DNA of 64,000 nt from sequence record LR756500.1; one strand, given 5' to 3'. Positions 1 through 64,000 of the stretch are shown here, piece after piece (within the stretch, counting starts at the first letter, position 1; the number at the start of each line of letters is the position of its first letter). A program made the position numbers and the translations under genes. The notes under the pieces were generated by a model. That model did not search any database. It saw nothing but the letters and a program-made list of their open reading frames with translations, and was not told the DNA's origin.

Positions 1-293
1 TGACTCTTCATTGATCCTTCGATTAAAAATTTTTGTAATTGCGCTTATATAGCAGGCTTTTTCTCATAGGGTTATGATGAGTTAAAGTGTTGTAGAAATT
101 GAGCGTCGCGCTACGCGACTCGATTGTAAAGATGGTTAAGAGAGTGAAAGGATTAGTCGTGAAAGGGTTAGATGGTCTTGAAGTGTTAAGAGTGTATATA
201 TGATGGTATAGTATGTATAGAGTATAGAGCGATGTTTGAAAAGATAATAGGTTATAATCGTAGGGTGTAATCACTGATAATGAACATAGTGAC

Positions 294-716
294 CTATATA
301 GCAAGCAGTGCTAGTATAAGTACTGTTTACTAACACTAAGGTGATAGAACGAAGGCTCTATACTCTATAAGCTATATAGTTAGTGTATAGATGTGTTAAT
401 CTAATAGGCTTGTATGAAGAAACAGTGAAAAGTGTTGAAATGATGAGAAAAAGGGTATATTGATGAAAAAGGAAAACGGTGCATTGTGGTGAATGGATGT
501 GTATATGATGTGTGGTAATAAAGGCTTATTTAGTGTGTATAGCTATATGCATAGAGAAGGATAAGAGATGATACGCGTTTAAAAATGATGTGAATGTTGG
601 CCGTAGGATGTAATCACAGATATTGAACGTAAGGGCTTATATAAGGTGATAGAACGAAGGGCCGTTAAGCTTAGTGCTAGTAAACAGTACTTATACTAGC
701 ACTGCTTGCTATATAG
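294..716. repeat. 47-bp inverted repeat pair (294-340 and 670-716, 1 mismatch)
   Basis: ctatatagcaagcagtgctagtataagtactgtttactaacactaag is the reverse complement of cttagtgctagtaaacagtacttatactagcactgcttgctatatag except at one base. Confidence 0.95.
337..660 (+). repeat. 19-bp direct repeat taaggtgatagaacgaagg (337-355, 642-660) at the inner edges of the inverted repeat
   Basis: Exact match read in sequence. Confidence 0.95.
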
Positions 717-1057
717 CTAATATAGTGATATGATAGCTGAGATTGGGTAAAAGGGGGCCGTAGTGATTGAAAGTTAGTAGAAAGTATAAAGCACGATGTA
801 CTAAATACGGGGAACTAATCTTTGATAAAAGAACTAAAAATAAGAGTGGATATTAAAAACAGAAAGATAAGATGGTATAGAGAGGGTATGTATCTAGAAC
901 CTCGGGTCCGTGAATTATCCGGGTATATAAAAAAAAATTTTTTGGGAAATATTAAAAAATTTTTTGGGAAATATTTAAAAATAGGGTACTTTAATATAAA
1001 TTTTTAACAATGGGGTAATGTTATTATATTTAATTATAAAAAAATAAAAATAAACAT

Positions 1058-1222
1058 ATGGAAACAATTGATTTGAATGAATGTACGTTAATAAGTAGCG
1101 AAGAGTATTGTTTATTAGAAAATCCGGAATTTATAGGACAGACTAGATTAGATAGTAATGATATGTACTATATGGTTTGGAAGTGTGATGGAGTATTGTA
1201 TAAAACTTATAATAAACTTTAA
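1058..1222 (+). CDS. hypothetical protein (54 aa, not in ORF track)
   Basis: METIDLNEC...YKTYNKL, directly downstream of the promoter motif at 1021. Confidence 0.65.
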   Translation: METIDLNECTLISSEEYCLLENPEFIGQTRLDSNDMYYMVWKCDGVLYKTYNKL

Positions 1223-1226
1223 GAGT

Positions 1227-1361
1227 ATGAATGTAACTTGCCCAAAATGTTTGATGGAGAATGCTTATTATAATGGTAGGTGTTATGAATGTCCAGATTG
1301 TGATTATCAATGGGATACTATTGAGTTAGAGGATGATGAAGATTTAGTAGAAATTGATTAA
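1227..1361 (+). CDS. PhnA-like zinc-ribbon protein with acidic tail
   Basis: MNVTCPKC...YECPDCDYQW has two CxxC motifs; ATG at 1227 preferred over the track start at 1158. Confidence 0.6.
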   Translation: MNVTCPKCLMENAYYNGRCYECPDCDYQWDTIELEDDEDLVEID

Positions 1362-1370
1362 TTATTTATT

Positions 1371-1703
1371 ATGGAAGCAAAAGAACGACAGCCGTTGATG
1401 ACGGTTAGTAGTGAAGAACAGATTAAAAAGTTTAAAGAGTTGTTGAAGGTTATACCGGAATCTATACGTAAAAGAATTAGGTTAATTGAAGAGCCTCATA
1501 CGATAATAATATGGTTAGATGACATATATGAGCAGAGTTTTAATTTTCCTATTATGTTAGGTGTAAAATCTATTAAGCATGATATTGAGAATAATGTAAT
1601 ATTAACTTTTTATAAAGTTGATAGTGTTTCTTTTGTTATTAAAGCGAAAATTCGTGGTGATGTTGCTATTACTAAGAGTGTTACTTATGATATATTAGTT
1701 TAA
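1371..1703 (+). CDS. hypothetical protein
   Basis: 110-aa ORF, tightly packed after the previous gene. Confidence 0.7.
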   Translation: MEAKERQPLMTVSSEEQIKKFKELLKVIPESIRKRIRLIEEPHTIIIWLDDIYEQSFNFPIMLGVKSIKHDIENNVILTFYKVDSVSFVIKAKIRGDVAITKSVTYDILV

Positions 1704-1780
1704 AATACTTTAAAAAAAATTTTTAACTTGATTTATAAGTTATTATATTTATTTATAAAAATTTAAAATAACTTATAAAA

Positions 1781-2032
1781 ATGGGAACACAACAAATTAC
1801 AAAGTTAAGTCAAAAAGTATTTAATAGTGTTTTAGACAAATTAAGAAAGGTAGCAGATTGGACTTATGAAGAAACAGAAAATACAGAGGTTCATAGGTAT
1901 GATTTAAGTGATACATCAATTTATGTGTATAAGACTGGTACAATAGAAGGTTCATTACCGGAAGAGTATCAGGAAGGTATAGATAAAGCAATAGAAGGAG
2001 TAGAAATAGAAAATTTTGTAAGTTTTTATTAA
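1781..2032 (+). CDS. hypothetical protein
   Basis: 83-aa ORF after the promoter motif at 1740. Confidence 0.75.
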   Translation: MGTQQITKLSQKVFNSVLDKLRKVADWTYEETENTEVHRYDLSDTSIYVYKTGTIEGSLPEEYQEGIDKAIEGVEIENFVSFY

Positions 2033-2034
2033 TT

Positions 2035-2598
2035 ATGGAAAAGTTTATACAATTAGAGGCATATAGTCAATCGGATATTAATTTATCTAATGAAGTATTG
2101 GCAACGTTGATATTTGAAGGTTCAAATCAGGCTTCATTTAGAGGTATAGATAAAGAACGAATAGTAGGTGCAATAAATAGTGCAATTCGTAAGAATACCG
2201 CATTTGTACAAGAGTTGATTTTGGAAGAAATAGATAAAGATGCAATAAAGAAGGGTGAATTAAAGACGCCAAAGAGTTTAGTATTAGAAGATTTTCAGGA
2301 TGCAGTTAGAAATTTGATAAAAGAATTACGATTGAAACCTACTGTTAAGTTTATTGAAACGAAGGATAAGTTAGAAGGAAAGACTGGAGATTCTGTTTAT
2401 ATAAAATTTATAATGTATAATCCAAGTGGTAAAGAAAAAGAATTTAATGGTGAGTTGTTTATATCATTTTATAAAGGTAAAGTGGATGCTTTTGATTTAA
2501 TTGATAGTAAAATTAATAAAGAGATTGTTTCTTATAATAAAATGTTTTTATATAATCCAGATTTGTTATATAAGAAGATTCATCAAGATATTAGTTAG
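2035..2598 (+). CDS. hypothetical protein
   Basis: 187-aa ORF, 2 nt after the previous stop. Confidence 0.8.
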   Translation: MEKFIQLEAYSQSDINLSNEVLATLIFEGSNQASFRGIDKERIVGAINSAIRKNTAFVQELILEEIDKDAIKKGELKTPKSLVLEDFQDAVRNLIKELRLKPTVKFIETKDKLEGKTGDSVYIKFIMYNPSGKEKEFNGELFISFYKGKVDAFDLIDSKINKEIVSYNKMFLYNPDLLYKKIHQDIS

Positions 2599-2689
2599 TT
2601 GTTTTCATTTATTAAGTATAGATTACGGATGCATTAATCCGTTTTCTTTTTGTTTGATAATTTTATGTTCTAGAACCTCGGGACCACTT

Positions 2690-2990
2690 GCTCGTGTTAT
2701 ACAGAGCTGTACATGTACTTATCAATAAGTTAGGAATATAAGAAATGCTTGTTGGTGCAAGTTAAGTAGTGTTTCGGATCTGATTGTCTGACAAACAAAT
2801 TAAAGAAAGACTGATCCGTTTAATACTTTTGGGATTTTTTATTAAATTTATAAATAATTATGGCTTCCGAGCAGTATTTTCTGTGCCGGAAGGATTTTAA
2901 TTAGGGAAAACAGGTACATGATACATTTTAAATATGTACGTTGGTGCAAGTTAAGTTGTTGTTTTCGTCTGAAGTACCGATTTACATACA
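2690..2990. other. Non-coding structured region with a 17-bp direct repeat and several hairpins
   Basis: gttggtgcaagttaagt at 2751 and 2940; stems cggatc/gatccg, ttccg-gcag/ctg-gccggaa, gtacat/atgtac. Confidence 0.45.
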
Positions 2991-3063
2991 TTATAAAGTA
3001 TTTAAAAGAATATTTTTACTTTTAAATTTTTGTTATTAAATTTAATATATTAAAATAATAACA

Positions 3064-3270
3064 ATGAAAATTTGGAAAGATAATAAAGACTATATAATTG
3101 TTACTAGCAATAAAAGATTATACACTCTAATAGGAACTCCAAATGGATATCAATTGCAAAATCATAATTCAAGAGTAAATGATGATTGGGCTCCTTCAAA
3201 AGGTACTTTATTAAAGAATATTCCTAACAAAATTAAACGTAAAGTGTTTAAATTAAATAAAAATACTTAA
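3064..3270 (+). CDS. hypothetical protein
   Basis: 68-aa ORF with A-rich leader. Confidence 0.65.
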   Translation: MKIWKDNKDYIIVTSNKRLYTLIGTPNGYQLQNHNSRVNDDWAPSKGTLLKNIPNKIKRKVFKLNKNT

Positions 3271-3351
3271 AATCTTATTTTTTTATTTAAAACTTTGTTA
3301 TTATATTTATTTAATTAATTAATATTTATACACTTATAAAATTTTAAAGCT

Positions 3352-4041
3352 ATGGAATTAAAAGACTTAGTAGAATTAAGACAAATTGGACTATCATTAG
3401 TCGATAAAACAACAGAATTAATCAAAAAAGAAGTAGAAGGTGGAAAAGTATCAGAAGATACTCTTTTTGATTTATTACATAATTCGTTTAAAAAATTAAC
3501 ACCTGTTAAAGAAACAAAGAAAAAAGAACAAAAGGTTAAAAAAGAACAAAATATTGAAAAAGTTTTTAATACAAATACTCTCACAGGTGCAATACAAGAA
3601 ATTTTAACTAAAACAAATCCTGATACAGAATTTGATATTAATACAATTGATGAAACTGTTAAATCATTCTTTCCAAATTTAGAATTTAATAAATCATCTA
3701 TTCAAAAAATTCTTTCTAGATTAAAAGATAAACAAATTCTAATAAGAGTTAGAAGCGGTTTTTACAAAGCTAATACTAATCCTATTATCGAAAAAGCTAA
3801 AAAACCTAAAGAAGAAACAACTAAAGTTATTGTACCTACAACTATTAGAGACAAAGTATTAAAATTAATGCCGGAATCAAATGTAGCAATTGATGTACAA
3901 ATGATTTTTGAAAAACTTAAAAAGCATTATCCTAACAAAAAATATAGCATTAACTCATTATATCCTCAATTAACATTCTTAGTACAAGATAATCTTCTTA
4001 AAAGAATTAAAGCTGGTTTATATGCACGAGTTAAAGCATAA
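3352..4041 (+). CDS. putative DNA-binding protein with two winged-helix-like repeats
   Basis: Two similar units ending LIRVRSGFYK and LKRIKAGLYAR; follows promoter motif at 3298. Confidence 0.55.
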   Translation: MELKDLVELRQIGLSLVDKTTELIKKEVEGGKVSEDTLFDLLHNSFKKLTPVKETKKKEQKVKKEQNIEKVFNTNTLTGAIQEILTKTNPDTEFDINTIDETVKSFFPNLEFNKSSIQKILSRLKDKQILIRVRSGFYKANTNPIIEKAKKPKEETTKVIVPTTIRDKVLKLMPESNVAIDVQMIFEKLKKHYPNKKYSINSLYPQLTFLVQDNLLKRIKAGLYARVKA

Positions 4042-4047
4042 AATAAT

Positions 4048-4069
4048 AAAGGGTACTTATGTACCTTTT
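4048..4069 (+). terminator. intrinsic terminator
   Basis: aaagggtac-ttat-gtacctttt just after the stop at 4041. Confidence 0.6.
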
Positions 4070-4448
4070 AATTTTTTATTAATTACTTTTTTATTATATT
4101 TACTTAATATTTATTTTTTTATTCTTTCATATTTTTGGGGTTCATATTTTGTAATGGGTAACTAGCCAAGAAGTTACCCATTATTTTTTTATTACTTTAT
4201 AATACAAAAATCAATTATTGATTTTTGATTCATTTAATTAACTAATTAAATCTTTTAGATATTATTAATATCAATTGGCGTATTATATATTGTTGAAGTT
4301 TAATNNNNNNNNNNNNNNNNNNNNNNTATTACCTTTAAAGGTGTATAAAAGTTTGTAATTTTATTATATATTAATTTTACTTTATTAACTATTTTTATCT
4401 TTTAATATTTGTTATTATATTTATACTATAATTAAAATAATATAAACA

Positions 4449-4736
4449 ATGGACACAACTACAAAAATACCATTAAATGGGTTAACCCATACCAAAATGA
4501 TTGAAGAAATTAAAAAAGTTATTGATATAACTTTATGCTCTTCAATTAATAAAGGTACTTCATCTGGTTTAAGATATGTAAAACTCTATTATAAAGAGAA
4601 AAATGTAGCAGAAAATCAACTTAAATGCATTAATAAAAGATTAAATGATTCTGCTGAAATTGCTTTTGAAAGAGCGGATTATGCAAAAAGATTCGGTCCA
4701 TACTCTATCTTCATTTATAATTTCTATCACGATTAA
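4449..4736 (+). CDS. hypothetical protein
   Basis: 95-aa ORF after the promoter motif at 4412. Confidence 0.75.
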   Translation: MDTTTKIPLNGLTHTKMIEEIKKVIDITLCSSINKGTSSGLRYVKLYYKEKNVAENQLKCINKRLNDSAEIAFERADYAKRFGPYSIFIYNFYHD

Positions 4737-4903
4737 TGGATGATATAGAACATATATTATTTACATGTTCTGAAGGTGAATTAAATCATCTTATAGAAAA
4801 ATATCAAACTCATCGAGATTCCTGTGAAACAAGTAAAGAAAAACATATTATAGAGTGTATACTCAATAGAATTGATAAAGTAAAATTAGAAAAAAATCTT
4901 TAA
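4736..4903 (+). CDS. hypothetical protein (55 aa, not in ORF track)
   Basis: MDDIEHILFTC...LEKNL, TAATG overlap with the previous stop. Confidence 0.6.
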   Translation: MDDIEHILFTCSEGELNHLIEKYQTHRDSCETSKEKHIIECILNRIDKVKLEKNL

Positions 4904-4997
4904 AAAGTATGTTAAACAAAGTTTTACCGTTTATTAAAAAGTTATTATATTTACCTATAATTAAAATTTAAAATTATTAACTAAAACATTTATTATT

Positions 4998-5222
4998 ATG
5001 GCACCTTTATTACCGTTAGCAATCGCATTTTCTATAGGAGCAGCCTTTGGAGCAGGAGCAACTATTGGAGCACAAAAAGCAAAAAATCTTAAATTTACCA
5101 AATTTAAAGTACAAAATGCTGGTAACTCTAAAAAAGTTACAAAAGAAAAAGATAAAAATAAAGATAAAAAATCATCTAAAACTACAAAAGAAACAGAAAA
5201 AACTGAAACAGAAAAAGCTTAA
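4998..5222 (+). CDS. small membrane-anchored Lys-rich protein
   Basis: Hydrophobic Gly/Ala N-terminus then basic tail; follows promoter motif at 4942. Confidence 0.65.
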   Translation: MAPLLPLAIAFSIGAAFGAGATIGAQKAKNLKFTKFKVQNAGNSKKVTKEKDKNKDKKSSKTTKETEKTETEKA

Positions 5223-5335
5223 ACATTAAGAAAGTATAGAGAAGTTACCGATTAAAGTTGTTTCCATTTTTATATCTACTTCTCTTACTTTCTTTTTATA
5301 ACATAAGTGATTTCCATAGCAATAAATCACAGTCA

Positions 5336-5378
5336 GAGGACCTTTCATTTTTTAATACTCTTCGAAAGGTCCTCTTTT
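5336..5378 (+). terminator. intrinsic terminator
   Basis: 11-bp stem GAGGACCTTTC/GAAAGGTCCTC followed by TTTT. Confidence 0.7.
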
Positions 5379-5642
5379 ATGCTTAATCCCTAACTATTAT
5401 ATGCACTCTATGATATATTATATTTTTATATTCCGGCCTATTACCCATGTATTACCTTTGTATATTCCGGTTATACTTGGAATCAGATTCAACCCTAAAT
5501 ATATTACCCTATATAAAATTAACCGCGTATCCCTAGTAGCATTAAATTTAATTAAACATTCTTTATTAAAAATTTTTATCTATTAACCTTTGTTATTATA
5601 TTTATATAATTAAAAATTAATACATCTAAAATTTTTATAGCT

Positions 5643-5864
5643 ATGGCAACTAAATATCAATCACTTGAACAACAACTAATCCAAGAAACTTGGATCACTC
5701 TAGACCAATACCTTAAATATCATGCTGGTATGCTAGAAGACTTCAAACGCATAAAAGAATACAAAGAAAAATACTTCAAAAAAATCAACAAAAAGAACAT
5801 AGGTCAATGGTCTAATGTACCATCCAAAACCCTTAAAGTAGCAATCGATAACAACCTAATATAA
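5643..5864 (+). CDS. hypothetical protein
   Basis: 73-aa ORF after the promoter motif at 5593. Confidence 0.75.
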   Translation: MATKYQSLEQQLIQETWITLDQYLKYHAGMLEDFKRIKEYKEKYFKKINKKNIGQWSNVPSKTLKVAIDNNLI

Positions 5865-5870
5865 TAAATT

Positions 5871-6239
5871 ATGTCAAATTGTATAAAAGTAATAAATAAC
5901 AAATTATCATTCACTATTGATCATTTTGATATTATAGGGTTTAAAAACCTAATAGATGAAGCTGAATTAAAAATAAATAATGAAAATTGTTCTAAATACG
6001 GAGATGAAGCTACTAATACACTAATAGCAGTATGGTGGTTTCTATCAAAAAATACAAAAATTACTCCTTACGAAGTAATGATAACTTTTAACGAAGGAAG
6101 ATCATCACACACAACCAGAGATTTTAAAATTATACTTAACATAATATCTAAATTCATAACAAAACCTTTTAAAAAACAAATATTATGTCATGATATAGAT
6201 TATCCTGAAAAATATTATGAACCACTAATAAAATTATAA
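5871..6239 (+). CDS. hypothetical protein
   Basis: 122-aa ORF, operon-packed. Confidence 0.75.
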   Translation: MSNCIKVINNKLSFTIDHFDIIGFKNLIDEAELKINNENCSKYGDEATNTLIAVWWFLSKNTKITPYEVMITFNEGRSSHTTRDFKIILNIISKFITKPFKKQILCHDIDYPEKYYEPLIKL

Positions 6240-6241
6240 TT

Positions 6242-6523
6242 ATGAATATAAAAATTTTATCAAAAAAAGAAATCATCGAAGAATTCATAAGTGAAGAAGA
6301 CTATGATGATGTAATGTCAAATCCAGATTATTACTATCTACATGATGAAAACGGATTTGATAAAGAAACAATAGATGAAATTGTCAAAACTTTTAAAATT
6401 CATTTTCCAAATATTGTTATTGACGAAGAAAATGATTTTGAATCATTAAACATCCTTCTTGATACTCCTGAAAAACATATTTTAGCTTTCTCAATAATAT
6501 TCTCACTTACTAATAACAAATAA
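6242..6523 (+). CDS. hypothetical acidic protein
   Basis: 93-aa ORF, operon-packed. Confidence 0.75.
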   Translation: MNIKILSKKEIIEEFISEEDYDDVMSNPDYYYLHDENGFDKETIDEIVKTFKIHFPNIVIDEENDFESLNILLDTPEKHILAFSIIFSLTNNK

Positions 6524-7200
6524 AAAAGAAAGATTTTACAAAATTAATTCACGAACAACTATTTATTATATAATTCGATTCGGTCTAACTCTAATGTACT
6601 TATATCACTATTTTTAAACTATTACAAGCGGCTTTAAAGCCGCTTAATACCTTTTTCACCGACTCAATATGATAAATTTTATATAGGGCCGGCTAAAAAA
6701 GTTTCGATTTCAACAGGCTATTTTCCAATTACTTTACTTGCTACTAATTCATCATCACTTTAACTTTCATTAAACATAGATCACGAATTACTAAATATGT
6801 TTTCTTTTTATATCCATTAATTTATGTTCTAGAACCTTCGGGATAGGGGAACGACCAATACATGAATTAATTAACTACTCCTTTTCACACAAAACTACCG
6901 ATAAGACTCTTACTAAAAAAATCCTTCGGTTAACTTATTCAACATCAATATCTTATGTAAAAACTATTTAAGCCTTTCTATAACTGTCATACTAAATGCC
7001 TACTCTTTCTTAATTCCTATTCGCTGCTATCTAACTTTTTCTTAACCCTTTAATGACACAACTCATTAACAGCTTTACTATGCCTATTACCTTCTAATAC
7101 CTATTTACTTAACCTATTCGCTGACTGCATACTTGTTTGTATATTTGCCTTCTAATTATATTATATATTACTATCCCGTTATTACTTTATTAATTATTTT

Positions 7201-7657
7201 TATCTATTAACCTTTGTTATTATATTTATATAACAATTAAATAATTATACAATGGACAAATCACCTAAACTAATCGATGCAGTAGAAGCTACTATTGATA
7301 ATTTCTTCAAATGGTACACAAACGAAGATAATGACTCTCTTATCAAATGGTTCGCAGATTGGCAAACTTCTAATTGCTTAACTATAAATGGTATTCATGC
7401 ACAAGATGATAATAAAAATGGTATGACAATACTTAAAAAACTATTCGAAAATAAAGAACAAACAGTCACTTTCAATACATACCAAGGTGATTCATACATA
7501 GATACTCATTTCACTATTAATAAAGATATTTATACAATTCAAGTATGTGACATACCATTTACAGAAGAAACATACCCACCTATAACTTTTTTATAATTTT
7601 TTATCTATTAAACTTTGTTATTATATTTATATAACAATTAAATAATTATACAATGGA
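7201..7657 (+). repeat. 56-bp promoter/leader direct repeat (7201-7256, 7602-7657; 1 mismatch), partial third copy near 5577-5607
   Basis: tatctattaa(c/a)ctttgttattatatttatataacaattaaataattatacaatgga. Confidence 0.9.
7252..7596 (+). CDS. hypothetical protein
   Basis: 114-aa ORF with its own promoter. Confidence 0.8.
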   Translation: MDKSPKLIDAVEATIDNFFKWYTNEDNDSLIKWFADWQTSNCLTINGIHAQDDNKNGMTILKKLFENKEQTVTFNTYQGDSYIDTHFTINKDIYTIQVCDIPFTEETYPPITFL

Positions 7658-7964
7658 ACCAACTAATAAATCAACTTCACATAAAATAGAAATATCATGG
7701 GAAGAATTTAGAAAACAAACATTCCAAAAAGCATTAGAACTTATACAAAATCGTAATTGCTCTACATTCAAAATAATAGGATACAAACATCTATATATTA
7801 GATTAATACTTTACTACAATGATTGCAATGAAATATTTGAATTTGAAAAAGATAAAGAACCAACTCATTTCTATACAAAAAACAAAACTCATGACGAACA
7901 TATGATAGAATTAAAACAATTTAAAGAAGAATTTGAAAGAGACATTCCTGAAACTAATCAATAA
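7653..7964 (+). CDS. hypothetical protein
   Basis: 103-aa ORF with its own promoter. Confidence 0.8.
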   Translation: MEPTNKSTSHKIEISWEEFRKQTFQKALELIQNRNCSTFKIIGYKHLYIRLILYYNDCNEIFEFEKDKEPTHFYTKNKTHDEHMIELKQFKEEFERDIPETNQ

Positions 7965-7980
7965 CTAAATCTATAAAATT

Positions 7981-8589
7981 ATGAAAATTAAATTATTCTA
8001 CAACGGTCCCAACAAACTAACAGATGTACGGGAAACACATAACATACTACATATCATAAACGAATTTGAAAAATGCACCAATAAAACAAAAATCAATCAT
8101 CTCTCCGACCTCTTCGACAAAAACAGACCTAAAGGTGAATTCTTCATCGAAACAAACATACTACATGAAAACCTTATTAACAAAAATGAATTATCTTCAA
8201 TCAACTGGTCCTATAAAATACTAAACAACATAATCAACGATATCAAATCAAATCTTGAATCCTCTCTTAATATATCTCTTACAGAAGACTTTGACTCTAT
8301 ATCAACCAACTCTCCAAACAAACAAGAAGGCCACTATAAAAAATTCTCTATCAAATCCTCTCTTCCAAACTTTCCTAAAATGCTATACGACATACACCTT
8401 ATCATATACGAATCAAAAACATTCCAATTCCAATACAAAAAAGACTTCATCCCTACTCAACTACACAACGAAATTCTAACCGAATCAATGGAATCAAAAA
8501 ACATTCAATACCCTCTCGATATTATCAACCTAAATACAATCACTCTCAACTTCATCCTTAACTATATCAAAACTAACTATACAAAATAA
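7981..8589 (+). CDS. hypothetical protein
   Basis: 202-aa ORF with strongly C-biased codons. Confidence 0.75.
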   Translation: MKIKLFYNGPNKLTDVRETHNILHIINEFEKCTNKTKINHLSDLFDKNRPKGEFFIETNILHENLINKNELSSINWSYKILNNIINDIKSNLESSLNISLTEDFDSISTNSPNKQEGHYKKFSIKSSLPNFPKMLYDIHLIIYESKTFQFQYKKDFIPTQLHNEILTESMESKNIQYPLDIINLNTITLNFILNYIKTNYTK

Positions 8590-8915
8590 AAATATACTTC
8601 TACAGCATCTTATACTACTCCACTTATACAATATATTTAAGCATCATACACCGACTCTTTACCGTTATATCTTATTAACACTCTTATCTTTATACTTTTC
8701 TTTTCAGATTCTCTCTATAAGGGCCGTCTAAAATCTATCTCTCTTCAATCTACTCTTTCTTCAACATTATCAGTATCCCGGCTATCAATCACTTATATGC
8801 CTCTCTATCCTTTTAAACTTTATACCCTTTTTAATGTTTATTTCCAATTCTTTAATTTTTATATTATATTTATATCATTAAATAATTATTAATTAATCTA
8901 TTAAATCTATCAATT

Positions 8916-9525
8916 ATGAAAACACTAAACCTTTTCCTAACACTCTTTACACTAACATCTATTTTCACTGCATGCGAAAAAGATGAAGTAATAGAGCTTA
9001 AACAAAAAAATGATGAACTATCAACAAACGTTAACAATCTTCAACATCAATTCGACACTCTTAGTCTTGACACCATCATCAATGGTACTGATACCATCAT
9101 TATTCTCAACAGCGATACAATCTACATCAGCACTCATGATACCATCTACATCGCTCCAGATAATACATTCATTGAAGACTCACTTAGTATTGAAATAAAC
9201 ATTACTTCAAATACTGGAAATGAATCCGTAAGATATGAATTAATTCCATATAACTTTTTAACACCGCCAATACATACCTTTGAATCATCCTATTCAACCT
9301 CTGCTACACAAAAGTACCTACTACATGATATAAAAGTACCTACTACATGATATAAAATACCGACTAAAAATAACAACAATTAGTACTGATTGTACATTTA
9401 CTCTAAACTTTAAAAATTCATCTGATAAAACAATATCATTAACAAATGGCTATAACCCATCAATCGAACTATTCATTACCTACAATCAATCTACTCATAC
9501 TTTCATACTAACAAATATGAAATAA
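8916..9525 (+). CDS. Bacteroidota-type lipoprotein, frameshifted by a 22-bp tandem duplication (144 aa as is, 195 aa if one copy is removed)
   Basis: Signal peptide II MKTLNLFLTLFTLTSIFTA-C followed by EKDE; aaagtacctactacatgatata duplicated at 9311-9354; the downstream frame stays open to TAA at 9523-9525. Confidence 0.75.
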
Positions 9526-9538
9526 TTACCTCAAACAA

Positions 9539-9564
9539 AAAAGAGCTTAACCGCTCTTTTTTTT
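9539..9564 (+). terminator. intrinsic terminator
   Basis: aaaagagc-ttaacc-gctctttttttt immediately after the restored lipoprotein stop. Confidence 0.75.
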
Positions 9565-9776
9565 CATCACCCACGAACCATCAACTTCTTATTCTTTATC
9601 TTTCCATCCTCTATTACAAGAACCTCTATATCCATTAATTTTTGGACCCATCCCAAAAAAATAAACTTTATTAAATATGTTATTTTCTTTAAAATAAATT
9701 TCCAGTTCTTTATTTTTTATATTATATTTATATCATTAAATAATTATTAAATATTAACTTATAAAATTACTACAAA

Positions 9777-10232
9777 ATGAAAACACAAACCGAAAAAACA
9801 GAAAAAATGCTTAAAAAAGAAAAAGCAATGCTAAACAACATGCTCACTCACTTAAAATCAAACAGTATCAAATGTCAAATCGACAAAATCAAAGAAATCA
9901 TCATTCAGGAAAAAACTGATAAAGTTGAAGAAATCAAAATCGATGAATTAATTCTTAACGGTTATTACAAATCAAATGAAAAATTCAACTTCAAACTATC
10001 AGTTCATCCCGAAGAAATAAATGAAAACGGTCACCCTCAAGTAATTCTTCAACTAGAAGTTGAATCTAACAAATTCATAAAAATGCACCCCCAAACTAAC
10101 GGTCAACTAACTTTTATGATCAAAAACTTTCAAACAGGTATAGAAGAAACTTCTACTATAGAAAACTCTACAATAGAAAACTCTACTCCTGAAATAACTA
10201 CAAAAGATAACAAAAACAACAAAAAGAAATAA
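9777..10232 (+). CDS. hypothetical protein, paralog A
   Basis: Shares KTEK.LKKEK.M..NM.TH.K.N.IK and HPE..NENGH.QV...PQTNGQL with 10549..11049. Confidence 0.8.
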   Translation: MKTQTEKTEKMLKKEKAMLNNMLTHLKSNSIKCQIDKIKEIIIQEKTDKVEEIKIDELILNGYYKSNEKFNFKLSVHPEEINENGHPQVILQLEVESNKFIKMHPQTNGQLTFMIKNFQTGIEETSTIENSTIENSTPEITTKDNKNNKKK

Positions 10233-10251
10233 CAAACCCCTATACCAAATC

Positions 10252-10280
10252 AAAGGAGTATTCAAACACTCCTTTTTTTT
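10252..10280 (+). terminator. intrinsic terminator
   Basis: aaaggagt-attcaaac-actccttt followed by a T-run. Confidence 0.75.
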
Positions 10281-10548
10281 CGGCCTTCACCCACCAATTC
10301 ATTCCTTTCATCATACATCAACCACAATGCACGATTACTTTATACCACTTAGTTACATGAACCCTTTGTCACGAGCGCAAAATTTCCTTATTCTCTTCAT
10401 GAACCCTACCCTACCATTCGGGCCCATCCCTCCTAAAATTTATTTAAAATTTTTTAAAATACTTTATTAATTATTTCCGATTCATCCCGATTTATATTAT
10501 ATTTATATAACAATTAAATATTTATAAACTTAATAAAATTACTACAAA

Positions 10549-11049
10549 ATGAAAACAGAAATTTCAAAAACAGAAAAAAGACTTAAAAAAGAAAAATCAA
10601 TGTTCTCAAACATGATTACACACTTTAAAGCAAACGGTATCAAATCAATCGAACTAATTCCAATCGAAATCCTAAAAGATATCGCAAAAGAACCTACATT
10701 CGAACAACCTGAGGACCCAAACAATCCAAATCCAAAACCAATCGAAAAAGAAAAAGAACCGGAACCAACTGAAAAAGAATACAAAGTTATCGGTTCACAC
10801 ACCACAAACAAAAAATTCAAATTCGAACTTACAATCCATCCCGAAGATACAAATGAAAACGGTCACCTACAGGTCCTACTTCATATGGAATGCAAACCAG
10901 ACCACTACATTACAATGCGTCCCCAAACAAACGGACAACTACTATTCATGGTTAACAACTTTGAGGTCGGTCTAATTGAACCAAAAACAGAAGAACCTTT
11001 ATTAGAAACAAACTCAACAACTACAAAACAATCAACAAAGAAAAAATAA
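10549..11049 (+). CDS. hypothetical protein, paralog B (Pro/Glu-rich insert)
   Basis: Clear paralog of 9777..10232. Confidence 0.8.
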   Translation: MKTEISKTEKRLKKEKSMFSNMITHFKANGIKSIELIPIEILKDIAKEPTFEQPEDPNNPNPKPIEKEKEPEPTEKEYKVIGSHTTNKKFKFELTIHPEDTNENGHLQVLLHMECKPDHYITMRPQTNGQLLFMVNNFEVGLIEPKTEEPLLETNSTTTKQSTKKK

Positions 11050-11064
11050 CCACCCTACAAACTT

Positions 11065-11095
11065 AAACGGGAATTCAATCAAAATTCCCGTTTTT
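11065..11095 (+). terminator. intrinsic terminator
   Basis: aaacgggaatt...aattcccgttttt. Confidence 0.75.
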
Positions 11096-11220
11096 AAAGG
11101 CCCACCCACGACCCTTACATGCATCATTTACCAACCTCTTTCATCCGACGGATTATCATGAATACCGGCCTATAGGAATCAAATATTTTTCGTGTCATGA
11201 TCACGACCTGTTGTTAAATG

Positions 11221-11310
11221 GGCCTTCACTAACTTGAGACGTCGGGCTAGATCGGATTATTATATAATTCAATATGATATCATTTTAATATCATTATAAT
11301 AAGTAAAATG
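11221..11310. other. candidate replication origin (C-rich to G-rich skew switch with an AT-rich palindrome)
   Basis: ttattata (11257-64)/tataataa (11295-302) flank the perfect palindrome atgatatcat (11274-83); skew flips here. Confidence 0.4.
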
Positions 11311-11410
11311 TAAATGAATAAGGTTAGATGATGTTAATATAAATGTGTTATTGATATGGGTATAGAGTAAAAACGATCATTATAGATTTAAATTTGAATG
11401 GATAGATAGA

Positions 11411-11634
11411 GGCGGACCGGTTTGGGAGACCAGAAGATAAGAGATAATTCTTTATATAGAAGAAGATTGTTATTTATATTGTTGTATAGAGAATGTTTTT
11501 TATATATAGGTAGTATTTTGTAAGAGTGTATAGATGTTTGTAATTATATAGAGTGTTGTTATAAAGAAGGTTGTTTATGAGACTATAGATATTATATAGA
11601 GTGTTATGTAGTATTTGTTTGGCGGACCGGTTTG
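11411..11634 (+). repeat. 14-bp direct repeat ggcggaccggtttg (11411, 11621), each followed by a gaccaga motif
   Basis: Exact match, GC-rich in an AT-rich non-coding context. Confidence 0.85.
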
Positions 11635-11705
11635 ATTTTTGTGTACGGGACCAGATTAGAGTTGTTGGATGTATTTTGGGATATATAATAAAAAATAGAG
11701 TTTAN

Positions 11706-12197
11706 NNNNNNNNNNNNNNNNNNNNNNNNNNGTTTGTTTATGAGACAGATTATGATTATTTTTATAATTCACAGGATAATGATGAAGATATTGATAATTC
11801 AAAAGAGGATTTGTTAGATGATATGAAAAATTGGGATGATAAAGAGATACGAAAACTTAGTATAGAGGCATATTATAAAAGTTTTAAAGTGTATAGTTTA
11901 AATCAAGATGTTGATAGATTGTTAAAGAATTTTGTGGATGTATATTCGATGTTTATAAGAAGATGTTTTAAAGAAGAGAGAAAGATTGATTATAATAGAG
12001 ATATAAATTTTTTTAGAAAGTATAAAGATAGATTAAATGATATGATTAAAAAATCATTAGAAAAAGATATTAATAAGTTGTTTGCAGATAAAAAATATGA
12101 TATAGGAGTTTATTATAGAAAGTTTGTTAATAAAAAGTTATATAATAAATATGAGCATTTATTTAATGCTGATGATTTTGGAATGTTAGATAATTAA
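11706..12197 (+). CDS. NADDFG-tag family protein 1 (start inferred inside the N-run)
   Basis: Ends HLFNADDFGMLDN; FVYE at 11733 lies exactly nine codons after 11706, as in sibling genes. Confidence 0.7.
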   Translation, partial: XXXXXXXXXFVYETDYDYFYNSQDNDEDIDNSKEDLLDDMKNWDDKEIRKLSIEAYYKSFKVYSLNQDVDRLLKNFVDVYSMFIRRCFKEERKIDYNRDINFFRKYKDRLNDMIKKSLEKDINKLFADKKYDIGVYYRKFVNKKLYNKYEHLFNADDFGMLDN

Positions 12198-12211
12198 AAT
12201 AAAGAAGTGAN

Positions 12212-12634
12212 NNNNNNNNNNNNNNNNNNNNNNNNNNGTTTATATTAGATGAAGGAGTTTTTCAGAAGTTGAAAGACTGGGGTAGTTCATTGTTTAGAAG
12301 TACAGTTGGAAAGATGTATATAAAGTATAATAATCCTAAGAATATGATTGAGAAGAAGTTTACTAATGCTGCTGATGTTATATTAGATGGTGTAGATGAA
12401 TTTTTAAATAGTAATGGAGAGTTATTATGGGATAAGTTGTTAAAAGAGAAGAAAGAAGAGGTTAGAAATTTTATAGCTACGTATAATGCATCATCTAGAT
12501 CTCATAAGACTAATGAACAAGAGTTATATGATTTTATTAAGTATGCTCTTAATAAGAAAGAAGATGATGGAGATGATGGTAAGTCTTATAACTCATATAG
12601 TAGTAAATCATATAAAACTAAATTTAGAAGATGA
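12212..12634 (+). CDS. family-associated protein with inferred N-terminal motif and no C-terminal tag
   Basis: In-frame FILDEGVFQKLKDWG begins at 12239, nine codons after 12212 inside the 27-nt N-run; gtttatattaga matches the 13446 gene. Confidence 0.65.
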   Translation, partial: XXXXXXXXXFILDEGVFQKLKDWGSSLFRSTVGKMYIKYNNPKNMIEKKFTNAADVILDGVDEFLNSNGELLWDKLLKEKKEEVRNFIATYNASSRSHKTNEQELYDFIKYALNKKEDDGDDGKSYNSYSSKSYKTKFRR

Positions 12635-13428
12635 AATTTATATTAGAGTATAAAGTTTTTGTTAATGATAATATTTTAAGAGATAAGATTATTGATATTT
12701 TTTCCAAAGTTGGAAAAGAAAGATATAATATTAAAGATATTAAAAAGATTGTAGATAGTAAAAGTTTTAAAACATTAGATGATAAAGTAAAAGAGATATT
12801 AAATAGGTATTTTAATATTTATAATAGAGATAAAAATTTAGAATTTAAATATATTATAGAAGAATTGAATAGGTATTTTCCTAAAGCTTTAGATAGACAA
12901 ATGGATAATATAATAGATGATATAGGAGATGATATAGATGTACGTTTTTTTAATATAGAAGATGAAGAAGATATAAAATTTTTAGCTAAAGATATTGAAA
13001 AATATATTAATAATTTTTTACTATTTATTTATATCGATAATAATGATATATGGGTAGAGAGATTAAATTTATTAAAGGTTAATGATAAATTTGTAGATTA
13101 TTTTATTGATTATGTATTAGAAGAATTAGATATGAAACATATTGATAAGATTAATTCAGAAAATTATAAAGCATTAATAAAAATATTTAATATTGATAAT
13201 GGTTATATTAAATTTAAAAGTGAAGGAATATTTTATAAAAAGATTGCAGAAAATGTTTTTAGGTATATTGTAAAGAGTATTGATAAAAAATTAATTGAAA
13301 ATTTAGATGAAATTATTAAGCAAAATAATTTTATAGTTCCATATTTTAAAGATGTATTAACTCCAGAGCAGATTAAAAAGTATGATCATATTTTGAATGC
13401 AGACGACTTTGGATTTTTAGATAATTAA
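12631..13428 (+). CDS. NADDFG-tag family protein 2
   Basis: Starts MKFILEYKVFVND, ends HILNADDFGFLDN. Confidence 0.85.
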   Translation: MKFILEYKVFVNDNILRDKIIDIFSKVGKERYNIKDIKKIVDSKSFKTLDDKVKEILNRYFNIYNRDKNLEFKYIIEELNRYFPKALDRQMDNIIDDIGDDIDVRFFNIEDEEDIKFLAKDIEKYINNFLLFIYIDNNDIWVERLNLLKVNDKFVDYFIDYVLEELDMKHIDKINSENYKALIKIFNIDNGYIKFKSEGIFYKKIAENVFRYIVKSIDKKLIENLDEIIKQNNFIVPYFKDVLTPEQIKKYDHILNADDFGFLDN

Positions 13429-13445
13429 AAAAAAAAAAGAATATA

Positions 13446-14282
13446 ATGAAATATATAAAGGAGTATGAAGAGTTTATATTAGAAGCTAATGAGGCTAAAT
13501 TAGNNNNNNNNNNNNNNNNNNNNNNNNNNNNNNNNNNNNNNNNNNNNNNNNNNNNNNNNNNNNCAAGTTTAGAGTTAATTGATAATGAGTTAACTTCGTT
13601 ACCTAAAGAGATAGGAAATTTAACGAAATTAACAAGTTTATATTTAAGTAGTAATAATTTGACTTCGTTGCCTAAAGAGATAGGAAATTTAACGAAATTA
13701 ACAAGTTTATATTTAGGTGTTAATCAAAAATTAAATGAGTTGCCTAAAGAGATAGGTAATTTAACTAAATTAATAACTTTACATTTAAATGATAATAAGT
13801 TGACTGAATTGCCAAAAGAGATAGGAAATTTAACGAAATTAACAAGTTTATATTTATATAGTAATAGNNNNNNNNNNNNNNNNNNNNNNNNNGGTAATTT
13901 AACAAAATTGACAAATTTAAATTTAGGTAAAAATATGTTGAGTAAGTTGCCAAAGGAGATAGGTAATTTAACAAAATTGACAAATTTAAATTTAGGTAAA
14001 AATATGTTGACTGAATTGCCAAAAGAGATAGGAAATTTAACGAAATTAACAAGTTTATATTTAAGTAGTAATAATTTGACTTCGTTGCCTATTGAATTGA
14101 TTAAATGGAAATTTTTTGATGAATTATATTTAAGTAAATTAAGTGATGAATTATGGTTAAAATTATTTAATACAGATAAGTTTAAGGCGATAAAGCATAA
14201 AGATTTTCCAAAGAGGTTAAGAGGGAATAAAGAGGTAGAGGATATAGCGAATGCGGATGATTTTGGATTTTTCGATAATTAA
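13446..14282 (+). CDS. leucine-rich-repeat protein, NADDFG-tag family
   Basis: 23-aa repeats [23 protein letters not shown]; starts [13 protein letters not shown], ends [13 protein letters not shown]; contains two N-runs. Confidence 0.9.
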
Positions 14283-14297
14283 AAATAAATTAATAAA

Positions 14298-15077
14298 ATG
14301 AAGTACATAAAGGGATATGAAGATTTTATAACAAATAGTTTAAATGAAGCTAAAATTAAAGATGGAGAGAATGGATTAGAGTTTATAGCTAGATTAACTA
14401 AAATTACAATTGATAATTTAATTAATAGAGATATTTTAAATTTAGGTGTTTATGCATTAACTGAATTACCAAAAGAGATAGGAAATTTAACAAAATTAAC
14501 TATGCTACGTTTATATAGTAATAAGTTGACTGAGTTGCCANNNNNNNNNNNNNNNNNNNNNNNCTTAACATATTTAGATTTAACTAACAATAAGTTGACT
14601 GAGTTGCCAAAAGAGATAGAAAATTTAACTAACTTAACATATTTATCCTTAGGTAGTAATCCGTTGAAGGAATTTCCAAAGGAAATAGGAAATTTAAAGA
14701 ATTTAGAAGAATTAAATTTAAATAGAAATCAGTTGGTTGAGTTGCCAAAGGAAATAGGAAATTTAACAAAATTAACAATTTTAAATTTAGGTAGTAATAA
14801 GTTTAAGGAGTGGCCAAAGGAGATAGATAAATTAAAAAATTTAACACATTTATATTTACATGATAATGAGTTGGAATCAATACCTGATGAGTTGGTTGAG
14901 CGGAAATGGTTTTATGAGTTAGATTTAAATAGATTGAGTGATGAAGTATGGTTAAGGTTGTTTAAGATGAATGGAATTAAGGTGATAAAGCATAAAGATT
15001 TTCCAAAAAAATTAAGGAGTAGTAAAGAAATTAATGATATAGCGAATGCGGACGATTTTGGATTTTTCGATAATTAG
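14298..15077 (+). CDS. leucine-rich-repeat protein, NADDFG-tag family
   Basis: [11 protein letters not shown] repeats; starts MKYIKGYEDF, ends [13 protein letters not shown]. Confidence 0.9.
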   Translation: MKYIKGYEDFITNSLNEAKIKDGENGLEFIARLTKITIDNLINRDILNLGVYALTELPKEIGNLTKLTMLRLYSNKLTELPXXXXXXXXLTYLDLTNNKLTELPKEIENLTNLTYLSLGSNPLKEFPKEIGNLKNLEELNLNRNQLVELPKEIGNLTKLTILNLGSNKFKEWPKEIDKLKNLTHLYLHDNELESIPDELVERKWFYELDLNRLSDEVWLRLFKMNGIKVIKHKDFPKKLRSSKEINDIANADDFGFFDN

Positions 15078-15898
15078 ATTAATCCAAAGTCATCAGCATT
15101 TATTAGATGGTTGTATTTGTTGTTTAAATATGAGTTAGTAATTACTATTTTTTTATATCTATTAAAATTAGATATATTTTTATTTAATATTTGATCAACT
15201 TTATTTATAATAATATCTTTAAAATAATCTTTAAATTTATTGTAATATGATTTATTAATATTTGAATAAGATAGTTTAAATTCAATAAGTTTATTATTTA
15301 AAAAATATAAATAGTTTATATTATCGTGGATATTTCCCCATTCTTCATTTATACGTTTAAGTATAAAGTTACAAAAAGAATCAAATGTTTCTTTATAGAA
15401 TTTTAAAAGTTCATTTTCTTCTAATGATATATCTTTTTTAAAATATTCTTCTATAAAAAAATCACAACTAAAAAGTTTTCGTTCTTGTTTATTATCGAAT
15501 TTTTTATTTATATCTGTTTTGAAATATTTAATTTTATTTTCAATTATTAAATCTTTATATTTATCGTATAGATTTGGAAAATATTTATTTAAATTTTCTT
15601 CTATTGCTGAAAAGTGTTTAATATTAAAGCTATAATCTTGATTTTTATGTATATAGTTATCTAAAACTAAATCTAATCTTTCTTCTAATGTTAAATGAGT
15701 ATATTCAATAATGATATCAAAAGGATAATCTTTTTCTTCAAATTCACTAGAAGATATATCTTTAAGAATTTCTATAGCAGCACTTGTTCGTATAGGATCT
15801 TTTTCTTTAGATTTTTTAAAATATGATTCTTCATTAATTTTAAATCTATTATTATAGACTTCGTTTAAAAATTCTGTATATTTAAAAATATATTTCAT
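15074..15898 (-). CDS. NADDFG-tag family protein
   Basis: Starts MKYIFKYTEFLNE, ends HLINADDFGLI. Confidence 0.85.
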   Translation of the reverse strand: MKYIFKYTEFLNEVYNNRFKINEESYFKKSKEKDPIRTSAAIEILKDISSSEFEEKDYPFDIIIEYTHLTLEERLDLVLDNYIHKNQDYSFNIKHFSAIEENLNKYFPNLYDKYKDLIIENKIKYFKTDINKKFDNKQERKLFSCDFFIEEYFKKDISLEENELLKFYKETFDSFCNFILKRINEEWGNIHDNINYLYFLNNKLIEFKLSYSNINKSYYNKFKDYFKDIIINKVDQILNKNISNFNRYKKIVITNSYLNNKYNHLINADDFGLI

Positions 15899-15906
15899 AT
15901 TATAAT

Positions 15907-17016
15907 TTAGTTATCAAAGAATCCAAATTCATCTGCATTATGTAATTCTTCAAATTCTTTTTTAAGTGTATCTGATAGTTTATTAATAGCTTTGAGTTTT
16001 CCTATAATAGTAAGATCTTTTTTAATTCTATTTCTCCAGTAGTCGTCAATTGCAGATTGAGTTAAATTAGGATTTTTTGAATAATTAAAATTTTTAGGTT
16101 CTACATTTAACGGAGCTCCTATTAAATTTTTTAAATAATTATTACTAACATCAAATTTATTTTTATTAGGTTCTAGAAATTCTATATTGAATCCGAAGTC
16201 TATTGATACCAAAAAGCTATTTGATAAATCTAGATTACTATCGAAAAAATATGTATTTGTAGATTTATTTATTTGTGATGGATTTAATTTTAATTTAACT
16301 ATTTCTAATTGTATTTTTTCTAAATTATTTATAATATTTTTAGCATCTTTACTATTACCAATAATTTTAAATTTAGGTAATGCTCCATTTAAAAATGATT
16401 TAAAAGAAATTGTAGAAGTATATAAATTATTTTTTGAATCTACATTATAAATAAGAGCATTTTCTATATTTAAAGTTGAACCTGGATATACACACCTTTC
16501 ATATTCATATGTTCTAAATGTATAGAAAGTTCCGGTTCTTTTTACATTTAATGTAAATTCTTGTATATTTTTTTCAATTGTTTCAGGATCTATTTTTGTT
16601 ATTCTTTTAGGAAAATCTATACCAAAAAATCTCCATTGAGCTTCTACTTCTTTTTGTACTAATTTTTTTATACTGTTTTTATAAGTATATCCATCATAAA
16701 ATTCTGTATCTCTTTGTATAAATACTACAAAATCTAAAGGATAAAATACGAAACAATCCCATTCTTTAGGATCATAATAATTAAAAAGATCTTTCGTTGA
16801 AAAATATTTACCATGTATTTGTGTTGAGATATTAATAAATTTATTTCGTGTCCAGTAATCAAACGCATCATTATTTAGAATTTTTACGATTATAAAGTCT
16901 TTTTCACTATTAATAATAGAACCATTTTTAATCGATTGACTAGAAATTTTTTGAAAATTTGCATATAAGTCTATATCACTTCTTTTAAATTCTTCGTATA
17001 ACGGTAAATATTTCAT
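15907..17016 (-). CDS. NADEFG-tag family protein with a short C-terminal LRR-like segment
   Basis: Starts MKYLPLYEEF; LDLSNS...FDVSNNYLKNLIGAP; ends LHNADEFGFFDN. Confidence 0.85.
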   Translation of the reverse strand: MKYLPLYEEFKRSDIDLYANFQKISSQSIKNGSIINSEKDFIIVKILNNDAFDYWTRNKFINISTQIHGKYFSTKDLFNYYDPKEWDCFVFYPLDFVVFIQRDTEFYDGYTYKNSIKKLVQKEVEAQWRFFGIDFPKRITKIDPETIEKNIQEFTLNVKRTGTFYTFRTYEYERCVYPGSTLNIENALIYNVDSKNNLYTSTISFKSFLNGALPKFKIIGNSKDAKNIINNLEKIQLEIVKLKLNPSQINKSTNTYFFDSNLDLSNSFLVSIDFGFNIEFLEPNKNKFDVSNNYLKNLIGAPLNVEPKNFNYSKNPNLTQSAIDDYWRNRIKKDLTIIGKLKAINKLSDTLKKEFEELHNADEFGFFDN

Positions 17017-17094
17017 ATAGTATTATTTAATTTAAATATATATCCAATAATAGAATTAAAATATATTTTAATTAGCTAACAAGATCTTTAAATA

Positions 17095-17102
17095 TATAAA
17101 TA
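17095..17102 (+). promoter_or_regulatory. possible T4-type late promoter TATAAATA
   Basis: Exact T4 late consensus 11 nt before the endolysin ATG; the AT-rich background makes a chance match plausible. Confidence 0.35.
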
Positions 17103-17113
17103 AAAGATATTTT

Positions 17114-17713
17114 ATGATTAATATTGAAAAATTAAAAGGACAAATTCCAGATATTGTTTATGATCAAATTGAATTAACTGCATCTAAATTTAATATTACC
17201 ACAAATTTAAGACTTGCACATTTTTTGGCACAGTGTTCTCACGAAAGTGGAGATTTTAGATTAGTTAAAGAAAATTTAAATTATTCTGCATCTGGTTTAT
17301 TAAAGATATTTCCAAAATATTTTACAACAGAAACTGCACCTTTATATGAAAGACAATCTCAAAAAATTGCTAATAAAGTATATGCTAATAGAATGAGTAA
17401 TGGAGATGAAAAATCTGGAGATGGATTTAAATTTTGTGGTAAAGGATATATCCAACTTACAGGTAAAGAAAATTATACAAAATTTTCTCAGTTTATTGGT
17501 GAAGATTGTGTAGCAAATTCAGATTTAGTTGCAACTAAATATCCGTTAGCTTCTGCTGCATTTTTCTTTGATAAAAATGGTTTATGGAGTATATGCGATA
17601 AAGGATCAACTATTGAAGTTGTTACATCTGTAACAAAAAGAGTTAATGGTGGAACTATTGGATTAGACGATAGAATAAATAAATTTAATAAATTTTGGAA
17701 CTTATTAAAATAA
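17114..17713 (+). CDS. GH19 (chitinase-like) endolysin
   Basis: AHFLAQCSHESG, ENLNYS, YANRMSNGD, GKGYIQLTGKENY motifs. Confidence 0.9.
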   Translation: MINIEKLKGQIPDIVYDQIELTASKFNITTNLRLAHFLAQCSHESGDFRLVKENLNYSASGLLKIFPKYFTTETAPLYERQSQKIANKVYANRMSNGDEKSGDGFKFCGKGYIQLTGKENYTKFSQFIGEDCVANSDLVATKYPLASAAFFFDKNGLWSICDKGSTIEVVTSVTKRVNGGTIGLDDRINKFNKFWNLLK

Positions 17714-17722
17714 AATTAAAAT

Positions 17723-18082
17723 ATGTTTAAAGAAAAATTATTATCATTACTTAAGCAATCTTCTAAGAGTCCATGGGGAGGATTTTCATCAACTAGAATA
17801 AGTGCTTATTTTTTATTGATTGCTATATTATTATTTTCTGTTGTATTTTTAGGAATAGAAGTATATGCTGCAGTTGTTTCACTAAAATTAACGGGAACAT
17901 ATGTTATATCAAATGAAGCAATAATTATTTTTGCATCATTATTAACTCATCATTTAACATTATTAGGCATAAATAAATCTAGTGAAACTAAACAATTAAA
18001 AAATAATAATACTAAACCAGAAGAAATAAATTCTGCGCAAAAGGCAGATGAAGTTAAAAAAGAAAATGAAGTAATTACTTAA
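17723..18082 (+). CDS. holin-like membrane protein
   Basis: Two hydrophobic segments and a charged C-tail, directly after the endolysin. Confidence 0.5.
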   Translation: MFKEKLLSLLKQSSKSPWGGFSSTRISAYFLLIAILLFSVVFLGIEVYAAVVSLKLTGTYVISNEAIIIFASLLTHHLTLLGINKSSETKQLKNNNTKPEEINSAQKADEVKKENEVIT

Positions 18083-18106
18083 AAAAACTAATTTAAATTA
18101 GTTTTT

Positions 18107-18340
18107 TTAATCTTTATTTTCGTTGTTTCTTAATACTATTTCTGCATATTTTTCAAACACTAAATCTCCTATTTCTTTTTTATCATCTCGTGTTAATTTA
18201 TGATATAAATTATCATCTGTAAAAAATTCTATTTTTACTACAGGATCATCGTATGTTAAATCAGTTACATAATAAACTTTTTCATTAACTGACATTGAAC
18301 CATTTAATTCAATGGTTATTATTTCTTTATTTGTTTCCAT
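18107..18340 (-). CDS. hypothetical protein
   Basis: 77-aa ORF overlapping the upstream sigma gene stop. Confidence 0.65.
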   Translation of the reverse strand: METNKEIITIELNGSMSVNEKVYYVTDLTYDDPVVKIEFFTDDNLYHKLTRDDKKEIGDLVFEKYAEIVLRNNENKD

Positions 18341-18872
18341 CTATTATTAAATTATAAAATATTTTGTTATATTTAAATAAAATTTGTTTTACTATAGGTA
18401 ATGTGTAATTAAGTTCTTCAACAATCTCTTGATATTTTTTATATTCAATATATCTTTTACTTAAAATTTTTTTATCTCTTTCAGATTTAATAGAATAAAT
18501 AAAATTTGTTATTTTATTACATAATTCTTTAAATATTAAATTATTATCTGTTTTATAATCAGATTTAATATCTAAATACTCAATATCGGATAATACTTCA
18601 TATTTTCTTTTAATAGATTGTTTTTTCTTAAAATAATCGCTGCATTCATTAACTGTTATAGTACAAATCCAATTAGAAAATTTTTGATTAATATCATATG
18701 TATGTATTTTAGAAAAAACTTTAATAAAAACATTTTGAATTATTTCATTAATGTCTTCAATATTTTTAATTTTTGCTGATGCAATTTTTTTAACATAAGC
18801 ATAATATTTATCATATAATTCTTTTTGAGAATTATTATTATTATTTAATACACCTAATATTATAGATTCCAT
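18327..18872 (-). CDS. ECF-type RNA polymerase sigma factor
   Basis: Region 2 QKELYDKY...EIIQNVFIKVFSKIHTYD...FSNWICTITVNECSDY plus a C-terminal HTH (YQEIVEELN). Confidence 0.8.
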   Translation of the reverse strand: MESIILGVLNNNNNSQKELYDKYYAYVKKIASAKIKNIEDINEIIQNVFIKVFSKIHTYDINQKFSNWICTITVNECSDYFKKKQSIKRKYEVLSDIEYLDIKSDYKTDNNLIFKELCNKITNFIYSIKSERDKKILSKRYIEYKKYQEIVEELNYTLPIVKQILFKYNKIFYNLIIDGNK

Positions 18873-18928
18873 TTTTAAGCTTTAAAAAAGATCTATTGCT
18901 AGATCTTTTTTTTAATGTTTAAATTAAA

Positions 18929-19708
18929 TTATATTTTAAAGTCTGATAATATATTATCAATATTATCTTTAGTTACATTAGTATTTTTTAAATCACTAAA
19001 CTTTTTCCTTGAAGTTATTTCATAAAAATGTTTTAGTTCATCTAATGTTTCTATAACACATACTCCCATTTCAACATCATGAAATTTAAGTTTTATGCTT
19101 ACATTAAGATATTTACCAGAATTATCTTTTAATAAATTCTTTTTAATAAAGAATTTTCTATCAGCAATACCATCCCATTCTAAATTAGTAAGACCTTCAT
19201 TAATTATTTCTTCTATTGAAATTGTTCCCATTGATAAACGATCATCAGTATTTTTATCGAAAATTAGTGATTGATCTTCTTCAAAAATTACAACTGTAAT
19301 ATCCTCGCCAATCATTTCTTTCTCTATAATAGAAGAAATTAATTTCCAATCGCCACCTGCTAAACCTGCTCCTATTAAAGGTATCCCAAATTTTTTGCCT
19401 GTAAATAATAATTTGATTTCTTTAAATGCACTTTTAATAGCATCATAATCAACATTATTTTTACCTTTAAAATGAAATTGAGTATAGGCATTAATTATTA
19501 TAGGAGTAGTATTAGTTGTATATGAAATTCCTCCTAATTTTTGTTGTGGAGTTCTTGGATCATTTTTATCAACATTAAAAGCTTCTGGAAAAATTACTTT
19601 AATTTGTTTAGCAATGCCTGCTCCCATAGTACTAAAGCAATTACAACCATGCACTATAATATCAAATTCAGTTGCTTGTCTAATTAAATTTCCGGTAATC
19701 TCTTTCAT
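18929..19708 (-). CDS. macrodomain (ADP-ribose binding/hydrolase) protein with C-terminal extension
   Basis: GNL...IVHGCNC...MGAGIAKQI and PLIGAGLAGGDW motifs. Confidence 0.85.
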   Translation of the reverse strand: MKEITGNLIRQATEFDIIVHGCNCFSTMGAGIAKQIKVIFPEAFNVDKNDPRTPQQKLGGISYTTNTTPIIINAYTQFHFKGKNNVDYDAIKSAFKEIKLLFTGKKFGIPLIGAGLAGGDWKLISSIIEKEMIGEDITVVIFEEDQSLIFDKNTDDRLSMGTISIEEIINEGLTNLEWDGIADRKFFIKKNLLKDNSGKYLNVSIKLKFHDVEMGVCVIETLDELKHFYEITSRKKFSDLKNTNVTKDNIDNILSDFKI

Positions 19709-19709
19709 A

Positions 19710-20333
19710 TTATTTTACTCTACAAGCTCTTGTTGATGTAATATCCATAGGATATACTAATCTGTATGCACATCTTACTTGATCCCTAGTATAATTAGAA
19801 GAATAATAAAGTATATCATTATTCATAACTGAATATGCCATCCAATCACTTCCATCTACTTCTGTTTCATCAATAGGTTGAATTAAAGAAGCCTTTATTG
19901 ATAATTGTGTAGTGGGTTTTATAGCAGTTGATGTAGTAGTTTTAGTAGCAGTTGATGTATTAATTTTTAAACCGCCATATCCAGGAGATTGATCATCATC
20001 ATCTTCAGGCGCTGCACTAAATGTTCTAAATGATCCATTATTATTAACTGAATAACCTTCTTCTACTTCAAGTTCATCCATATATTCACGAATATCATCT
20101 TGCGTTGCCCAATAACCATCTTTTCTTAAAGCTTCTTTAATTTGAAGATTAGTGGTGCTACCATTAACTTTAATTAATTCATCAGCTTTATCTTTTACGA
20201 TTGTTTTTGTTAATTGTTTTCTCATATTATTATTTTTTTTAATTTGACAAATGCATACTTTATCCATAGTTAATCCACACTCTGGACATTTTTTTAATAA
20301 AATTGTTCTCAATATTTTATAAATTTTATTCAT
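19710..20333 (-). CDS. hypothetical protein
   Basis: Long ORF; true start may be internal (MRKQLTK). Confidence 0.7.
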   Translation of the reverse strand: MNKIYKILRTILLKKCPECGLTMDKVCICQIKKNNNMRKQLTKTIVKDKADELIKVNGSTTNLQIKEALRKDGYWATQDDIREYMDELEVEEGYSVNNNGSFRTFSAAPEDDDDQSPGYGGLKINTSTATKTTTSTAIKPTTQLSIKASLIQPIDETEVDGSDWMAYSVMNNDILYYSSNYTRDQVRCAYRLVYPMDITSTRACRVK

Positions 20334-20358
20334 ATATGTAAATATAATAATTTTGTAT

Positions 20359-20904
20359 TTAATATAAAAATGTGTTTGTATAAATTGTTTGTATTGCTTT
20401 TATTCCGTTATTGTTTATTTTTCTTGTTCCTATACCTGCAAACTTTTTAGTTAAAATAGGTTCTTTACATTCTCTGAATTCTTTAATTTCATAAACATAT
20501 TTCATCCAAATATTTTTATTTTGTTCAAAAAGATATATAGGTTTATTAACTATTGTTGCCATCGCAACAGCCCATCCAGTTCCTCCATTGACTATATTAT
20601 CTATTAATTCTCCTATTGCAAAAATAGTATCTGCATTTTTAACTTGAAACCAATTTCTCCTTAATAAATTATTTACATAAATATTATTAGAAGGATATTT
20701 TCTTTTTAAAAGTCGTGAAGCTTTTCGATAATATGAATCGGATTCCTCTAATTCTTTTTCTGTTAATATTATAAAATGTTTAGAATCAGTATTATGTGAT
20801 ATAAAAGAAAAAGCTATGGTGCTTACTCCATATTTTTCACCATAGGTTTCCCATATAGTATCAGCACCTTTAGCTCCTCCTGAATAATTAATATAATCAT
20901 TCAT
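20359..20904 (-). CDS. SLOG-like nucleotide-binding protein
   Basis: SGGAKGAD, RRNWFQV, GGTGWAV and FAGIGTR motifs. Confidence 0.55.
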   Translation of the reverse strand: MNDYINYSGGAKGADTIWETYGEKYGVSTIAFSFISHNTDSKHFIILTEKELEESDSYYRKASRLLKRKYPSNNIYVNNLLRRNWFQVKNADTIFAIGELIDNIVNGGTGWAVAMATIVNKPIYLFEQNKNIWMKYVYEIKEFRECKEPILTKKFAGIGTRKINNNGIKAIQTIYTNTFLY

Positions 20905-23387
20905 TATTGATCCTTTTTAGATTCAAGTTGTTCAACTTTTACATCAAAGAATTTAGTAATTGTTTTTTCAAGTGGAGTTCCTTTTACTGTTTCTAATAAA
21001 CCTTCTATTCCACCTTTTTGAAATATTCCATGTAAACCACCGCCTTGAGCTTTAAGATTTTCAGCTAATATTTTATTATTTTCTAAATTACCTATTGATA
21101 CTAAAGCATCTATTAATCCAGGTTGAATTGATTGATTTTTAGCAGTAACTTCTTTAATTGATAAATCAGTAAATTTAGAAGCTAAATAAAGTTTTTGTTC
21201 ATCATCGGCTTTTCTTCTTGATAATTGAGTAGCATGTATTGAATCATGTTTAGCTTGTTGTTCAATTTCATAATTTAAATCAACTAATTTAGTATTAGCT
21301 TTTTCTGCACTTCTTTTTAAATTAATTTCTGCAACTAATTTTTGAGTTTCATCTACTTCATTCATTTCGTTTCTTTTTAATTTTTCATAATTAACAACGA
21401 AATTAAGATCTCTTTCTTTTTGTTTAATTTTTAAATTATTCTCTACTGCATCGTGTTGAGAAGTTTCTAATAAATTAGCTATATCTTTATCACCAATTGT
21501 AACATTAAGTACTTCAACATCGTAAATTCTCATTCCATTTTCATCGAATACTTTTCCTACTCTGCCTTTTTCTTTTTCAGATACACCTAGAATAATATCT
21601 CTAATCATATCTGTTGAGTTATCGTTAAAGTATTCAATAGTTTGTTTTTTAACGGCATTTCTAATTACAGATCTTAAATGTTGCGTTAAAAGTTTAACAT
21701 AATTAGAAACATTAAACCATTTTTCAGATTTACCTTCAAAATTAACTCTATAAGATAATCTAATATTAACATTTACAAAATCTTTTGTAATTGCTTCAAC
21801 AATATCTGAAACAATATTATTTTCTGTTTGAAGATAAACAGTTTCAAATAATAAATGATCTGTTTTTGGTTTATTAGTAGATAAAGCTAAACTTTCTAAA
21901 GTTTCATCATATTCTAACATTACAACTTTAGGTCCAACTATTACTTCTCTTTCACCAGTCTTTTTAACCTTTTGAATAGCAAATCCTGGCCATACATTAA
22001 GAGTTACAGCTCCATCATATTTATCATTAATTTCAACAGTACGAGGTTTTGTAAACTCATTATTTCGTTGCATTTTTTCACCTACTAAACCTTGAAATGA
22101 TCCTCTGCTTTTTAATCTTCTATCATAATTTGCAAATTGTTCTTCCTCAATAGCAAAATCAGCAGATGCACTAAATAGCATATCACCCATTACTGAAGCA
22201 TCTCTAAGTTCATTTGATTTCTTTCTTAGTTCTCTATTGTAATTTAATGCTTCTGTATTACTTGGAAACCATAAATTAACTTGTTTATCAGAAAGAATTC
22301 GTTTAACGATAACTTCTGATCTAGGATCCGGAAGAAGCATTTTATTTCCTTTAACTAATTTAATGCTTCCATCATTTTTATCTAAAATGTATCTTCCTGA
22401 ACCTTCAGGAACAGCTACTGCATAATGAATTTCTCTATCACCGTATTTTATTAATGATAATTCAGGTCTTGGAAAAAATATTCTTTGTTCTTTTCCAGTA
22501 ATAAATAATTCTTCACCGGCTATTCTTTGTTTACCATCTTTACCTTCTTCTTGATAATCTTGAATAACTTTAACATAAATACCCATGTTATCATTAAGTT
22601 CAACTGCTTTGAAAATTCTATTGCCTTTTTCATCAATAAAAGTTTCAGTAGGTTTTGGAAATACTACAGCTGGACCTCTTTCATATCTTTTATCTCCATT
22701 TTGATCTAAAAGAATGCAATATTCCAATCTTTCTAATGTTACAGCATTTCTTGCATAACTGCCTCTTTCATCTTTTAATACTTCAATACCAGTAGGAGGT
22801 ATATAAAATGAAACATCAGTTCCTTTAATTAAAAGAATATTTCCAGTAAACAATTCTTCTTCCTTTATAACATTAGGTTTCTTTGTCTTTTTAGAATCAT
22901 TATCATCTTTAACATCCGCTGCTTTCAATACAGTATTTTTGATATTAGCTTTTGCAGCTACTTCATTATATACTCTTACTAAAAGATATTCATTCCATTT
23001 AAGTTGATGACCTTGTACTTCTTCTGCAATTTGACCTGGCCATAATGCAAATGTTGTAGGGCCAGGTATATTGATTTTATTACCAATATCTAATTTAACA
23101 CCTTCTTGTTTTCCTTTTGATGGATGAGAATTGTTTTCTGTCTCTGGATTTTCAAGAATAATGTATTGTCCTTCAGTTGCAACTACCCAAGTTTGAATAG
23201 ATGATTGTACTTGTACAGCCATAAACTGTCTCGTTCTTTTATCATAGATAACAGGTTTATCTGTATCCCCTGGACTAATTTTAAAAGGCCCATTTACTAT
23301 TTGAACAGTTCCTGAAGAACCATCTTGAATATAAGCGTATGTTCCTTGTGATAAAACTAAATCTCCTAATCGCTGAATTTCTGCCAT
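20904..23387 (-). CDS. major vault protein-like protein
   Basis: Repeated beta units with GP..F/L.P..E motifs, an MVP-like shoulder (TKDFVNVNIRLSYRVNF...LRSVIRNAV...NSTDMIRDIILG...GMRIYDVEVLNV) and a long C-terminal coiled coil. Confidence 0.75.
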   Translation of the reverse strand: MAEIQRLGDLVLSQGTYAYIQDGSSGTVQIVNGPFKISPGDTDKPVIYDKRTRQFMAVQVQSSIQTWVVATEGQYIILENPETENNSHPSKGKQEGVKLDIGNKINIPGPTTFALWPGQIAEEVQGHQLKWNEYLLVRVYNEVAAKANIKNTVLKAADVKDDNDSKKTKKPNVIKEEELFTGNILLIKGTDVSFYIPPTGIEVLKDERGSYARNAVTLERLEYCILLDQNGDKRYERGPAVVFPKPTETFIDEKGNRIFKAVELNDNMGIYVKVIQDYQEEGKDGKQRIAGEELFITGKEQRIFFPRPELSLIKYGDREIHYAVAVPEGSGRYILDKNDGSIKLVKGNKMLLPDPRSEVIVKRILSDKQVNLWFPSNTEALNYNRELRKKSNELRDASVMGDMLFSASADFAIEEEQFANYDRRLKSRGSFQGLVGEKMQRNNEFTKPRTVEINDKYDGAVTLNVWPGFAIQKVKKTGEREVIVGPKVVMLEYDETLESLALSTNKPKTDHLLFETVYLQTENNIVSDIVEAITKDFVNVNIRLSYRVNFEGKSEKWFNVSNYVKLLTQHLRSVIRNAVKKQTIEYFNDNSTDMIRDIILGVSEKEKGRVGKVFDENGMRIYDVEVLNVTIGDKDIANLLETSQHDAVENNLKIKQKERDLNFVVNYEKLKRNEMNEVDETQKLVAEINLKRSAEKANTKLVDLNYEIEQQAKHDSIHATQLSRRKADDEQKLYLASKFTDLSIKEVTAKNQSIQPGLIDALVSIGNLENNKILAENLKAQGGGLHGIFQKGGIEGLLETVKGTPLEKTITKFFDVKVEQLESKKDQ

Positions 23388-23410
23388 TGTAATTTAATTT
23401 AAGTTAATAA

Positions 23411-24064
23411 TTATTTGTTAATTGTTGTTAAAATATTTTTTATATTTAATGCTATATCTTCTTTACCACTTAATGCTTTAACATTTTTATTTTTATCTAT
23501 TAAATATGCAACATGTATATTTTCATCTTTCATTTCTTTTTTATCATTAGCTATTACATAATCACACTTATTTTTTTCTAATGATTCTGTTGCAATATTA
23601 ATTAATTCAAAATAATTTAATCCAACTTCAAATTTAAAACCAATAAGTATAACATCTTTATTCCATTCTTTATTCCATTCTTTAATATATGAAATTATTT
23701 TAGGATTATATTTTATTCTTTCTGCTAAAGATTGTATAAATGCTTCTTTATCGGTACTTTTTAATTTAGTAGTAATAGGTTCAAATCCAAAATCGCTAAC
23801 AGTCATTGTATGTATAACTACATCTACTAAAGGAATTAACTCCTCCATTATTTTCTTTAACGAATCAACATTTGTAATTTCATATATATTTTGTATATTT
23901 GATGGTATAACACTACCTCTAGCATAAACATAAAAAATATTATGACCAGCTCTATGTAATTCTTCTGCTATTATTGATCCTAATTTTCCAGATGATATAT
24001 TAGTTAATACTCTAACATCATCTATGTATTCACGTGTACCTCCAGCTGTAATTAAAACTCTCAT
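23411..24064 (-). CDS. coaB: phosphopantothenate-cysteine ligase (stand-alone CoaB)
   Basis: VLITAGGTREYIDDVRVLTNISSGKLG, VSDF, LIGFKFE and YVIAND motifs; ATG at 24064. Confidence 0.85.
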   Translation of the reverse strand: MRVLITAGGTREYIDDVRVLTNISSGKLGSIIAEELHRAGHNIFYVYARGSVIPSNIQNIYEITNVDSLKKIMEELIPLVDVVIHTMTVSDFGFEPITTKLKSTDKEAFIQSLAERIKYNPKIISYIKEWNKEWNKDVILIGFKFEVGLNYFELINIATESLEKNKCDYVIANDKKEMKDENIHVAYLIDKNKNVKALSGKEDIALNIKNILTTINK

Positions 24065-24110
24065 ATAATGTGACAATTAATTTTTTAATTGCGTATACGG
24101 TATAATAAAT

Positions 24111-24215
24111 TTAAAATATTAACGTAATAATATGATTATGATTTTGTAAACAAGTAATAACATCAAGAACTTTATATGCAGAAATACCACCAGATATAGC
24201 TATTAATATTTTCAT
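24111..24215 (-). pseudogene. coaC: truncated CoaC (PPC decarboxylase flavoprotein) relic
   Basis: MKILIAISGGISAYKVLDVI matches the HFCD-family N-terminus; stops after 34 aa, with KFIIP in a shifted frame. Confidence 0.7.
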
Positions 24216-24454
24216 TTCTTTTTACCTCTAAAATGATTATCTAATGTTTCTTTTAAATTAGGTACACCAGGTATACCATTAAATAATAATGGTAATAAAC
24301 ATATTAAAATGTTTATAATTGGTATTAAACATAACAAATATACAAACATCGGTAAAGGAATTTCATCACTATAATAGTTTTCATGTTTATACAAAAACTT
24401 TATAATAAAATATGTTATAACATAAGTTAACAATATTATTAAGGTTAGTATCAT
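24212..24454 (-). CDS. small two-TM membrane protein
   Basis: Two hydrophobic segments; promoter motif upstream. Confidence 0.7.
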   Translation of the reverse strand: MILTLIILLTYVITYFIIKFLYKHENYYSDEIPLPMFVYLLCLIPIINILICLLPLLFNGIPGVPNLKETLDNHFRGKKK

Positions 24455-24500
24455 TATAAATAATTTAAATTTTTATAAATATAATAATTTAGTTAGTAAT

Positions 24501-25607
24501 TTAAAAATTATTTGTAATATAAGTTACATTATGAGCTTCAATATGTTTAGGTATATCAATACCTCTAAAAAGTTTGTTAATTACTTTTTCAGGGACCATT
24601 TCTTCTCTAGATAAATTTTGATCTAAAACTTTATTGAATGTAGTATTAATATAAATGATATTAATATAAGCATTATATAATGTAAATAAAGATATTAAAC
24701 TTTCTCGTGTTAATTTAGAAGTATTTGTTGCATTCCATATAAATGATTTACCTTCTCTTAAATATCCTTTAGCAATTTCTTTAGCTGCTTGTATTACATG
24801 ACCTTGTGGCTTATCAGGCTTTATTTTTAATTTAATTCTTATTTCATCTAAACTTATAACAGGTATATCTTTTAAATGAGTTTTAATATAAGTATCTTTA
24901 CCACTTCCAGGTAAGCCACTCATTAAATAAACTTTAGATTTAGTATCATTAAATGCTTCATCTGTATGATAATAAGTTTTTTTAACAATATAATTAAATT
25001 TAGTATATTCATTTTTAAATTGATATGAATTATAATAACATCCTAATTCTTCTGCATATAATCCAAACCAATTAATCTTTTCAATCATACTTTCAGTATC
25101 TGATGCAATTCTTCCCAAAGTATCATATATAGCAAGTTTATGTAATAAAAACAAATTACAATCTAAACTCATTTTAATTATATCATACTCTTGATCTTTA
25201 TTTGTTTTATCTATAATCCAAGGTGGTTCACCGTGATAAAGAATAAGATTTGCTATTTGTAATTTATCTTCAAATGTTATTATATTCTTCTGTTCAATTT
25301 TATCTAAAAGTTCTAGCGCAATATGATAACCTATTCTACTATGTCCGTGACTTCTAATATGTCCATTTTCTTCTTTACTACAATATGGTTTTCCGATATC
25401 ATGTAAAGTTATTGCATATCTTAATATTTTTTGTTGTTGTTCTGTAAATAATATAGATTCTTTTTCAAATTCATCTAAAACCATTCTGACATGCGTTAAT
25501 ACATCACCCTCCGCATGATATTCTTTATCTTGTTCGCAATGTTTCATATCATGAAAGTATGGTATAATTTCAGGTAATATTTTTTGTATATAAGTTAAAA
25601 AATCCAT
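24501..25607 (-). CDS. HD-domain plus P-loop kinase (polynucleotide kinase-like, RNA end healing)
   Basis: YHAEGDVLTH...LHDIGK and GLPGSGKDT...SLDEIR...WNATN. Confidence 0.85.
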   Translation of the reverse strand: MDFLTYIQKILPEIIPYFHDMKHCEQDKEYHAEGDVLTHVRMVLDEFEKESILFTEQQQKILRYAITLHDIGKPYCSKEENGHIRSHGHSRIGYHIALELLDKIEQKNIITFEDKLQIANLILYHGEPPWIIDKTNKDQEYDIIKMSLDCNLFLLHKLAIYDTLGRIASDTESMIEKINWFGLYAEELGCYYNSYQFKNEYTKFNYIVKKTYYHTDEAFNDTKSKVYLMSGLPGSGKDTYIKTHLKDIPVISLDEIRIKLKIKPDKPQGHVIQAAKEIAKGYLREGKSFIWNATNTSKLTRESLISLFTLYNAYINIIYINTTFNKVLDQNLSREEMVPEKVINKLFRGIDIPKHIEAHNVTYITNNF

Positions 25608-25609
25608 TT

Positions 25610-26704
25610 TTATTTTTTCATTTCATTATATAAAGTTGCTCTTTTCCAGTTTTTTGTCCAATGTTCATCTGTTTGGACATGACCTTTTCTAACCCATTTA
25701 AATATAGAATTATAAAACATATCATTTGGAAATTCATCAGCAATTCTTGTTACTATTCCTTCTTTAGGAGATATAAAAAATTCTGAATCACTTAATGTAG
25801 AATATGTTGAAACTAATTCTTCTATTTTATTATAAATAAAAGTTTCATTTACATTAAAATTTTTATCGCTTTTAAATAAAACAGGTACAGTTGGTAAATC
25901 TAACATATTTGCATAAAATTCAACTTCTTCCCATGATAACCAAAAGTCTCTACTCATATCTCTTATACCAAAAACATAAAAATGACTATCTAATTTAGAA
26001 TATTCTATGCTATGAATTCCATACATATTTTCACCACATATTTCTAATTCTCCTAAGTCATGTCTAATCATATTCCATAATGGAGATAACCAACTATCCC
26101 ATCCATTTTGTGATGGTGATATTCTTGATCTACCAAATACTCCAAAACGAGAAATACTTGTATTAGAACCATCTAATTTTTCAGTCATAATAATTTCACC
26201 TTTGCATACTTTATTTATATTTTTAGCAATTCTATCATCACTTGTTGTTCCTGGCGAATTTAAAACATGATATGTTCTTGGATATTTTTCAACAATCATA
26301 TTTCTATCTTTTTCAAATAAATGTAAAACATTTCCTTGCTTTAACATTTTCTGAACATTTTCTTGATTAAAATGATAACCTTTTAATCGTTTACCATTTT
26401 TTAAAATTGGATTACCCCATTTATCATAATCTTTAACAAACTCATTTAATGATAAATTATGAGGATATATTTGTATTAAATTTGCCTTTTCTCTTAATTC
26501 TGAAGTTGATATAATTGTTGTTTCAGCATCTATATGATGTTTAGCGCATAATGATACACCATTATTTAAATAATATCCACCATCTAAAAATAAATTTCTA
26601 TCTATTATATGATGTGCATCGATTGTAGGTTCATTACATATAACGCATTTATAATTATCTCGTTTAAATACTTGAGTCTTAAATTCTTCTCTACTTAATA
26701 ACAT
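25610..26704 (-). CDS. HNH domain fused to an RNA ligase
   Basis: RDNYKCVIC...DAHHI...LCAKHH then KYPRTYH...EKLDGSN...CGENM...KEGIV...KWVR. Confidence 0.85.
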   Translation of the reverse strand: MLLSREEFKTQVFKRDNYKCVICNEPTIDAHHIIDRNLFLDGGYYLNNGVSLCAKHHIDAETTIISTSELREKANLIQIYPHNLSLNEFVKDYDKWGNPILKNGKRLKGYHFNQENVQKMLKQGNVLHLFEKDRNMIVEKYPRTYHVLNSPGTTSDDRIAKNINKVCKGEIIMTEKLDGSNTSISRFGVFGRSRISPSQNGWDSWLSPLWNMIRHDLGELEICGENMYGIHSIEYSKLDSHFYVFGIRDMSRDFWLSWEEVEFYANMLDLPTVPVLFKSDKNFNVNETFIYNKIEELVSTYSTLSDSEFFISPKEGIVTRIADEFPNDMFYNSIFKWVRKGHVQTDEHWTKNWKRATLYNEMKK

Positions 26705-26706
26705 AA

Positions 26707-28191
26707 TTATCTATGGATTTTTTCACATGCGTCATTACCATCTATAAGATCTATTTCATCATCATTCCTTTTAAATCCTATACTTGTACTTACATTGTTA
26801 TTCATTTTATGACTCATTTTGGTATGTTTCTTTATTTTTTCAATAGTATCAATTTCAGCAACAATTTCACTCATTAACCACTTTTCATTCAAAACTATTT
26901 TTAAAGAATCCAATTTCATTTTTAACATATTTATACTATTATAAATATGAGCTCCGGTAACTTTTGATTCAAAATATTTATTAATTATTTTATCATTTAC
27001 AAATATTTTTGTAGTATCTTCTTTATCAATATTAAAATTATATTTAAGAGATTTTAATATAATATTTTTAATATTATCTTTAGTAATCGAATCGAATAAT
27101 AAAACTTTATCAAATCTTCCAGGTCTCTGAGCAGCTAAATCTAAAAAGCTTGCAGAGTTAGTTGCACATAAAAATCCTACTCCTTTACTTATCTTATTAG
27201 TTCCATCTAAAATATCTAAAAATAAACCTAATTTTTCAGAATAAGATCCATTATCTCTAGATCCTAAACTTAAATCAATATCATCTGATATTATAATTGA
27301 AGGCTTTAATATCTCAGCAAGTTCAACCTTTTCTTTAAAAAATTTATCAATAGAAGTTTTAATAATTGTAACTCCTAATTTATTTAATTCATTTGATAAT
27401 ACTAATGTTGATTCAGTTTTACCAGTACCTGGATTACCTACCATTAAATATCTTAAAAAGACTTCTTTTTCTTTAAATATATCATAAAATAACGATACAT
27501 TATCCATAATATCTTTTGGTAAATAAATATCATCAAAACTTCTTTCTTCTAATTTATTAATCTTCCAATCAAATTTATTATTAGACATTTCAATAAATTT
27601 ACCTTTAATATCACTTTCTTGTAAAGCAAGTTCAAATAAATTTGAATAAATGCGTTCATCAATAAAATTAGTAACTTCTCTACTATACATTCGTATTAAA
27701 TATACCATTTCACCAGAATCTATAAATTTATCAAATGCTAATAATAAGGTTAAATCTTTATGTTTAAATGTAATGTGCGTAGGATTGTTAAGACTTTCGC
27801 CTAATGTCACATTATTTTGAAATCTACCATTAAACATAAATGAAATATCATTAATATCATAAAGAGTTTGTTTGTCTTTATTTTGATATATAATATTAAA
27901 AAAATCTGAAAATATTTTAAATACTGGATATGAAAATCTTTGTCCAAAATCAAAATATGTTTTATAACTCAATGTATTAATTCCATCTCCACGTTCTTGA
28001 CCACTATTAAAGGCATTACTTCCAATATCTGTTACAGTTTTTACTATTTCTTTAGATACTTTTTCCATATTTTTTTCATTTATTATTAAATAATATTTTT
28101 CATTTACTTTTCTTTTACTATAAATTTCAGAAGCAGCTTTATTTAATCGAGTAATAAAATCTCCATAAGCACTATTTTTATCAAGATTCAT
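26707..28191 (-). CDS. AAA+ ATPase
   Basis: GNPGTGKT Walker A, ISDDID Walker B, RPGRFD arginine finger. Confidence 0.85.
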   Translation of the reverse strand: MNLDKNSAYGDFITRLNKAASEIYSKRKVNEKYYLIINEKNMEKVSKEIVKTVTDIGSNAFNSGQERGDGINTLSYKTYFDFGQRFSYPVFKIFSDFFNIIYQNKDKQTLYDINDISFMFNGRFQNNVTLGESLNNPTHITFKHKDLTLLLAFDKFIDSGEMVYLIRMYSREVTNFIDERIYSNLFELALQESDIKGKFIEMSNNKFDWKINKLEERSFDDIYLPKDIMDNVSLFYDIFKEKEVFLRYLMVGNPGTGKTESTLVLSNELNKLGVTIIKTSIDKFFKEKVELAEILKPSIIISDDIDLSLGSRDNGSYSEKLGLFLDILDGTNKISKGVGFLCATNSASFLDLAAQRPGRFDKVLLFDSITKDNIKNIILKSLKYNFNIDKEDTTKIFVNDKIINKYFESKVTGAHIYNSINMLKMKLDSLKIVLNEKWLMSEIVAEIDTIEKIKKHTKMSHKMNNNVSTSIGFKRNDDEIDLIDGNDACEKIHR

Positions 28192-28193
28192 AA

Positions 28194-29090
28194 TTATATA
28201 ATGTTATATTCATTCCATTCTTCTTCAGCAGCTTTAGATACTTTATCAACTATTATATTTAAATCATTTCCATATAAACCTGCGCCTGAAAATGAACCTA
28301 CTTCTAATAAACCGAATTCTCCATTCATTTCAGTAACATCTAAAGTCCATACATGTTCTGGATTAAATAATTTAGCACATTTATTAGCAAAATTATAAGC
28401 TTTATCATTAGTACATAATTCATTAATTGAATGTGAACCCATTAATATGTAATCTTTAGTCGTTGTACCTGGAATAATTGTTTCAGGATATGACCAATCT
28501 CTGTATAAACTTCCTGATATAACTTCCTGATTAACAACAACAAATCTCCATTCTTTATGCAAAGCTTTCACATCAGAAACTATTACTAATAAATCAGGGT
28601 TTATATCATAAAATCCACAAAGTTTTATTCCTTCTTCATAATTATTATATGATAGAACTGTGCCTGTAAAATCCTTTAATCCTGAATTAGGTCTAATAAA
28701 AATATGACCGCTATGACCACTTTTATTATATAAATTATAAAGATAATCTTTTCTTCTAATAAGATCACCAAATGGTAACATAGTATAATTTTTATGTACT
28801 AATAAATCTCCAAATATAGGATAGTATGAAGTACAATTATATTTGGTTTCATCTAAATAAACCCCTGGTATCCATTTAACATATCGTTTAATTTTTATAC
28901 CTAAATTCAATGAACCATAAAACACTACACAATCATCATCATTAAATAATTTAGAAATATAACTTAAATCATTTTCAAAAGGAATATATTCAATTAACTT
29001 ATATTCAATTTGTTTTTTCTTTAATACTTTTATTAAATAAGGTTCAGTATCAGTAAATAGATTCTTTTCAATTAACCATTTAGTTTTCAT
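28194..29090 (-). CDS. ATP-grasp domain protein (DUF4343/R2K-like)
   Basis: FIRPNSGLKDFTG, EWRFVV, TLDV...LLEVGSFSGAGLY. Confidence 0.75.
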   Translation of the reverse strand: MKTKWLIEKNLFTDTEPYLIKVLKKKQIEYKLIEYIPFENDLSYISKLFNDDDCVVFYGSLNLGIKIKRYVKWIPGVYLDETKYNCTSYYPIFGDLLVHKNYTMLPFGDLIRRKDYLYNLYNKSGHSGHIFIRPNSGLKDFTGTVLSYNNYEEGIKLCGFYDINPDLLVIVSDVKALHKEWRFVVVNQEVISGSLYRDWSYPETIIPGTTTKDYILMGSHSINELCTNDKAYNFANKCAKLFNPEHVWTLDVTEMNGEFGLLEVGSFSGAGLYGNDLNIIVDKVSKAAEEEWNEYNII

Positions 29091-29094
29091 AATA

Positions 29095-29349
29095 TTATTC
29101 TAAATTTGCTGCTAAAAATATTGCAGCTTCCCATCCATCTTTTGTAGGTTCAAATGTTGCAAATGGAGATTTAATTCTTTTATCTTCTTTAAATGAATCT
29201 GGAAGATGTTTTCTAATCATAATTTTATTTATATCTGTATTAAAAAATAATAAAATTTTTTGACCATTAAAATCTTTTATATCTTTATATTCTACTAAAC
29301 ATACACAAGATTTATCCATCTGCTCGAATTTTATAACTTTAAATTTCAT
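29095..29349 (-). CDS. hypothetical protein
   Basis: 84-aa ORF, operon-packed. Confidence 0.65.
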   Translation of the reverse strand: MKFKVIKFEQMDKSCVCLVEYKDIKDFNGQKILLFFNTDINKIMIRKHLPDSFKEDKRIKSPFATFEPTKDGWEAAIFLAANLE

Positions 29350-29354
29350 TTTAA

Positions 29355-29597
29355 TTAACTAATTAAAAAATTATAACACTTTTCTAAAACTTTTTCTTTA
29401 TCTTCAGTATATTCAGCTTCCCATACAACTAAAACTTTATAATTTTGTCTTTTTAAAAATTTAATTCTTAATTCTTCATGTAACCATATATCTTTAACTT
29501 TAGTCCATCCTCCTATTTTATCGTCAGGTTTATTTTTTAAAGGATTAGCATGCCAAAAATCTCCGTTAAATTCAATTACTTTATTATTACTAAACAT
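29355..29597 (-). CDS. C-terminal fragment of a Vsr-like/PD-(D/E)XK homing endonuclease
   Basis: VIEFNGDFWHANP...YKVLVVWE; lacks the upstream catalytic D strand. Confidence 0.65.
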   Translation of the reverse strand: MFSNNKVIEFNGDFWHANPLKNKPDDKIGGWTKVKDIWLHEELRIKFLKRQNYKVLVVWEAEYTEDKEKVLEKCYNFLIS

Positions 29598-30871
29598 TAA
29601 CTTATTTCAACTAAATATTTTATTGTACATTTTTCTGGTTCATATATTGTAAATTCATCATTTATAAGATCTGCTCCTCCATGTGCATATACTGAATCAT
29701 ATTTATTGTCATCAAGCATTTTTTTACTGAGTTTATATGCATCAGAATTATGTTTTGTCCAATGCCATTGTTTTCCTACATTAACAGCATAAATCGCCAA
29801 AAATCCTGAATCATCATTGCCTTTAGCCCAATAAGAACCTCTAAATGATGAATAACCAGCAGATTTTTTAGCTTTATTTGCAAAATAGACTGCATCGCCC
29901 CACATGGACCCCGAATATATTGAATTTTTCGGTCTAATTAATAAACCTTTTTGAAGTATAAAATACCAATTTTGATTTCTAGAACCGTGCCAAAATAATT
30001 CTTCTCTTTTAGGAACATTATCATATTTAGAAGTATGATTTTCATATTTATTTTGGGTCTCAATATTAACTACTTTATAAGCTTTTTTGAAATTATTTTT
30101 CATATCACCTAAAGCCTTTTTAATCTGTTCATTTTCATCTGCATTAGTTTCTTCTATTAATAATCCTAATTCTTCAAGAATAGTAACATCTTTATAATCT
30201 TCATGTTTTTCTTGAGCAACTTGTATTGCTTTCTTTTTCTTAGTATTAGCTAATACTTGACCAGCCATAGTATCTAATGTATCTTGTTCACTAGATATTT
30301 TTTTGCTAGCTTCTTCTAATTCTTTTTGATTTGTAATAGCAGTAAACAAATGATATTGAACTTTATTCATTTGTCTTGGAATTATTGTAAAAAGCTTTAA
30401 TAACTTTTTATTTAATTCTTTATGATCAACATTAATTTTTAATGAGCCTGATATATCATTAATAACTTCTTGAGCTTCATCAACCATTGCTTGTGTTACT
30501 GCTTCTGAAGTAACAGTATATTTTTCTTGCACAACAACGTTTGCATACTGTTGTAATCTACTAAAAATTTTATTAATAATTGGATTATCAATTTCTTTTC
30601 TTACTATTTTTTTAGTAACAGTAGTTTCTAATCCATTGCCTTCAATAGTTTCTTTATGAAGATGAGTTACATCCTGATAACCTTTTTTAGTTTTTGATCT
30701 ATAAATAGAATCCCATTCACTAATAGAATAACTTTTAGATACACTCGTTTTTTGAACACGTCCATATTCAACATGCATTGTTCCATCTCCATGGTCATAA
30801 AGATCATAAAATTTATTATTGTTCAGTTCCGAAACCATGATTAATTTAATAACTTTAGTGTAATTACTCAT
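29597..30871 (-). CDS. PARP-type ADP-ribosyltransferase (WGR, helical and catalytic domains)
   Basis: NNKFYDL...EYGRV (WGR-like), KLFTIIPR helical domain, FWHGS, VYFA and NDEFTIY (H-Y-E triad). Confidence 0.9.
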   Translation of the reverse strand: MSNYTKVIKLIMVSELNNNKFYDLYDHGDGTMHVEYGRVQKTSVSKSYSISEWDSIYRSKTKKGYQDVTHLHKETIEGNGLETTVTKKIVRKEIDNPIINKIFSRLQQYANVVVQEKYTVTSEAVTQAMVDEAQEVINDISGSLKINVDHKELNKKLLKLFTIIPRQMNKVQYHLFTAITNQKELEEASKKISSEQDTLDTMAGQVLANTKKKKAIQVAQEKHEDYKDVTILEELGLLIEETNADENEQIKKALGDMKNNFKKAYKVVNIETQNKYENHTSKYDNVPKREELFWHGSRNQNWYFILQKGLLIRPKNSIYSGSMWGDAVYFANKAKKSAGYSSFRGSYWAKGNDDSGFLAIYAVNVGKQWHWTKHNSDAYKLSKKMLDDNKYDSVYAHGGADLINDEFTIYEPEKCTIKYLVEIS

Positions 30872-30923
30872 AATCTATATTTTTAAATTCATTTTTAATA
30901 TCTTTATAAATTCCTATTCTCTA

Positions 30924-31295
30924 TTAAATATTTGATATATACTTAATTCCTGCTTTATCGTAAGCTATAAGTTTTAAATCATCAATATAACATTTTGTAT
31001 CAAAATCAGTTTGTGGATCATTTGGTACATTATCATATAAATTAGTCATTTCATCACCATATTCTTCTTTGACTTTTTTATATGTAATTCTATAATCATT
31101 TAAAATAATTTTTAGTGTTTTAAATGATTCAATTTCTTTTGTTATTTCATCCATTCTATTTTCTAATTCACTATATTTGATATCTAGATAATATTCTTCT
31201 GGATGTTTTGTATCACCATCACCACCTTCGTATTTAACTAATAGATATAATTTATCTAATCTAGGTTTTTCTACTTCTTGAAAGTTAAATTTCAT
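30924..31295 (-). CDS. hypothetical protein
   Basis: 123-aa ORF. Confidence 0.7.
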   Translation of the reverse strand: MKFNFQEVEKPRLDKLYLLVKYEGGDGDTKHPEEYYLDIKYSELENRMDEITKEIESFKTLKIILNDYRITYKKVKEEYGDEMTNLYDNVPNDPQTDFDTKCYIDDLKLIAYDKAGIKYISNI

Positions 31296-31314
31296 TCTTA
31301 TCTTTATATATTAT

Positions 31315-31596
31315 TTAACTTAAAAAATCTTTTGCTTCTGTAAAAATTAATTCTTTGCAACTTATATTGTCATTACAATTTATACAATTATCTAGCAAAC
31401 ACCATTCCATTATAATACTTTCCATATCATTGGTAATTATTATTAAAGGAACTTTATTATCAAATGTAAATATTTGATCAAGATATTCTATCTTAAAAAA
31501 TATTTCTATATTAGGATATTTTTTAAGAAAATAATTATAAATATCTTTAAATTCTTGTTCTGTTCGACAAACTATTTTTTTATTAACTGTTTCCAT
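31315..31596 (-). CDS. Cys-cluster small protein, paralog 1
   Basis: WCLLDNCINCNDNISC. Confidence 0.7.
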   Translation of the reverse strand: METVNKKIVCRTEQEFKDIYNYFLKKYPNIEIFFKIEYLDQIFTFDNKVPLIIITNDMESIIMEWCLLDNCINCNDNISCKELIFTEAKDFLS

Positions 31597-31598
31597 AT

Positions 31599-31886
31599 TT
31601 AAATAAAATCTTTACCTTCTGTTACTTTATAATTAGTACAAGTTCCACCACCACAACTATTACAATATTCTTTAATATTTATATCTTTATCATATGAGCA
31701 ATAATCAATTTTTACTTCATTATCTTCTTCATATGAAACAATTAAAATAATATTTTCATTGTCGTCATTTAAATAACTAATCATATCATCTTTATCGGGA
31801 ACACTTTGTACACTATAAAATTCATTAAAATAATTTAATATTTCATTTAAATCTTTTTCAGTTTCAATATTAATTTTTTTATTCAT
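31599..31886 (-). CDS. Cys-cluster small protein, paralog 2
   Basis: YCSYDKDINIKEYCNSCGGGTC. Confidence 0.75.
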   Translation of the reverse strand: MNKKINIETEKDLNEILNYFNEFYSVQSVPDKDDMISYLNDDNENIILIVSYEEDNEVKIDYCSYDKDINIKEYCNSCGGGTCTNYKVTEGKDFI

Positions 31887-32167
31887 AAAAAATCTTTACT
31901 TTTTATAATAGTATAATTAACACATTCTAAATTACATTTATTACAATATTCTTTAATATTTATATCTTTATCACATGAACAATACTCTAATTTTACTTCA
32001 TTATATTCATTATATGAAACAATTAATATAGGATATTTATTAGATTCTTTTAAAGTTTCATTAACAAAATTAATATTAACTTTTCTTGTTATTGTATAAA
32101 ACTTATTAAAATAATCTAATATATCTTTAATTTCTTTTTCTGATTCTATTATAATTTTTTTATTCAT
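31883..32167 (-). CDS. Cys-cluster small protein, paralog 3
   Basis: YCSCDKDINIKEYCNKCNLEC. Confidence 0.75.
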   Translation of the reverse strand: MNKKIIIESEKEIKDILDYFNKFYTITRKVNINFVNETLKESNKYPILIVSYNEYNEVKLEYCSCDKDINIKEYCNKCNLECVNYTIIKSKDFL

Positions 32168-32413
32168 TTAAGTTGATGCTATTTGTCTTCCATGAAGTAT
32201 TATCATATTTTCTTCATCATCGAAAATTTTTCTAATTTCTTCGTCTTCATTCTCCTCTTCGTCTTCATTCTCATAATAAGGTTCAGTTATTGAAAAATTA
32301 TCTACAATATGATCTAAATGACCACCAAAACCTTCTATTCTAAATCCAACATGAATATCACCATGTGTATTAATTATTTCTTGTAATTTTAACGCTAATT
32401 CGCTTGCTTTCAT
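32168..32413 (-). CDS. hypothetical acidic protein
   Basis: 81-aa ORF. Confidence 0.7.
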   Translation of the reverse strand: MKASELALKLQEIINTHGDIHVGFRIEGFGGHLDHIVDNFSITEPYYENEDEEENEDEEIRKIFDDEENMIILHGRQIAST

Positions 32414-32427
32414 GTTATAAATTTTAA

Positions 32428-32586
32428 TTAACTATCATAATGATTATCATCTTCTCTATATTCGTCACAATCAATTTCATCCTCATCATCTTCAGCCTCG
32501 AATTTACAATAGCTATCTTCTGTTTGTCCATTAGTTGCATCTGGATAGTCACAACTATCTCCATTATACCATATACAATTGCACAT
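32428..32586 (-). CDS. small Cys-rich acidic protein (52 aa, not in ORF track)
   Basis: MCNCIWYNGDSCDYPDATNG...YCKFEAEDD; fills the gap between neighbours. Confidence 0.55.
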   Translation of the reverse strand: MCNCIWYNGDSCDYPDATNGQTEDSYCKFEAEDDEDEIDCDEYREDDNHYDS

Positions 32587-32603
32587 ATTTTTAAATTTAA
32601 TGA

Positions 32604-32915
32604 TTAATTATTATCTTCTTCTTCTTCATCTTCTTCATCTTCTTCTGAATCTTGGAATTCGCCGTTCCAATTTTCACCAAATTCAACAAGACCAAGCCTT
32701 TTAATAACTTCAGCTTCTTTATCAGTTATTTTTATATAAGTCATACTTTCATCGATTGTACGTTCAGCATCGCCGAAATCATATGATCCAAAACTTACTA
32801 ATTTATCACCATTTTCATCAATAATCTTTTTTAATTTTTCATCAATAATTTGACATCCATATACATAATCTGCATCATTACAGTCAAATTGAATTTTTAA
32901 TAAATACTTACTCAT
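32604..32915 (-). CDS. hypothetical protein with acidic tail
   Basis: 103-aa ORF. Confidence 0.7.
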   Translation of the reverse strand: MSKYLLKIQFDCNDADYVYGCQIIDEKLKKIIDENGDKLVSFGSYDFGDAERTIDESMTYIKITDKEAEVIKRLGLVEFGENWNGEFQDSEEDEEDEEEEDNN

Positions 32916-32934
32916 TTTAATTTAATTTTTATTT

Positions 32935-33273
32935 TTATTCTTTATATACTTCATCATTAAATGTTGAATTTTTTATTGACGTAGTATCTTGTATAATAGT
33001 TTCATTTAAAGAACTTACATTAATAGTATCTCCTTGTCTATTGTGTATAATAATAGATTTTAAAATTTGATCTGTTCCTCCTATAGTTGTTCTTTTATTA
33101 TTTTTATCTTTAAAAATAATAGAAATTCCATAGTTACTTGACTCTAATTTTATATCAACAAATTCAATTACAACAGGAGATACTAATGAATTAATTTGTT
33201 CTTCAGTTGTTGCTTCTTTATGACATGCACTAATTACAAATAATGTAATTAAGATATAATATATTTTTTTCAT
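32935..33273 (-). CDS. lipoprotein
   Basis: MKKIYYILITLFVISA-C signal peptide II. Confidence 0.65.
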   Translation of the reverse strand: MKKIYYILITLFVISACHKEATTEEQINSLVSPVVIEFVDIKLESSNYGISIIFKDKNNKRTTIGGTDQILKSIIIHNRQGDTINVSSLNETIIQDTTSIKNSTFNDEVYKE

Positions 33274-33578
33274 TTTCCAAAAATTATGTGTAAAACTATA
33301 TTTATTCCTGCTAATATAAATTTAATTGCTCCACCTAATCCAATAATGAATCCAAAATCATACCATGTACCATTATTATTTACTGCATAAATAGATATAT
33401 CATCACTAAATAAACTACCAATAAAAGAAACTATTGTTATAGTTCCGTGCCATGCACCTCCCCAAAATCCATAAGTATGACCTATTGTACATTCTTTAAT
33501 TTGTTCAACATCTGCACATCCTGTTAAAAAAATTGTTATAGCAATTAATGCTATGAATAAAATATTTATTTTTTTCAT
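33270..33578 (-). CDS. membrane lipoprotein-like protein
   Basis: LTG-C lipobox, GFWGGAWHG and WYDFGF hydrophobic segments. Confidence 0.65.
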   Translation of the reverse strand: MKKINILFIALIAITIFLTGCADVEQIKECTIGHTYGFWGGAWHGTITIVSFIGSLFSDDISIYAVNNNGTWYDFGFIIGLGGAIKFILAGINIVLHIIFGK

Positions 33579-33579
33579 G

Positions 33580-33816
33580 TTATTGATATTTAGGATTAAA
33601 AATATGTTTTGTTAAATTTAAAATTGATTCTCTAGAATAATAAATATATTTAAATTTTAAATCATTATCATAAAAATATATTCTATCTTTTTTGATATAT
33701 TTTACTTTTAAAACGAATATATGACAACCATATGTTTTTGAAATTAAAATTTCATCTCCAATATCTATTCGTTTATCATAAATATCTACTAAATAATCAT
33801 CGGAGTTATCGTACAT
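33580..33816 (-). CDS. hypothetical protein
   Basis: 78-aa ORF. Confidence 0.6.
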   Translation of the reverse strand: MYDNSDDYLVDIYDKRIDIGDEILISKTYGCHIFVLKVKYIKKDRIYFYDNDLKFKYIYYSRESILNLTKHIFNPKYQ

Positions 33817-34139
33817 TTAGAAGCTTTTATTAATTCATTAATAGGTTTATTTTCATTTTCGAATCTTGCATCCATTTCATATAAGATATAAATATTTTCT
33901 CCTAACTCATTAGCAATTTCTTGAAGTTGTTCTTCATCTCTTGTAATATCTATATCTCCATACCAGACTTTTCCTTGAGATTCTACTACTATGTTTGCAT
34001 TAAAAATAACCTTATTATTAGGAAATTGCGATCTATAAAATGATTTACTGCCTGAAATCATTCTACCTATATAAAATCCTTTTTTATATAAGATATCAAT
34101 TGCTTTATTATTTTCTGGTGTATTAAATTCGCTAAGCAT
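33789..34139 (-). CDS. hypothetical protein
   Basis: 116-aa ORF. Confidence 0.7.
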   Translation of the reverse strand: MLSEFNTPENNKAIDILYKKGFYIGRMISGSKSFYRSQFPNNKVIFNANIVVESQGKVWYGDIDITRDEEQLQEIANELGENIYILYEMDARFENENKPINELIKASKCTITPMII

Positions 34140-34140
34140 T

Positions 34141-34458
34141 TTATAAGTTTTTTATTTTATACCATGTATTAATATATGATTGCATATTTGCAGCGCCTGC
34201 TGCATTACTAGAATGAATATTTATTTTCATTCCAGTTATATCAAAGTTTTGATCTGTTAATAACCATTTTAAACAATCTAAACCAGTGGGAAGAAGACCA
34301 TTTTCATCTTCCCCTAAATCATGATCTAGTGAAACTTCTTCAGGCAATCCATTTTCTAAAATTGTAGATACAAATTCATTAAAACTTTTAACTATTACCC
34401 AATTAGAACCTTTAGGAGTTCTTTCATCATCTAGATATAATTTATACTGGTTTAACAT
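34141..34458 (-). CDS. cyclic-phosphate-processing receiver domain protein
   Basis: LYLDDERTP, SLDHDLG, TGLDCLKWL and IHSSN motifs. Confidence 0.75.
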   Translation of the reverse strand: MLNQYKLYLDDERTPKGSNWVIVKSFNEFVSTILENGLPEEVSLDHDLGEDENGLLPTGLDCLKWLLTDQNFDITGMKINIHSSNAAGAANMQSYINTWYKIKNL

Positions 34459-34464
34459 TTTTAA

Positions 34465-34782
34465 TTATCCTTTGTATTCTGTACAAAATTTTGTAACATC
34501 AGTTCCAACTTTTTCTTTTAATCCAAAGAATTTTTCTTTAAAAGCTTTAAAACCGTTATCGTCATCTGTAATTACAAATTCATCAATAACTTTTCCCTTT
34601 TTAGCTCTTCCTTCTGAAATAATTCTACCAAATTTTTTGTTAAAATTATCTTTTTCGCTACAGATAGCTAATCCGACAGAAGTCTTAACTTCCTTTTCGG
34701 ATTTTATTTCAAGAACCGCAGCTAATGTGAATCTACGTCCTTGCGCATCAATACCATGCGTAAATAATGTTTCTGTCTTCAT
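34465..34782 (-). CDS. hypothetical phage protein
   Basis: GLAICSEKDNFNKKFGRIISEGR. Confidence 0.7.
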   Translation of the reverse strand: MKTETLFTHGIDAQGRRFTLAAVLEIKSEKEVKTSVGLAICSEKDNFNKKFGRIISEGRAKKGKVIDEFVITDDDNGFKAFKEKFFGLKEKVGTDVTKFCTEYKG

Positions 34783-34849
34783 AAATAAAATTTTAATTGT
34801 AAATAATTAATTAGGTGTAAATATAATAAATATGTTTTAAATATTATAA

Positions 34850-36010
34850 TTAATGATTATATTTTTCATTTTTTATTTCATTTTCAATATTACAGCGATA
34901 TTGATTTTCATATTTATCTCTAAAATATGATGTATAAAATATTTCTTTTTTATCTAAAATATTTAATAAAAATTCCTTTCTTTTCTTAAAGAAATCTTTT
35001 TCATTATAATTAGAAAATTCACTAATTATATCAAGTACATTTTCATTATATCTATATTTTTCTCCCCATTGTGCTAAATCAATATCACATAATATTTTAC
35101 CTAAAGCATTTGTTACTTCCTCTGAATGTTTAGTTGCTAATATTGCATCATAAATTCCATCAACTATTCTTTCTTCTAAAGAAGGCTTAATATTTAACAA
35201 TATAGAATTTACTGCTTCGTGTGCACTTAATGTTTCATTTTCTTTATACTCTGCTACATCAGTAGAATAAATATAATCATGATAAAAAATACTAATTTCT
35301 AAAATAGCTTTATCAATTTCATCTATAGTATTAGATTCACAATAATTATCTAAATAATTTATCATATCATATATATGATAAATGTCGTGAAAATGTCTAT
35401 TTTCATTTGTATATACTTTAAATATTTCATCAAAATTTGTTTCAGCTATTTCAATATTAAATATATTAGTTAATTTTTTATAAGCATCAATATATCTTTC
35501 CTTTAGAAACTTATAATATAATAAATAAAATTCAGTTAAATTAGGTACAAATTTACCAACTTCTTTTCTCCATCCTGTTATTCCAATTAATCCTCTAACC
35601 ATAGAAGAACTCAAATGTTCATATTCTCTTGGAGTAATAAAATAAATAGTATCTAACGTATTATTGTCAATTAAATCTTTATTAATATAATTTAATGTTC
35701 TTTCTTCTAAAAAATCTTTTTCATTTCTTAGACCTCTTACTAAATATTTAATATCTTTTTCAACTGCATATTTAGCAATAAATCCATCTTTAAATTCTCT
35801 AACATGAACATTATTTATATTAGATGTTTTTAAAAAGTCAATAACTATTTTTTTACGTATTTCTAAGCTAAAAAAATATTTATCTTTTTTAGATGGATTT
35901 TCAGCTATTAATACATAAAGATTATCGAATATCTCTGCAGCTTTTTCTATAACCCAACAATGACCACGAGTTAAAATATCAAAACTTCCTGCATATATAG
36001 CATTTTTCAT
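34850..36010 (-). CDS. coaD: phosphopantetheine adenylyltransferase fused to an HD-like phosphohydrolase
   Basis: YAGSFDILTRGH, VRGLRNEKDF..E and SSSMVR, then RHFHDIYHI...FYHDYIY...CDID. Confidence 0.85.
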   Translation of the reverse strand: MKNAIYAGSFDILTRGHCWVIEKAAEIFDNLYVLIAENPSKKDKYFFSLEIRKKIVIDFLKTSNINNVHVREFKDGFIAKYAVEKDIKYLVRGLRNEKDFLEERTLNYINKDLIDNNTLDTIYFITPREYEHLSSSMVRGLIGITGWRKEVGKFVPNLTEFYLLYYKFLKERYIDAYKKLTNIFNIEIAETNFDEIFKVYTNENRHFHDIYHIYDMINYLDNYCESNTIDEIDKAILEISIFYHDYIYSTDVAEYKENETLSAHEAVNSILLNIKPSLEERIVDGIYDAILATKHSEEVTNALGKILCDIDLAQWGEKYRYNENVLDIISEFSNYNEKDFFKKRKEFLLNILDKKEIFYTSYFRDKYENQYRCNIENEIKNEKYNH

Positions 36011-36012
36011 TA

Positions 36013-36519
36013 TTATTTATTATTTTTAATGATTTCAGTAATTTTGAATATTTTATCTTTATCAGAAGAACCTGAATTAATAGCTTTAACAATATTATAT
36101 GATTTAAACATATCTTCATCATATTTGGATAAACCTAATTTTTTCATAAAATCTATTTTTTCTTGTAAATTAGTAACTTCAGCTTCAATATCTAATATTT
36201 TTGTTAATTTAGATTTAATTTGATCTTCAAACAGTTGAATATGATTTTTAGATGAAGATAACAAATCAAAAACAGATTTATCACTTAATACTAAATATCC
36301 TACTAATACATTACTAATAATTTTATTAAATGTTTTTTCATCATTAGGAAAAAGTTCAATTTCATAAAATCCACTATAACCATTATGTTTATAACTTTTA
36401 ATTCTTATATATTTTATACCATATACCCTATTAAAATTCATAATTTCTTGTGTTATCCATATAGGAGCTTTAACTGATAATTTTACAAAATCTCCATCTT
36501 TAAATTTTCTAGTTGACAT
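36013..36519 (-). CDS. hypothetical protein
   Basis: 168-aa ORF with a coiled-coil C-half. Confidence 0.7.
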   Translation of the reverse strand: MSTRKFKDGDFVKLSVKAPIWITQEIMNFNRVYGIKYIRIKSYKHNGYSGFYEIELFPNDEKTFNKIISNVLVGYLVLSDKSVFDLLSSSKNHIQLFEDQIKSKLTKILDIEAEVTNLQEKIDFMKKLGLSKYDEDMFKSYNIVKAINSGSSDKDKIFKITEIIKNNK

Positions 36520-36520
36520 A

Positions 36521-36835
36521 TTAATTATTTTTAATTTGAAATTCCCATTTATTTAATTTTCTATTACTTGATTTAATAATATCTTTAAAATCAAATCCTA
36601 AAGTTTTAGATACAACCATAAGCATAATAAATATATCTGCACATTCATCTAATGCATCTAATTTAATTTGTACTTCTGATTTATTTTCTTTATTGTATTT
36701 ATAACCTTCTAATAAAAGAATTTCTGCTCCTAATTCTCCAGTTTCTTCTATTAATTTTGTAAATTTAGCTAATACTTTTTCTTTATCTAAAGAATCTAAT
36801 TTATAAATTCTTTTAATTATTTTATTTACTTTCAT
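36521..36835 (-). CDS. MazG-like nucleotide pyrophosphohydrolase
   Basis: KLIEETGELG...LDECADIF (EExxE...ExxD). Confidence 0.75.
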   Translation of the reverse strand: MKVNKIIKRIYKLDSLDKEKVLAKFTKLIEETGELGAEILLLEGYKYNKENKSEVQIKLDALDECADIFIMLMVVSKTLGFDFKDIIKSSNRKLNKWEFQIKNN

Positions 36836-36879
36836 ATGTAAATATAATAAAAAAGTAGCTAATTTAAAAATTTTGATAT

Positions 36880-37989
36880 TTATTTAACTATTAATTTTTT
36901 TCTAAATATTGCATTTTTATTAGTTGCAATTACAATATATTGTCCAATAGGTATTCTTTCATGTGGATCTATAGCTTCAATTATATCATTCGTAAATCCT
37001 GTAATAATTATTTTTGAATATAATTCTTGTCCTAATTCATTAATAACAACCACCATAATTTCTTCAGCACTAGAATGACTTATATGTATAAATAATGATT
37101 CATCTACATCTTTAGGATTAGGATAAATATCAAAAGAAAAAGGTTGTTCATATATTATGTATTTAGTATCAAAATATTTATAAAATCCATTTTTATCTAC
37201 TTGTTTTAATCTATAATAATTTATTCCATTTGTTGGATTTATATCATATATTGAATATTCAATATTTTCATTAGAATTGCCCACAGCAAAAACAATATCA
37301 AGCATATTAAAATTAATAAGATTATTTGATTTTTCTATAATAAATAAATCTGTATTAATTTCAGATGATGTAGCCCAATCTATTTTAACTTCATTATCTA
37401 TTAAACTTACTTCAAAATTTAATAATTCAATTGGTAAAGTATTTACTATTATGCTATCAGTAATAACAACAGAACCTGAAATAGTAATAGGATCAATTCC
37501 CATTATACAACAACTACCTGATACAGAACTTGCAATTATTGTTCCATTACCATTTATGTCTGCTCCTACTCCATTATTAATATTACCAGTTACAAATAAA
37601 TTTCCATTAATTGTTATATTATTTGAATTATTGTTATTTATTAAATCATTTAAAATAATAAGAGTTGCACCTTCATCTATTATAACTATACATCCATTAT
37701 TAAATTGAATATTTTGTACAACTAATATACCACAACCTATTATATGTAATGAACATTGAGATCCAATTATTAATGTTCCTCTACATTCTGCATTTATTGA
37801 ATCTGTTCCAGATATAGTTATTGTATCTTTAGAGGGATCAGGTATTCCATGATCCCATGTTCCAGTAATACACCAATTTCCATCCTTTATAGATGTTGTA
37901 TGTTTAGCAATGGCTTTAAGATAATTATCTTGACTTGATACACTTAAACTTAATAAACAAAATAATAAAGTTAAAATTAATTTTATCAT
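36880..37989 (-). CDS. secreted protein with a T9SS type-A C-terminal sorting domain
   Basis: Sec signal peptide; LPIELLNF...W.TSSE.N...YYRLKQVD domain; IYPNP...GQ...G.Y...KKLIVK. Confidence 0.85.
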   Translation of the reverse strand: MIKLILTLLFCLLSLSVSSQDNYLKAIAKHTTSIKDGNWCITGTWDHGIPDPSKDTITISGTDSINAECRGTLIIGSQCSLHIIGCGILVVQNIQFNNGCIVIIDEGATLIILNDLINNNNSNNITINGNLFVTGNINNGVGADINGNGTIIASSVSGSCCIMGIDPITISGSVVITDSIIVNTLPIELLNFEVSLIDNEVKIDWATSSEINTDLFIIEKSNNLINFNMLDIVFAVGNSNENIEYSIYDINPTNGINYYRLKQVDKNGFYKYFDTKYIIYEQPFSFDIYPNPKDVDESLFIHISHSSAEEIMVVVINELGQELYSKIIITGFTNDIIEAIDPHERIPIGQYIVIATNKNAIFRKKLIVK

Positions 37990-38280
37990 TGAATTGTTAA
38001 ACGTTAATAAAACGTATTATTTATATTTATTATATATATTCCTTTATGTAATTGATTACTAGTATGTATTTACTAAATATCAAATAATGTTATTTTTTAT
38101 AAATCCTGCTTTATTTCCTTCATAAAAAATAGTATCACCTTTTTTTAAATTATATGTTTGCGCTATATAATGTGCTAATTTATTATCAATTTCTAAATAA
38201 AACAATCATATATTTTAATATCAGTTAAATTATTTATTTCTAAAAATTCTTTAACATTATCAATTACAATTTCTTTCATA

Positions 38281-38511
38281 TTATTTTTCTTCAATATATT
38301 TATCTATTATACTAAAAGCGTATACTCCATAATAAATAGTACAAAATATTAATATTAATACTACTGTAAATAATGATGGAAACAATGTTAATCCTATAGA
38401 TGAACATATAACAAATGATATAAAACCAGTAAAAGTAAAAAGTATAAAAAACGCAATAATTAATGAAACAATAATTATTGAATTAACTAAAAAATTAAAA
38501 TCTTTATTCAT
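38281..38511 (-). CDS. small membrane protein
   Basis: Almost entirely hydrophobic, 76 aa. Confidence 0.65.
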   Translation of the reverse strand: MNKDFNFLVNSIIIVSLIIAFFILFTFTGFISFVICSSIGLTLFPSLFTVVLILIFCTIYYGVYAFSIIDKYIEEK

Positions 38512-38522
38512 ATTTAAAATTA

Positions 38523-38864
38523 TTAAATTAGAGAATCATATATAATATTTCCTGCTATTTCTAAATTATTGTTTTTATTTATGCCCGCAATAATATCTTC
38601 ATTTTTATTATATGCGCACATGTGGAAATTTTCGTTTTCGTAATCCATTGCAAAATCTTCAGACAATTTATCTGATATTAATAATTCATTATTTAATCCA
38701 ATTGCACATAAAATATCTCCAGATTCAATGTTAAATGCATATTGAGTATATTTACTTAAATAACTTTCTAAAAAATTACCGTCAAATTCTTTTTCAAGTA
38801 ATTGTTCTAAAACTTTAATTATATTTTCTGCATCATTTATATTTCTTATAATTGCTATTTTCAT
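38523..38864 (-). CDS. hypothetical protein
   Basis: 113-aa ORF. Confidence 0.7.
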   Translation of the reverse strand: MKIAIIRNINDAENIIKVLEQLLEKEFDGNFLESYLSKYTQYAFNIESGDILCAIGLNNELLISDKLSEDFAMDYENENFHMCAYNKNEDIIAGINKNNNLEIAGNIIYDSLI

Positions 38865-38865
38865 A

Positions 38866-39939
38866 TTATAATAAGTTTGTTGCCATTTCTGCCAATGGAC
38901 TTCTTTCTCCTTTTAATAAATTAATATGAGTAAACATAGGTTGACCCTTTAATTTGTGAATTAAATAAGTTAATCCGTTAGAGTGTTTATCTAAATAAGG
39001 AGAATCAATTTGAAATATATCTCCAGTAAAAACAAATTTTGCTCCCTGACCAGCTCTAGTTATAATAGTTTTAACTTCATGAGGAGTTAAATTTTGAGCT
39101 TCATCAATAATAAAATAAGTATTAGCTAAACTACGTCCTCGTATATATGCTAAAGGTGTTATAATTAATTTATCATTTTTTTGTAATTCCTCTATTTGTC
39201 GTAGTTCATTACTGCCCTTACTAAAATTGTATTTTATAACACCTAAATTATCAAATAATGGTTGCATATAAGGAGCAATTTTTTCATTAACATCACCTGG
39301 TAAAAATCCTATGTCTCTATTAGCTAATGGAACAATAGGTCTTGCTAACATTATTGATGCATATTTATTAGATTGCTCTAAAGCAGCGGTAAGTGCCAGA
39401 AGGGTTTTACCAGTATTATGTGAACTTATTCCATCTCCACCCCAATATCTATGATTTTCATGCAATACTTCAAAATCATATACCTCACTATCCTTTAATT
39501 TTTTTATTTCTTTAATTTCACTCCATCCATCTTTAGTATAAATAGCATCACCTATATTTAAATTTTCAGTTTTTTCCCAGCCTAATCTTTTTTCTAATAA
39601 ATGATCAAATGAACATTTTATAGAAAGCTTATTTGATGTTAGTATTTTAAAACATTCTCTTTTTGATTTTTTATAAAAATCACCAATCTCTTGATATCCA
39701 TCAGGCGTATCAATTAATATCATATTAGAAATATTAGAATTATAAAGGGTTTCAATTTCTATAATTTCACTATAATTACGTATATGTTCATTAAAAAATG
39801 CATTTATTTCTTTTTCATAATATTTACTTATCTCATTAATAGATATATCATCAGTAATATTTAAAACTTTTCGAATTTCAATGACATTATAATATTCTAA
39901 TAATTCTTCTATTTTTTCTTCTATTTTTAAATTCATCAT
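38866..39939 (-). CDS. phoH: split-intein C-fragment (175 aa) fused to the PhoH C-terminal half
   Basis: Intein blocks [15 protein letters not shown] and SSHN (N at 39415-17), followed by TGKTLLAL...RGRSL...IIDEAQN...GDIFQID. Confidence 0.9.
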
Positions 39940-41179
39940 GTATAATTTTTGTTATTTTTTTAATTGTATTAAATATATTATCACTATCCCAAATAATTAA
40001 TACATTTTTATTATTATTAATAGCAATATTTTGTTTATAAATATCTTTTTTAAAAATCACTTCTGCATCTTCTTTTGAATATAAATGTCTCCAATTATTC
40101 CATTCATTTATTGATAATTTTTCTTTATTAGGATGAATATGACTTCCATTATATTCAATAATTATATCTAAATCTTTTATATAAAAATCGTAAAAATATA
40201 TTTTTTTAGTTTCTTGATCATATATAAAATATTCATTCTCTTTATACATATATTCAAACTCTATTCCATAATCTTTCTTACATATTTCTATTAACTTATC
40301 AAAAAATATAATAGATGATTTAGAATAAAATTTATTTTTCCAAGCTTTAATTTTTTTGTTTAAAATTTCTATTTTTTCTTCATCGGATTTATTATTTAAT
40401 GTTTGCTGCCATTTATCTTGTCTTTTTTTCCATACTAAATATCCTTCTTGTTTTCCATACTTTTCTATACATTTTTCTAAACTAAATGTACTTTGTCTTT
40501 CTGATAAAGCTTTATATGCTTCTAATAAACTTAAACCTTTATTTAAAAAATGTTGTAAAGTAGTAGGATAAATATATGTTCTCTCTCCACTAACTTTATA
40601 TCTTTTTATAGCTTCAGCTCCTTTACTTTGTTTATTATAAATTTTTTCTTTAGCTTCTTCATCAGTATATAAGTTATTAGTTATAGGATTAATTTTATTT
40701 AAATAAAATTCCCATCTATTACTATTACCAAACGATTTTTTAATTTCATCATAATTTTTTTTATTTTTAGTTGTTACATATTTTTTATTGTATATTTCTT
40801 TTTGTACTTTTATAGCTTCATATATTGATATATTTCGTTTTTTAGATATATTTTTAATAGAAATATTTCCTTGACGATTTTTAATCAATAGTTTAGTTTC
40901 AAGTTCAGACCAACCTCTATTTAAATAATATTCATTAGAAGTATTTGAATTTGGACCATATCCTAATAAAGTATTTGTTATTTTAGTTTTTAAATTAATA
41001 TTATTAAATATTTCTAAATATAAATCATATTTTATTTTTAAATTTTCTGTATTATAAGTATTAATGTGTTTTATATTTTGTTTTATAATATCACAATATT
41101 TATTAAAATTTAGTGGTTCATTTAATAATATAAAATTTCTTTTTTCTTTAATTTTTTTAAATAATAAATTTAAACTCAT
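39887..41179 (-). mobile_element. free-standing Vsr-like/PD-(D/E)XK homing endonuclease between the phoH halves
   Basis: YFYDFYIKDLDIIIEYNGSHIHP...VLIIWD C-terminal nuclease; helical YY..RGW N-terminal region. Confidence 0.75.
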
Positions 41180-41225
41180 AATATATTTTTATTTTATATA
41201 TTATGAGTTTAAATTTATTATCCAG

Positions 41226-42128
41226 CTATTCCTGTTGATTTTTACTATTAATTTTATTTTTTGATTTCATTTTATATATTTTAATTTTTTCATCTGGATA
41301 TAAACATCCTGCTTTTCCAGTTAATACTATTAAAGGACAATCATTATTTAATAAAGCATGCATTGCAAAAGATTGTTCTGCATTTTTAGGTTCAATTCCA
41401 AATATTTTTTTCTTATCTATTTTAATAAGTTTATCTGTATTTTTATCGTAATATGCTAATGCACTAGATGTATCACATTTTAAAATAAAATATTCGTTAG
41501 ACTGCGGATAATCACTTTCAGTAAAACCTAAATCAACAGGACTTAATCCTTTAGGTGTAACATATAATTTATCTATATTATCAGCAGTCAATTGTTTTAA
41601 AATATCTGCTTGTTTATCAACTATATTTGTATCTTCAATTTTTCCGGCTTTATAATCTTCTGCATCTATACCTAATGATAAAGCTTTCATTCTTAGATTA
41701 ATATCTTGACTTACTAGTATTACCTTTTTAGGTATATAATTTTTGTTTATTAATCCATTTGAATCATATTCAGCATATTGTTCTTTTAATTTACTAGCAA
41801 TAGCAAGTATTCTATGATCTGCGGTTTTCTCTGGAAAAGATGTTGACAAATCATCATTAAAAGGAGCTCCTTTAACTATAAATAATTTTCCTAATCTTTC
41901 TCCTAAAACTATTCCTTCTTTAAAGTTTCCAAGCTCAGCTAATTTATTAAGTTCACGTACAAATTCTCTGGCATGAAAATTTATAGTTTCTGAACCCTTT
42001 TTAAATTTATCTAATTCTTCTAAAACTACTATAGGTATAACTACATCGTTATCTCTAAAATTATATATACATTTATAATCATATAATAGAACATTTGTAT
42101 CTAACACTAAAATTTTATTCATTTTCAA
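41226..42128 (-). CDS. phoH: PIN-PhoH N-terminal half fused to a short split-intein N-fragment (26 aa)
   Basis: VLDTNV...VLEELD...ADHRIL...SQDINLR PIN domain; ends VLTGKAG-CLYPDEKIKI (Cys at 41304-06). Confidence 0.9.
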   Translation of the reverse strand: MKMNKILVLDTNVLLYDYKCIYNFRDNDVVIPIVVLEELDKFKKGSETINFHAREFVRELNKLAELGNFKEGIVLGERLGKLFIVKGAPFNDDLSTSFPEKTADHRILAIASKLKEQYAEYDSNGLINKNYIPKKVILVSQDINLRMKALSLGIDAEDYKAGKIEDTNIVDKQADILKQLTADNIDKLYVTPKGLSPVDLGFTESDYPQSNEYFILKCDTSSALAYYDKNTDKLIKIDKKKIFGIEPKNAEQSFAMHALLNNDCPLIVLTGKAGCLYPDEKIKIYKMKSKNKINSKNQQE

Positions 42129-42432
42129 TTTTTTTAACTTTTAAATGTATTTCTGTTAATATAGGACCTTTTAATTTTGCATTAAAATATAATCTATCTC
42201 CAATATCGGGGATTACTATTTTAATAATTTTATAAGAAGCATTTTTAAATTTAAGAATTTCATCTACAGATATAAATGGTCCTCCATCAAAATCTATAAA
42301 ACCGATACTTCCATCTTCTAAAGAACCATATCTATTAAAATGAGTAAGACCTGATAAAACTACAGTATAATCAGAAATTAATTCAAATTTTCGATTATCA
42401 CCATATCTAGATATTATATCTATTACATTCAT
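42115..42432 (-). CDS. hypothetical protein
   Basis: 105-aa ORF. Confidence 0.7.
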   Translation of the reverse strand: MNVIDIISRYGDNRKFELISDYTVVLSGLTHFNRYGSLEDGSIGFIDFDGGPFISVDEILKFKNASYKIIKIVIPDIGDRLYFNAKLKGPILTEIHLKVKKIENE

Positions 42433-42623
42433 ACTTTAGTAATTTTTAAATTATCGTCTTGTTTAAAGACTTTATAACAACCTTGATCTGTTTTTTTAGT
42501 ATATTGTGTACCATTATGTGTCTGAGTGTTCCAAAATTTATCTGCATCTTCCTTTGATAAATTTTTTTTAATTATAATCCAACGTTTATCGCATTTATCA
42601 TAAAATTTAACACAATATTTCAT
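42429..42623 (-). CDS. hypothetical protein
   Basis: 64-aa ORF. Confidence 0.6.
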   Translation of the reverse strand: MKYCVKFYDKCDKRWIIIKKNLSKEDADKFWNTQTHNGTQYTKKTDQGCYKVFKQDDNLKITKV

Positions 42624-42787
42624 TAATCATCTTCTTCTTTTTTTCTACATTCTTTGCATAAAAATGGTTTTCCTTTAATAGAATAAGATATATATTTAAA
42701 TATTTGAGCAATGCATTGAAATATTATTAATGCTAATAAAAATGTTAAAATTGGGTGATTACCCATAAATATTAATAATTCATTCAT
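42623..42787 (-). CDS. small single-TM protein with CxxC (54 aa, not in ORF track)
   Basis: MNELLIFMGNHPILTFLLALII...LCKECR. Confidence 0.55.
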   Translation of the reverse strand: MNELLIFMGNHPILTFLLALIIFQCIAQIFKYISYSIKGKPFLCKECRKKEEDD

Positions 42788-42809
42788 AGTTATTATTTTT
42801 TATTATATG

Positions 42810-43418
42810 TTAAAAATTAATTTTGTTTAATTTTTTGTAAAAATAAATATTATCGTGAAGTCCTTCCCATTTTGGTATAGATATATCAGATTCTATTTCT
42901 TCGAAATTATTATTTAAGTATTCAAAAAAATTATCATTACCAGTACATCCTCCTGATCTTTCACCAACATAAATTAATACTTTATTTTTATCCATTGCTT
43001 TTACAACTCTTTCAGCAACATCATAATTATAAGGAGGCCAAGCCATAAATACATTTCTGTTATTATATTTTATAACAGCTTCTTCAGCATCTAATTCTTC
43101 TACTTTAGTATAAAATTTACCATCCATACACCAAGCATTTTTTTTATTAGGATGAATATCAGTACAAACTATATCAACACCTTCTTTTTCTAAAAGACTT
43201 TCTGTATACGCATATCCACTACATACGCTGAGAATAGGAGAATATTTTTTAATTTCTCTTATCATTTCATCTGTTGGTATATGCCAAGATGTTCCTTTTC
43301 TAAATTTTTCTCTTTTACTATAAGAATTCATAAATCCATCTAATTTATCTAAAATAGATCCATCAAATATAGATTTTTCTATAAGAGGAATTAATTCCTC
43401 GGGTACTAAAATTTTCAT
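42810..43418 (-). CDS. SAM-dependent methyltransferase-like protein
   Basis: ILSVCSGYAY motif I, MAWPPY and YVGE..GGCTG. Confidence 0.6.
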   Translation of the reverse strand: MKILVPEELIPLIEKSIFDGSILDKLDGFMNSYSKREKFRKGTSWHIPTDEMIREIKKYSPILSVCSGYAYTESLLEKEGVDIVCTDIHPNKKNAWCMDGKFYTKVEELDAEEAVIKYNNRNVFMAWPPYNYDVAERVVKAMDKNKVLIYVGERSGGCTGNDNFFEYLNNNFEEIESDISIPKWEGLHDNIYFYKKLNKINF

Positions 43419-44215
43419 ATTAAAACTCTGTATTCTTTTTCTAAAATTTGTTCAAATTGTTTAATTATATAAATAAAATCTTCCGGTAATCTATCTAATG
43501 TTTTATTTATCCACTGTTTAGGAATTGTTTTATAATATGATTGAGACATAGCTCCAACCATTGAAGCTATAGTATCAGTATCGCCTCCTAACATAATAGC
43601 TTTATGCATAGCATCTTCAAATGAATCACTTTGTAAAAATATAATTATAGATTCTGGGACTGATTTTTGACAACTAACTTGAAATTTATAATCTTTAATT
43701 ATATCCGTATATTTTCTTTTTAAATCATATTTAAAAGCGTATTCAATAAAAGTTTTAATATACTTTTTATTTTTACCACTTCTTGATAAACTTATTACAG
43801 ATGCTACAGCTTGTGCTCCTTTAATTCCTTCTATATGATTATGAGTAGGCATTGCACTTAATTTAGAATAATAAAGTGCATCTTTAATATCTTTAGCAAT
43901 AAATCCAATAGGACTAACTCTCATTGCTGATCCATTTCCCCAACTATTATAAGGTTGTGGATCATCTTCTTTTAACCATGTTCTAAATGCTTTTCCATAT
44001 CCAACATCAAAATATTTATTGCCATATTCTAAAAAATTACTTTTAAAATCATTTTCAATAGGTTCATTTTTAAGCATTGTTTTAGCTACTGCTATAGTCA
44101 TAACTGTATCATCTGTAAAATGACTTTTAGATGTAAAATTTTTAAAATTAAAATTTTTACAATTTTTTCTTTCAAAACGACTTCCCTGTACATCCCCTAT
44201 TATTGCTCCAAACAT
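43415..44215 (-). CDS. ADP-ribosylglycohydrolase (DraG/ARH family)
   Basis: GAIIGD, FTDDT, SWGNGSAMR, THNH and GGDTDT. Confidence 0.9.
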   Translation of the reverse strand: MFGAIIGDVQGSRFERKNCKNFNFKNFTSKSHFTDDTVMTIAVAKTMLKNEPIENDFKSNFLEYGNKYFDVGYGKAFRTWLKEDDPQPYNSWGNGSAMRVSPIGFIAKDIKDALYYSKLSAMPTHNHIEGIKGAQAVASVISLSRSGKNKKYIKTFIEYAFKYDLKRKYTDIIKDYKFQVSCQKSVPESIIIFLQSDSFEDAMHKAIMLGGDTDTIASMVGAMSQSYYKTIPKQWINKTLDRLPEDFIYIIKQFEQILEKEYRVLI

Positions 44216-44339
44216 ATATTTCTTTTTAAAAATTAAGTTTAAACCGATGCATTATAATAATAGCATATTTTTTTAATATTACCTATTATTAAAATATTTA
44301 GCTATAACCAAGATTATTAGAATTAAACCGGTTTAAATT

Positions 44340-44891
44340 TTAAATAAGCTTATTAGCAATTCCTAATTTAACCGCTTCATTTGCTGATATATACCAGTCT
44401 AATTTTTCTTTATTAATAAGTTTTATTTTTTCTTTTGTTATTTTAGTTTTTTCAGAAATAATTTCAGATAATATTTTTTGTACTCTATCAAGTTCTTTAA
44501 TATTCTCTTTTAATTCAGTAATTGATCCAAATAATCCTGATGCAGCTTCATGTAGCATAAATGTTGCATATTTATGAGAATATCGTTGTACTCCTGCTAA
44601 AAAAATAATTGCTCCCATACTCATAATTTTTCCAAATCCATAAGTATAAACTGGAGTATAAGATTTTTCAATTATTCCATATAATGCTAATCCATCATAT
44701 ACACTTCCTCCAAATGAATTAATTATAAGTTCAATAGGTCTTATTTTATAATTATTATAAATTTCACTCATTCTTGCATCATAATCACTTATTTCTAAAA
44801 TTTTTTCTATTACTTCTTTAATTACATAATCATTTATATCATTTGATAATACAATATATCTATTTTTGTCTAATTCTGTTTCTATTTGCAT
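44340..44891 (-). CDS. clpP: ClpP-like protease subunit
   Basis: INSFGGSVYDG, SMG (Ser), FMLHE (His) and DWY. Confidence 0.85.
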   Translation of the reverse strand: MQIETELDKNRYIVLSNDINDYVIKEVIEKILEISDYDARMSEIYNNYKIRPIELIINSFGGSVYDGLALYGIIEKSYTPVYTYGFGKIMSMGAIIFLAGVQRYSHKYATFMLHEAASGLFGSITELKENIKELDRVQKILSEIISEKTKITKEKIKLINKEKLDWYISANEAVKLGIANKLI

Positions 44892-44895
44892 ATTT

Positions 44896-46083
44896 TTACA
44901 TTAATGATAAATCTCTTTTACATAATTCTATTTCACTATCTAATCCTAAATGTTTTATTGGATTATCTGATAATTTAACTGTTCCAATATATTGTTTACC
45001 AAATGGCTTTGCAAATGTCATTTTAATGACCATATTTAATGGTCTAAATCCTACGTCATTTGTAAGATTAGTGCCTATACCAAATGATGCTTTAATTTTA
45101 CCATTACAATATTCATTTATATCTATTGCTAACTGGGGATCTAATGAATCAGAAAAAACTATAGTTTTAGTTTTAGGATCAATTCCTAAACTATTATAAT
45201 GATTAATTACTTTATTTGCAAATTCAAAAGGATCACCACTATCGTGACGAACGCCATCAAACAATTTTGCTAAAGACAAATCAAAGCTATTGAAAAATGA
45301 ATCAGTAGTAAAAGTATCTGAAAGAGCAATTCCTAAATCTCCTCTATATACATTTACCCAATTATCCATTGCTAATTTATTAGCCATTCTATAACCATAT
45401 TTAACTCCATGAAACATAAACCATTCATGAGCATGAGTTCCAATTATTTTTAAATTATATTTTAATCCAAAATAAACATTTGAAGTTCCAATAAACCATT
45501 TATGTAAATTATTTTCTAAAAAATCTTTTATAACTTTTTCTTGATTATCAAAAGAAGCTCTTCTTCTTGTTCCAAAATCAACAACTTTAATATTATTAAA
45601 ATTAAATAATTTAGATTTAGTCAAATTAATTTCAGTTCTTTCATCTTCAGATTTCATTATTTGACCAGTCATTTTAAAAAATAATTCAGAAATCACAGCC
45701 ATTAATGGAACTTCCCATAATATAGTTTCATGCCATGGACCTTCAATAACAACTTGTAAATCTCCATTTGTTTGAATTATACCTACCTGACTAGGATCAA
45801 ATCTATATCCATTTAAATAAGTAATATAAGTGGGATCTAAATAACTACCGCATTTTTCTGTTAACTTAATTCTTTCTTCGTTAGTTAATTTTAATTCTTT
45901 AAAACTATCTACTTGTTTTCTAAGTTCTGATGCAAATCCTTCTGGAAATTTATCTTCTTTTCTTCTATTAATAAACTCATATTTAACATCAGCTCTAGGA
46001 AATAATTTTATAACTGCCTGTTGTTGAGTAAATTTATAAAGATCAGAATCTAAAATTGAATTAATAATTCTTGGATATTTCAT
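44896..46083 (-). CDS. pncB: nicotinate phosphoribosyltransferase
   Basis: LDSDLYKFT, DFGTRRR, GTSNV, GTHAHEW, RHDSGDP and FGIGT. Confidence 0.92.
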   Translation of the reverse strand: MKYPRIINSILDSDLYKFTQQQAVIKLFPRADVKYEFINRRKEDKFPEGFASELRKQVDSFKELKLTNEERIKLTEKCGSYLDPTYITYLNGYRFDPSQVGIIQTNGDLQVVIEGPWHETILWEVPLMAVISELFFKMTGQIMKSEDERTEINLTKSKLFNFNNIKVVDFGTRRRASFDNQEKVIKDFLENNLHKWFIGTSNVYFGLKYNLKIIGTHAHEWFMFHGVKYGYRMANKLAMDNWVNVYRGDLGIALSDTFTTDSFFNSFDLSLAKLFDGVRHDSGDPFEFANKVINHYNSLGIDPKTKTIVFSDSLDPQLAIDINEYCNGKIKASFGIGTNLTNDVGFRPLNMVIKMTFAKPFGKQYIGTVKLSDNPIKHLGLDSEIELCKRDLSLM

Positions 46084-46087
46084 AATA

Positions 46088-46567
46088 TTATATTTTTAAA
46101 AATTCTTTACAAGTGTCTATTAAATTATTTTTTATTTTATTATCGAACTTTTTACTAATATACCTTCTGCCTGGGAATCCATCTTCAATACCTACAGCTA
46201 AATTTATACATGTATGTTGATAATATGTATACCATTCTCCTAATTCAAATCTAGTAGTTTGAGCATAAGATCGTCCTTCAATTTTTTCTTTTTCATTAGG
46301 TAACCAGAATAATATACCATAGCCTTTAAATGCCGCGGCATTTAAATATTTACTTTCCCATTCGACTTGTTTATTATATTCAATTTCATTTTTTTCAATA
46401 CCTATCTTTCTTTTAGGACAAGCTATAATAGCATCACTATTTTCAATTAAAAATTTTATAGCTTCTTCATGCCAATCAAATGCTCCTTGAATCGGACCAG
46501 CTAAAAATATTAATCTATTATGATATTTTTCATTAATTTTTGATGGTGCATAAAATATTCTTTTCAT
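46088..46567 (-). CDS. nucleoside 2-deoxyribosyltransferase-like protein
   Basis: IFLAGPI...W, QVEWE...ILFW, TRFELG. Confidence 0.75.
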   Translation of the reverse strand: MKRIFYAPSKINEKYHNRLIFLAGPIQGAFDWHEEAIKFLIENSDAIIACPKRKIGIEKNEIEYNKQVEWESKYLNAAAFKGYGILFWLPNEKEKIEGRSYAQTTRFELGEWYTYYQHTCINLAVGIEDGFPGRRYISKKFDNKIKNNLIDTCKEFLKI

Positions 46568-47124
46568 AATTTGGTATTTTTAAAATTTGAATTAACAGTT
46601 AATTCTCCTGCAAATACATTTATGTCTAATAATTCAATTTTATTTCTATAAACTATAATATCATTTTCAGATAATAAACTAAAATGCCAAGCGTCAGATG
46701 ATACATTTATCATTTTTCTTTGTACTTGCCATAAAGCGTGAACATGACCAACTATATTAAACATTTCATTACATTGACATTTTTCTGGGTAATGATTAAG
46801 ATAATATGGGTTTCCTTTGATTTCTATTATATTATAATTTAATACTTCTACAAAATATTGTTCAAGAAAATTTCTATCATATTTTAAATCATAATTACCT
46901 GAAATAAGAATTTTAATTCCATTTAACTGATTAAGAATTTTATAACCTTCTTTTGTTACAGATACATCTCCTAAATGATATACTAAATCTTCAGGTTTAA
47001 CTTTTTCATTCCATCTTTTAATAATATATTCATCAACTTCTTTTGAATTTGAAAATAAAAAATCTCTTCCAAATAAATTTAATCTTTCATCATGAAAATG
47101 CGTATCTGATGTAAAATATCTCAT
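46564..47124 (-). CDS. calcineurin-like metallophosphoesterase
   Basis: SDTHF, HLGD, GNYD, HYP and GHVH. Confidence 0.8.
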   Translation of the reverse strand: MRYFTSDTHFHDERLNLFGRDFLFSNSKEVDEYIIKRWNEKVKPEDLVYHLGDVSVTKEGYKILNQLNGIKILISGNYDLKYDRNFLEQYFVEVLNYNIIEIKGNPYYLNHYPEKCQCNEMFNIVGHVHALWQVQRKMINVSSDAWHFSLLSENDIIVYRNKIELLDINVFAGELTVNSNFKNTKL

Positions 47125-47594
47125 TATTCTATTGTAAAATTAACATTAACACCCATTTGTTTTAATTTGTCTACTGCTTCCTCTGCTTCTTTAATAAATT
47201 TCTTTATCATTTTTTTATCATCTGTATATGTAAGATAATAATAATCATCATATCCACATCCTTCATAATCCCATTTATCGTAAAGATAACGAATTCCAAA
47301 TAATGTCGTAGGTTCTTTTAATTCACTTCCTAATATATCATAAATAAAATCTTTTATGATTTTCTGTTTTCCATGTACATCTCCTTCATCTATACTTACA
47401 TTATCAAATCCTTTAAGTTCTTTAATAAACATTTTTAGAAATTCTTGATTAATTTCCTCTACTTGAAACTCTTTTTTTATTTCTTGAAAGTTTTCTCTAA
47501 TAATATCTTCAAATTCTTTTACAAATTGTAATACTGTTATTTTATTTACTTTAAGGTTTGTATTAAAAGTAAAATGTATATCTCTTGCTGGCAT
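47124..47594 (-). CDS. hypothetical protein
   Basis: 156-aa ORF. Confidence 0.7.
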   Translation of the reverse strand: MPARDIHFTFNTNLKVNKITVLQFVKEFEDIIRENFQEIKKEFQVEEINQEFLKMFIKELKGFDNVSIDEGDVHGKQKIIKDFIYDILGSELKEPTTLFGIRYLYDKWDYEGCGYDDYYYLTYTDDKKMIKKFIKEAEEAVDKLKQMGVNVNFTIE

Positions 47595-47603
47595 AATTTG
47601 TAT

Positions 47604-48515
47604 TTAAATAGATTTAATAAAAAAATCAAATAATTCATGATGAACATCCATAATAAATTCTTCTTTAAATGATATATTCTTAGCATCTTCAATATTAAAC
47701 CATTTTAATTCTGCTATATCATCTCCAGGATGAACATCAGTAGTAACTGTTGCTTTAAATAAAGTTGTTAAAATTTTATCGACTTCATTACGATATCTCC
47801 AATCATTCATTACTTTATTTGTAATATAAGTTATATCTTTTAATTCTCCACCACCTTCTTCTTTAAATTCTCTTTTTACAGTATCATATAAATTTTTATC
47901 TGTAGAAGGATCAAAAAATCCACCAATGAATCGATATTTAGGTTCATGTGCTCTTTTACCGAATAATACTTTGGTAACACTTTCATTTATTATACCAACA
48001 TCAATTACGGGAAAACCACAAGGAAATTTAGTATTCATTGCATAAATTATACCTCTTCTAAAATCTTTAGAAGCTCTAATTTCTTTACTTATATCTCTTC
48101 GTGTTGCAGTAGCACTGATCAATTTTGTAGGCTTAAGTTCTCTTGTTTCAAATTTACCTTTATAATGAGGTATAAAAGAATCTCTACTGCCATATAAAAC
48201 AACTGATGAAGTATTATAAACTTCACCTATTCTAGAATCAACTTCATGACTCCATTTTTTATCATCGCCCTGATCTGGAATAGGTAAAATATTTACATTA
48301 GTATATAATTCTTCAATCATTAATTTACGTGTAGCAAATTCTAAAGGATTATTTCTAGAAGGAATAGTTTTAGCAACTCCTAAAAATATAATAACTTTTT
48401 TATGTTTATTACTAACATAATCTATTAATTCTACATGACCTTCTGTAAGTTCATCTGTTTGGAATCTTGCAATAATTACACCTACTTCAAAATCTTTTTC
48501 AAATGTATCATCCAT
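47604..48515 (-). CDS. nadM: bifunctional NMN/NaMN adenylyltransferase-Nudix hydrolase
   Basis: ARFQ...GH, RNPL, SATATR, then RFIGGF...REFKEE Nudix box and PGDD. Confidence 0.88.
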   Translation of the reverse strand: MDDTFEKDFEVGVIIARFQTDELTEGHVELIDYVSNKHKKVIIFLGVAKTIPSRNNPLEFATRKLMIEELYTNVNILPIPDQGDDKKWSHEVDSRIGEVYNTSSVVLYGSRDSFIPHYKGKFETRELKPTKLISATATRRDISKEIRASKDFRRGIIYAMNTKFPCGFPVIDVGIINESVTKVLFGKRAHEPKYRFIGGFFDPSTDKNLYDTVKREFKEEGGGELKDITYITNKVMNDWRYRNEVDKILTTLFKATVTTDVHPGDDIAELKWFNIEDAKNISFKEEFIMDVHHELFDFFIKSI

Positions 48516-48577
48516 ATTATTTAATATTGAGAGTATTTAATTATGTAAATATAATAATAAAGTTAGTTAAATAAAAA

Positions 48578-48808
48578 TTATAAGGGAAGTTTAACAGAAC
48601 TTAAAACTTCAGAATCTATAATTTGTGGAAAATATTTTTCTGAACGAGGTCTACTAAAATCAACTTTTATAAATTTTTTATTAAGAATTTTTAGTGCACT
48701 TAGATATTGATTTTGTTGTTGATATGAAGTAAACTTATAGGTATTAATAAAATCACTAAAATCTTCTGAAGATAAATGAATTCCACTTTTATTTTGAAGT
48801 TTTAGAAA
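48578..48808 (-). pseudogene. relic of a tyrosine recombinase N-terminal region
   Basis: Start-less frame FLKLQNKSGIHLSSEDF...SYQQQNQYLSALKIL...VDFSRPRSEKYFPQIID resembles the SAM-domain/linker of Bacteroidota XerD/integron-like integrases. Confidence 0.5.
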
Positions 48809-48809
48809 A

Positions 48810-49037
48810 TTATAGAACCGCCCAATGCGTAACTTTCTCCATAGTCATAAAGCCGAAGATATTTTTCTTTGGTCTAATCCTAAATGGTTTTTCATCTTCA
48901 ATACCGTTCTCAAATCTAACAGCATAGTAATCTTCGGTTTCAGGCAATCGCTCTGTTACAGGAATCCATAAATAACTACCGACATCATATATACCCAATT
49001 TGGGATTCTCTATGTTGTTCAAATTTTGTTCTTCCAT
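48810..49037 (-). CDS. DUF551-like small protein
   Basis: WIPVTERLPE...VTHW. Confidence 0.65.
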   Translation of the reverse strand: MEEQNLNNIENPKLGIYDVGSYLWIPVTERLPETEDYYAVRFENGIEDEKPFRIRPKKNIFGFMTMEKVTHWAVL

Positions 49038-49109
49038 ATTTATTTTATTTTTAAGTTGATAATTCTGTGTTATGAATCTCCAACATCGTTTAGCTGCAAA
49101 ATATTATGT
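48975..49109 (-). mobile_element. attC-like recombination site
   Basis: Arms ACATAATATTTTGCAGCTAAACGATGTTGGAGATT and AATCCCAAATTGGGTATATATGATGT are partly complementary; the site starts right after the upstream stop. Confidence 0.4.
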
Positions 49110-49113
49110 GTCA

Positions 49114-49305
49114 TTAAGATAAAACTACATAATAATCTCTATTTACACTTCTTTCTTCTTCTGCTATTAACTCAAGAACTTCCGATACTTTACCTTTCCA
49201 ACAACACATTCCACCATATGCTGATATTATTTCCACATCAACATCATTGTCTAAATGTTCGTGTGTTACTCCTTTTATTATACCTTCAAAATCTTTAATA
49301 TTCAT
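49114..49305 (-). CDS. cassette-like hypothetical protein (63 aa)
   Basis: MNIKDFEG start sits just after a GTTATGT core site. Confidence 0.6.
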   Translation of the reverse strand: MNIKDFEGIIKGVTHEHLDNDVDVEIISAYGGMCCWKGKVSEVLELIAEEERSVNRDYYVVLS

Positions 49306-49318
49306 AATAATTAACACT

Positions 49319-49400
49319 ACATAACAACGTGTATAAAACATTGCCTTTTATGGTCTTTTTTAAGTTTATACTAAATTTAATCTTTTGTTCATTCTATTAA
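49319..49400 (-). mobile_element. right half of an attC-like site
   Basis: ...GGCAATGTTTTATACACGTTGTTATGT with a GTT core; the left arm is missing. Confidence 0.4.
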
Positions 49401-49711
49401 GTTTTGTGTTGGCATTTTCTTCGTAAAATTGTTTCGCATCCATATTGTTTATTTTTAGTTTTTAATCCGCAAAAAATACTTCTCCAACCCTTGTCCATTA
49501 TAAGTCATATTAATGTTAATATATTCAACTTGTTTTATTAGTCTAAAATAGATGTCAATTATATCATCTTTTAATTTTTCTTTTACATCGCCAATAAATT
49601 CATTTTTATAATAGCAGTTGTTACCATCTATTTTATATTCTTGCTCATTTTGTAAATTATTAATTATTACAAATATATGCTAATGTTAAATTATTTATAA
49701 TCATAAATAAT

Positions 49712-50728
49712 TTAATATGAATTTATAGAATCAAATAATGGACATAATCTACAATCATTAACCTTATTATCTTCTATATTTTTTCTTAAATTAATTAATG
49801 ATTCGGAATTCCAAATATCATCAAATTTATCAATTTTAAATACATTAAAAGATTCATGAATCTTTTTATTTGATATTTCTGAAAATCCACAATGCCAATA
49901 ATTGCCATGCACATCTATAAATGCAGTAAAAAATGAACATTCACAACTTTCAATATCATTGATCATTTTATCACTCATTACATGTTTAAGACGAGGTTTT
50001 GAACATTGATCTAAACCAATAGTTATTTTATTTTTAATACAATGTTTAATTAGATTTCTATATTCATCTTTATCTAATAAAGTAAAATTACTTCCTTTTA
50101 CAGGTTTTGGTGTTATTAAAACTAAATAATCCGGTTTAATATTTTCATTCAAAAATCTATCAATAATATAGTAAGTAAAGTCTAATGTTTCTTTTGATAC
50201 AATTATTTGAAAACCAACTTGTTTATGACCTAATTGTTTTATTTTATAAAGAGTATTAAATGCTAAATTAATTTTATCTTGATATATACTTATTCCAATA
50301 CCTCCTAATTTAGGAACTAATCTTTTAGCTAGCTCTGGAGTTAGATCGATTCCAGTAAGAGTTATATTAGGTTTAATATGTAATGAATTACAATAATCAA
50401 TTATAGCTTCTGTATCTGGATTTGATTGTATACCTGTTATTCCTAAACTAATTTGTGTTAAGGTAGGTGGCATTTTTGAAATTAATAATTTAAAATCTTC
50501 TATAGACATATTTTTTGAAGTCTCTTCATGATTATATCTATAACAAAATTTACATTGATGTAGACAATTGCCTTTAGCAATTTCTACTTCTAAAGTTTCA
50601 GGTCCATATTTAGAATAATTACTTTTATTTTTACTTAAAAAATAACCAGTTTTAAAATCAAAGATAGACTTATATCCATCTACCTTTAAAATTTTAAAAC
50701 GATTAAAAAATGTTTTTATTTTGAACAT
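49712..50728 (-). CDS. radical SAM protein with a SPASM/twitch-like C-terminus
   Basis: CLHQCKFC (CxxxCxxC), SCEC...IDVHGNYWHC and CRLC. Confidence 0.85.
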   Translation of the reverse strand: MFKIKTFFNRFKILKVDGYKSIFDFKTGYFLSKNKSNYSKYGPETLEVEIAKGNCLHQCKFCYRYNHEETSKNMSIEDFKLLISKMPPTLTQISLGITGIQSNPDTEAIIDYCNSLHIKPNITLTGIDLTPELAKRLVPKLGGIGISIYQDKINLAFNTLYKIKQLGHKQVGFQIIVSKETLDFTYYIIDRFLNENIKPDYLVLITPKPVKGSNFTLLDKDEYRNLIKHCIKNKITIGLDQCSKPRLKHVMSDKMINDIESCECSFFTAFIDVHGNYWHCGFSEISNKKIHESFNVFKIDKFDDIWNSESLINLRKNIEDNKVNDCRLCPLFDSINSY

Positions 50729-50854
50729 TATATTATAAATATTGAATAAAAAAATCTTTTAACTTTTACATTAAATTGTTTAATTTTCGACATATATTTC
50801 ATTCCGCGTCCACCATAATGTCCTAATGTTGTAAAATTGTCTCTTTTTTTCATA

Positions 50855-51424
50855 TTATGCTAATTTAAATTGTTTAATAAAATATCGTAAAAATTCATTT
50901 TTAGAGCCTCCTATATTTCTAACCCAATCATAATAGGATCTTTTTTGCTCTTCAGATACCCAAATAGTAGGAGTAGATGTTCCATTATATGGAATAGTTT
51001 TTTGACAATCCCAATCTGGATATTTTTCAAAATCATATGTTCTTTCATCAGCAATAAAACAAATAGATGTCATTGAATTATTTAGATCAGGTTCGTAAAA
51101 TACTGAGCATATTACATTATTTTGTATAAGAGTTTGATGATATGTTTCCATTGAACCAAAATATGGTTCATCATTATTATACATAGTATATCCTTGACTA
51201 TTACTTGTTCCGCCGTTTAAGATAATCAAAGTTTTGTCATTTTGAATAAAATTCCATAATTCTTTATCATCTTTATTTTGCATTATATATTCTAATGCTG
51301 CATGGCCAGATTGTATGCCTTTTTGAATATCACTTATAGTTCTCATTGTGAGAAAATACATTCGTTTTTTAAGTTGTTTTTCCATAATATTATTATCTTC
51401 CTTTCTTACCTGGATATAAAACAT
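50855..51424 (-). CDS. PTH2 (peptidyl-tRNA hydrolase II)-like fold protein
   Basis: MYFLTMRTIS..QKGIQSGHA, KTLIIL, FYEPDL..SMTSICF; true start probably MEKQL. Confidence 0.5.
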   Translation of the reverse strand: MFYIQVRKEDNNIMEKQLKKRMYFLTMRTISDIQKGIQSGHAALEYIMQNKDDKELWNFIQNDKTLIILNGGTSNSQGYTMYNNDEPYFGSMETYHQTLIQNNVICSVFYEPDLNNSMTSICFIADERTYDFEKYPDWDCQKTIPYNGTSTPTIWVSEEQKRSYYDWVRNIGGSKNEFLRYFIKQFKLA

Positions 51425-52124
51425 TTACAAGATCTGATTGCCAATATTCCTTTGTTTCAATATCTATAATTGTTAATGGACCATTATAACTTGCACCTGT
51501 ATCAATTAACCAGACTTCTGCAAAATTAATTGGTAATGTTTGTTTACCGAAATTTAATGTTGGTGTATGACCTATAAATATTTCATTATATTCAGAAATT
51601 TTATTTATATGACCATGATTTTTATGCATAAATTGTTTGTGTTGTGCAGTATAAATTAAATTTCTGTTCCATCTTAAATCATCAGGATCTTGAATTTTAA
51701 TATCTACATTAGGATCAAATCCACCATGTAAGAAAATTCTATTATCATTATCTATGTAATATGCTAATCCATTTTTAATTAAATTTCTATGTGACAATGG
51801 AATTTCACTAGAATATGATTTAAGAGTAGCATTACCTCCTTCATTAATCCATGTTTGATCATAATAATCATCAGCCCATGGATGAGATTCTAAATATACA
51901 TTGTCAAAATAATTTTGAAACCATTTATCGTGATTACCTGCTATATAAATAAGATTTTTAATCTTTAATAATTCATCATAACATTCTTTAACTTCTGGCC
52001 ATCCATCACAAACATCACCCATGCATATTAATTCATCTTCTTCATAGTTAAAATTACATTTTTGTAATACTTGAATTAATGCTTTATATGCTCCATGTAT
52101 ATCTGTTATTGCAAATCTTTTCAT
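51393..52124 (-). CDS. Ser/Thr phosphatase-type metallophosphoesterase
   Basis: DIHG, GDVCDG, GNHD, HGG, GHT and IDTG. Confidence 0.85.
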   Translation of the reverse strand: MKRFAITDIHGAYKALIQVLQKCNFNYEEDELICMGDVCDGWPEVKECYDELLKIKNLIYIAGNHDKWFQNYFDNVYLESHPWADDYYDQTWINEGGNATLKSYSSEIPLSHRNLIKNGLAYYIDNDNRIFLHGGFDPNVDIKIQDPDDLRWNRNLIYTAQHKQFMHKNHGHINKISEYNEIFIGHTPTLNFGKQTLPINFAEVWLIDTGASYNGPLTIIDIETKEYWQSDLVNVLYPGKKGR

Positions 52125-52393
52125 TTGTTAATTAAAGTTTTAATAATATAAGAATCAGATAATGCTTCTTTATTATTTGAATTAATTTTATATAACTCGG
52201 TTAAAATTTCTATTTCATCAAGTCTATATTTTGAAGCAGATTCAAAATCTTGAATTTTAACACTATATAATTTTTGTTCTCTAATTAAATTTAGTGTATT
52301 TTCTAAATCTTTTTCAATTAAACTAATTAATTGTTTTTCTTTTTCTTGCAAACTATTTAATTCATTTAATAAATTATTTATTTTTTCACTCAT
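52121..52393 (-). CDS. UVR-motif coiled-coil protein, copy 1
   Basis: QDFESASKYRLD; first 27 aa identical to copy 2. Confidence 0.7.
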   Translation of the reverse strand: MSEKINNLLNELNSLQEKEKQLISLIEKDLENTLNLIREQKLYSVKIQDFESASKYRLDEIEILTELYKINSNNKEALSDSYIIKTLINK

Positions 52394-52610
52394 TATTAAT
52401 CTTTTTTATATAATTTTTTAAATTTTCCATGTCATCAAATCTATATTTTGCAGCATTTTCCCAATCTTGTTTTAAAACAAAATTGTTTTTTTCTTCTTTA
52501 ATAATTTTTAATTCTTCTTCTAGATTATTTTCAATTAAACTTATTAATTGTTTTTCTTTTTCTTGTAAACTATTTAATTCATTTAATAAATTATTTATTT
52601 TTTCACTCAT
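52386..52610 (-). CDS. UVR-motif coiled-coil protein, copy 2
   Basis: QDWENAAKYRFD. Confidence 0.7.
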   Translation of the reverse strand: MSEKINNLLNELNSLQEKEKQLISLIENNLEEELKIIKEEKNNFVLKQDWENAAKYRFDDMENLKNYIKKINNE

Positions 52611-52986
52611 GATTAATCTTTTTTATATACCATAAATATTTTGGTTCATTTATTATACCTTTATTATCAGGATGAGGATCATGTATAAGATTTTTATTTT
52701 TATAGATTACTGAATGATTAATATTTTTATTTCTAGGACTTGTTCCACCTACTATATAATAATCATTATTAGATTCTTTTATTATTTGATCTTCATCATT
52801 ATAGCTTTCAAATTCAAATCCATTATCCCATAACCATCCAATCATTTCTTCTGCCCAGTCTCCATTGATATCTTCTAATTTAGGTATTTTTTCTATAGGT
52901 ATTTCGGTTATTGAAGAAAGACACGCAGCTAAACAATTGCCACGTGTCCCTATTTTATGTAATTTTGTTTGATATGTAAATATCAT
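52603..52986 (-). CDS. hypothetical phage protein
   Basis: GNCLAACLSS...HSVI...IHDPHP, possibly a papain-like fold. Confidence 0.65.
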   Translation of the reverse strand: MIFTYQTKLHKIGTRGNCLAACLSSITEIPIEKIPKLEDINGDWAEEMIGWLWDNGFEFESYNDEDQIIKESNNDYYIVGGTSPRNKNINHSVIYKNKNLIHDPHPDNKGIINEPKYLWYIKKINHE

Positions 52987-54015
52987 TTAAATAATAACTT
53001 TGTAACCTGCATCTGCTAAATATCCTATAGCATGTTTAACAATACCTTGTTTATTTTTATCTGATAAAGTTATTTGAATTCCTGTAATTTTTTTAACTTC
53101 TTCTTTAATTTTAACTGCACTATAACCAGTTAAATCTAAAGTTTTATCAATAACAGTTTTATCAATAACAGTTTTATTAACTACCTTATTTAAATCTTTA
53201 TCATTATTAGATAAATCTTTATCTTTAGGTATCATAGCAAGAATTTCATTTCTTTCTGATGATGATACATTTCCATCTTTATCTTTTTTAGTATCAACTA
53301 CAATATTAAGAACTTTATATCTGCATACTCTCATTTTTTGATTTTTATAATCAGTAGGAACTGCTACTACATCTTTAGGATTAACAACAACTTCAATTAA
53401 AGTATCTCCTGAAAAAGTTGATGCATATTCCCAAGCTGCAACATGCAATCCTGAACTACAAGTATTATTTCTATTTGCATCAACTTTTTCTCTTTGCATT
53501 TCAACAACTAAACCAACATTATTTTTAAGTGTTTTAGTATGAGAGTCCATTAAATTTGTACCTACTTTAGTAACTTTTTTATAAGCTATAAAATTACCTT
53601 CTGGTGTAATAGGATGATGATTAGATTCTAAGAAACTATATAAATCTTTTCTTGATTCTAAAGATGGATTAAGTCTTAAATTTTCCCAGAATTTTATTAA
53701 ATAAATAAAATCTAATCCTTCATTTATAAAATCTAATAATCTTTTAGCTAAAATATGAGGAACTGGTTCCTTTTTATCATCTTTCATCCAAAGCAATCCA
53801 TCATCTGTTACTTCAAAATAAGTATTCGCATATCTTACAATTTTACTTTTAGGACTTAATATTTCTTTAACGGATTCATAATCTTTATCCTTTAAAAATC
53901 CTTTAACTGATTTAAATTTTGCTGTATCTGAAGAACTTATATTATAAGTTCTTCCTTCAAAATTAATTACTATATTATTATTAGTAATTAAGTGACTTAA
54001 TGTTTCATTTTTCAT
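52987..54015 (-). CDS. rIIB: rIIB-like protein
   Basis: NPSLES...LYSFL...ITPEGNFIAYK, CSSGLH, NPKDVVAVP.DY...KMRVCRY. Confidence 0.9.
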   Translation of the reverse strand: MKNETLSHLITNNNIVINFEGRTYNISSSDTAKFKSVKGFLKDKDYESVKEILSPKSKIVRYANTYFEVTDDGLLWMKDDKKEPVPHILAKRLLDFINEGLDFIYLIKFWENLRLNPSLESRKDLYSFLESNHHPITPEGNFIAYKKVTKVGTNLMDSHTKTLKNNVGLVVEMQREKVDANRNNTCSSGLHVAAWEYASTFSGDTLIEVVVNPKDVVAVPTDYKNQKMRVCRYKVLNIVVDTKKDKDGNVSSSERNEILAMIPKDKDLSNNDKDLNKVVNKTVIDKTVIDKTLDLTGYSAVKIKEEVKKITGIQITLSDKNKQGIVKHAIGYLADAGYKVII

Positions 54016-54016
54016 T

Positions 54017-56374
54017 TTACGTTATTTTTAATGTTAAACTTTCTATTTTTTCTTTGTTATCTTTATTAACTAATTTAATGTATTCATTTATTTCATTTAT
54101 ATAATTTTCAATTCTATATGTTTGAAATAATGGAATTAATTTATAAGTTTTATTAATATTTTTAATCTTATCGATAGATATTTCAATATTTTTATCGAAT
54201 TTATAAGATAAATTTGATATAAAATAATTAACAACATATTTATTTAGAGAATTATAAATTTTAGAATTAGATTTTTTTAATGCTAAAATTTTAGTTGTAA
54301 TGTCGGTAATAACTTTTCCAATTTCTGTATCTCCAAAATTTAATTTATCATAATGTTGACTTACTATTAAATCCTCATATAACTCAAATAAATAAGAATT
54401 TTCTAAATATTCATTTATTAAATCGACATTTTTTTTATCTTTAATTAATTCTTCAGCTGAAGTTATAATTGAATTCCCTATTTTTTTATTTTCTATTTTT
54501 GTTATATTTTTTTTATTTATAGCTAATAAATTAAACTGCTTATAATTATGCAATATTTTTAATTTTAAATGTAATTCTGCATTTAATTTAAAATCTGATA
54601 ATTTATCTACAGCTACATAATAAGTATCTTTATCTGCTAAAAATTGGTAATTCCATTTTGCATCAAATAAATTAGTTGTTTTGTTATATGTAAAATCTAT
54701 GCTTTTCCATTTATCATCAGTATCACATCTATATTTAGAAAAATCAAAAACAACATACTTAGCTGGAAAATGAGTAATTATAGGAAGTTTTATTCCATTC
54801 TCATCTTTTGCTAGAGTTATTTTTAATGGAATAACGTCTTTATAATTAATTACATTAAATATTTTTTTAATATTATTTAATTCTATAAGTTTTTCATTTT
54901 CAAATTCAATAGTTTTAGCTTTAATTGCTATTTCATCTTTAATCATCCATTTAGGTGGCTTATAAAATAATTCCTTAATTAATATAAATCCATTTTCATT
55001 ATTTTTTATAATAGATAAATCTCTTTTAATATTTCTTTTTGATGAATCTAATAAATAACATGGTAAAGAATTCCATATTCTTGCATCATAAAATCCAACT
55101 TCATTTAATGAATTTTTATTTTCAATATTTTCAACTTTAATATTTTTATCTTTTCTAAATATTTGTGTAGATGTAAATTTATTGTATTTAAAACTTACTT
55201 CTAATTTTTGATTATTATAGAAAAAATCTGTAAACAATTTATTTTGTTGTAACCAAGTTTTCATATAATGTAAAAAATTAGAATCTTTATTTTCACTAAA
55301 TAAATCTACTCCTTGACCATTAATAATTGAACTATAAATTGCACATGCATGAATATAATTAGTAGCTTTTTTAATTTCTGTATTAAATTCCTCTTTAAAA
55401 ATATTTTTAATATATGTAAATCTATCTCTTAAAATTTTATTAGTTTTATCAGTATATTGCAAATTTTCTCTGTTAACTGAAATGTCTAATACACCATTAT
55501 CAAAATATAATATTAAAGTATTTTGAATATTATTATTATAGTGTTCTGGTATATTTTTATATTCAGCTAATTCATTATCATAAGGGTATGGTATACCGTC
55601 TATTGATATGATAGTAGTTTTTTCAAAAGTTTGTTTATTATTTCCAATAGCATTTGAATTTGAATTAACTTGAGCAATATTGTATTTATTACTTTTGGAA
55701 ATATCATTATAATATGACAATTTTGGAATTATTATGTTAAATCCTGAATATTTAGGCTGACATTCCCATAATGATGTATATTCAATACATTTTTTTTCGA
55801 AGGTATTTCTATCATTTGGATTTATAGGAATAATAATAGATGTACCATTTAATTCTTGGGTTTCTTCTTGATTTAAGAGAATTATTTTTCCTCTTTTAGA
55901 TTCATCTATATATGCAGTATAATAATATTTAATTTTATCTACTACGGTTATTACATTAAAAATATCTGTATATGAAAACGGAGTTTTAGCACCTAAACCA
56001 AATCCTCCTGTCATATAATTTGAATATCTTTTTGTTGATGCTGCATATTTACAAAATACGTTTCCCATTCTATCTGGGGAGATACCGGGTCCATTATCTT
56101 TGAACTCAATAGATAATGATGAATTATTTATTAATTCTTGTCCTTTATTATCTCTAATAATTATTTCAATTGGAATATCATTGTGTCCAACTTCTCTATT
56201 TGCATCTCTAGCATTTGATGCTATTTCTCTACAAATAGAATCTATTGGTTTTTTATAAATTTTTGATCGTAACATATCAAAAATTATACCTGTATCTTCT
56301 ACATTTACTGAAAAATCATATTCTTTAATTTGCCCTTCTGCTTCTGTATGAATTGTTGATTGTGGTAATTTCAT
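54017..56374 (-). CDS. rIIA: rIIA-like protein (GHKL ATPase N-terminus)
   Basis: REIASNARDA, DNGPGIS, STK...GGFGLGAK.PFSY; adjacent to rIIB. Confidence 0.9.
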   Translation of the reverse strand: MKLPQSTIHTEAEGQIKEYDFSVNVEDTGIIFDMLRSKIYKKPIDSICREIASNARDANREVGHNDIPIEIIIRDNKGQELINNSSLSIEFKDNGPGISPDRMGNVFCKYAASTKRYSNYMTGGFGLGAKTPFSYTDIFNVITVVDKIKYYYTAYIDESKRGKIILLNQEETQELNGTSIIIPINPNDRNTFEKKCIEYTSLWECQPKYSGFNIIIPKLSYYNDISKSNKYNIAQVNSNSNAIGNNKQTFEKTTIISIDGIPYPYDNELAEYKNIPEHYNNNIQNTLILYFDNGVLDISVNRENLQYTDKTNKILRDRFTYIKNIFKEEFNTEIKKATNYIHACAIYSSIINGQGVDLFSENKDSNFLHYMKTWLQQNKLFTDFFYNNQKLEVSFKYNKFTSTQIFRKDKNIKVENIENKNSLNEVGFYDARIWNSLPCYLLDSSKRNIKRDLSIIKNNENGFILIKELFYKPPKWMIKDEIAIKAKTIEFENEKLIELNNIKKIFNVINYKDVIPLKITLAKDENGIKLPIITHFPAKYVVFDFSKYRCDTDDKWKSIDFTYNKTTNLFDAKWNYQFLADKDTYYVAVDKLSDFKLNAELHLKLKILHNYKQFNLLAINKKNITKIENKKIGNSIITSAEELIKDKKNVDLINEYLENSYLFELYEDLIVSQHYDKLNFGDTEIGKVITDITTKILALKKSNSKIYNSLNKYVVNYFISNLSYKFDKNIEISIDKIKNINKTYKLIPLFQTYRIENYINEINEYIKLVNKDNKEKIESLTLKIT

Positions 56375-56436
56375 ATTGCCTATTTATTTATATTTGTTGC
56401 CTTTTAAATTAATTATATGGAAAATATTAATTTTGT

Positions 56437-56868
56437 TTACATTTCCGTAAAACATTTTTTTCTTAATTCTGTAATAGTATAACCTTCTGGTATATCTAAT
56501 CTTTTTTCATATAAACCTCGTTTAATTCTTCTTATAAATCCTGTTGCTGTTAGCATATTTAAATATGTGTCCTGTGTAGAATTATTTCTTTCCATATGCT
56601 TTAATATTTCATTTCTACATATCTTTTCACCAACAGTTTTAGAATTAAATAATATTTTGATATCTTTCCAAACATGTAATTTTTTATTTCTAATATAAGA
56701 AATTATATTACTACCACTTATAGTATAATCATTTTGTGTTATTAACGATCCAGTAACATAATTTCCAAGGCATATAGGAGTTGTAGTATTATTAATTGTA
56801 ACGCTAGCCGAGCTAATACCAGTTGTACCTGTTGTAATAAAAGGAATATTTGTATTTACAAAATTCAT
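56437..56868 (-). CDS. hypothetical protein with a wHTH-like C-terminus
   Basis: TYLNML..TGFIRRIKRGLY. Confidence 0.65.
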   Translation of the reverse strand: MNFVNTNIPFITTGTTGISSASVTINNTTTPICLGNYVTGSLITQNDYTISGSNIISYIRNKKLHVWKDIKILFNSKTVGEKICRNEILKHMERNNSTQDTYLNMLTATGFIRRIKRGLYEKRLDIPEGYTITELRKKCFTEM

Positions 56869-56873
56869 ATGAA

Positions 56874-57131
56874 TTAATGTAATGGATGAGATTTAGCATA
56901 TCTATAATTCCAACGTTTTTTTAAGTCTTCAGAATATTCTGAATCATTTTGATACTTATTTACTACTTCATATAAAGCAGGATAAGCGGATTCTAATAAA
57001 TTTCTATTTATTGAATCTGCAACAGTCATTGCTTCTATTAAATGAGTGTAAAATCTTCCCGTTAATTTTAATTGCCACATGCAGAATTTTTCTTCTTCTT
57101 CTGTTATAATAGCATCTACAAAATCTTTCAT
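56874..57131 (-). CDS. hypothetical protein
   Basis: 85-aa ORF. Confidence 0.7.
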   Translation of the reverse strand: MKDFVDAIITEEEEKFCMWQLKLTGRFYTHLIEAMTVADSINRNLLESAYPALYEVVNKYQNDSEYSEDLKKRWNYRYAKSHPLH

Positions 57132-57658
57132 TATTTATTTATTTTAATTGATTTAAAAAAAAGTAACATTTTATTACCTTCCATCTTTGGACTTCCTTCT
57201 GGTTCACCAAGACCATTTAAGTCTTGTATTAATTTAGTTAATAATTTAGTTCCTAATTCTTTATGAGTAATCATTCTTCCTTTAAAAAAAACAAAGGTTT
57301 TTATTCTATTACCTTCGTTTAAAAACTTTTTAGCATGATTTAATTTAAAATTATAATCATGCTCATCAGTCATAGGAGTATATCTTATTTCTTTTGTTTT
57401 TACTTGAGTTTGATTTTTTTCTTGATCTTTTTTCTTTTTCTTTTGTAAATATAAAAACTTTTTATAATCTATTACTTTAACAACTGGAGGATTAGTATTA
57501 GGTGAAATTTCAACTAAATCTAAATCTAAATCATCAGCTTCTTGTAATGCTTCTTCTATGCTACATACTCTTGATTCTATTTCATCTCCAACAATTCTTA
57601 CTGTTTTTGCTTTTATTTGATTATTTATACGAAAATTTAAATTATCATTCTTAGACAT
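57131..57658 (-). CDS. infC: translation initiation factor IF-3
   Basis: RINNQI...VRIV...DLVEISPN..PPVVKVIDY.KF...KEIR...DEHD..FK...F..GN. Confidence 0.95.
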   Translation of the reverse strand: MSKNDNLNFRINNQIKAKTVRIVGDEIESRVCSIEEALQEADDLDLDLVEISPNTNPPVVKVIDYKKFLYLQKKKKKDQEKNQTQVKTKEIRYTPMTDEHDYNFKLNHAKKFLNEGNRIKTFVFFKGRMITHKELGTKLLTKLIQDLNGLGEPEGSPKMEGNKMLLFFKSIKINK

Positions 57659-58289
57659 GGTTCTCTTTTAATTTTTTTATTATATTTTTTATTTGTTCAT
57701 CAGTTAAATGCGATGGTATTATTTTAAAAAATTTAAACATCTCATAATAATTTGGATGCGATTCAGATATTCCTATAAATTTAATTAATTCTTCAATATT
57801 AGAAGAATCTTTCAATATTATTGGAATATTATCAACTAATATAATATCTTTACGTTTAAATTCAATGTTAGCTTCTGGAAATTTTAAAACTGTATTATAA
57901 ACACCTTCCCACATTTCCTCTGGATCAAAACCTGCTTTATCTTCAAATAAAATATTGAAATACCATTTATCATTATAATATCCAAAATGTTTTTCATTTA
58001 TTTCTAAATTTTCATTTTCATATCCAAATACAATATTATTTTCAGCAAAAACTTTTCTGTATATTTTTAATTCTTCAGGATATGATGAAGTTGACATAAT
58101 TAATCTAACATCATCTCTATTTGATAAAAATTGTAAAGATTCTTTAGCATAAGGATAAAATTCTATTCTAGAATCTCCTTTTTTATAATTAGGTTTAATA
58201 ACTGTTCCATGTAAATCGAATGCCCAATATGTTTCATACCAATTATATTTGTCTCTTATCTTTGGTAAATTTTCAATAACTTTTATCAT
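57651..58289 (-). CDS. HAD-like protein
   Basis: AFDLHGT and FEDKAGF. Confidence 0.6.
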   Translation of the reverse strand: MIKVIENLPKIRDKYNWYETYWAFDLHGTVIKPNYKKGDSRIEFYPYAKESLQFLSNRDDVRLIMSTSSYPEELKIYRKVFAENNIVFGYENENLEINEKHFGYYNDKWYFNILFEDKAGFDPEEMWEGVYNTVLKFPEANIEFKRKDIILVDNIPIILKDSSNIEELIKFIGISESHPNYYEMFKFFKIIPSHLTDEQIKNIIKKLKENHV

Positions 58290-58290
58290 A

Positions 58291-58851
58291 TTATTTATTA
58301 AAACAACTACAATTTTTAAAATTATTTAATTCATCTAATTCATTCCACATATTTGAATATAAGTTTTTTATTTTTAAAGCATATCTAAATATTGGATATT
58401 CTTCAACATATAATTTATACATTCTTTTTCCTTTTTCATCGTCACTATTTTTACTATTAAATGTATTGGAAATCCTATCACATAATTTAATAAATATTGC
58501 TAAATCTGATTGCCATATTTTAGGATATGTTTTAAAGTTTTTTTCTTTTCTACTCCATCCTCTTTCATTAGAAACTCTTAATACTAAATCAGCTATTCTA
58601 TTATTAAAAGTAGTTGATAATTTTGCAGGACTTGTATCAGTATCTTCTATTGTATCATGGAGAGCACATGCAGAAAGTACATCTTCTTTATCATTTTCAT
58701 TAATATAATAGATATACTCGGTAGCTTTGTTTAGAACGTCATTTATATGTTTAGAGTATGGAGCATTTCCATAACGTTGAGATTCTGAAGGTAAATCATG
58801 TTTATTAAAAGCGTATTCTTTAGCTTTTTCTAATAAATTATTTTTTGTCAT
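58291..58851 (-). CDS. RelA/SpoT-type HD hydrolase (Mesh1-like)
   Basis: A..KH..QRY...PY..H, LHDTIEDT and KLCDRISN; ATG start at 58851 preferred. Confidence 0.8.
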   Translation of the reverse strand: MTKNNLLEKAKEYAFNKHDLPSESQRYGNAPYSKHINDVLNKATEYIYYINENDKEDVLSACALHDTIEDTDTSPAKLSTTFNNRIADLVLRVSNERGWSRKEKNFKTYPKIWQSDLAIFIKLCDRISNTFNSKNSDDEKGKRMYKLYVEEYPIFRYALKIKNLYSNMWNELDELNNFKNCSCFNK

Positions 58852-59058
58852 ATTTAATTCTATATGCAAATATAATAATATAGTTTAAAATTTAAAAATA
58901 AATAACTCATTATTTGTTTAATAAAAGTTTAACTTTTAAATAAAAATTATAAATTTCTTTAATTTCTATTTCATTGTAATCTTCAGGAACTGAATTTTTA
59001 CCCATAGCATAATTTGCTAAAAAAATTTTAAATCCAGTTTTTTGGTATTCAATATTCA

Positions 59059-59271
59059 TTATTTATTATCTAATTTTTTATTTGCAATTGCTTTTTTAAT
59101 TAACACAGCGCCTTCATAGTTTTCATGAGCAATATTTATTTCAAGTAATTCTTCTAATTGTTCTAAATCAAATAACATAATGTCATCATCAGTAAATTCC
59201 ATTTCAAAATATTTTCCACCATCATTTCCTAAAAAGCCATGTTCTTCCATAAAATTTTCTAGTGCATTCAT
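59059..59271 (-). CDS. small acidic protein with a UVR motif
   Basis: AHENYEGAVLIKK. Confidence 0.65.
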   Translation of the reverse strand: MNALENFMEEHGFLGNDGGKYFEMEFTDDDIMLFDLEQLEELLEINIAHENYEGAVLIKKAIANKKLDNK

Positions 59272-59322
59272 ATAAGATATTTTTATTTATATATCACCGC
59301 GACTAATTAAAATGCAAAATTA

Positions 59323-59649
59323 TTACTCTTCGTTATCGATATCTTTTTGAGTTTTTGTTTCAAATTTAACTCTTAATCCTTTAAGGTGAGCAAACATATC
59401 AACAAAAATTACATCTTTAAGTTTACTTATAATATTATTTGCTTCTTTTTTATCTATATTATAAATTGATAATCTTTTAACTTTACCAATATATTTAAAA
59501 TCAGAATTTTGTTTATGATATATTATTAAATGCTTAGTGTCACTATCATAAACAAACATAGCATCTTTATTTTCATAAGATGAAATAGATCCATAAGTTG
59601 GTCCAAATTCTTCAAATATTTCGTAAGGTAATAATTTATTAGTTAACAT
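59323..59649 (-). CDS. hypothetical protein
   Basis: 108-aa ORF. Confidence 0.65.
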   Translation of the reverse strand: MLTNKLLPYEIFEEFGPTYGSISSYENKDAMFVYDSDTKHLIIYHKQNSDFKYIGKVKRLSIYNIDKKEANNIISKLKDVIFVDMFAHLKGLRVKFETKTQKDIDNEE

Positions 59650-59659
59650 ACTTTTTATT

Positions 59660-59863
59660 TTATTTATCCCTTAAAGAAATATTTTCTAATTTAACATGTT
59701 GAATAGGAAATCTATCAACAATAGCACATAATCCCCAGCTCGGAAAAAATTTATTATAACCTAAAAAATCTAAAGTTCCCCCTATGGTTTGATTTTTGTC
59801 TGTAGTATTTTTTATTAAAACTTTCTTATTAAGAAATTTATTCTGGGCTTCCTGTAATGTCAT
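59660..59863 (-). CDS. hypothetical protein
   Basis: 67-aa ORF. Confidence 0.6.
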   Translation of the reverse strand: MTLQEAQNKFLNKKVLIKNTTDKNQTIGGTLDFLGYNKFFPSWGLCAIVDRFPIQHVKLENISLRDK

Positions 59864-60341
59864 TTGCTTCTTTTATTATTCGTTCTCTTTCTAATCTAGC
59901 TGCTTTTAATTCTTCATTTGATTTCCATTCATAATTAGCATCTATATCTTTAGAACATTTTTCGCATTTTACCATATACCATCTTGATGTGGTTCTACCT
60001 ATATTTTCTTTAGATCCGCAATCTTCACATGTTTCAAAAGATTCATTTTCAGCTGCATTTATTAATTCATAAATATAATCATCTCCATGATCTATATAAA
60101 ATCTTAAGCCTCCAAATTTTTCTTTTATTTGATGAAGTGTAACCATAAATTTTTCATCTTCAGGTTTATTATCTAAATATGTTTTTATATTTAACATTAA
60201 TTTATCTAATATATCATACCAACCATCATTACATTCCATACCAAATAATTTAATAGAATGCATAGGGCCTTCTTCTCTTTTTAATTCACCAAAAAATTCT
60301 GGATATTTTTCTATAAGTTTTAATTCTAATTCTTCTTTCAT
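59838..60341 (-). CDS. conserved phage hypothetical protein with a Zn-ribbon
   Basis: QIKEKFGGLRFY...CEDCG...CEKC. Confidence 0.75.
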   Translation of the reverse strand: MKEELELKLIEKYPEFFGELKREEGPMHSIKLFGMECNDGWYDILDKLMLNIKTYLDNKPEDEKFMVTLHQIKEKFGGLRFYIDHGDDYIYELINAAENESFETCEDCGSKENIGRTTSRWYMVKCEKCSKDIDANYEWKSNEELKAARLERERIIKEANDITGSPE

Positions 60342-60342
60342 T

Positions 60343-60669
60343 TTAAAATAATGGATTAAGTGGATAATATTTTTGTATATATTTTAATAAAATTTGTCCA
60401 TGACATATTAATTTATCATCATCTTTATATTCGATACATTCAGTACAATAACATCCTAATGTTTTATTTTTTAAACTTTCTAATTTATTAAATAATATTT
60501 GATTATTTAATAAATATTTTTCATATTCTATAATGGCTTCTTTAACTGAATCTACTTTATATTTAGCAAGTGTTCCTTCTTTATGACTGAACGGATTACC
60601 CCATATCGAGGGTCTTCCTATATAAACATCGTAATTAGATTTTTTAATATTTACTAATTTAGCCATCAA
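60343..60669 (-). CDS. DUF4326 family protein
   Basis: YIGRPSIWGNPF...LGCYC...CHGQIL. Confidence 0.8.
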   Translation of the reverse strand: MMAKLVNIKKSNYDVYIGRPSIWGNPFSHKEGTLAKYKVDSVKEAIIEYEKYLLNNQILFNKLESLKNKTLGCYCTECIEYKDDDKLICHGQILLKYIQKYYPLNPLF

Positions 60670-61069
60670 AATATGTTTTTTCTATATCATTACAATTAAT
60701 CAAATGTAACATGTCGTAAAGTTGCATATCTACTAATAAAGCTTTTCCACCATTTCTATTAATCATTTCTACTTCATCCCACATATCATCAAAGTGTAAA
60801 TCAAAACCTCCTCTAGCATATTCACCTTGTTTAAATGCTCCATTAGTATATATAACTTTATTCTTTGGAATTTCAAGATATTTAATTACTTGATATAAAT
60901 CACTATTTTGACTTGACGTTCCTAGTATAGCACCGTTTTCATCTCTTATATAATCATCTTGTCTACTAGTTAACACCCAAACATCAGCTCCAGCTTTAAT
61001 TAAAAGCTTAGCTAACTCTCTAATATGAGGTTCTGATAATGTCATATCGTAATCAAATGATATTTTCAT
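60659..61069 (-). CDS. HAD-like protein
   Basis: ISFDYDMTL, LTSR and LHFDD. Confidence 0.65.
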   Translation of the reverse strand: MKISFDYDMTLSEPHIRELAKLLIKAGADVWVLTSRQDDYIRDENGAILGTSSQNSDLYQVIKYLEIPKNKVIYTNGAFKQGEYARGGFDLHFDDMWDEVEMINRNGGKALLVDMQLYDMLHLINCNDIEKTYFDG

Positions 61070-61097
61070 AATATTATATGAATATTGGAAATTTTGT

Positions 61098-61415
61098 TTA
61101 AAAATATTTAAAAAAATTATACAACTTTCTAGATTTAAGATAATTTAAATTTGTATCATTTAAATATGCTTCCTTTTCAAACGATATATTATAATATCCT
61201 TTAGTATAAAATTCTATTAAATAGATAATATAAAAGGGAATTACTAATAATTCTAATTGTTGAGTTAAATGTATACGTTCGTGATTAATTAATTCCTTTG
61301 TTATTTTTGTATTCTTAGATAAAAATATAAATGGCCATATTGTAATTGCATCTGCATCCATATTACCTACAAAGAAGCAAAAAAACTTTAACCACTTGTC
61401 ACTAATTATTATCAT
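61098..61415 (-). CDS. zincin-like (HExxH) small protein
   Basis: AITIWPFI...HERIH..QQ...Y..ISFEKEAY; the track start overlaps a tRNA, ATG at 61415 preferred. Confidence 0.7.
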   Translation of the reverse strand: MIIISDKWLKFFCFFVGNMDADAITIWPFIFLSKNTKITKELINHERIHLTQQLELLVIPFYIIYLIEFYTKGYYNISFEKEAYLNDTNLNYLKSRKLYNFFKYF

Positions 61416-61428
61416 ATGTTTATATTTG

Positions 61429-61500
61429 AGCGAGATATCAGGATTGAACTGACGGCCCTTGGTTTGGAAAACCAATGCTCTACCACTGAGCTAATCTCGC
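61429..61500 (-). tRNA. trnG: tRNA-Gly (TCC), no encoded CCA
   Basis: Cloverleaf: GCGAGAT/ATCTCGC acceptor, TTGGT-TTTCCAA-ACCAA anticodon arm, TTCAATC T-loop. Confidence 0.9.
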
Positions 61501-61507
61501 ATTTTAA

Positions 61508-62089
61508 TTAACTAATTAAAACATCATATAATAAATTAATTTGATATTCTAAATCTTCTTTTAATCCATTATTATAAATAACATAATCAGAATTTTTAAC
61601 TCTATAAATATCTGTAATTTGTTGTTTATTAATTCTTTTAATAACATCTTCTCTTGTACAATTATTTCTCTTTATTACTCTTTCTATTCTTTTTTCTATT
61701 GGTGAAACAACAGATATCATTTTATTATAAGAATCTTCATCATTTTTTTCGAATATAATTGCATTTTCGATAATTACAAATGGCTTTTTTTGTATTTTAC
61801 ACCAATAATCTATTTCTAATTCTACATAAGGATGAATTATTCTTTCAATTTTATAAAGTTTATCGTTATCATTAAAAATAATAGAAGCTACTTTTTCTCT
61901 ATTTAAACTTTTATCTGGGAAATAAACATCACCTAATAAATCAATAACTTTTTCTTTAATAGCATCATTTAAATATGCATCTCTTGCAATTTGATCTGCA
62001 TTTAATACTGGAACACCTAATTTTGAAAATAAAAAAGCTACAGTACTTTTACCTGCACCTATACCACCTGTTAAACCTATTTTTGCCAT
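61508..62089 (-). CDS. coaE: dephospho-CoA kinase
   Basis: IGLTGGIGAGKS, LNADQIAR, IIHPYV and RVIKRN; ATG at 62089. Confidence 0.92.
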   Translation of the reverse strand: MAKIGLTGGIGAGKSTVAFLFSKLGVPVLNADQIARDAYLNDAIKEKVIDLLGDVYFPDKSLNREKVASIIFNDNDKLYKIERIIHPYVELEIDYWCKIQKKPFVIIENAIIFEKNDEDSYNKMISVVSPIEKRIERVIKRNNCTREDVIKRINKQQITDIYRVKNSDYVIYNNGLKEDLEYQINLLYDVLIS

Positions 62090-62111
62090 ATTAAATCTAT
62101 TTAAAAATTTG

Positions 62112-62185
62112 AGCCTCCAGTAGGATTCGAACCCACGGCCCTCTCGGTACAAACGAGATGCTCCGACCAACTGAGCTATAGAGGC
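62112..62185 (-). tRNA. trnT: tRNA-Thr (TGT), no encoded CCA
   Basis: GCCTCTA/TGGAGGC acceptor, TCTCG-TTTGTAC-CGAGA anticodon arm, GGTTCGAATCC. Confidence 0.92.
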
Positions 62186-62187
62186 AT

Positions 62188-62225
62188 TGGAGCGGGCTCG
62201 GCGATTCAACCGAGGATCATCCCGC
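62188..62225 (-). ncRNA. tRNA-Gly-like minihelix (acceptor and T-arm only, with CCA)
   Basis: GCGGGATGATCCTCGGTTGAATCGCCGAGCCCGCTCCA. Confidence 0.55.
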
Positions 62226-62237
62226 ATATTTTATTAG

Positions 62238-62309
62238 AGCGAGATATCAGAATTAAACTGACGACCTGAACATTGGCAATGTTCCGCTCTATCACTGAGC
62301 TAATCTCGC
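62238..62309 (-). tRNA. trnG: tRNA-Gly (GCC) with atypical T-loop TTTAATT, no CCA
   Basis: GCGAGAT/ATCTCGC acceptor, GAACA-TTGCCAA-TGTTC anticodon arm. Confidence 0.85.
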
Positions 62310-62447
62310 ATTGTGTAGTTTTTGTAATATCCCCTGAACTACTAACAGTGCTAACCTATGATTTAGAGAACAGTTGCGCATTATTAAGAGGCAGTTCATA
62401 TCTTCGATCCATTATAGTGCACCATAAGAGGGCTAATTTCTAAATTG

Positions 62448-62519
62448 TTGTCTCTCACTGAGTCGAACAGTGATTTTTAGATCCAAATTCTAATATAATA
62501 ACCATTATATCAAGAGACA
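62448..62519 (-). tRNA. trnQ: tRNA-Gln (TTG), AT-rich, no CCA
   Basis: TGTCTCT/AGAGACA acceptor, TTAGA-ATTTGGA-TCTAA anticodon arm, CACTG-TTCGACT-CAGTG T-arm. Confidence 0.8.
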
Positions 62520-62529
62520 ATTTAAAATG

Positions 62530-62580
62530 CGTAATAAAATAAAACAACGTTTCAACATGTTTCAATTTTATTTTATTACG
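62530..62580. repeat. 15-bp perfect inverted repeat between tRNAs
   Basis: cgtaataaaataaaa (62530-44) / ttttattttattacg (62566-80). Confidence 0.85.
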
Positions 62581-62673
62581 ACTATATAACAATAAGCAGC
62601 TGACTACTAATTTCAGCATGTCTCCGTTTAAATTATCACTAACCCTAGGTGTAGAGAACTTATTATTACATTG

Positions 62674-62753
62674 TGGAATCGGAGGGATTCGAACCCCCAA
62701 GTCTTTCGAGCCTGATCTACAGTCAGGTAGGCCACCAATTGCCCAACAATTCC
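62674..62753 (-). tRNA. trnY: tRNA-Tyr (GTA), no CCA
   Basis: GGAATTG/CGATTCC acceptor, CCTGA-CTGTAGA-TCAGG anticodon arm, long variable arm, GGTTCGAATCC. Confidence 0.92.
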
Positions 62754-62756
62754 AAT

Positions 62757-63029
62757 TTATACTAATTCACTTAAAATTTGCCATTTAAATTTATCTTCTT
62801 CTAAATCAATTCTTTGCATTACTAATGCTCTCAATATTCCGTAACTATTAACTGAAATATTTTCTTTAAATTTATCCATTGCATCATTAATAGATAAAAA
62901 ACTTATCTTAGGTTCTTTTCCTTCATTACGTTCTATCTTTGTTAAATTTTCAATTATTTTACATACATTATATTCATTTAATTCATAAGAAACTGATACA
63001 TAATTTGATATTAAATATAATTTTTTCAT
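62757..63029 (-). CDS. hypothetical protein
   Basis: 90-aa ORF. Confidence 0.65.
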   Translation of the reverse strand: MKKLYLISNYVSVSYELNEYNVCKIIENLTKIERNEGKEPKISFLSINDAMDKFKENISVNSYGILRALVMQRIDLEEDKFKWQILSELV

Positions 63030-63328
63030 TTAGATAACTCTTTAAAATAATTATAAACTTTTTTAAATATATTAATTTTTTCTTTGATATCTTCTTTAAT
63101 ATTAACTTGGCTATAGCCTATTCCAATTTGATTATTAGCAGTTTGAATTGTTTCAGTAATTATAACTTCTTCATTTTCATTTTCATCTAAAGAGTTAATT
63201 TTTAATCTACCTTCCTCGTAATATGAATAATAATTTGATTTAATTTTTTCTATAATAAAATTTGAAGGTATTTTACTTTCATTTTCATAAAATATTTTAT
63301 TGCCTGTTTCAATATGTTCTAATATCAT
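63026..63328 (-). CDS. hypothetical protein
   Basis: 100-aa ORF. Confidence 0.65.
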   Translation of the reverse strand: MILEHIETGNKIFYENESKIPSNFIIEKIKSNYYSYYEEGRLKINSLDENENEEVIITETIQTANNQIGIGYSQVNIKEDIKEKINIFKKVYNYFKELSK

Positions 63329-63331
63329 AGC

Positions 63332-63661
63332 CTATTTATTTTGATTATTAATTTTTAATTTTTCTAATAAATCTTCTGTATCTTTAAGAGTTTTAGCAAA
63401 ATGTTTTTCTTTGTTTAAAACTCCTTGCCTATTAGCTTCATGCTTATCTAAATTTAAATTATTCAATAAGTCAGATGCTATTGATTTAGCATTTAAAAGA
63501 TCATTTGCTTTATAAGTCTTTGAAGGAATATAGGTATCACTTTTATGAGATTCTCTTAAATCTATTAGATGACCACAATTATAACTAAAAGATATTTCTT
63601 TATTAATGGTTCCTTCTACATAACCATACCTTTTTGTCCATTTTATTCTAGGCTTTCTCAT
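63332..63661 (-). CDS. hypothetical protein
   Basis: 109-aa ORF. Confidence 0.65.
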   Translation of the reverse strand: MRKPRIKWTKRYGYVEGTINKEISFSYNCGHLIDLRESHKSDTYIPSKTYKANDLLNAKSIASDLLNNLNLDKHEANRQGVLNKEKHFAKTLKDTEDLLEKLKINNQNK

Positions 63662-63953
63662 CTTTAACTATTTTAATTAATTCTCTTAAACTTTCTAATT
63701 CAGCCTCTTCATAAGAAGATAAATTTTTCCAAGGAGTACCTTTTATTGTCCAACTAGTAATTTCACTTTCAGTTCCTCTATTACCGACAACTTTTCTAAT
63801 AGGAATATGTAAATTATATTTTTCTCTAAACCATCTAAAAGCTTGTTGATATAATGGTGCTTTAATGTAAACTCCATTATAAAATGCTAATTTATAATCT
63901 TTTATATAAATAGATTTATCATCTAAAAAAAACTGCAAAACATTCTTCATCAA
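63648..63953 (-). CDS. hypothetical phage protein
   Basis: APLYQQAFRWFREKYNLHI...SYEEAELE. Confidence 0.7.
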   Translation of the reverse strand: MMKNVLQFFLDDKSIYIKDYKLAFYNGVYIKAPLYQQAFRWFREKYNLHIPIRKVVGNRGTESEITSWTIKGTPWKNLSSYEEAELESLRELIKIVKDEKA

Positions 63954-64000
63954 ATCCTAATTCTTTAAGAGTTAACGTTTCTTCATAAGGTACAAATTCT

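Follow-up and report, generated by a model that had tools for sequence, protein, structure and literature searches.

The seven genes at positions 11,706-17,016 of the 64,000-nucleotide stretch of LR756500.1 analyzed here (the window) are marked at one or both ends by short conserved peptides, namely an N-terminal leader of the form MK[YF][IL]xxYxxF (N-tag) and a terminal peptide of the form NAD[DE]FG[FLM][FLI](DN) (C-tag), the latter being the last part of a C-terminal module of approximately 30 residues. Multiple lines of evidence support well the assignment of the N-tag to a known kind, the T4-type capsid-targeting propeptide; the C-tag, as judged from the comparison of paralogues alone, is a real and undescribed element that is selected at the peptide level. 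On balance, we favor the explanation that the leader is such a propeptide and that the C-terminal module, retained on the mature cargo, would serve all its carriers for docking to a single shared partner.

Gene content and tags of the cluster

The source of the window is an uncultured "huge phage" (429-462 kb) whose capsid relatives are the Lak and Mahaphage-type phages of Bacteroidota, and its host probably belongs to Bacteroidota as well. The closest capsid gene detected, located on a 6-kb contig, shows 75% identity. The genes of the cluster and the promoter-like motifs that flank it are listed in Table 1.

Table 1. Genes and promoter-like motifs of the tagged cluster (window coordinates)
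Feature	Coordinates	Strand	Product	N-terminus	C-terminus	Remarks
Motif ATATATAA	11681-11688	+				promoter-like; about 18 nt upstream of the predicted start of gene 1
Gene 1	11706-12197	+		start inside N-run 11705-11731; readable from 11733 (F-V-Y-E)	module end NADDFGMLDN, 12165-12194	no known domain
Gene 2	12212-12634	+		start inside N-run 12211-12237; readable from 12239 (F-I-L-D-E); N-tag inferred from register only	basic, without C-tag	stop overlaps ATG of gene 3; no known domain
Gene 3	12631-13428	+	265 aa	MKFILEYKVFVND	NADDFGFLDN, 13396-13425	orphan middle
Gene 4	13446-14282	+	278 aa, LRR protein	N-tag with site, then A	C-tag, 14250-14279	LRR_8, LRR_14, phrog_6688; two N-runs within LRR repeats
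Gene 5	14298-15077	+	259 aa, LRR paralogue	MKYIKGYEDF, SLNE|A at residues 15-18	C-tag, 15045-15074	one N-run inside
Gene 6	15074-15898	-	274 aa	MKYIFKYTEFLNE|V	NADDFGLI, 15077-15100	tail-to-tail with gene 5
Gene 7	15907-17016	-	369 aa, ORFan	MKYLPLYEEF	NADEFGFFDN, 15910-15939
Motif ATATATAT	17036-17043	-				promoter-like; 19 nt upstream of the ATG of gene 7

Outside the Ns, the window matches the genome at one constant offset with 0 mismatches; hence the length of each N-run in the window (27, 27, 60, 25, and 23 nt) equals the number of letters it replaces, with no break in the flanking sequence. The ORFs of the LRR genes keep a single open frame in the sequence flanking the N-runs at 13504-13563, 13868-13892, and 14541-14563. 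Both 27-nt runs share one register, beginning 1 base before the predicted start (11706 and 12212) and ending 1 base before the end of codon 9. This register agrees with the ATG that an earlier note on this DNA had placed at 11706 and 12212, in that the first readable codon of both genes (TTT, at 11733 and 12239) is codon 10, the position of the invariant F of the tag, followed by V-Y-E and I-L-D-E, respectively. Moreover, a public gene call of 163 aa with a C-terminus matching the module fits, by its length only, a start of gene 1 at 11706.

Five genes of the cluster, including the one that begins MKYLPLYEEF, indeed carry the MK[YF][IL]xxYxxF start, and six have the NAD[DE]FG[FLM][FLI](DN) end, as had been claimed. 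The further claim that several leaders continue with [ILV]xE holds in part: this motif occupies positions 11-13 in only two of the five readable tags, whereas in the other three, one each, it is displaced (SLNE at 15-18), carries D for E, or is absent. The middles of the proteins outside the LRR genes, described as unrelated, show no similarity to each other (blastp E<1e-3; phmmer E<0.05). The LRR assignment of genes 4 and 5 passed the Pfam cut-offs (up to 85 bits for LRR_8 and about 70 bits for LRR_14), and the solenoid is modeled by AF2 with pLDDT above 90; in these models the LRR core is confident and both tags lie below pLDDT 50, and both tags are predicted to be flexible. Neither tag is found in the best 120 LRR homologues elsewhere. 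A database search with the 369-aa protein of gene 7 matched only itself, look-alikes sought in the ESM Atlas for two orphan proteins provided no usable lead, and the AF2 model of the gene 6 product, made with no alignment, is all-helical and of low confidence.

The leader and the head module

A scan of the full genome for both tags detected 24 N-tagged ORFs, against 0.007 expected by composition in about 600 genes, and 15 copies of the C-terminal module, with 0.0006 expected for the C-tag on the same basis; the leader is common in relatives as well. Genome-wide, [LIVF]xE follows at positions 11-13 in 18 of the 24 N-tags, and the other six lack Glu at position 13. The core of the tag, Y-x-E-F-[IL]-x-E, aligns with Y-Q-E-F-I-A-E of the T4 capsid-targeting sequence, MKTYQEFIAE (PMC8442874), the capsid proteins of the clade have a conserved N-terminal ..LINE|A/S, which is the same [LI]xE type of site, and 42 ORFs in 38 of 80 related loci begin with MK[RHT][LV]K[ST][YF][NE][QE]F[IV][AN]E, in many cases immediately 3' of the capsid gene. 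It is this alignment, the likeness to the capsid ..LINE|A and the frequency of the leader in relatives that identify the N-tag as being of a known kind.

The genome also encodes the machinery on which such a leader would depend. Its head module is of the T4 type, with a Gp23-like capsid protein (PF07068, 116 bits), a portal and an S77 prohead protease fused to the scaffold in one 632-aa protein, of which roughly the first 210 residues form the protease domain (PF03420, 44.8 bits; phrog_207, 1e-40). Thus, the capsid-targeting reading that the earlier note gave to the N-tag gains computational support from the protease, the capsid protein, the T4 alignment, the site and the relatives, and packaging, cleavage and injection are what one would predict from it. 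Furthermore, the promoter-like motif that flanks the cluster also precedes the genes of the capsid protein, the protease-scaffold protein and the portal, so that an ATATATA[AT] upstream motif is common to the tagged operons and the head genes. Of 639 genes, 68 have it in the 60 nt before the start codon, in most cases at a distance of 10-25 nt, and it is enriched upstream of tagged genes (9 of 28, p=0.001). The 650-nt spacer that precedes the cluster yielded no family in an Rfam search and a repeat scan. Taken together with the docking-tail explanation, we regard it as moderately probable that the cluster is one of two large head-cargo gene arrays in a huge T4-like phage. Among the cargo with the N-tag only are a DUF2201 metallopeptidase carrying a VWA domain, an ATP-grasp enzyme and a 3'-phosphatase of the PNK type.

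We propose that the leader, in the form MK[YF][IL]xxYxxF[LIV]xE, would recruit the protein to the scaffold core inside the prohead, that the S77 protease would then remove the leader after Glu, and that the mature proteins, by analogy with the internal proteins and Alt of T4, would remain inside the head and accompany the DNA into the next cell.

The C-terminal module and its possible roles

All 15 copies of the module are located at the C-terminus, in six LRR paralogues and nine proteins without detectable mutual similarity. The two tags are strongly associated: in a test set of 600 genes, 23 carry the N-tag, 14 the C-tag and 10 both (Fisher p = 7e-13). The two-tag architecture perceived in the earlier note is therefore a marked tendency and not an obligatory pairing, given that two of the 15 module carriers lack the N-tag.

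The module appears to be confined to this phage. A profile search against 1.84 billion representative proteins retrieved only the proteins of the LR756500.1 phage itself, searches with the same profile against five relatives (Lak-B5, PTm1, and three LR75xxxx huge phages) and against PDB gave no match, and a literature search for the C-tag motif yielded nothing relevant. In IMG/VR, DNA patterns for NADDFGF matched 28 times, all internal or by chance bar one helicase tail, and the pattern of the full C-tag with a stop codon matched 0 times. The helicase in question, encoded by a phage, ends in ..DDDGFNADDFGFDFI, a chance example of an acidic-aromatic tail.

Because no protease-type site precedes the module, it would remain on the mature protein. 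There, it would function as a flexible acidic-aromatic docking peptide joining the six LRR binders and the nine unrelated proteins to one common partner. Given that the leader alone should suffice for packaging and that two carriers are leaderless, we lean toward a tail that acts after maturation, an argument that turns on those two carriers, which are possibly decaying copies. Instead of giving a second packaging signal, the tail would then come into play either while the cargo is ejected or, as an adaptor-to-hub tail, once it is inside the newly infected cell. More tentatively, the module may be a separable second address in a two-signal cargo system, in which the N-terminus loads the protein and is cut off, and the mature protein binds a common hub through its C-terminus; this hub might serve ordered ejection or might be a host machine, supplied with targets by the variable LRR and orphan domains. 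To our knowledge, no two-signal cargo system has been described for phage internal proteins. The "second address" of the earlier note can thus be divided into a tag that is real and undescribed and an address role that is hypothetical.

The address could also operate within the virion, the module being a loading or anchoring peptide on the inner capsid face, the scaffold or the portal that determines where, or in how many copies, neutral or acidic cargo is held in the head. The tight association of the C-tag with the capsid-targeting leader and the short, flexible character of the conserved peptide are in keeping with such a role, as is the charge of the proteins, for those with the C-tag are mostly neutral or acidic (median pI about 6), whereas most leader-only cargo is basic (median about 8.9) and could associate with DNA without help; the tail alone could, moreover, package the leaderless carriers. 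We nevertheless consider this role unlikely: the tagged genes do not adjoin the shell genes, and the T4 leader alone packages foreign proteins (PMC3012670; PMC5694885; PMC8442874), so that a second packaging signal looks redundant.

It is still more doubtful that the tail is functionless as a peptide, whether as a relic of one fast-evolving family, as a recombination handle for cassette swapping, or as a DNA-level element for the downstream gene. One might expect as much from a module that is confined to one genome, from the clustering of the tagged genes in arrays, and from the hyperplasticity of T-even internal-protein loci (PMC3012670); furthermore, TTTG, a feature of Bacteroidota promoters, is present in the coding DNA, and several C-tags are followed at a distance of 15-35 nt by the start of the next gene. 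However, third codon positions vary while the amino acids are kept: the DNA of the 8-codon core differs, via synonymous changes, in all 11 of the 11 canonical copies, two of which break TTTG. The element is, moreover, always in frame and terminal, on both strands, including the convergent pair at 15045-15100 that has no downstream gene, and the middles have diverged beyond detection while the ends are kept. The earlier note had named a C-tag restricted to recently duplicated genes, with identity at the nucleotide level only, as an observation that would undermine its reading; the canonical copies, however, all differ in their DNA, and the nine non-LRR carriers show no detectable mutual similarity. 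As the module is known from one metagenomic genome only, conservation across species is unusable and the case for purifying selection rests on the paralogues.

A flexible, hydrophobic-acidic C-terminal tail on many unrelated proteins might also suggest a degradation or turnover tag, through which a host or phage protease would remove unpackaged or spent injected copies. This we hold to be very improbable, since recognition of known C-terminal degrons starts at the free end, which in this tail is variable (DN, FL, LI, D, and GFKK), and since the conserved part, at 30 residues, is longer than a degron needs. Nor did a link to a protease emerge incidentally from the analyses. Least probable of all is that the N-tag is some other N-terminal signal, for export or for translation initiation in an AT-rich genome in which no upstream Shine-Dalgarno sequence is visible and the first codons are A/T-rich, given that its Y and F residues are kept across TAT/TAC and TTT/TTC changes, that only about 4% of genes carry it, that it has no signal-peptide character, and that it matches the T4 targeting sequence and the type of protease site in a genome that encodes the protease.

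Three further candidates were rejected. Mimicry of a clamp-binding or SSB tail finds no counterpart in the phage, none of whose replication proteins ends in the C-tag and whose own gp32-like SSB and DnaB-like helicase have different tails; a PDZ-type reading of the free C-terminus conflicts with the variable tail ends; and the likeness to the ribosomal P-stalk tail (..GFGLFD), noted by eye, makes no biological sense for a bacterial host and has no search support.

Implications and comparison with known systems

Huge phages possess hundreds of genes of unknown function. As an address label, the leader would sort about 4-5% of the genes of this phage as "packaged and probably injected first" without experiment, and it could be used for mining related Bacteroidota phages; the capsid-targeting code of T4 would extend far beyond the T-even phages. 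A docking role, if borne out, would make the C-terminal module a new portable peptide that links captured cellular LRR binders and orphans to one partner, and this partner would point to the targets of the effectors or to the ordering of cargo in a giant head. Both tags are possible tools for loading proteins into capsids.

In the T-even phages, diverse internal proteins have only the targeting sequence in common (PMC3012670; PMC5694885). The parallel with IPI, IPII, IPIII, and Alt, which are cut by gp21, extends from the short conserved N-terminal leader on otherwise unrelated proteins to the Y-x-E-F-I/L-x-E core ending in an [LI]xE protease site, the S77 protease and Gp23-like capsid protein, and the variable gene arrays. 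Unlike in T4, the leader is three residues longer and has about 25-29 carriers, known here from genes alone, rather than a handful; the cargo includes LRR proteins and enzymes; and about half of it has the added C-terminal module, which is absent from T4 proteins. In phiKZ and SPN3US, head-internal or ejected proteins are loaded via N-terminal propeptides, and a T4-related prohead protease cuts after Glu (PMC5694885). Those propeptides, in contrast to the tags of the LR756500.1 phage, comprise 80-130 residues and share no decapeptide, and no common C-terminal module has been described for them.

Short terminal peptides that address one receptor, such as an HK97-fold shell, are exemplified by encapsulin cargo-loading peptides, the encapsulation peptides of microcompartments and scaffold C-termini. 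The C-tag resembles these in being a short, flexible, conserved terminal peptide on unrelated cargo, and differs from them in its unrelated sequence and in the location of the tagged genes, which are not beside the shell gene. Acidic-aromatic C-terminal docking tails also occur in proteins that bind to a hub, examples being the tip of SSB and the tails of phage helicases and SSBs. Like these, the C-tag combines an acidic run with subsequent aromatics at a flexible C-terminus; its carriers, in contrast, are LRR and orphan proteins rather than replisome components, and, because its extreme end varies, a free terminal aromatic residue, the conserved feature of the SSB-type tail, would not be the determinant.

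The N-terminal leader and its T4-type setting

The phage genome encodes a T4-type head module consisting of a Gp23-family capsid protein (116 bits), a portal and a 632-aa protease-scaffold protein, in which an N-terminal S77/phrog_207 prohead protease of ~200 residues is followed by a scaffold-like region, the same fusion as that annotated in Tenacibaculum phage PTm1. The T4 prohead protease makes a single cut at the capsid-targeting sequence MKTYQEFIAE (PMC8442874), which is all that the otherwise diverse internal proteins of T-even phages have in common (PMC3012670, PMC5694885). The leader described here shows the same motif but is three residues longer, MK-xxx-x-Y-x-E/D-F-[LIV]-x-E, with [LIVF]xE at positions 11-13 in 18 of 24 cases. 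Moreover, capsid proteins of the clade keep ..LINE, followed by A or S, behind a variable 3-6 residues, which in sequence appears to be a site for the same protease. Among 80 loci surrounding related capsid genes (56-75% identity), 38 contain ORFs, 42 in total, that begin with MK[RHT][LV]K[ST][YF][NE][QE]F[IV][AN]E, and many of these lie immediately downstream of the capsid gene; judging from these loci, the leader is an old feature of the whole clade. Furthermore, its Y and F are preserved across TAT/TAC and TTT/TTC changes, so that selection acts on the peptide. The capsid-targeting reading put forward in the earlier note is thus supported computationally by the T4-like motif, the S77 protease, the Gp23-like capsid and the leaders of relatives, and we consider it highly probable that the leader works by the known T4-type mechanism.

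With respect to the two masked starts, the window contains six N stretches, one of them (4305-4326) away from the cluster. All other letters match the 429-kb genome copy at one constant offset with 0 mismatches, so that the N-runs are of true length and their flanks continuous; the LRR genes likewise read unbroken, in the same frame, across three internal N-runs. Both 27-nt runs lie in the same register, beginning 1 base before the predicted ATG (11706, 12212) and ending 1 base short of completing codon 9. Readable sequence thus begins with codon 10, which encodes Phe in both genes; V-Y-E follows in one and I-L-D-E in the other, at the place expected for the invariant Phe and [LIV]xE of the leader. 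By length comparison, the start at 11706 is compatible with a public 163-aa gene call that bears the C-terminal module.

The window (G+C 23-30%) corresponds to 262,729-326,728 of the IMG/VR genome copy and is identical to the initial 64 kb of INPHARED LR756500.1 (462 kb, 'uncultured phage'). The closest capsid proteins in deposited phage genomes (~30-38% identity) belong to Lak phages of Prevotella, to 634-735 kb LR75xxxx huge phages and to Tenacibaculum, Chryseobacterium and Flavobacterium phages. Lak phages and the largest genomes have been assigned to the 'Mahaphage' clade, with predicted Bacteroidetes hosts (Al-Shayeb et al., PMC7162821); that study makes no mention of internal proteins, LRR proteins or capsid targeting. 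No Shine-Dalgarno sequence precedes the gene starts of this phage, in agreement with a Bacteroidetes-type host.

Association of the two tags

The five readable leaders and six C-terminal tags (NAD[DE]FG[FLM][FLI](DN)) claimed for the cluster were seen again, and similarity search bears out that the middles are unrelated apart from the LRR pair. Genome-wide, 24 ORFs start with MK[YF][IL]xxYxxF, alongside a few variants, and 15 copies of the C-module, all C-terminal, match a profile built from the last 30 residues; composition predicts 0.007 leaders and 0.0006 C-terminal tags. The canonical leader stands on 10 of the 15 C-module proteins, a variant (MKKLEHVQLFEDF) on one and a masked start on another, while one double-tagged gene is interrupted by an in-frame TAA and is either a defective copy or the source of two distinct products. 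The remaining two have no leader, one being an LRR paralogue that starts just past the leader position. The tags are strongly associated (Fisher p = 7e-13). Cargo with the leader only includes a DUF2201 metallopeptidase with a VWA domain, an ATP-grasp enzyme and a PNK-type 3'-phosphatase.

Features in the window and in the genome copy (G000:C1), with one locus of another phage (L050)
Feature	Coordinates	Strand
Region of ~650 nt without ORFs, G+C above surroundings	window 11050-11700	
ATATATA[AT], outer ends of cluster	window 11681-11688; 17036-17043	+; -
GH19/phrog_181 endolysin (199 aa) and 119-aa protein with hydrophobic stretch, directly after cluster	window 17114-18082	+
Sigma-70 region-2 (181 aa), Macro-domain (259 aa) and HD + AAA_33 kinase-like (368 aa) proteins, close to cluster	window 18327-19708 and 24501-25607	-
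827-aa protein: Major Vault Protein shoulder (95 bits), Vault_3 repeat, SPFH/Band-7	window 20904-23387	-
Cluster of five tRNAs: Gly-TCC, Thr-TGT, Gly-GCC, Gln-TTG, Tyr-GTA	window 61428-62753	-
ATATATA[AT] examples	G000:C1 upstream of 29174, 31120, 32843	-
Second array, outside window: seven or eight consecutive leader genes, including an LRR protein with C-module and a PNK-type 3'-phosphatase	G000:C1:115457-120217	
Genes ending ..GLNFEFDIIKL and ..GLNFEFLIF	G000:C1:120556-121761; 159814-160827	-; -
Interrupted double-tagged gene, outside window (leader 124888, TAA 125038, module end 125490)	G000:C1:124888-125493	+
Helicase with similar tail	L050:3876-4430	-

The C-terminal module

Within the ~30 conserved residues of the module, a loosely conserved basic stretch, [IL][KR]K..[FL]P..[LI][KR], precedes K-Y-E-H-L-x or E-D-I-A and then N-A-D-D-F-G-F-F-(D-N); F and G are nearly invariant and the extreme end varies (DN, FL, LI, D, GFKK). 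For the earlier note, confinement of the tag to recent duplicates identical in DNA would have counted against its reading. Instead, all 11 canonical copies have different DNA in the eight-codon core, chiefly through changes at third positions; neither gene conversion nor duplication in the recent past accounts for them.

Six of the carriers are LRR paralogues, and the other nine show no detectable similarity to one another; these nine matched no Pfam or PHROG family, and database search found no homologue of the 369-aa carrier. In their cores, the LRR carriers are similar to ordinary LRR proteins of cells, and neither tag occurs on the best 120 outside homologues. The phage appears to have fitted its own end-pieces to captured domains. 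AF2 models the LRR solenoid with confidence, whereas residues 1-16 and the last ~35 fall below pLDDT 50, as do both ends of an orphan carrier (gene 6, 274 aa); on these models both tags have the appearance of exposed linear motifs. Because the tail of the carriers is not preceded by an [LIV]xE site, it is expected to survive maturation.

Profile search detected no C-module in five large relatives; the module was not found as a terminal tag in IMG/VR, had no match in the PDB, and no description of the motif was found in the literature. Among 1.84 billion representative proteins, searched exhaustively with the profile, matches were only of lengths equal to this phage's carriers. This single-phage distribution marks the module, as far as sequence comparison goes, as a lineage-specific invention, and confinement to one genome makes cross-species conservation unusable as evidence. 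In an unrelated phage (IMGVR_UViG_3300027711_000021), a DnaB/gp41-like helicase, adjoining gp32-like, DHH and primase-like genes, ends ..DDNDDDGFNADDFGFDFI, an acidic-aromatic tail with the core of the tag, probably by convergence or chance. The GLNFEF ending of an untagged pair may be another terminal motif.

Candidate promoter motif and predicted role of the tail

Of 639 starts, 68 have ATATATA[AT] about 10-25 nt upstream, among them the starts of the capsid, protease-scaffold and portal genes; tagged genes show enrichment for it (9/28, p = 0.001). The motif recalls T4's TATAAATA and is a candidate promoter of the late type; its presence at both tagged and head genes suggests their co-expression. 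The ORF-free region contains GGCGGACCGGTTTG as two exact copies (11411, 11621) and ATTATATAGAGTGTT twice, with no Rfam match and no tRNA. The 119-aa protein is possibly a holin or spanin, and the vault-domain protein is unusual in a phage.

The 'second address' proposed for the C-module is a plausible hypothesis. We hypothesize that the tail, still present on the mature protein, is a peptide that docks to a single shared partner. It would more probably act after maturation, because the leader alone packages in T4, because two carriers lack a leader, and because a variable binder with a constant tail is an adaptor architecture; in a further parallel, T4 Alt is packaged and its paralogues ModA and ModB are not. 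Alternatively, the tail might act inside the virion, as favored by its tight linkage to the leader, by the mostly neutral or acidic character of tail-bearing proteins versus mostly basic leader-only cargo, and by the general precedent of encapsulin cargo peptides and scaffold C-termini. A degron, a relic of a gene family or a DNA element are weaker explanations than either.

Compared with known systems, the leader belongs to a known kind, used here on an unusually large scale, and the C-terminal module joined to it is a previously undescribed variant.

What the first reader, a model, noticed from the sequence alone, without database searches (positions are those of the whole stretch)
20904..23387. 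Major-vault-protein-like gene in a phage
Seen: an 827-aa protein with tandem beta-repeats (PGP, GPAVVFPKPTE, GNKMLLPDPRSE, GPKVVMLEYDE), an SPFH-like shoulder whose motif order parallels MVP, and a long coiled coil. Established: MVP self-assembles into the eukaryotic vault, which carries PARP4 and TEP1/vault RNA, and homologues exist in some bacteria. Inference: the phage may build a vault-like cage or membrane-associated assembly during infection, perhaps shielding phage RNA or enzymes. It sits in the same - strand block as a PARP, RNA-repair enzymes and a macrodomain.
Basis: partly seen in the sequence, partly recalled or inferred. Interest (0 to 1): 0.85.

Follow-up and report, generated by a model that had tools for sequence, protein, structure and literature searches.

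The report
Major vault protein in huge phage
A 462-kb uncultivated groundwater phage really does encode a full-length relative of the major vault protein, the shell subunit of eukaryotic vault particles. Such genes turn out to be common in large uncultivated phages, stand alone, and are not tied to the neighbouring PARP gene.

Summary
ORF 20904-23387 (-) encodes an 827-aa soluble protein that is a genuine full-length major vault protein (MVP) homologue. Pfam MVP_shoulder scores E 4.5e-27 and Vault_3 passes its cut-off. The only solved structures hit by sequence are MVPs. An AlphaFold2 model (pLDDT 82) matches whole vault chains at E 1e-32, against about 1e-6 for plain SPFH proteins.

The window is the start of LR756500.1, a 462-kb uncultured phage. 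The family is large: 574 clusters at E<1e-30, 216 IMG/VR viral contigs and 507 bacterial species genomes. Viral sequences form several deep clades.

PARP lies within 10 kb of MVP in 1 of 83 other loci. It occurs in 7/43 MVP-positive records against 14/39 MVP-negative large-phage records. It is PARP1/2-like, with no PARP4 domains. The genome has no TROVE, no DUF4062 and no vault-like or Y-like RNA.

The most likely function is a self-assembling vault-like shell, possibly nucleotide-binding, since the keyhole-loop motif S-x-G-K/R-P-K is conserved from human to phage. Assembly is untested; the multimer prediction gave no answer. Phage MVPs were already described in a 2023 preprint, so this is a new member of a known kind.

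Side lead: in three other phage MVP clades the gene sits beside a Ro60/TROVE-fold gene.

The parts
20904..23387 (-). Phage major vault protein homologue, 827 aa (P0001). About nine beta repeats span 1-520, with a low-complexity insert at 157-181 and a disordered loop at 408-445. The SPFH-type shoulder is 521-633, the cap helix 634-751 and a conserved helical C-terminus 752-827. The keyhole-loop motif S503-T-N-K506-P507-K508 is present.
20359..20904 (-). 181-aa SLOG-fold protein (DprA/YpsA-like, P0271). Its ATG overlaps the MVP stop codon by one base (TAATG), so the two are probably translationally coupled. A 44%-identical homologue lies about 3.8 kb from the MVP gene in LR756501. Related Atlas clusters are fused to NADAR or DUF4326.
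23411..24076 (-). CoaB-like phosphopantothenate-cysteine ligase, immediately upstream of MVP across a 23-bp gap. It shares the transcription direction; no functional link is shown.
29597..30871 (-). PARP1/2-like poly(ADP-ribose) polymerase, 424 aa. It has a weak WGR-like N-terminus and a catalytic domain at 245-423 with H-Y-E. It lies in the same strand block, but comparative data do not support it as a partner of MVP.
18929..19708 (-). DarG-like macrodomain protein (ADP-ribosyl glycohydrolase family), in the same strand block.
24501..26704 (-). RNA-repair pair: an HD phosphohydrolase + P-loop kinase (24501-25607) and an RNA ligase (25610-26704). Homologues of the HD-kinase recur near MVP in 7 of 65 dereplicated viral loci.

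Best explanation
The gene encodes a genuine, phage-maintained member of the prokaryotic/viral branch of the major vault protein family.

Shown:
- Full-length collinearity with eukaryotic MVP: about nine N-terminal beta repeats, an SPFH-type shoulder, a long cap helix and a conserved C-terminus.
- No membrane segment.
- No obligatory partner gene across phages.
- Membership of a clade that is almost wholly viral.

Inferred:
- Like eukaryotic MVP, which alone suffices to build vault shells (established knowledge), the protein self-assembles side by side through repeats, shoulder and cap helix. The product would be a hollow vault-like or half-vault shell in the cytoplasm of the infected host, probably a Bacteroidota cell.

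More speculative:
- The shell binds nucleotides (NAD+, ADP-ribose or ADP) at the inter-subunit shoulder pocket. The loop that forms this pocket in human MVP (S501-A-G-R504-P-K506) is one of the best conserved stretches of the phage family (S503 and K508 invariant, G505 and P507 at 90% or more).
- The gene also sits in an island of NAD+/ADP-ribose and RNA-repair counter-defence genes and is translationally coupled to a SLOG nucleotide-binding protein.
- The shell would then serve the phage as a compartment or sponge during the conflict with host NAD+/ADP-ribose-based or RNA-targeting defences.

The confidence value refers to 'true MVP that forms a vault-like homo-oligomeric shell'. Identity alone is about 0.95, and the nucleotide or counter-defence role about 0.2.
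For: - Identity: Pfam MVP_shoulder E 4.5e-27 and Vault_3 over its cut-off. Only MVPs are hit in PDB by sequence. The AF2 model has pLDDT 82. Foldseek's top 12 hits are whole vault chains at E 1e-32 to 1e-26, against about 1e-6 for SPFH rings.
- Solubility: the maximum Kyte-Doolittle 19-residue mean is 0.94.
- Family size and purifying conservation: 574 50%-identity clusters at E<1e-30, 216 viral contigs and 40 invariant columns over 73 sequences at 36-56% identity.
- Stand-alone gene: the commonest neighbour family occurs in only 11 of 65 dereplicated viral loci and is a homing endonuclease.
- Viral lineage: the window protein sits in a 29-row clade (support 100) holding 25 viral rows and 3 short MAG contigs. 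Cellular bacterial MVPs form one separate 64-row clade.
- Keyhole loop: the alignment to human MVP is, the ligand residues come from PMC12280208, and the conservation profile ranks LSTNKPK 9th of all stretches.
- Context: SLOG coupling; DarG-like macro, PARP, ARH, NAMPT and NMNAT-Nudix in the window; SLOG and NADAR near MVP in LR756501.
Against: - No assembly evidence: the trimer prediction of residues 462-780 scored 0.01 ('no answer').
- No particle has ever been shown for any bacterial or phage MVP (preprints 10.1101/872010 and 10.1101/2023.11.10.566534).
- The cap helix is shorter than in rat or human MVP (118 against about 155 residues), so the geometry may differ.
- Half of the human NAD+-pocket residues are not kept: R507->T, P508->D, R511->L, W545->V, P565->S, K573->Q.
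- NAD/ADP-ribose genes near MVP are occasional across phages: NADAR in 5/65 dereplicated groups, NadE in 3/65, PARP in one other locus. Such islands are common in large phages anyway.
- No expression data: only DNA runs hold the sequence.
Confidence: 0.55

Rival explanations
1. The MVP shell specifically houses the phage PARP, and perhaps RNA and RNA-repair enzymes encoded in the same strand block.
For: - PARP, RNA ligase, HD-kinase and macrodomain genes lie within 2-8 kb on the same strand.
- Human vaults hold PARP4 and bind NAD+/ADP-ribose in the shoulder (PMC12280208; 10.64898/2026.05.01.722283).
Against: - PARP is within 10 kb of MVP in 1 of 83 other loci.
- PARP is present in 7/43 MVP-positive records against 14/39 MVP-negative large phage records, odds ratio 0.35.
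- LR756501 has MVP but no PARP.
- The PARP's best PDB matches are PARP1/2 catalytic domains, and it has no MINT, vWA, VIT or BRCT region.
- There is no TROVE, DUF4062 or DUF7788 gene in this genome and no Rfam RNA at 15-33 kb.
Confidence: 0.07
2. It acts as an SPFH-type membrane scaffold like flotillin, HflK/C or QmcA, organising or inhibiting host membrane proteins, rather than as a free cytoplasmic shell.
For: - The shoulder is an SPFH domain (Band_7 E 5e-6).
- SPFH rings appear among the Foldseek hits.
- SPFH proteins are frequent in phages and giant viruses.
- In locus L045 a second SPFH protein follows MVP.
Against: - There is no hydrophobic anchor.
- 520 residues of vault repeats precede the shoulder.
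- Full-length matches to vault chains are 25 orders of magnitude better than to SPFH rings.
Confidence: 0.08
3. It is a virion or assembly component, such as an internal capsid protein, a scaffold or a decoy shell of the huge phage, rather than an intracellular compartment.
For: - The gene is kept in many large phages with big capsids.
- The 2023 preprint raises this idea.
Against: - The gene lies among early or auxiliary-type genes (CoA, NAD, RNA repair, a sigma factor), not structural genes.
- Close homologues are chromosomal in Myxococcota, Cytophagales and other bacteria with no phage context.
- PHROGs holds no family for it.
Confidence: 0.1
4. It is a recently captured host gene (an auxiliary metabolic gene, for instance amino-acid storage as proposed for bacterial MVPs) with no phage-specific role.
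For: - Bacteroidota such as Cytophagales and Saprospiraceae have cellular MVPs.
- The preprint 10.1101/2023.11.10.566534 favours an auxiliary-metabolic-gene reading.
Against: - The window protein is 42-46% identical to cellular MVPs but 51-57% identical to other viral ones.
- Its 29-row clade is viral apart from 3 short MAG contigs, and viral clades are deeper than the cellular clade.
- G+C is 0.26-0.28 against about 0.24 around it, so it is not foreign.
Confidence: 0.05

Closest known systems
Eukaryotic major vault protein (rat 4V60, human 9BW5/9MXV)
   Same: - Domain order and length: 827 against 861-893 aa.
- Vault repeats, SPFH shoulder and cap helix, collinear in sequence (479-654 against 477-668).
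- Foldseek E 1e-32 over the whole chain.
- Conserved S-x-G-[KR]-P-K keyhole loop.
   Different: - Only 16-18% structural-alignment identity.
- Shorter cap helix (118 aa) and a different C-terminus.
- Half of the NAD+-pocket residues are changed.
- No PARP4, TEP1 or vault RNA counterparts in this genome.
- No evidence yet of a particle.
Phage MVPs of gut Caudoviricetes ctOa11 and ct2Ri15 (Santos et al., bioRxiv 10.1101/2023.11.10.566534)
   Same: - Same kind of thing: a full-length MVP homologue in a tailed phage, closest to bacterial homologues, lying outside the structural gene cluster.
- Function unknown, and no vPARP or TEP1 reported there.
   Different: - Those are two gut phages linked to Bacillota. 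This is a 462-kb groundwater phage of the lineage that includes the 735-kb genome.
- The present survey shows at least 216 viral contigs and several deep viral clades, far beyond two cases.
Bacterial MVP homologues (Myxococcota, Cytophagales/Saprospiraceae, Cyanobacteria; Sokolskyi, bioRxiv 10.1101/872010)
   Same: One sequence family at 42-46% identity over the full length, with the same domains.
   Different: Cellular sequences form their own clade that follows taxonomy; the window protein belongs to a viral clade. Neither group has been studied experimentally.
SPFH ring and cage proteins (HflK/C, QmcA, flotillin, prohibitin, stomatin)
   Same: Shoulder domain fold and a following long helix.
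   Different: Those proteins have membrane anchors and lack the 520-residue vault-repeat arm. Matches cover about 300 columns at E about 1e-6.

Membership tests
Major vault protein (MVP) family | MVP shoulder domain (Pfam PF11978) over the gathering score | tested here: met
   94.8 bits against a cut-off of 25, E 4.5e-27, profile positions 2-118 of 118. Also found in the whole-genome search at 100.5 bits.
Major vault protein (MVP) family | N-terminal array of vault beta repeats (R1-R9) | tested here: met
   Vault_3 PF17795 scores 29.8 bits against a 28.8 cut-off at residues 476-513. The AF2 model shows serial small beta domains at 10-365 and 446-520. Foldseek hits the murine R1-R7 crystal structures at E about 1e-14 and whole chains over 820-940 columns. 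The exact repeat count (about nine) was read from the DSSP string, not from a superposition.
Major vault protein (MVP) family | Long cap helix after the shoulder | tested here: met
   A single helix at 634-751 in the model. It is shorter than in rat or human MVP, and its pLDDT falls from 85 to 57 along the helix.
Major vault protein (MVP) family | Self-assembly into a closed multi-subunit shell (39-fold half vaults in eukaryotes) | tested here: inconclusive
   A complex prediction with three copies of residues 462-780 scored 0.01 and 0.00, verdict 'no answer'. This needs expression and EM.
Major vault protein (MVP) family | Nucleotide (NAD+/ADP-ribose/ADP) pocket at the shoulder keyhole loop | tested here: inconclusive
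   Kept or conservatively changed: R504->K506, P505->P507, K506->K508, H509->H511. Changed: R507->T, P508->D, R511->L, W545->V, P565->S, K573->Q. S503 and K508 are invariant in 73 family members.
Eukaryote-type vault ribonucleoprotein (MVP + PARP4 + TEP1 + vault RNA) | A PARP with an MVP-interacting (MINT) region that co-occurs with MVP | tested here: not met
   The PARP is 424 aa and PARP1/2-like, with nothing after the catalytic domain. Co-occurrence is 7/43 MVP-positive against 14/39 MVP-negative records.
Eukaryote-type vault ribonucleoprotein (MVP + PARP4 + TEP1 + vault RNA) | TROVE-domain (TEP1/Ro-like) RNA-binding subunit and a small RNA | tested here: not met
   The window's genome has no TROVE, DUF7788 or DUF4062 match. 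Rfam finds only five tRNAs in the window and nothing at 15-33 kb at E<=0.1. The feature is met in some other MVP phages (see Noticed in passing).
Plain SPFH / Band 7 family (flotillin, HflK/C, stomatin) | SPFH domain with a membrane anchor and no vault repeats | tested here: not met
   There is no hydrophobic segment, 520 residues of repeats precede the SPFH domain, and Band_7 is only the third-ranked Pfam hit.

The most novel reading that the evidence does not exclude
Large phages, not cells, may be the main reservoir of MVP diversity. In this reading MVP belongs to an old phage toolkit for RNA-damage and NAD+/ADP-ribose conflicts.

In three separate viral MVP clades the gene lies within 0.1-5 kb of a Ro60/TROVE-fold gene. 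In one complete 102-kb phage Y-RNA-like elements sit between the two. In this window MVP lies with a PARP, a macrodomain, a SLOG protein and RNA-repair enzymes.

The eukaryotic vault, which combines MVP, the TROVE protein TEP1, a small RNA and PARP4, would then descend from, or parallel, a phage or bacterial conflict module. A phage system could finally make vault function testable.
Probability: 0.12. Interest if true: 0.85.

Novelty: new member of a known kind. Interest (0 to 1): 0.55.

Why it matters
The function of vaults has been an open question since 1986, and no prokaryotic or viral MVP has been studied at the bench. A phage MVP is a single, soluble gene product that should be easy to express.

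If it forms shells, it gives a minimal system for asking what vault shells do. It would also be a new self-assembling cage for engineering. It bears as well on whether the NAD+/ADP-ribose pocket recently found in human vaults is ancestral.

The existence of phage MVPs is not new, however. It was reported in a 2023 preprint, and JGI already labels relatives 'major vault protein'. The attractive MVP-PARP link in this window does not survive comparison with other phages.

Tried and rejected
1. Multimer test. Complex prediction with three copies of residues 462-780 and alignment A2 scored 0.01/0.00 and returned 'no answer'. It is not evidence either way.
2. PHROGs and NCBIfam hold no family for the protein.
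3. The search for related loci with the single protein, or with single rIIA, found nothing. Alignments were needed.
4. Conserved operon. tblastn of every window ORF against 83 MVP loci, and all-against-all clustering of 2,966 neighbour ORFs, found no universal partner in phages or bacteria. The top 'bacterial neighbour' is an antisense shadow ORF over MVP in high-G+C genomes.
5. Genome-level association of MVP with PARP, or with TROVE-like genes, against an rIIA-selected control set of 41 large phage records. PARP is not enriched, and if anything depleted. TROVE-like genes occur in 17/43 against 12/39 records, not significant. Records are related to one another, so the p-values are only indicative.
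6. The promoter/terminator scan was no better than shuffles in this 24% G+C DNA.
7. Expression. Only DNA runs (groundwater and soil metagenomes) hold the gene and there is no RNA run.
9. The MVP tree could not be rooted with eukaryotic sequences, because no tool returned a eukaryotic MVP as a usable protein id. The tree is midpoint-rooted FastTree only.
10. The DUF2828 protein has no PDB match by sequence. The fold search was needed.
Full report
**1. What is there**

The window is 24% G+C. It is densely packed with - strand ORFs and carries five tRNA genes. It is 100% identical to the first 64 kb of LR756500.1, an 'uncultured phage' genome of 462,018 bp. An IMG/VR version of 429 kb is rated 96% complete. 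Runs holding the sequence are groundwater metagenomes. rIIA and rIIB genes at 52987-56374 confirm the phage nature.

**2. Identity of the protein**

- Pfam gives MVP_shoulder (E 4.5e-27, whole profile), Vault_3 (just over its cut-off) and a weaker Band_7.
- Against all PDB sequences, only major vault proteins are hit, collinearly.
- An AlphaFold2 model built on a 73-sequence alignment has mean pLDDT 82.
- It shows serial beta repeats (10-365), a helix plus a disordered loop (366-445) and a further repeat (446-520).
- These are followed by an alpha/beta shoulder (521-633), one 118-residue helix (634-751) and a small helical C-terminus.
- Foldseek ranks twelve whole vault chains first (E 1.4e-32 to 8e-26, 820-940 columns), then the murine R1-R7 crystals (about 1e-14). 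SPFH rings follow at about 1e-6 over about 300 columns.
- There is no hydrophobic segment.

This is an MVP.

**3. How common it is**

The exhaustive profile-free search finds 1,108 50%-identity clusters, 574 of them at E<1e-30, nearly all full-length. The word-indexed search finds more than 3,700 sequences. Several are on contigs of 130-531 kb, and some are already named 'major vault protein' by JGI.

IMG/VR holds at least 216 viral contigs with a relative. Many are 100-500 kb, and several are complete with terminal repeats. In GTDB, 507 of about 185,000 species genomes have one. These are mainly Myxococcota (Nannocystis, Polyangiaceae), Cytophagales, Saprospiraceae, Sericytochromatia, Riflebacteria and Vulcanimicrobiota.

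By contrast, among 50,697 GenBank phage records only LR756500 and the 735-kb LR756501/LR756503 carry it. BFVD has no phage counterpart. Its best hit is an 802-aa Harvfovirus protein.

A FastTree of 164 sequences puts the window protein in a 29-row clade (support 100). That clade holds 25 viral rows and 3 short MAG contigs, with LR756501 basal. Cellular bacterial MVPs form one 64-row clade that follows taxonomy and sits among several deeper viral clades. Three caveats apply: each set is the best 80 hits, the root is a midpoint, and there is no eukaryotic outgroup.

**4. Surroundings in the window**

All of these genes lie on the - strand.

| Coordinates | Gene |
|---|---|
| 29597-30871 | PARP |
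| 28194-29090 | ATP-grasp |
| 26707-28191 | AAA ATPase |
| 25610-26704 | RNA ligase |
| 24501-25607 | HD + kinase |
| 23411-24076 | CoaB-like ligase |
| 20904-23387 | MVP |
| 20359-20904 | 181-aa SLOG-fold protein |
| 19710-20333 | unknown, 207 aa |
| 18929-19708 | DarG-like macrodomain |
| 18327-18872 | sigma factor |

The ATG of the SLOG-fold protein overlaps the MVP stop codon (TAATG).

Further along the same strand are:
- CoaD at 34850-36010;
- an ADP-ribosylglycohydrolase at 43415-44215;
- NAMPT at 44896-46083;
- an NMNAT-Nudix protein at 47604-48515.

The region is thus an island of NAD+/ADP-ribose, CoA and RNA-repair genes. No Rfam RNA other than tRNAs is present.

**5. Is the PARP a partner?**

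The evidence says no.
- The PARP's best structural relatives by sequence are PARP1/2 catalytic domains. The H, Y and E motifs are present and the N-terminus is weakly WGR-like. Nothing resembles PARP4's vWA, VIT or MINT regions.
- Of 83 other MVP loci with 10-kb flanks, one (L051) has a PARP relative.
- Whole-record searches find PARP in 5 of 40 MVP-positive phage records, and in 1 of 18 that are at least 90% complete. It is absent from LR756501.
- In a control set of 41 large phage records chosen by rIIA, MVP is present in 2 and PARP in 15. Pooled, PARP occurs in 7/43 MVP-positive against 14/39 MVP-negative records (odds ratio 0.35).
- The genome also lacks TROVE, DUF7788 and DUF4062.

Clustering all 2,966 neighbour ORFs shows no universal partner at all. 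This fits a protein that works by itself.

**6. Mechanism**

It is established that eukaryotic MVP alone assembles vault shells. The phage protein keeps every structural module used for that, so a vault-like homo-oligomeric shell is the best-supported reading. It is inferred, not shown: the only multimer job gave no answer.

The strongest conservation is in repeats R4-R7 and R9/shoulder. The stretch L-S-T-N-K-P-K (502-508) aligns with human S501-A-G-R504-P-K506. This is the 'keyhole loop' that holds NAD+, ADP or ADP-ribose between adjacent subunits (PMC12280208 and 10.64898/2026.05.01.722283). S503 and K508 are invariant in 73 sequences. Other pocket residues are not kept, so ligand binding is possible but unproven.

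Two further observations suggest a nucleotide-linked role in counter-defence:
- the translational coupling to a SLOG protein, whose relatives are fused to NADAR;
- the presence of SLOG and NADAR near MVP in LR756501.

I rate this role at about 0.2.

**7. Side lead from related loci**

In a 17-row viral clade, MVP is flanked on the same strand by several recurring genes:
- a 511-aa DUF2828+DUF7788 protein, in 12 loci, as close as 116 bp;
- RlaP;
- metallophosphoesterases;
- NADAR;
- an HD-kinase.

The DUF2828 protein's AF2 model (pLDDT 70) hits only Ro60/TROVE structures in its top 13 matches.

In the complete 102-kb phage behind L045, a canonical Ro60 (TROVE + vWA_Ro60) ends 1.6 kb upstream of MVP. 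Two RNA matches lie between them: a Y-RNA/sbRNA-type match over its gathering score and a sub-threshold YrlA match. An SPFH protein follows MVP. In L020, which belongs to the window's own MVP clade, a TROVE protein lies 4.4 kb downstream.

At genome level, however, TROVE-like genes are not significantly enriched in MVP-positive records: 17/43 against 12/39. The adjacency is suggestive only.

**8. Novelty and score**

- Bacterial MVP homologues have been known in silico since 2013-2019.
- Phage MVPs were described in silico in 2023 for two gut phages, with no PARP or TEP1 found.
- Vault-like proteins are mentioned for Borgs.
- The huge-phage paper that released this genome mentions neither vault nor PARP.

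The finding is therefore a new member of a known kind. What this work adds is the breadth and depth of the viral clades, the negative result on PARP, the keyhole-loop conservation and the MVP-TROVE adjacency lead.

I set interest at 0.55. The object is real and experimentally attractive, but its existence is not new and its function remains inferred.

Noticed in passing
L078:8350-9885 (+), with homologues in L068, L070, L072-L077, L079 and L084: A 511-aa DUF2828+DUF7788 protein lies 0.1-5 kb from MVP on the same strand in a whole clade of 100-200-kb phages. RlaP, metallophosphoesterases, NADAR and an HD-kinase accompany it. Its AF2 model matches only Ro60/TROVE structures in the top 13 PDB hits, so DUF2828/DUF7788 appears to be a divergent TROVE + vWA protein.
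   Followed up: yes
L045:6604-14486: A complete 102-kb phage carries these features in a row on one strand: a canonical Ro60 (TROVE + vWA_Ro60, 6604-8328), a Y-RNA/sbRNA-type Rfam hit (8468-8540, 40.2 bits, over the gathering score), a sub-threshold YrlA hit (8890-8954), a phosphoesterase, MVP (9923-12493) and a 599-aa SPFH protein (12687-14486). L020 has a TROVE protein 4.4 kb downstream of its MVP.
   Followed up: partly
window 43415-48515 (-): NAD+ salvage and ADP-ribose cluster: an ADP-ribosylglycohydrolase (43415-44215), NAMPT (44896-46083), a metallophosphoesterase (46564-47124) and an NMNAT-like cytidylyltransferase + Nudix protein (47604-48515). It resembles the phage NAD+ reconstitution pathways used against NAD+-depleting defences.
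   Followed up: partly
window 23411-24076, 34850-36010 and 61508-62227 (-): Coenzyme A pathway genes in a phage: a CoaB-like ligase directly upstream of MVP, CoaD (over the NCBIfam cut-off) with an extra C-terminal region of about 230 aa, and a protein homologous to a CoaE-annotated gene of L002.
   Followed up: partly
window 38866-41179 (-): A PhoH-like ATPase ORF (38866-39939) has weak intein-splicing/HINT matches at its N-terminus and overlaps the 430-aa ORF at 39887-41179. This may be an intein-containing or split PhoH gene.
   Followed up: no
window 13446-15077 (+): Two adjacent leucine-rich-repeat proteins (278 and 259 aa), on the strand opposite to the main block, are unusual for a phage. 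A class I chitinase-like/lysozyme-like protein lies at 17114-17713.
   Followed up: no
L095, L096, L105, L138, L147, L159 (genome contigs): MVP genes assigned to MAGs of Candidatus Saccharimonadota, Magasanikiibacteriota, Promethearchaeota, Methanosarcinales and a Cytophagales bin fall inside viral MVP clades in the tree. These contigs (4-330 kb) are probably mis-binned large phages.
   Followed up: partly
L020:600-4500 and 13542; L078:5348-8310; L070, L072, L074, L077: MVP genes in several large phages lie within a few kb of phage tRNA arrays (about 20 tRNAs in L020). L077 also has a RAGATH-33 RNA at 2218-2330. In the window the tRNA array (61.4-62.8 kb) is 38 kb away.
   Followed up: no
BFVD A0A3G5A4K1 (Harvfovirus sp.): An 802-aa giant-virus 'prohibitin domain-containing protein' aligns with the phage MVP model over 864 columns (E 2.8e-12). 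It may be an MVP-like protein of a eukaryotic giant virus.
   Followed up: no

Follow-up and report, generated by a model that had tools for sequence, protein, structure and literature searches.

A PARP1/2-like ADP-ribosyl transferase gene of a huge phage, its conserved companion family F32 and candidate genes for ADP-ribose removal and NAD+ supply

What does an enzyme of the PARP type do in a phage, and which other phage proteins does it work with? In the literature, what prokaryotic and phage PARPs do physiologically still counts as unknown (PMC8120803). A gene for such an enzyme is found in the stretch of 64,000 nucleotides of record LR756500.1 that was analysed here (the window), which is part of the genome of a huge groundwater phage. 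The initial annotation had read the protein as a WGR-helical-ART enzyme with an intact H-Y-E triad and had placed it in a phage-run cycle of writing, erasing and resupplying ADP-ribosylation. The PARP gene, its domains and its triad codons are located as follows.

29597..30871, minus strand: PARP gene, exact ORF bounds, 424 aa, WGR–helical–ART
30856..30662, minus strand: WGR domain of PARP, residues ~6-70
30589..30092, minus strand: helical regulatory domain (HD) of PARP, residues ~95-260
30091..29600, minus strand: ART domain of PARP, residues ~261-424
29989..29987, 29887..29885 and 29656..29654, minus strand: codons of the PARP triad residues H295, Y329 and E406, respectively

All three domains and the triad were found, and this part of the earlier reading holds. 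The motifs HGS, YFA and NDEF were placed at residues 295-297, 329-331 and 404-407, and H295, Y329 and E406 align to H862-G-S, Y896 and E988 of PARP1/2. The triad is invariant across the 32 relatives of the phage PARP. In the alignment to PARP1 the nicotinamide-pocket residues K336, S337 and Y340 are kept, as are G296 and S297. The WGR motif reads Y-G-R, with Y36 in place of the tryptophan and with G37 and R38 invariant in the 32 relatives, a variant that is common to most bacterial PARPs (PMC5966428).

In PARP2 and PARP1 all three domains (WGR, helical and ART) are covered by a profile of the 32 relatives (E ~1e-24), which matches PARP4 less well (E=1.6e-10 vs E=1e-24 for PARP1/2). The profile aligned from position 15 to the WGR domain of PARP2/PARP1, including the NNNKFY and GRV motifs, and its positions 120-334 align to the catalytic fragment of PARP1 including the HD. 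An AlphaFold model of the protein (pLDDT 80) has helices at residues 97-260. The top Foldseek matches to this model are WGR-HD-CAT chains of PARP2 and PARP1 (E ~3e-19), with the full HD-ART part aligned at a TM of ~0.6 and an identity to the human PARPs of ~16-18% in the structural alignment. The precomputed Pfam annotation holds PF00644 only, which is usual for many bacterial PARPs (PMC5966428). By its predicted architecture and its aligned triad, the phage protein is confirmed as an intact PARP1/2-like ADP-ribosyl transferase. It looks catalytically competent and minimal, consisting of the WGR domain, the putatively autoinhibitory helical domain and the ART domain. PARP3 and PARP4 carry the H-Y-E triad as well and are nevertheless mono-transferases; therefore the triad is no proof of polymer formation.

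The PARP family was detected in more than 900 metagenomic relatives, in 206 viral contigs and in 109 cellular loci, mostly of Bacteroidota and some of Clostridia. The cellular relatives are 34-46% identical to the phage PARP, which was assigned to phrog_23333 (E=3e-52). The phage PARP belongs to a clade common to Bacteroidota, Clostridia and their phages.

This spread allowed for a comparison of the genes beside PARP in 80 bacterial and 80 phage loci. One co-directional string of the window contains the following genes.

18929..19708, minus strand: macrodomain protein, residues 1-150 of the DarG/TARG1/Poa1p type, C-terminal ~110 aa without assignment
19710..20333, minus strand: F32-family gene, small and previously unannotated, separated by 1 bp from the macrodomain gene
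20359..20904, minus strand: SLOG/DprA-like protein, in the same co-directional string as the MVP-like, F32 and macrodomain genes
20904..23387, minus strand: MVP-like protein, E=7e-14 to the major vault protein, shoulder at equivalent positions

The most faithful companion gene of PARP is F32, and not the vault-like protein. F32 is located within 3 kb of PARP in 45/80 bacterial loci and follows it immediately on the same strand in 38/80; it is also present at 16/80 phage PARP loci. In reverse look-ups starting from F32, PARP was found within 1.1 kb in all six informative cases. The family comprises at least 1,100 sequence clusters, and gp030 of Cellulophaga phage phi4:1 matches its profile with 51 bits. 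A homologue search with one 97-aa F32 protein returned this protein alone, and the matches of a degenerate DNA pattern for F32 were mostly chance. The initial annotation had overlooked F32, and in the literature that we found on bacterial PARPs such a partner is not mentioned.

The true start of the window F32 gene is likely at 20225 (171 aa), because homology begins at M37. The protein consists of a ~70-aa core, a Ser/Thr-rich and acidic linker and a ~50-aa C-terminal domain; the long forms of the family additionally carry a fused WGR-like segment. The core may be a winged helix; the matches that suggest this fold are non-significant (E 0.3-0.9 to ArgR-N) or, for the structural ones, of low TM. 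In a prediction of the PARP–F32 complex an ipSAE of 0.37 was obtained, compared to 0.00 for the best control, which is classed as 'weak support'. The mark for this score is reached by 58/80 solved complexes and 2/110 mismatched pairs, and the band up to 0.60 holds 7/80 solved complexes and both passing mismatches; for scores in the range of 0.37 the tool warns that most of its calls are wrong unless the pairing was already probable. The prediction runs share at least 39% of the contacts, with a partner pLDDT of at least 67. It is an attractive but tentative idea, to which we give clearly less than even weight, that PARP and F32 form an unrecognised and widespread two-gene system of Bacteroidota and phages. 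Such a pair would act as an ADP-ribosylation switch triggered by nucleic-acid breaks, with F32 as obligate partner, be it an HPF1-like cofactor for targeting or for the active site, the main substrate or a DarG-like antidote that could stand in for the macrodomain, and would be used in repair or in phage-host conflict.

The vault-like gene itself had been recognised correctly as an MVP homologue, and the nearest Atlas clusters of its product carry MVP_shoulder and Vault_3. Its proposed coupling to PARP, after the example of the vault PARP (PARP4) and MVP, found no support. The likeness is that the phage genome encodes an MVP homologue at a distance of 6 kb from an enzyme of the PARP family, and that PARP4 has the WGR-HD-ART arrangement in its PARP1-homology region (PMC10711553). 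However, the MVP-interacting (MINT) region and other PARP4-specific domains were not found in the phage PARP; its 424 aa are filled by WGR, HD and ART and thus leave no room for an MVP-docking domain. Moreover, co-occurrence of MVP and PARP across phages was not seen. Only 2/27 large PARP-positive contigs encode MVP, both of them from one phage in which it lies ~250 kb from PARP. MVP is absent from 10/10 near-complete PARP-positive records and was found within 10 kb of PARP in 0/80 other loci. Neither vault RNA or Y RNA nor a TROVE-domain partner was detected in the window, where the Rfam search gave five tRNAs only. Being rare in PARP-positive phages and never adjacent elsewhere, MVP was rejected as a partner; for the neighbouring SLOG/DprA-like gene, which is real as well, no connection with PARP emerged either.

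For the removal of ADP-ribose the phage encodes, besides the macrodomain protein, a second candidate.

43415..44215, minus strand: ADP-ribosylglycohydrolase (ARH), GDxxGxxxE, TDDT and GGDTDT metal/catalytic motifs all present

The macrodomain is the sole one found in the genome. It scores 52 bits against the DarG equivalog model NF048014 with a cut-off of 250 and is therefore not a DarG equivalog. A gene for a ~145-aa macrodomain immediately precedes PARP, with the same orientation, in nine bacterial and two phage loci, where the genes overlap or are separated by near-zero gaps. Linkage of ARH and PARP was found in four bacterial loci, and the window ARH is 43-47% identical to the ARHs flanking PARP in three Bacteroidota genomes. 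Among the 27 large PARP-positive phage contigs a macrodomain is present in ten and an ARH in five. In the genome of the window phage, PARP, the F32/macrodomain pair and ARH are 9-13 kb apart and none are adjacent, with 10 kb between macrodomain and PARP. The coupling of writer and erasers has comparative support, and from the gene linkages it is plausible that the erasers would act on the PARP products.

A PTH2-fold hydrolase was also considered as a dedicated PARP eraser.

50855..51424, minus strand: PTH2-fold hydrolase (phrog_3668), beside PARP in one large phage clade

With 48/80 loci it is the commonest PARP neighbour, and the fold was confirmed. It was rejected as specific partner because ~49/80 of the phage PARP loci represent one syntenic clade and because in the reverse look-up PARP was near only 14/80 PTH2-like loci. 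Many PTH2-like loci carry DNA ligase, Rnl2 or RlaP without PARP, and the hydrolase belongs to a ligase/RNA-repair module and not to PARP.

The genes for NAD+ synthesis are located partly within the window and partly just beyond it.

44896..46083, minus strand: PncB, nicotinate phosphoribosyltransferase, 457 bits to NF003704 (cut-off 379) and 420 bits to TIGR01514 (cut-off 270)
47604..48515, minus strand: NadM-like NMN/NaMN adenylyltransferase (residues 7-156) with Nudix domain (176-285), domain-level support only
G000:C1:340609-341379, minus strand: NadE, NAD synthetase, 119 bits (cut-off 63.65), ~14 kb past the window

The NadM-type match of the fusion protein (E=1.5e-8) is far under the equivalog cut-offs. 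In addition, a 277-aa PncA-like ORF (L082:1408-2241) matches yeast Pnc1 with E=1.8e-8, and its WPxHC motif and Cys region are conserved; against the E. coli-type nicotinamidase model the ORF scores 31 bits with a cut-off of 174. A PncA-like protein, PncB, a putative NMNAT and NadE are thus all encoded in the phage, the first and the last of them outside the window. The PncA-like nicotinamidase would allow nicotinamide, which PARP and NADases release, to be turned back into NAD+ and so complete the cycle. A further NAD+ consumer of the phage is its own NAD-dependent DNA ligase. In other loci PncB adjoins PARP directly (L036, L060) or NadE is found near it (L263), and a NAD-salvage phosphoribosyltransferase of the NadV/PncB type is encoded in 13/27 large PARP-positive phage contigs. 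The macrodomain, ARH, PncB and NMNAT-Nudix genes on which the proposed cycle was built are all real, the last one at domain level. What stands of the cycle are the eraser genes adjoining PARP in relatives and the presence of the NAD genes; as an obligatory set it does not stand, since no eraser or NAD gene is found in all PARP-positive contigs.

The surroundings of PARP include genes for nucleic acid ligation and repair. PARP heads a packed co-directional string that ends in an RNA ligase and HD-PNK.

29355..29597, minus strand: 80-aa C-terminal remnant of a phrog_22677 endonuclease-like mobile gene
29095..29349, minus strand: phrog_13501, packed downstream of PARP
28194..29090, minus strand: phrog_7313, packed downstream of PARP, homologue in phage XacN1 annotated as DUF4343-containing
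26707..28191, minus strand: AAA ATPase, in the packed co-directional string after PARP
25610..26704, minus strand: HNH-fused RNA ligase, in the same string
24501..25607, minus strand: HD phosphohydrolase fused to polynucleotide kinase (HD-PNK), end of the string

Full-length copies of phrog_22677 come after PARP in loci L011/L012. A ligase is located within 10 kb of PARP in 51/80 phage loci, a count without formal base-rate control and with ~49 of the 80 loci belonging to the one syntenic clade. In individual loci RtcB, NAD-dependent DNA ligase, an RlaP-like nucleotidyltransferase, a UvsX-like recombinase or a Ro-like protein are found near PARP, and in phi4:1 the gene order is tRNA nucleotidyltransferase, PARP, F32 and DNA ligase. 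A control sample of related phages was sought via RIIA, which gave no relatives; therefore the co-occurrence rates stand without a matched control and were set loosely against published base rates. Scans for promoters and terminators gave results at chance level. On a larger scale PARP belongs to an extended block of small genes of one direction, which also contains RIIA/RIIB, a sigma-factor-like gene and tRNAs.

The explanation that we favour, and consider somewhat better than an even bet, is a nucleic-acid-triggered minimal PARP with an F32 partner, phage-encoded erasers and self-supplied NAD+. It starts from the observed architecture, conserved residues, gene linkages and pathway genes. If PARP1-3 and the DNA-dependent enzyme of Herpetosiphon are taken as models, the WGR domain would bind a nucleic-acid discontinuity, and binding to the break would lift the autoinhibition by the helical domain. 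The ART domain would then use NAD+ to ADP-ribosylate itself and nearby targets with mono- or poly-ADP-ribose. PARP probably works with the dedicated small F32-family partner encoded at 19710..20333, and in phages it sits among genes for nucleic-acid ligation and repair. The mark could plausibly be taken off by the TARG1/DarG-type macrodomain and the ARH, and the phage's route from PncA through PncB and NMNAT to NadE would restock NAD+. We infer that breaks activate the enzyme, and likewise its targets, the formation of polymer, the acting eraser and the role of F32. The absence of a detectable macrodomain or ARH from many PARP-positive phages argues against this explanation, as does the distance of 9-13 kb between PARP, F32/macrodomain and ARH in the genome analysed here.

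Other explanations join the same genes differently. The components could form one integrated write/erase/resupply system run by the phage, in which the vault-like protein might take up PARP or be acted on by it, as with PARP4 in eukaryotes. That all components are located within ~60 kb of one genome would fit, as would the macrodomain, ARH, PncB and NadE genes beside PARP in relatives and F32 abutting the macrodomain gene in one string with the SLOG and MVP genes; the MVP shoulder has also been reported to bind ADP-ribose (10.64898/2026.05.01.722283). We nevertheless regard it as improbable, given the rarity of MVP and the lack of space for a docking domain in PARP, and given that in each case half or most of the PARP-positive contigs lack the macrodomain, ARH or NAD-salvage gene. 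Furthermore, jumbo phages commonly encode NAD+ salvage whether or not they have a PARP (PMC9503650, PMC11662467). It is a little less improbable, yet still unlikely, that macrodomain and ARH are independent counter-defence enzymes which remove host ADP-ribosylation (DarT-type DNA, RNA or protein marks) or degrade ADP-ribose-derived signals. The macrodomain belongs to the DarG/TARG1 clade, orphan DarG-like antidotes are known in phages (PMC11825919, PMC13309987), and macrodomains occur in ten of the 27 contigs and widely across jumbo phages (PMC9503650). The macrodomain is, however, far under the DarG cut-off, and in several loci of bacteria and phages macrodomain or ARH genes lie right beside members of the PARP family. 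This role of the erasers is compatible with the favoured explanation. For PARP itself countering DarT, as had been proposed, no result of the analysis speaks.

PARP might also be the toxic part of a conflict module, a nucleic-acid-triggered transferase or NAD+ consumer that is checked by the macrodomain, as DarT is by DarG, or by F32 as antidote or autoregulator. In bacteria such a module would serve abortive infection, and in phages the exclusion of superinfecting phages or the shut-off of the host. The tight macrodomain-PARP operons point in this direction, and macrodomain and F32 never share one PARP locus, as would be expected if one could replace the other. Like many antitoxins, F32 is a small protein and may be a winged helix that binds DNA, and the complex prediction, with its weak support, agrees with binding. 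But the gap of 9 kb between PARP and F32 in the window is unusual for an addiction pair, PARP has an autoinhibitory helical domain of its own, and its neighbourhoods consist of repair and replication genes and not of defence islands; we consider such a module rather unlikely. Least likely of all appears a role as host-takeover effector that modifies host RNA polymerase or translation factors like Alt, ModA and ModB of T4, as has been suggested for jumbo-phage PARPs (PMC7824862). The block of small genes with RIIA/RIIB is typical of early/auxiliary regions and ARTs are common takeover tools of phages (PMC9503650). However, the PARP-F32 pair is chromosomal in many Bacteroidota, where host takeover would make no sense, the WGR-HD modules indicate nucleic-acid-dependent activation, and PARP is neither fused to nor located beside head-packaging genes.

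One huge groundwater phage genome thus holds a full set of putative enzymes for reversible and self-supplied ADP-ribosylation. With F32 a specific and testable partner gene is added, which is present in a cultured system, the gp030-gp031 pair of Cellulophaga phage phi4:1, while the tempting parallel with the eukaryotic vault is removed as unsupported. Enzyme set and partner gene open an experimental route to PARP function outside eukaryotes.

Compared to known systems, the best sequence and fold matches of the phage PARP over WGR, HD and ART are human PARP1/2/3, with HGS, Y, K-S..Y and E conserved. In contrast to these, it lacks zinc fingers, BRCT domain and basic N-terminal tail and starts with the WGR domain at about residue 6. 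HaPARP of Herpetosiphon aurantiacus, CdPARP of C. difficile CD160 and the 'clade 1' PARPs of Cytophagales/Clostridiales (PMC5966428) share with it the minimal WGR-helical-ART architecture, the Y-G-R variant and the H-Y-E triad. HaPARP is activated by DNA, CdPARP is active, and both make PAR in vitro that is reversed by their PARGs (PMC8120803). The window copy differs in that its genome is that of a huge phage (429-462 kb); a bacterial-type PARG was not found in the phage genome, and the candidate erasers are instead the TARG1/DarG-type macrodomain and the ARH.

Annotated phage PARPs (phi4:1 gp031, XacN1 ORF414 and FBKp34 gp111; PHROG 23333) are of the same family and length with 24-28% identity. 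In phi4:1, PARP has gp030 as F32 partner and a DNA ligase beside it, unlike in the window, where PARP sits 9-13 kb from F32, macrodomain and ARH. Klebsiella phage FBKp34 has a macrodomain 2.4 kb upstream of its PARP, and ORF414 of Xanthomonas phage XacN1 is flanked by homologues of phrog_13501 and phrog_7313 as in the window. In these two proteobacterial phages F32 was not detected within 3 kb of PARP. DarT-DarG likewise combines an ART-fold writer with a macrodomain eraser in one operon, similar to the Clostridia-type relatives and two phage loci, whereas the writer of the window phage is of the PARP type with WGR-HD and is not adjacent to the macrodomain.

Phage and bacterial PARPs of the WGR-HD-ART architecture are already published, and the window PARP is one more member; phage MVPs and the NAD+ pathways of jumbo phages are likewise already published. 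The known phage pathways comprise Preiss-Handler clusters of jumbo phages (PMC11662467) and NadV-NadM salvage (PMC9503650), and like the 'NAD-jumbo phages' the window phage encodes PncB, a predicted NMNAT-Nudix fusion and NadE. In difference to these pathways, the window phage adds a PncA-like candidate nicotinamidase and has PncB instead of the commoner NadV.

The open reading frame 29597..30871(-) (424 aa) codes for a real PARP1/2-like enzyme that looks intact and belongs to a family already known from prokaryotes and phages. As a single sequence it matches the catalytic domains of PARP2 and PARP1 (E=2e-9), and HGS 295-297, Y329, K336-S337, Y340 and E406 align with catalytic and nicotinamide-pocket residues. 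A profile built from 32 relatives aligns with PARP2/PARP1 from the WGR through the helical domain (HD) to the end of the catalytic domain (ART) with E about 1e-24; PARP3, PARP4 and the tankyrases score progressively weaker. In the predicted model (pLDDT 80) the N-terminal domain is β-rich and contains a single helix; a middle domain of six helices and the ART domain follow. The model's top Foldseek matches are the DNA-break-bound WGR-HD-CAT chains of PARP2 and PARP1. The catalytic triad is invariant across the 32 relatives, and YGR stands in place of WGR, a variant described in most bacterial PARPs (PMC5966428). Reading frame, profile, Foldseek and triad thus confirm the WGR-HD-ART architecture with H-Y-E triad that was read from the sequence in the initial annotation.

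The companion genes named there are real as well, as judged by profile and domain matches. The macrodomain (18929..19708(-)) is of the DarG/TARG1/Poa1p type, the ARH (43415..44215(-)) is nearest to archaeal MJ1187 and ARH3 with three of three metal-binding motifs present, PncB (44896..46083(-)) scores over its curated cut-off, the NMNAT-Nudix fusion (47604..48515(-)) is recognised at domain level, and the 827-aa protein at 20904..23387(-) matches major vault protein (MVP, E=7e-14). Neither a bacterial-type PARG nor a second macrodomain was found in the phage genome. Outside the window the phage encodes NadE (over its cut-off) and a nicotinamidase-like protein that matches yeast Pnc1 (E=1.8e-8) and retains the WPxHC motif. 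With these four candidate steps encoded by the phage, nicotinamide could in principle be recycled to NAD+, as far as gene content predicts. A NAD-dependent DNA ligase is a second NAD+ consumer in this phage.

That ligase lies in two ORFs about 1 kb apart (profile positions 6-292 and 294-654; 158742-161734 of the phage's genome record, G000:C1), which suggests a second insertion-interrupted gene. In the window a PhoH-like gene is split (38866..42128(-)), with profile positions 2-261 in 41226..42128 and 262-442 in 38866..39939. A 430-aa phrog_22677 endonuclease-like ORF (39887..41179) sits between the halves, and Rfam found no intron RNA at this gene. An 80-aa phrog_22677 remnant lies right after PARP (29355..29597). 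The phage also carries two coenzyme A pathway genes (23411..24076 / 34850..36010, both (-)): a CoaB-like phosphopantothenate-cysteine ligase (174 bits, under the cut-off of 265) and a CoaD pantetheine-phosphate adenylyltransferase fused to a phosphohydrolase domain (129 bits, over the cut-off of 103).

The PARP, eraser and NAD+ genes had been read as one phage-controlled write/erase/resupply ADP-ribosylation cycle, possibly coupled to the vault-like protein or directed against DarT. Searches with the window genes (tblastn and phmmer) covered 80 viral loci, each taken as 10 kb to either side of PARP. Homologues of the macrodomain, ARH, MVP and NMNAT-Nudix were found in none of the 80 within this range, and a PncB homologue directly adjoins PARP in two. 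Among 27 PARP-positive contigs no shorter than 100 kb, 10 of them near-complete records, MVP occurs in 2 (none near-complete), ARH in 5 (2 near-complete), the macrodomain family in 10 (5) and a NadV/PncB-type phosphoribosyltransferase in 13 (4). By both counts no component is obligatory and a fixed toolkit is not borne out. The same counts leave the vault link unsupported: both MVP-positive contigs are one phage, with MVP and PARP about 250 kb apart. Domain composition also defeats the vault idea, since the PARP has no domain beyond WGR-HD-ART. An anti-DarT role of the PARP found no support either. The MVP-like gene is translationally packed with a SLOG/DprA-like gene (20359..23387(-)), and the F32 and macrodomain genes follow downstream. 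Since a 2026 preprint describes ADP-ribose bound in the MVP shoulder (10.64898/2026.05.01.722283), a putative ADP-ribose or NAD-binding role of the phage MVP deserves a look.

Writer and eraser do prove to be linked when the comparison is widened to cellular relatives and to erasers of greater divergence. A macrodomain of about 150 aa lies immediately upstream of PARP in two phage loci, one of them ordered NAD-dependent DNA ligase, macro, PARP, and in Klebsiella phage FBKp34 a macrodomain lies 2.4 kb upstream. In nine cellular loci, mostly of Clostridia, a co-directional gene for a macrodomain of about 145 aa precedes PARP (gaps -12 to +119 bp). In three Bacteroidota loci a divergently transcribed ARH adjoins PARP; these ARHs share 43-47% identity with the window ARH, exceeding the 39-41% between the PARPs. 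One locus is ordered macro, PARP, ARH. Because erasers adjoin PARP in relatives, a reversible ADP-ribosylation cycle is plausible for this PARP family, although the genes are dispersed in this phage. Of the proposed cycle, erasers and NAD+ resupply therefore stand as plausible companions, but not as one fixed system.

The most faithful partner gene of PARP is a member of a small-protein family that we call F32:

19710..20333, (-): F32 gene, an unannotated ORF that stops 1 bp short of the macrodomain gene; homologues lie beside PARP in unrelated phage contexts

Among 80 species-level cellular loci, 45 have an F32 gene inside the 3-kb PARP flanks; in 38 it directly follows PARP and is co-directional with it. 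In the reverse direction, seven F32 matches were picked regardless of context; all six informative ones have PARP on the same strand within 1.1 kb. In the cultured Cellulophaga phage phi4:1 the hypothetical protein gp030, encoded with PARP (gp031) on one side and a DNA ligase on the other, is an F32 member (51 bits; flanking ORFs at most 2 bits). No member was detectable near the PARP of XacN1 or FBKp34, and F32 and a macrodomain are co-located at no PARP locus examined. The family comprises 1,118 representative clusters (E≤1e-3) and has no Pfam annotation. Its members fall into three length classes (roughly 90, 160-200 and 290-330 aa) and have in common a core in which about 70 aa are conserved. 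The core shows a weak likeness to ArgR-type winged helices (E 0.3-0.9). Long proteins of 290-345 aa, encoded at about 10 bacterial loci besides L186:3526-4473, combine the core with a segment like the N-terminal domain of B. fragilis Q64V53; in one long bacterial form this segment matches that domain (2ra8, E=7e-4), and its motif looks WGR-like by sequence. Complex prediction weakly suggests that PARP may bind F32, with a score of 0.37 (best control 0.00); at least 39% of contacts are shared between runs, and the partner pLDDT is 67 or more. Of 80 solved complexes 58 attained this mark, as did 2 of 110 mismatches; of those, 7 solved complexes and both mismatches scored 0.60 or under.

A single syntenic clade accounts for about 49 of the 80 viral loci; its gene order is ATP-dependent DNA ligase, Rnl2-type RNA ligase, PARP, PTH2-fold hydrolase. 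Outside this clade there are about a dozen separate contexts that place PARP close to a DNA ligase (ATP- or NAD-dependent), RtcB, an RlaP-like nucleotidyltransferase, a UvsX-like recombinase or a Ro-like RNA-binding protein. In the window PARP is first in a string of genes spaced 0-5 bp, uninterrupted by terminator-like sites and ending with an HNH-RNA ligase and HD-polynucleotide kinase; its phrog_13501 and phrog_7313 genes also flank the XacN1 PARP. Since ligase and repair genes recur around PARP, a break-sensing enzyme working with ligation and repair would fit these data, taken as raw recurrence uncorrected for base rates.

The phrog_13501 and phrog_7313 genes lie directly downstream of PARP (28194..29349(-)), with homologues in L266, the locus of the distant Xanthomonas phage XacN1, where the phrog_7313 homologue is annotated as DUF4343-containing; a phrog_7313 protein is near PARP in four metagenomic loci. 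The PTH2-fold protein was considered as PARP partner; its fold was confirmed, but it belongs to the ligase module rather than to PARP. This divergent family, phrog_3668 (window 50855..51424(-); loci L086-L162; motifs GIQxGHA, ILNGGT(T/S)N, EPDL and DER), is present on 242 or more viral contigs, often with DNA ligase, Rnl2 and RlaP-like nucleotidyltransferase. A canonical 110-aa PTH2 is encoded elsewhere in the same phage (G000:C1:374287-374502).

LR756500.1 is an unannotated 'uncultured phage' record of 462,018 bp whose bases 1-64000 are identical to the window; a 429,198-bp virus record in IMG/VR (estimated completeness 96%) also contains it. Its DNA (G+C about 24%) is present in groundwater metagenomes; none of the RNA runs checked holds the region. 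Further features are:

36880..37989, (-): 369-aa protein with C-terminal type IX secretion sorting domain (TIGR04183, above cut-off)
61428..62753, (-): tRNAs Gly-TCC, Thr-TGT, Gly-GCC, Gln-TTG and Tyr-GTA
52987..56374, (-): RIIA/RIIB homologues
18327..18872, (-): sigma-factor-like protein
49712..50728, (-): radical-SAM protein
44340..44891, (-): ClpP-like protease

TIGR04183 is a Bacteroidota marker. Together with the best match of the window macrodomain, in Bacteroides, and the cellular PARP relatives, the sorting domain points to a Bacteroidota host.

The PARP matches PHROG 23333 (E=3e-52). More than 900 relatives come from a collection of metagenomic proteins, many of them encoded on 250-500 kb contigs, and further relatives lie on 206 IMG/VR contigs and at 109 sites in cellular genomes. 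Those in cells are overwhelmingly from Bacteroidota (Cytophagales, Saprospiraceae, Microscillaceae, a complete Bernardetia chromosome), plus Clostridia. A 425,361-bp 'Candidatus Pacearchaeota archaeon' MAG contig (L163 / L001) has the same size and PARP match as an IMG/VR huge-phage contig and appears to be a phage that was binned with archaea.

Annotated phage PARPs are known from Cellulophaga, Xanthomonas, Klebsiella and Stenotrophomonas phages. PARP-type enzymes are among the commoner viral ARTs in a published survey (PMC9503650), PARPs in jumbo phages were already noted (PMC7824862), jumbo-phage NAD+ synthesis was described together with PARP (PMC11662467), and so were phage MVPs (10.1101/2023.11.10.566534). 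Phage PARP, phage MVP and jumbo-phage NAD+ synthesis are therefore of a known kind; our analysis adds the pairing of PARP with F32 genes and the repair context, which an existing phage-host system makes testable.
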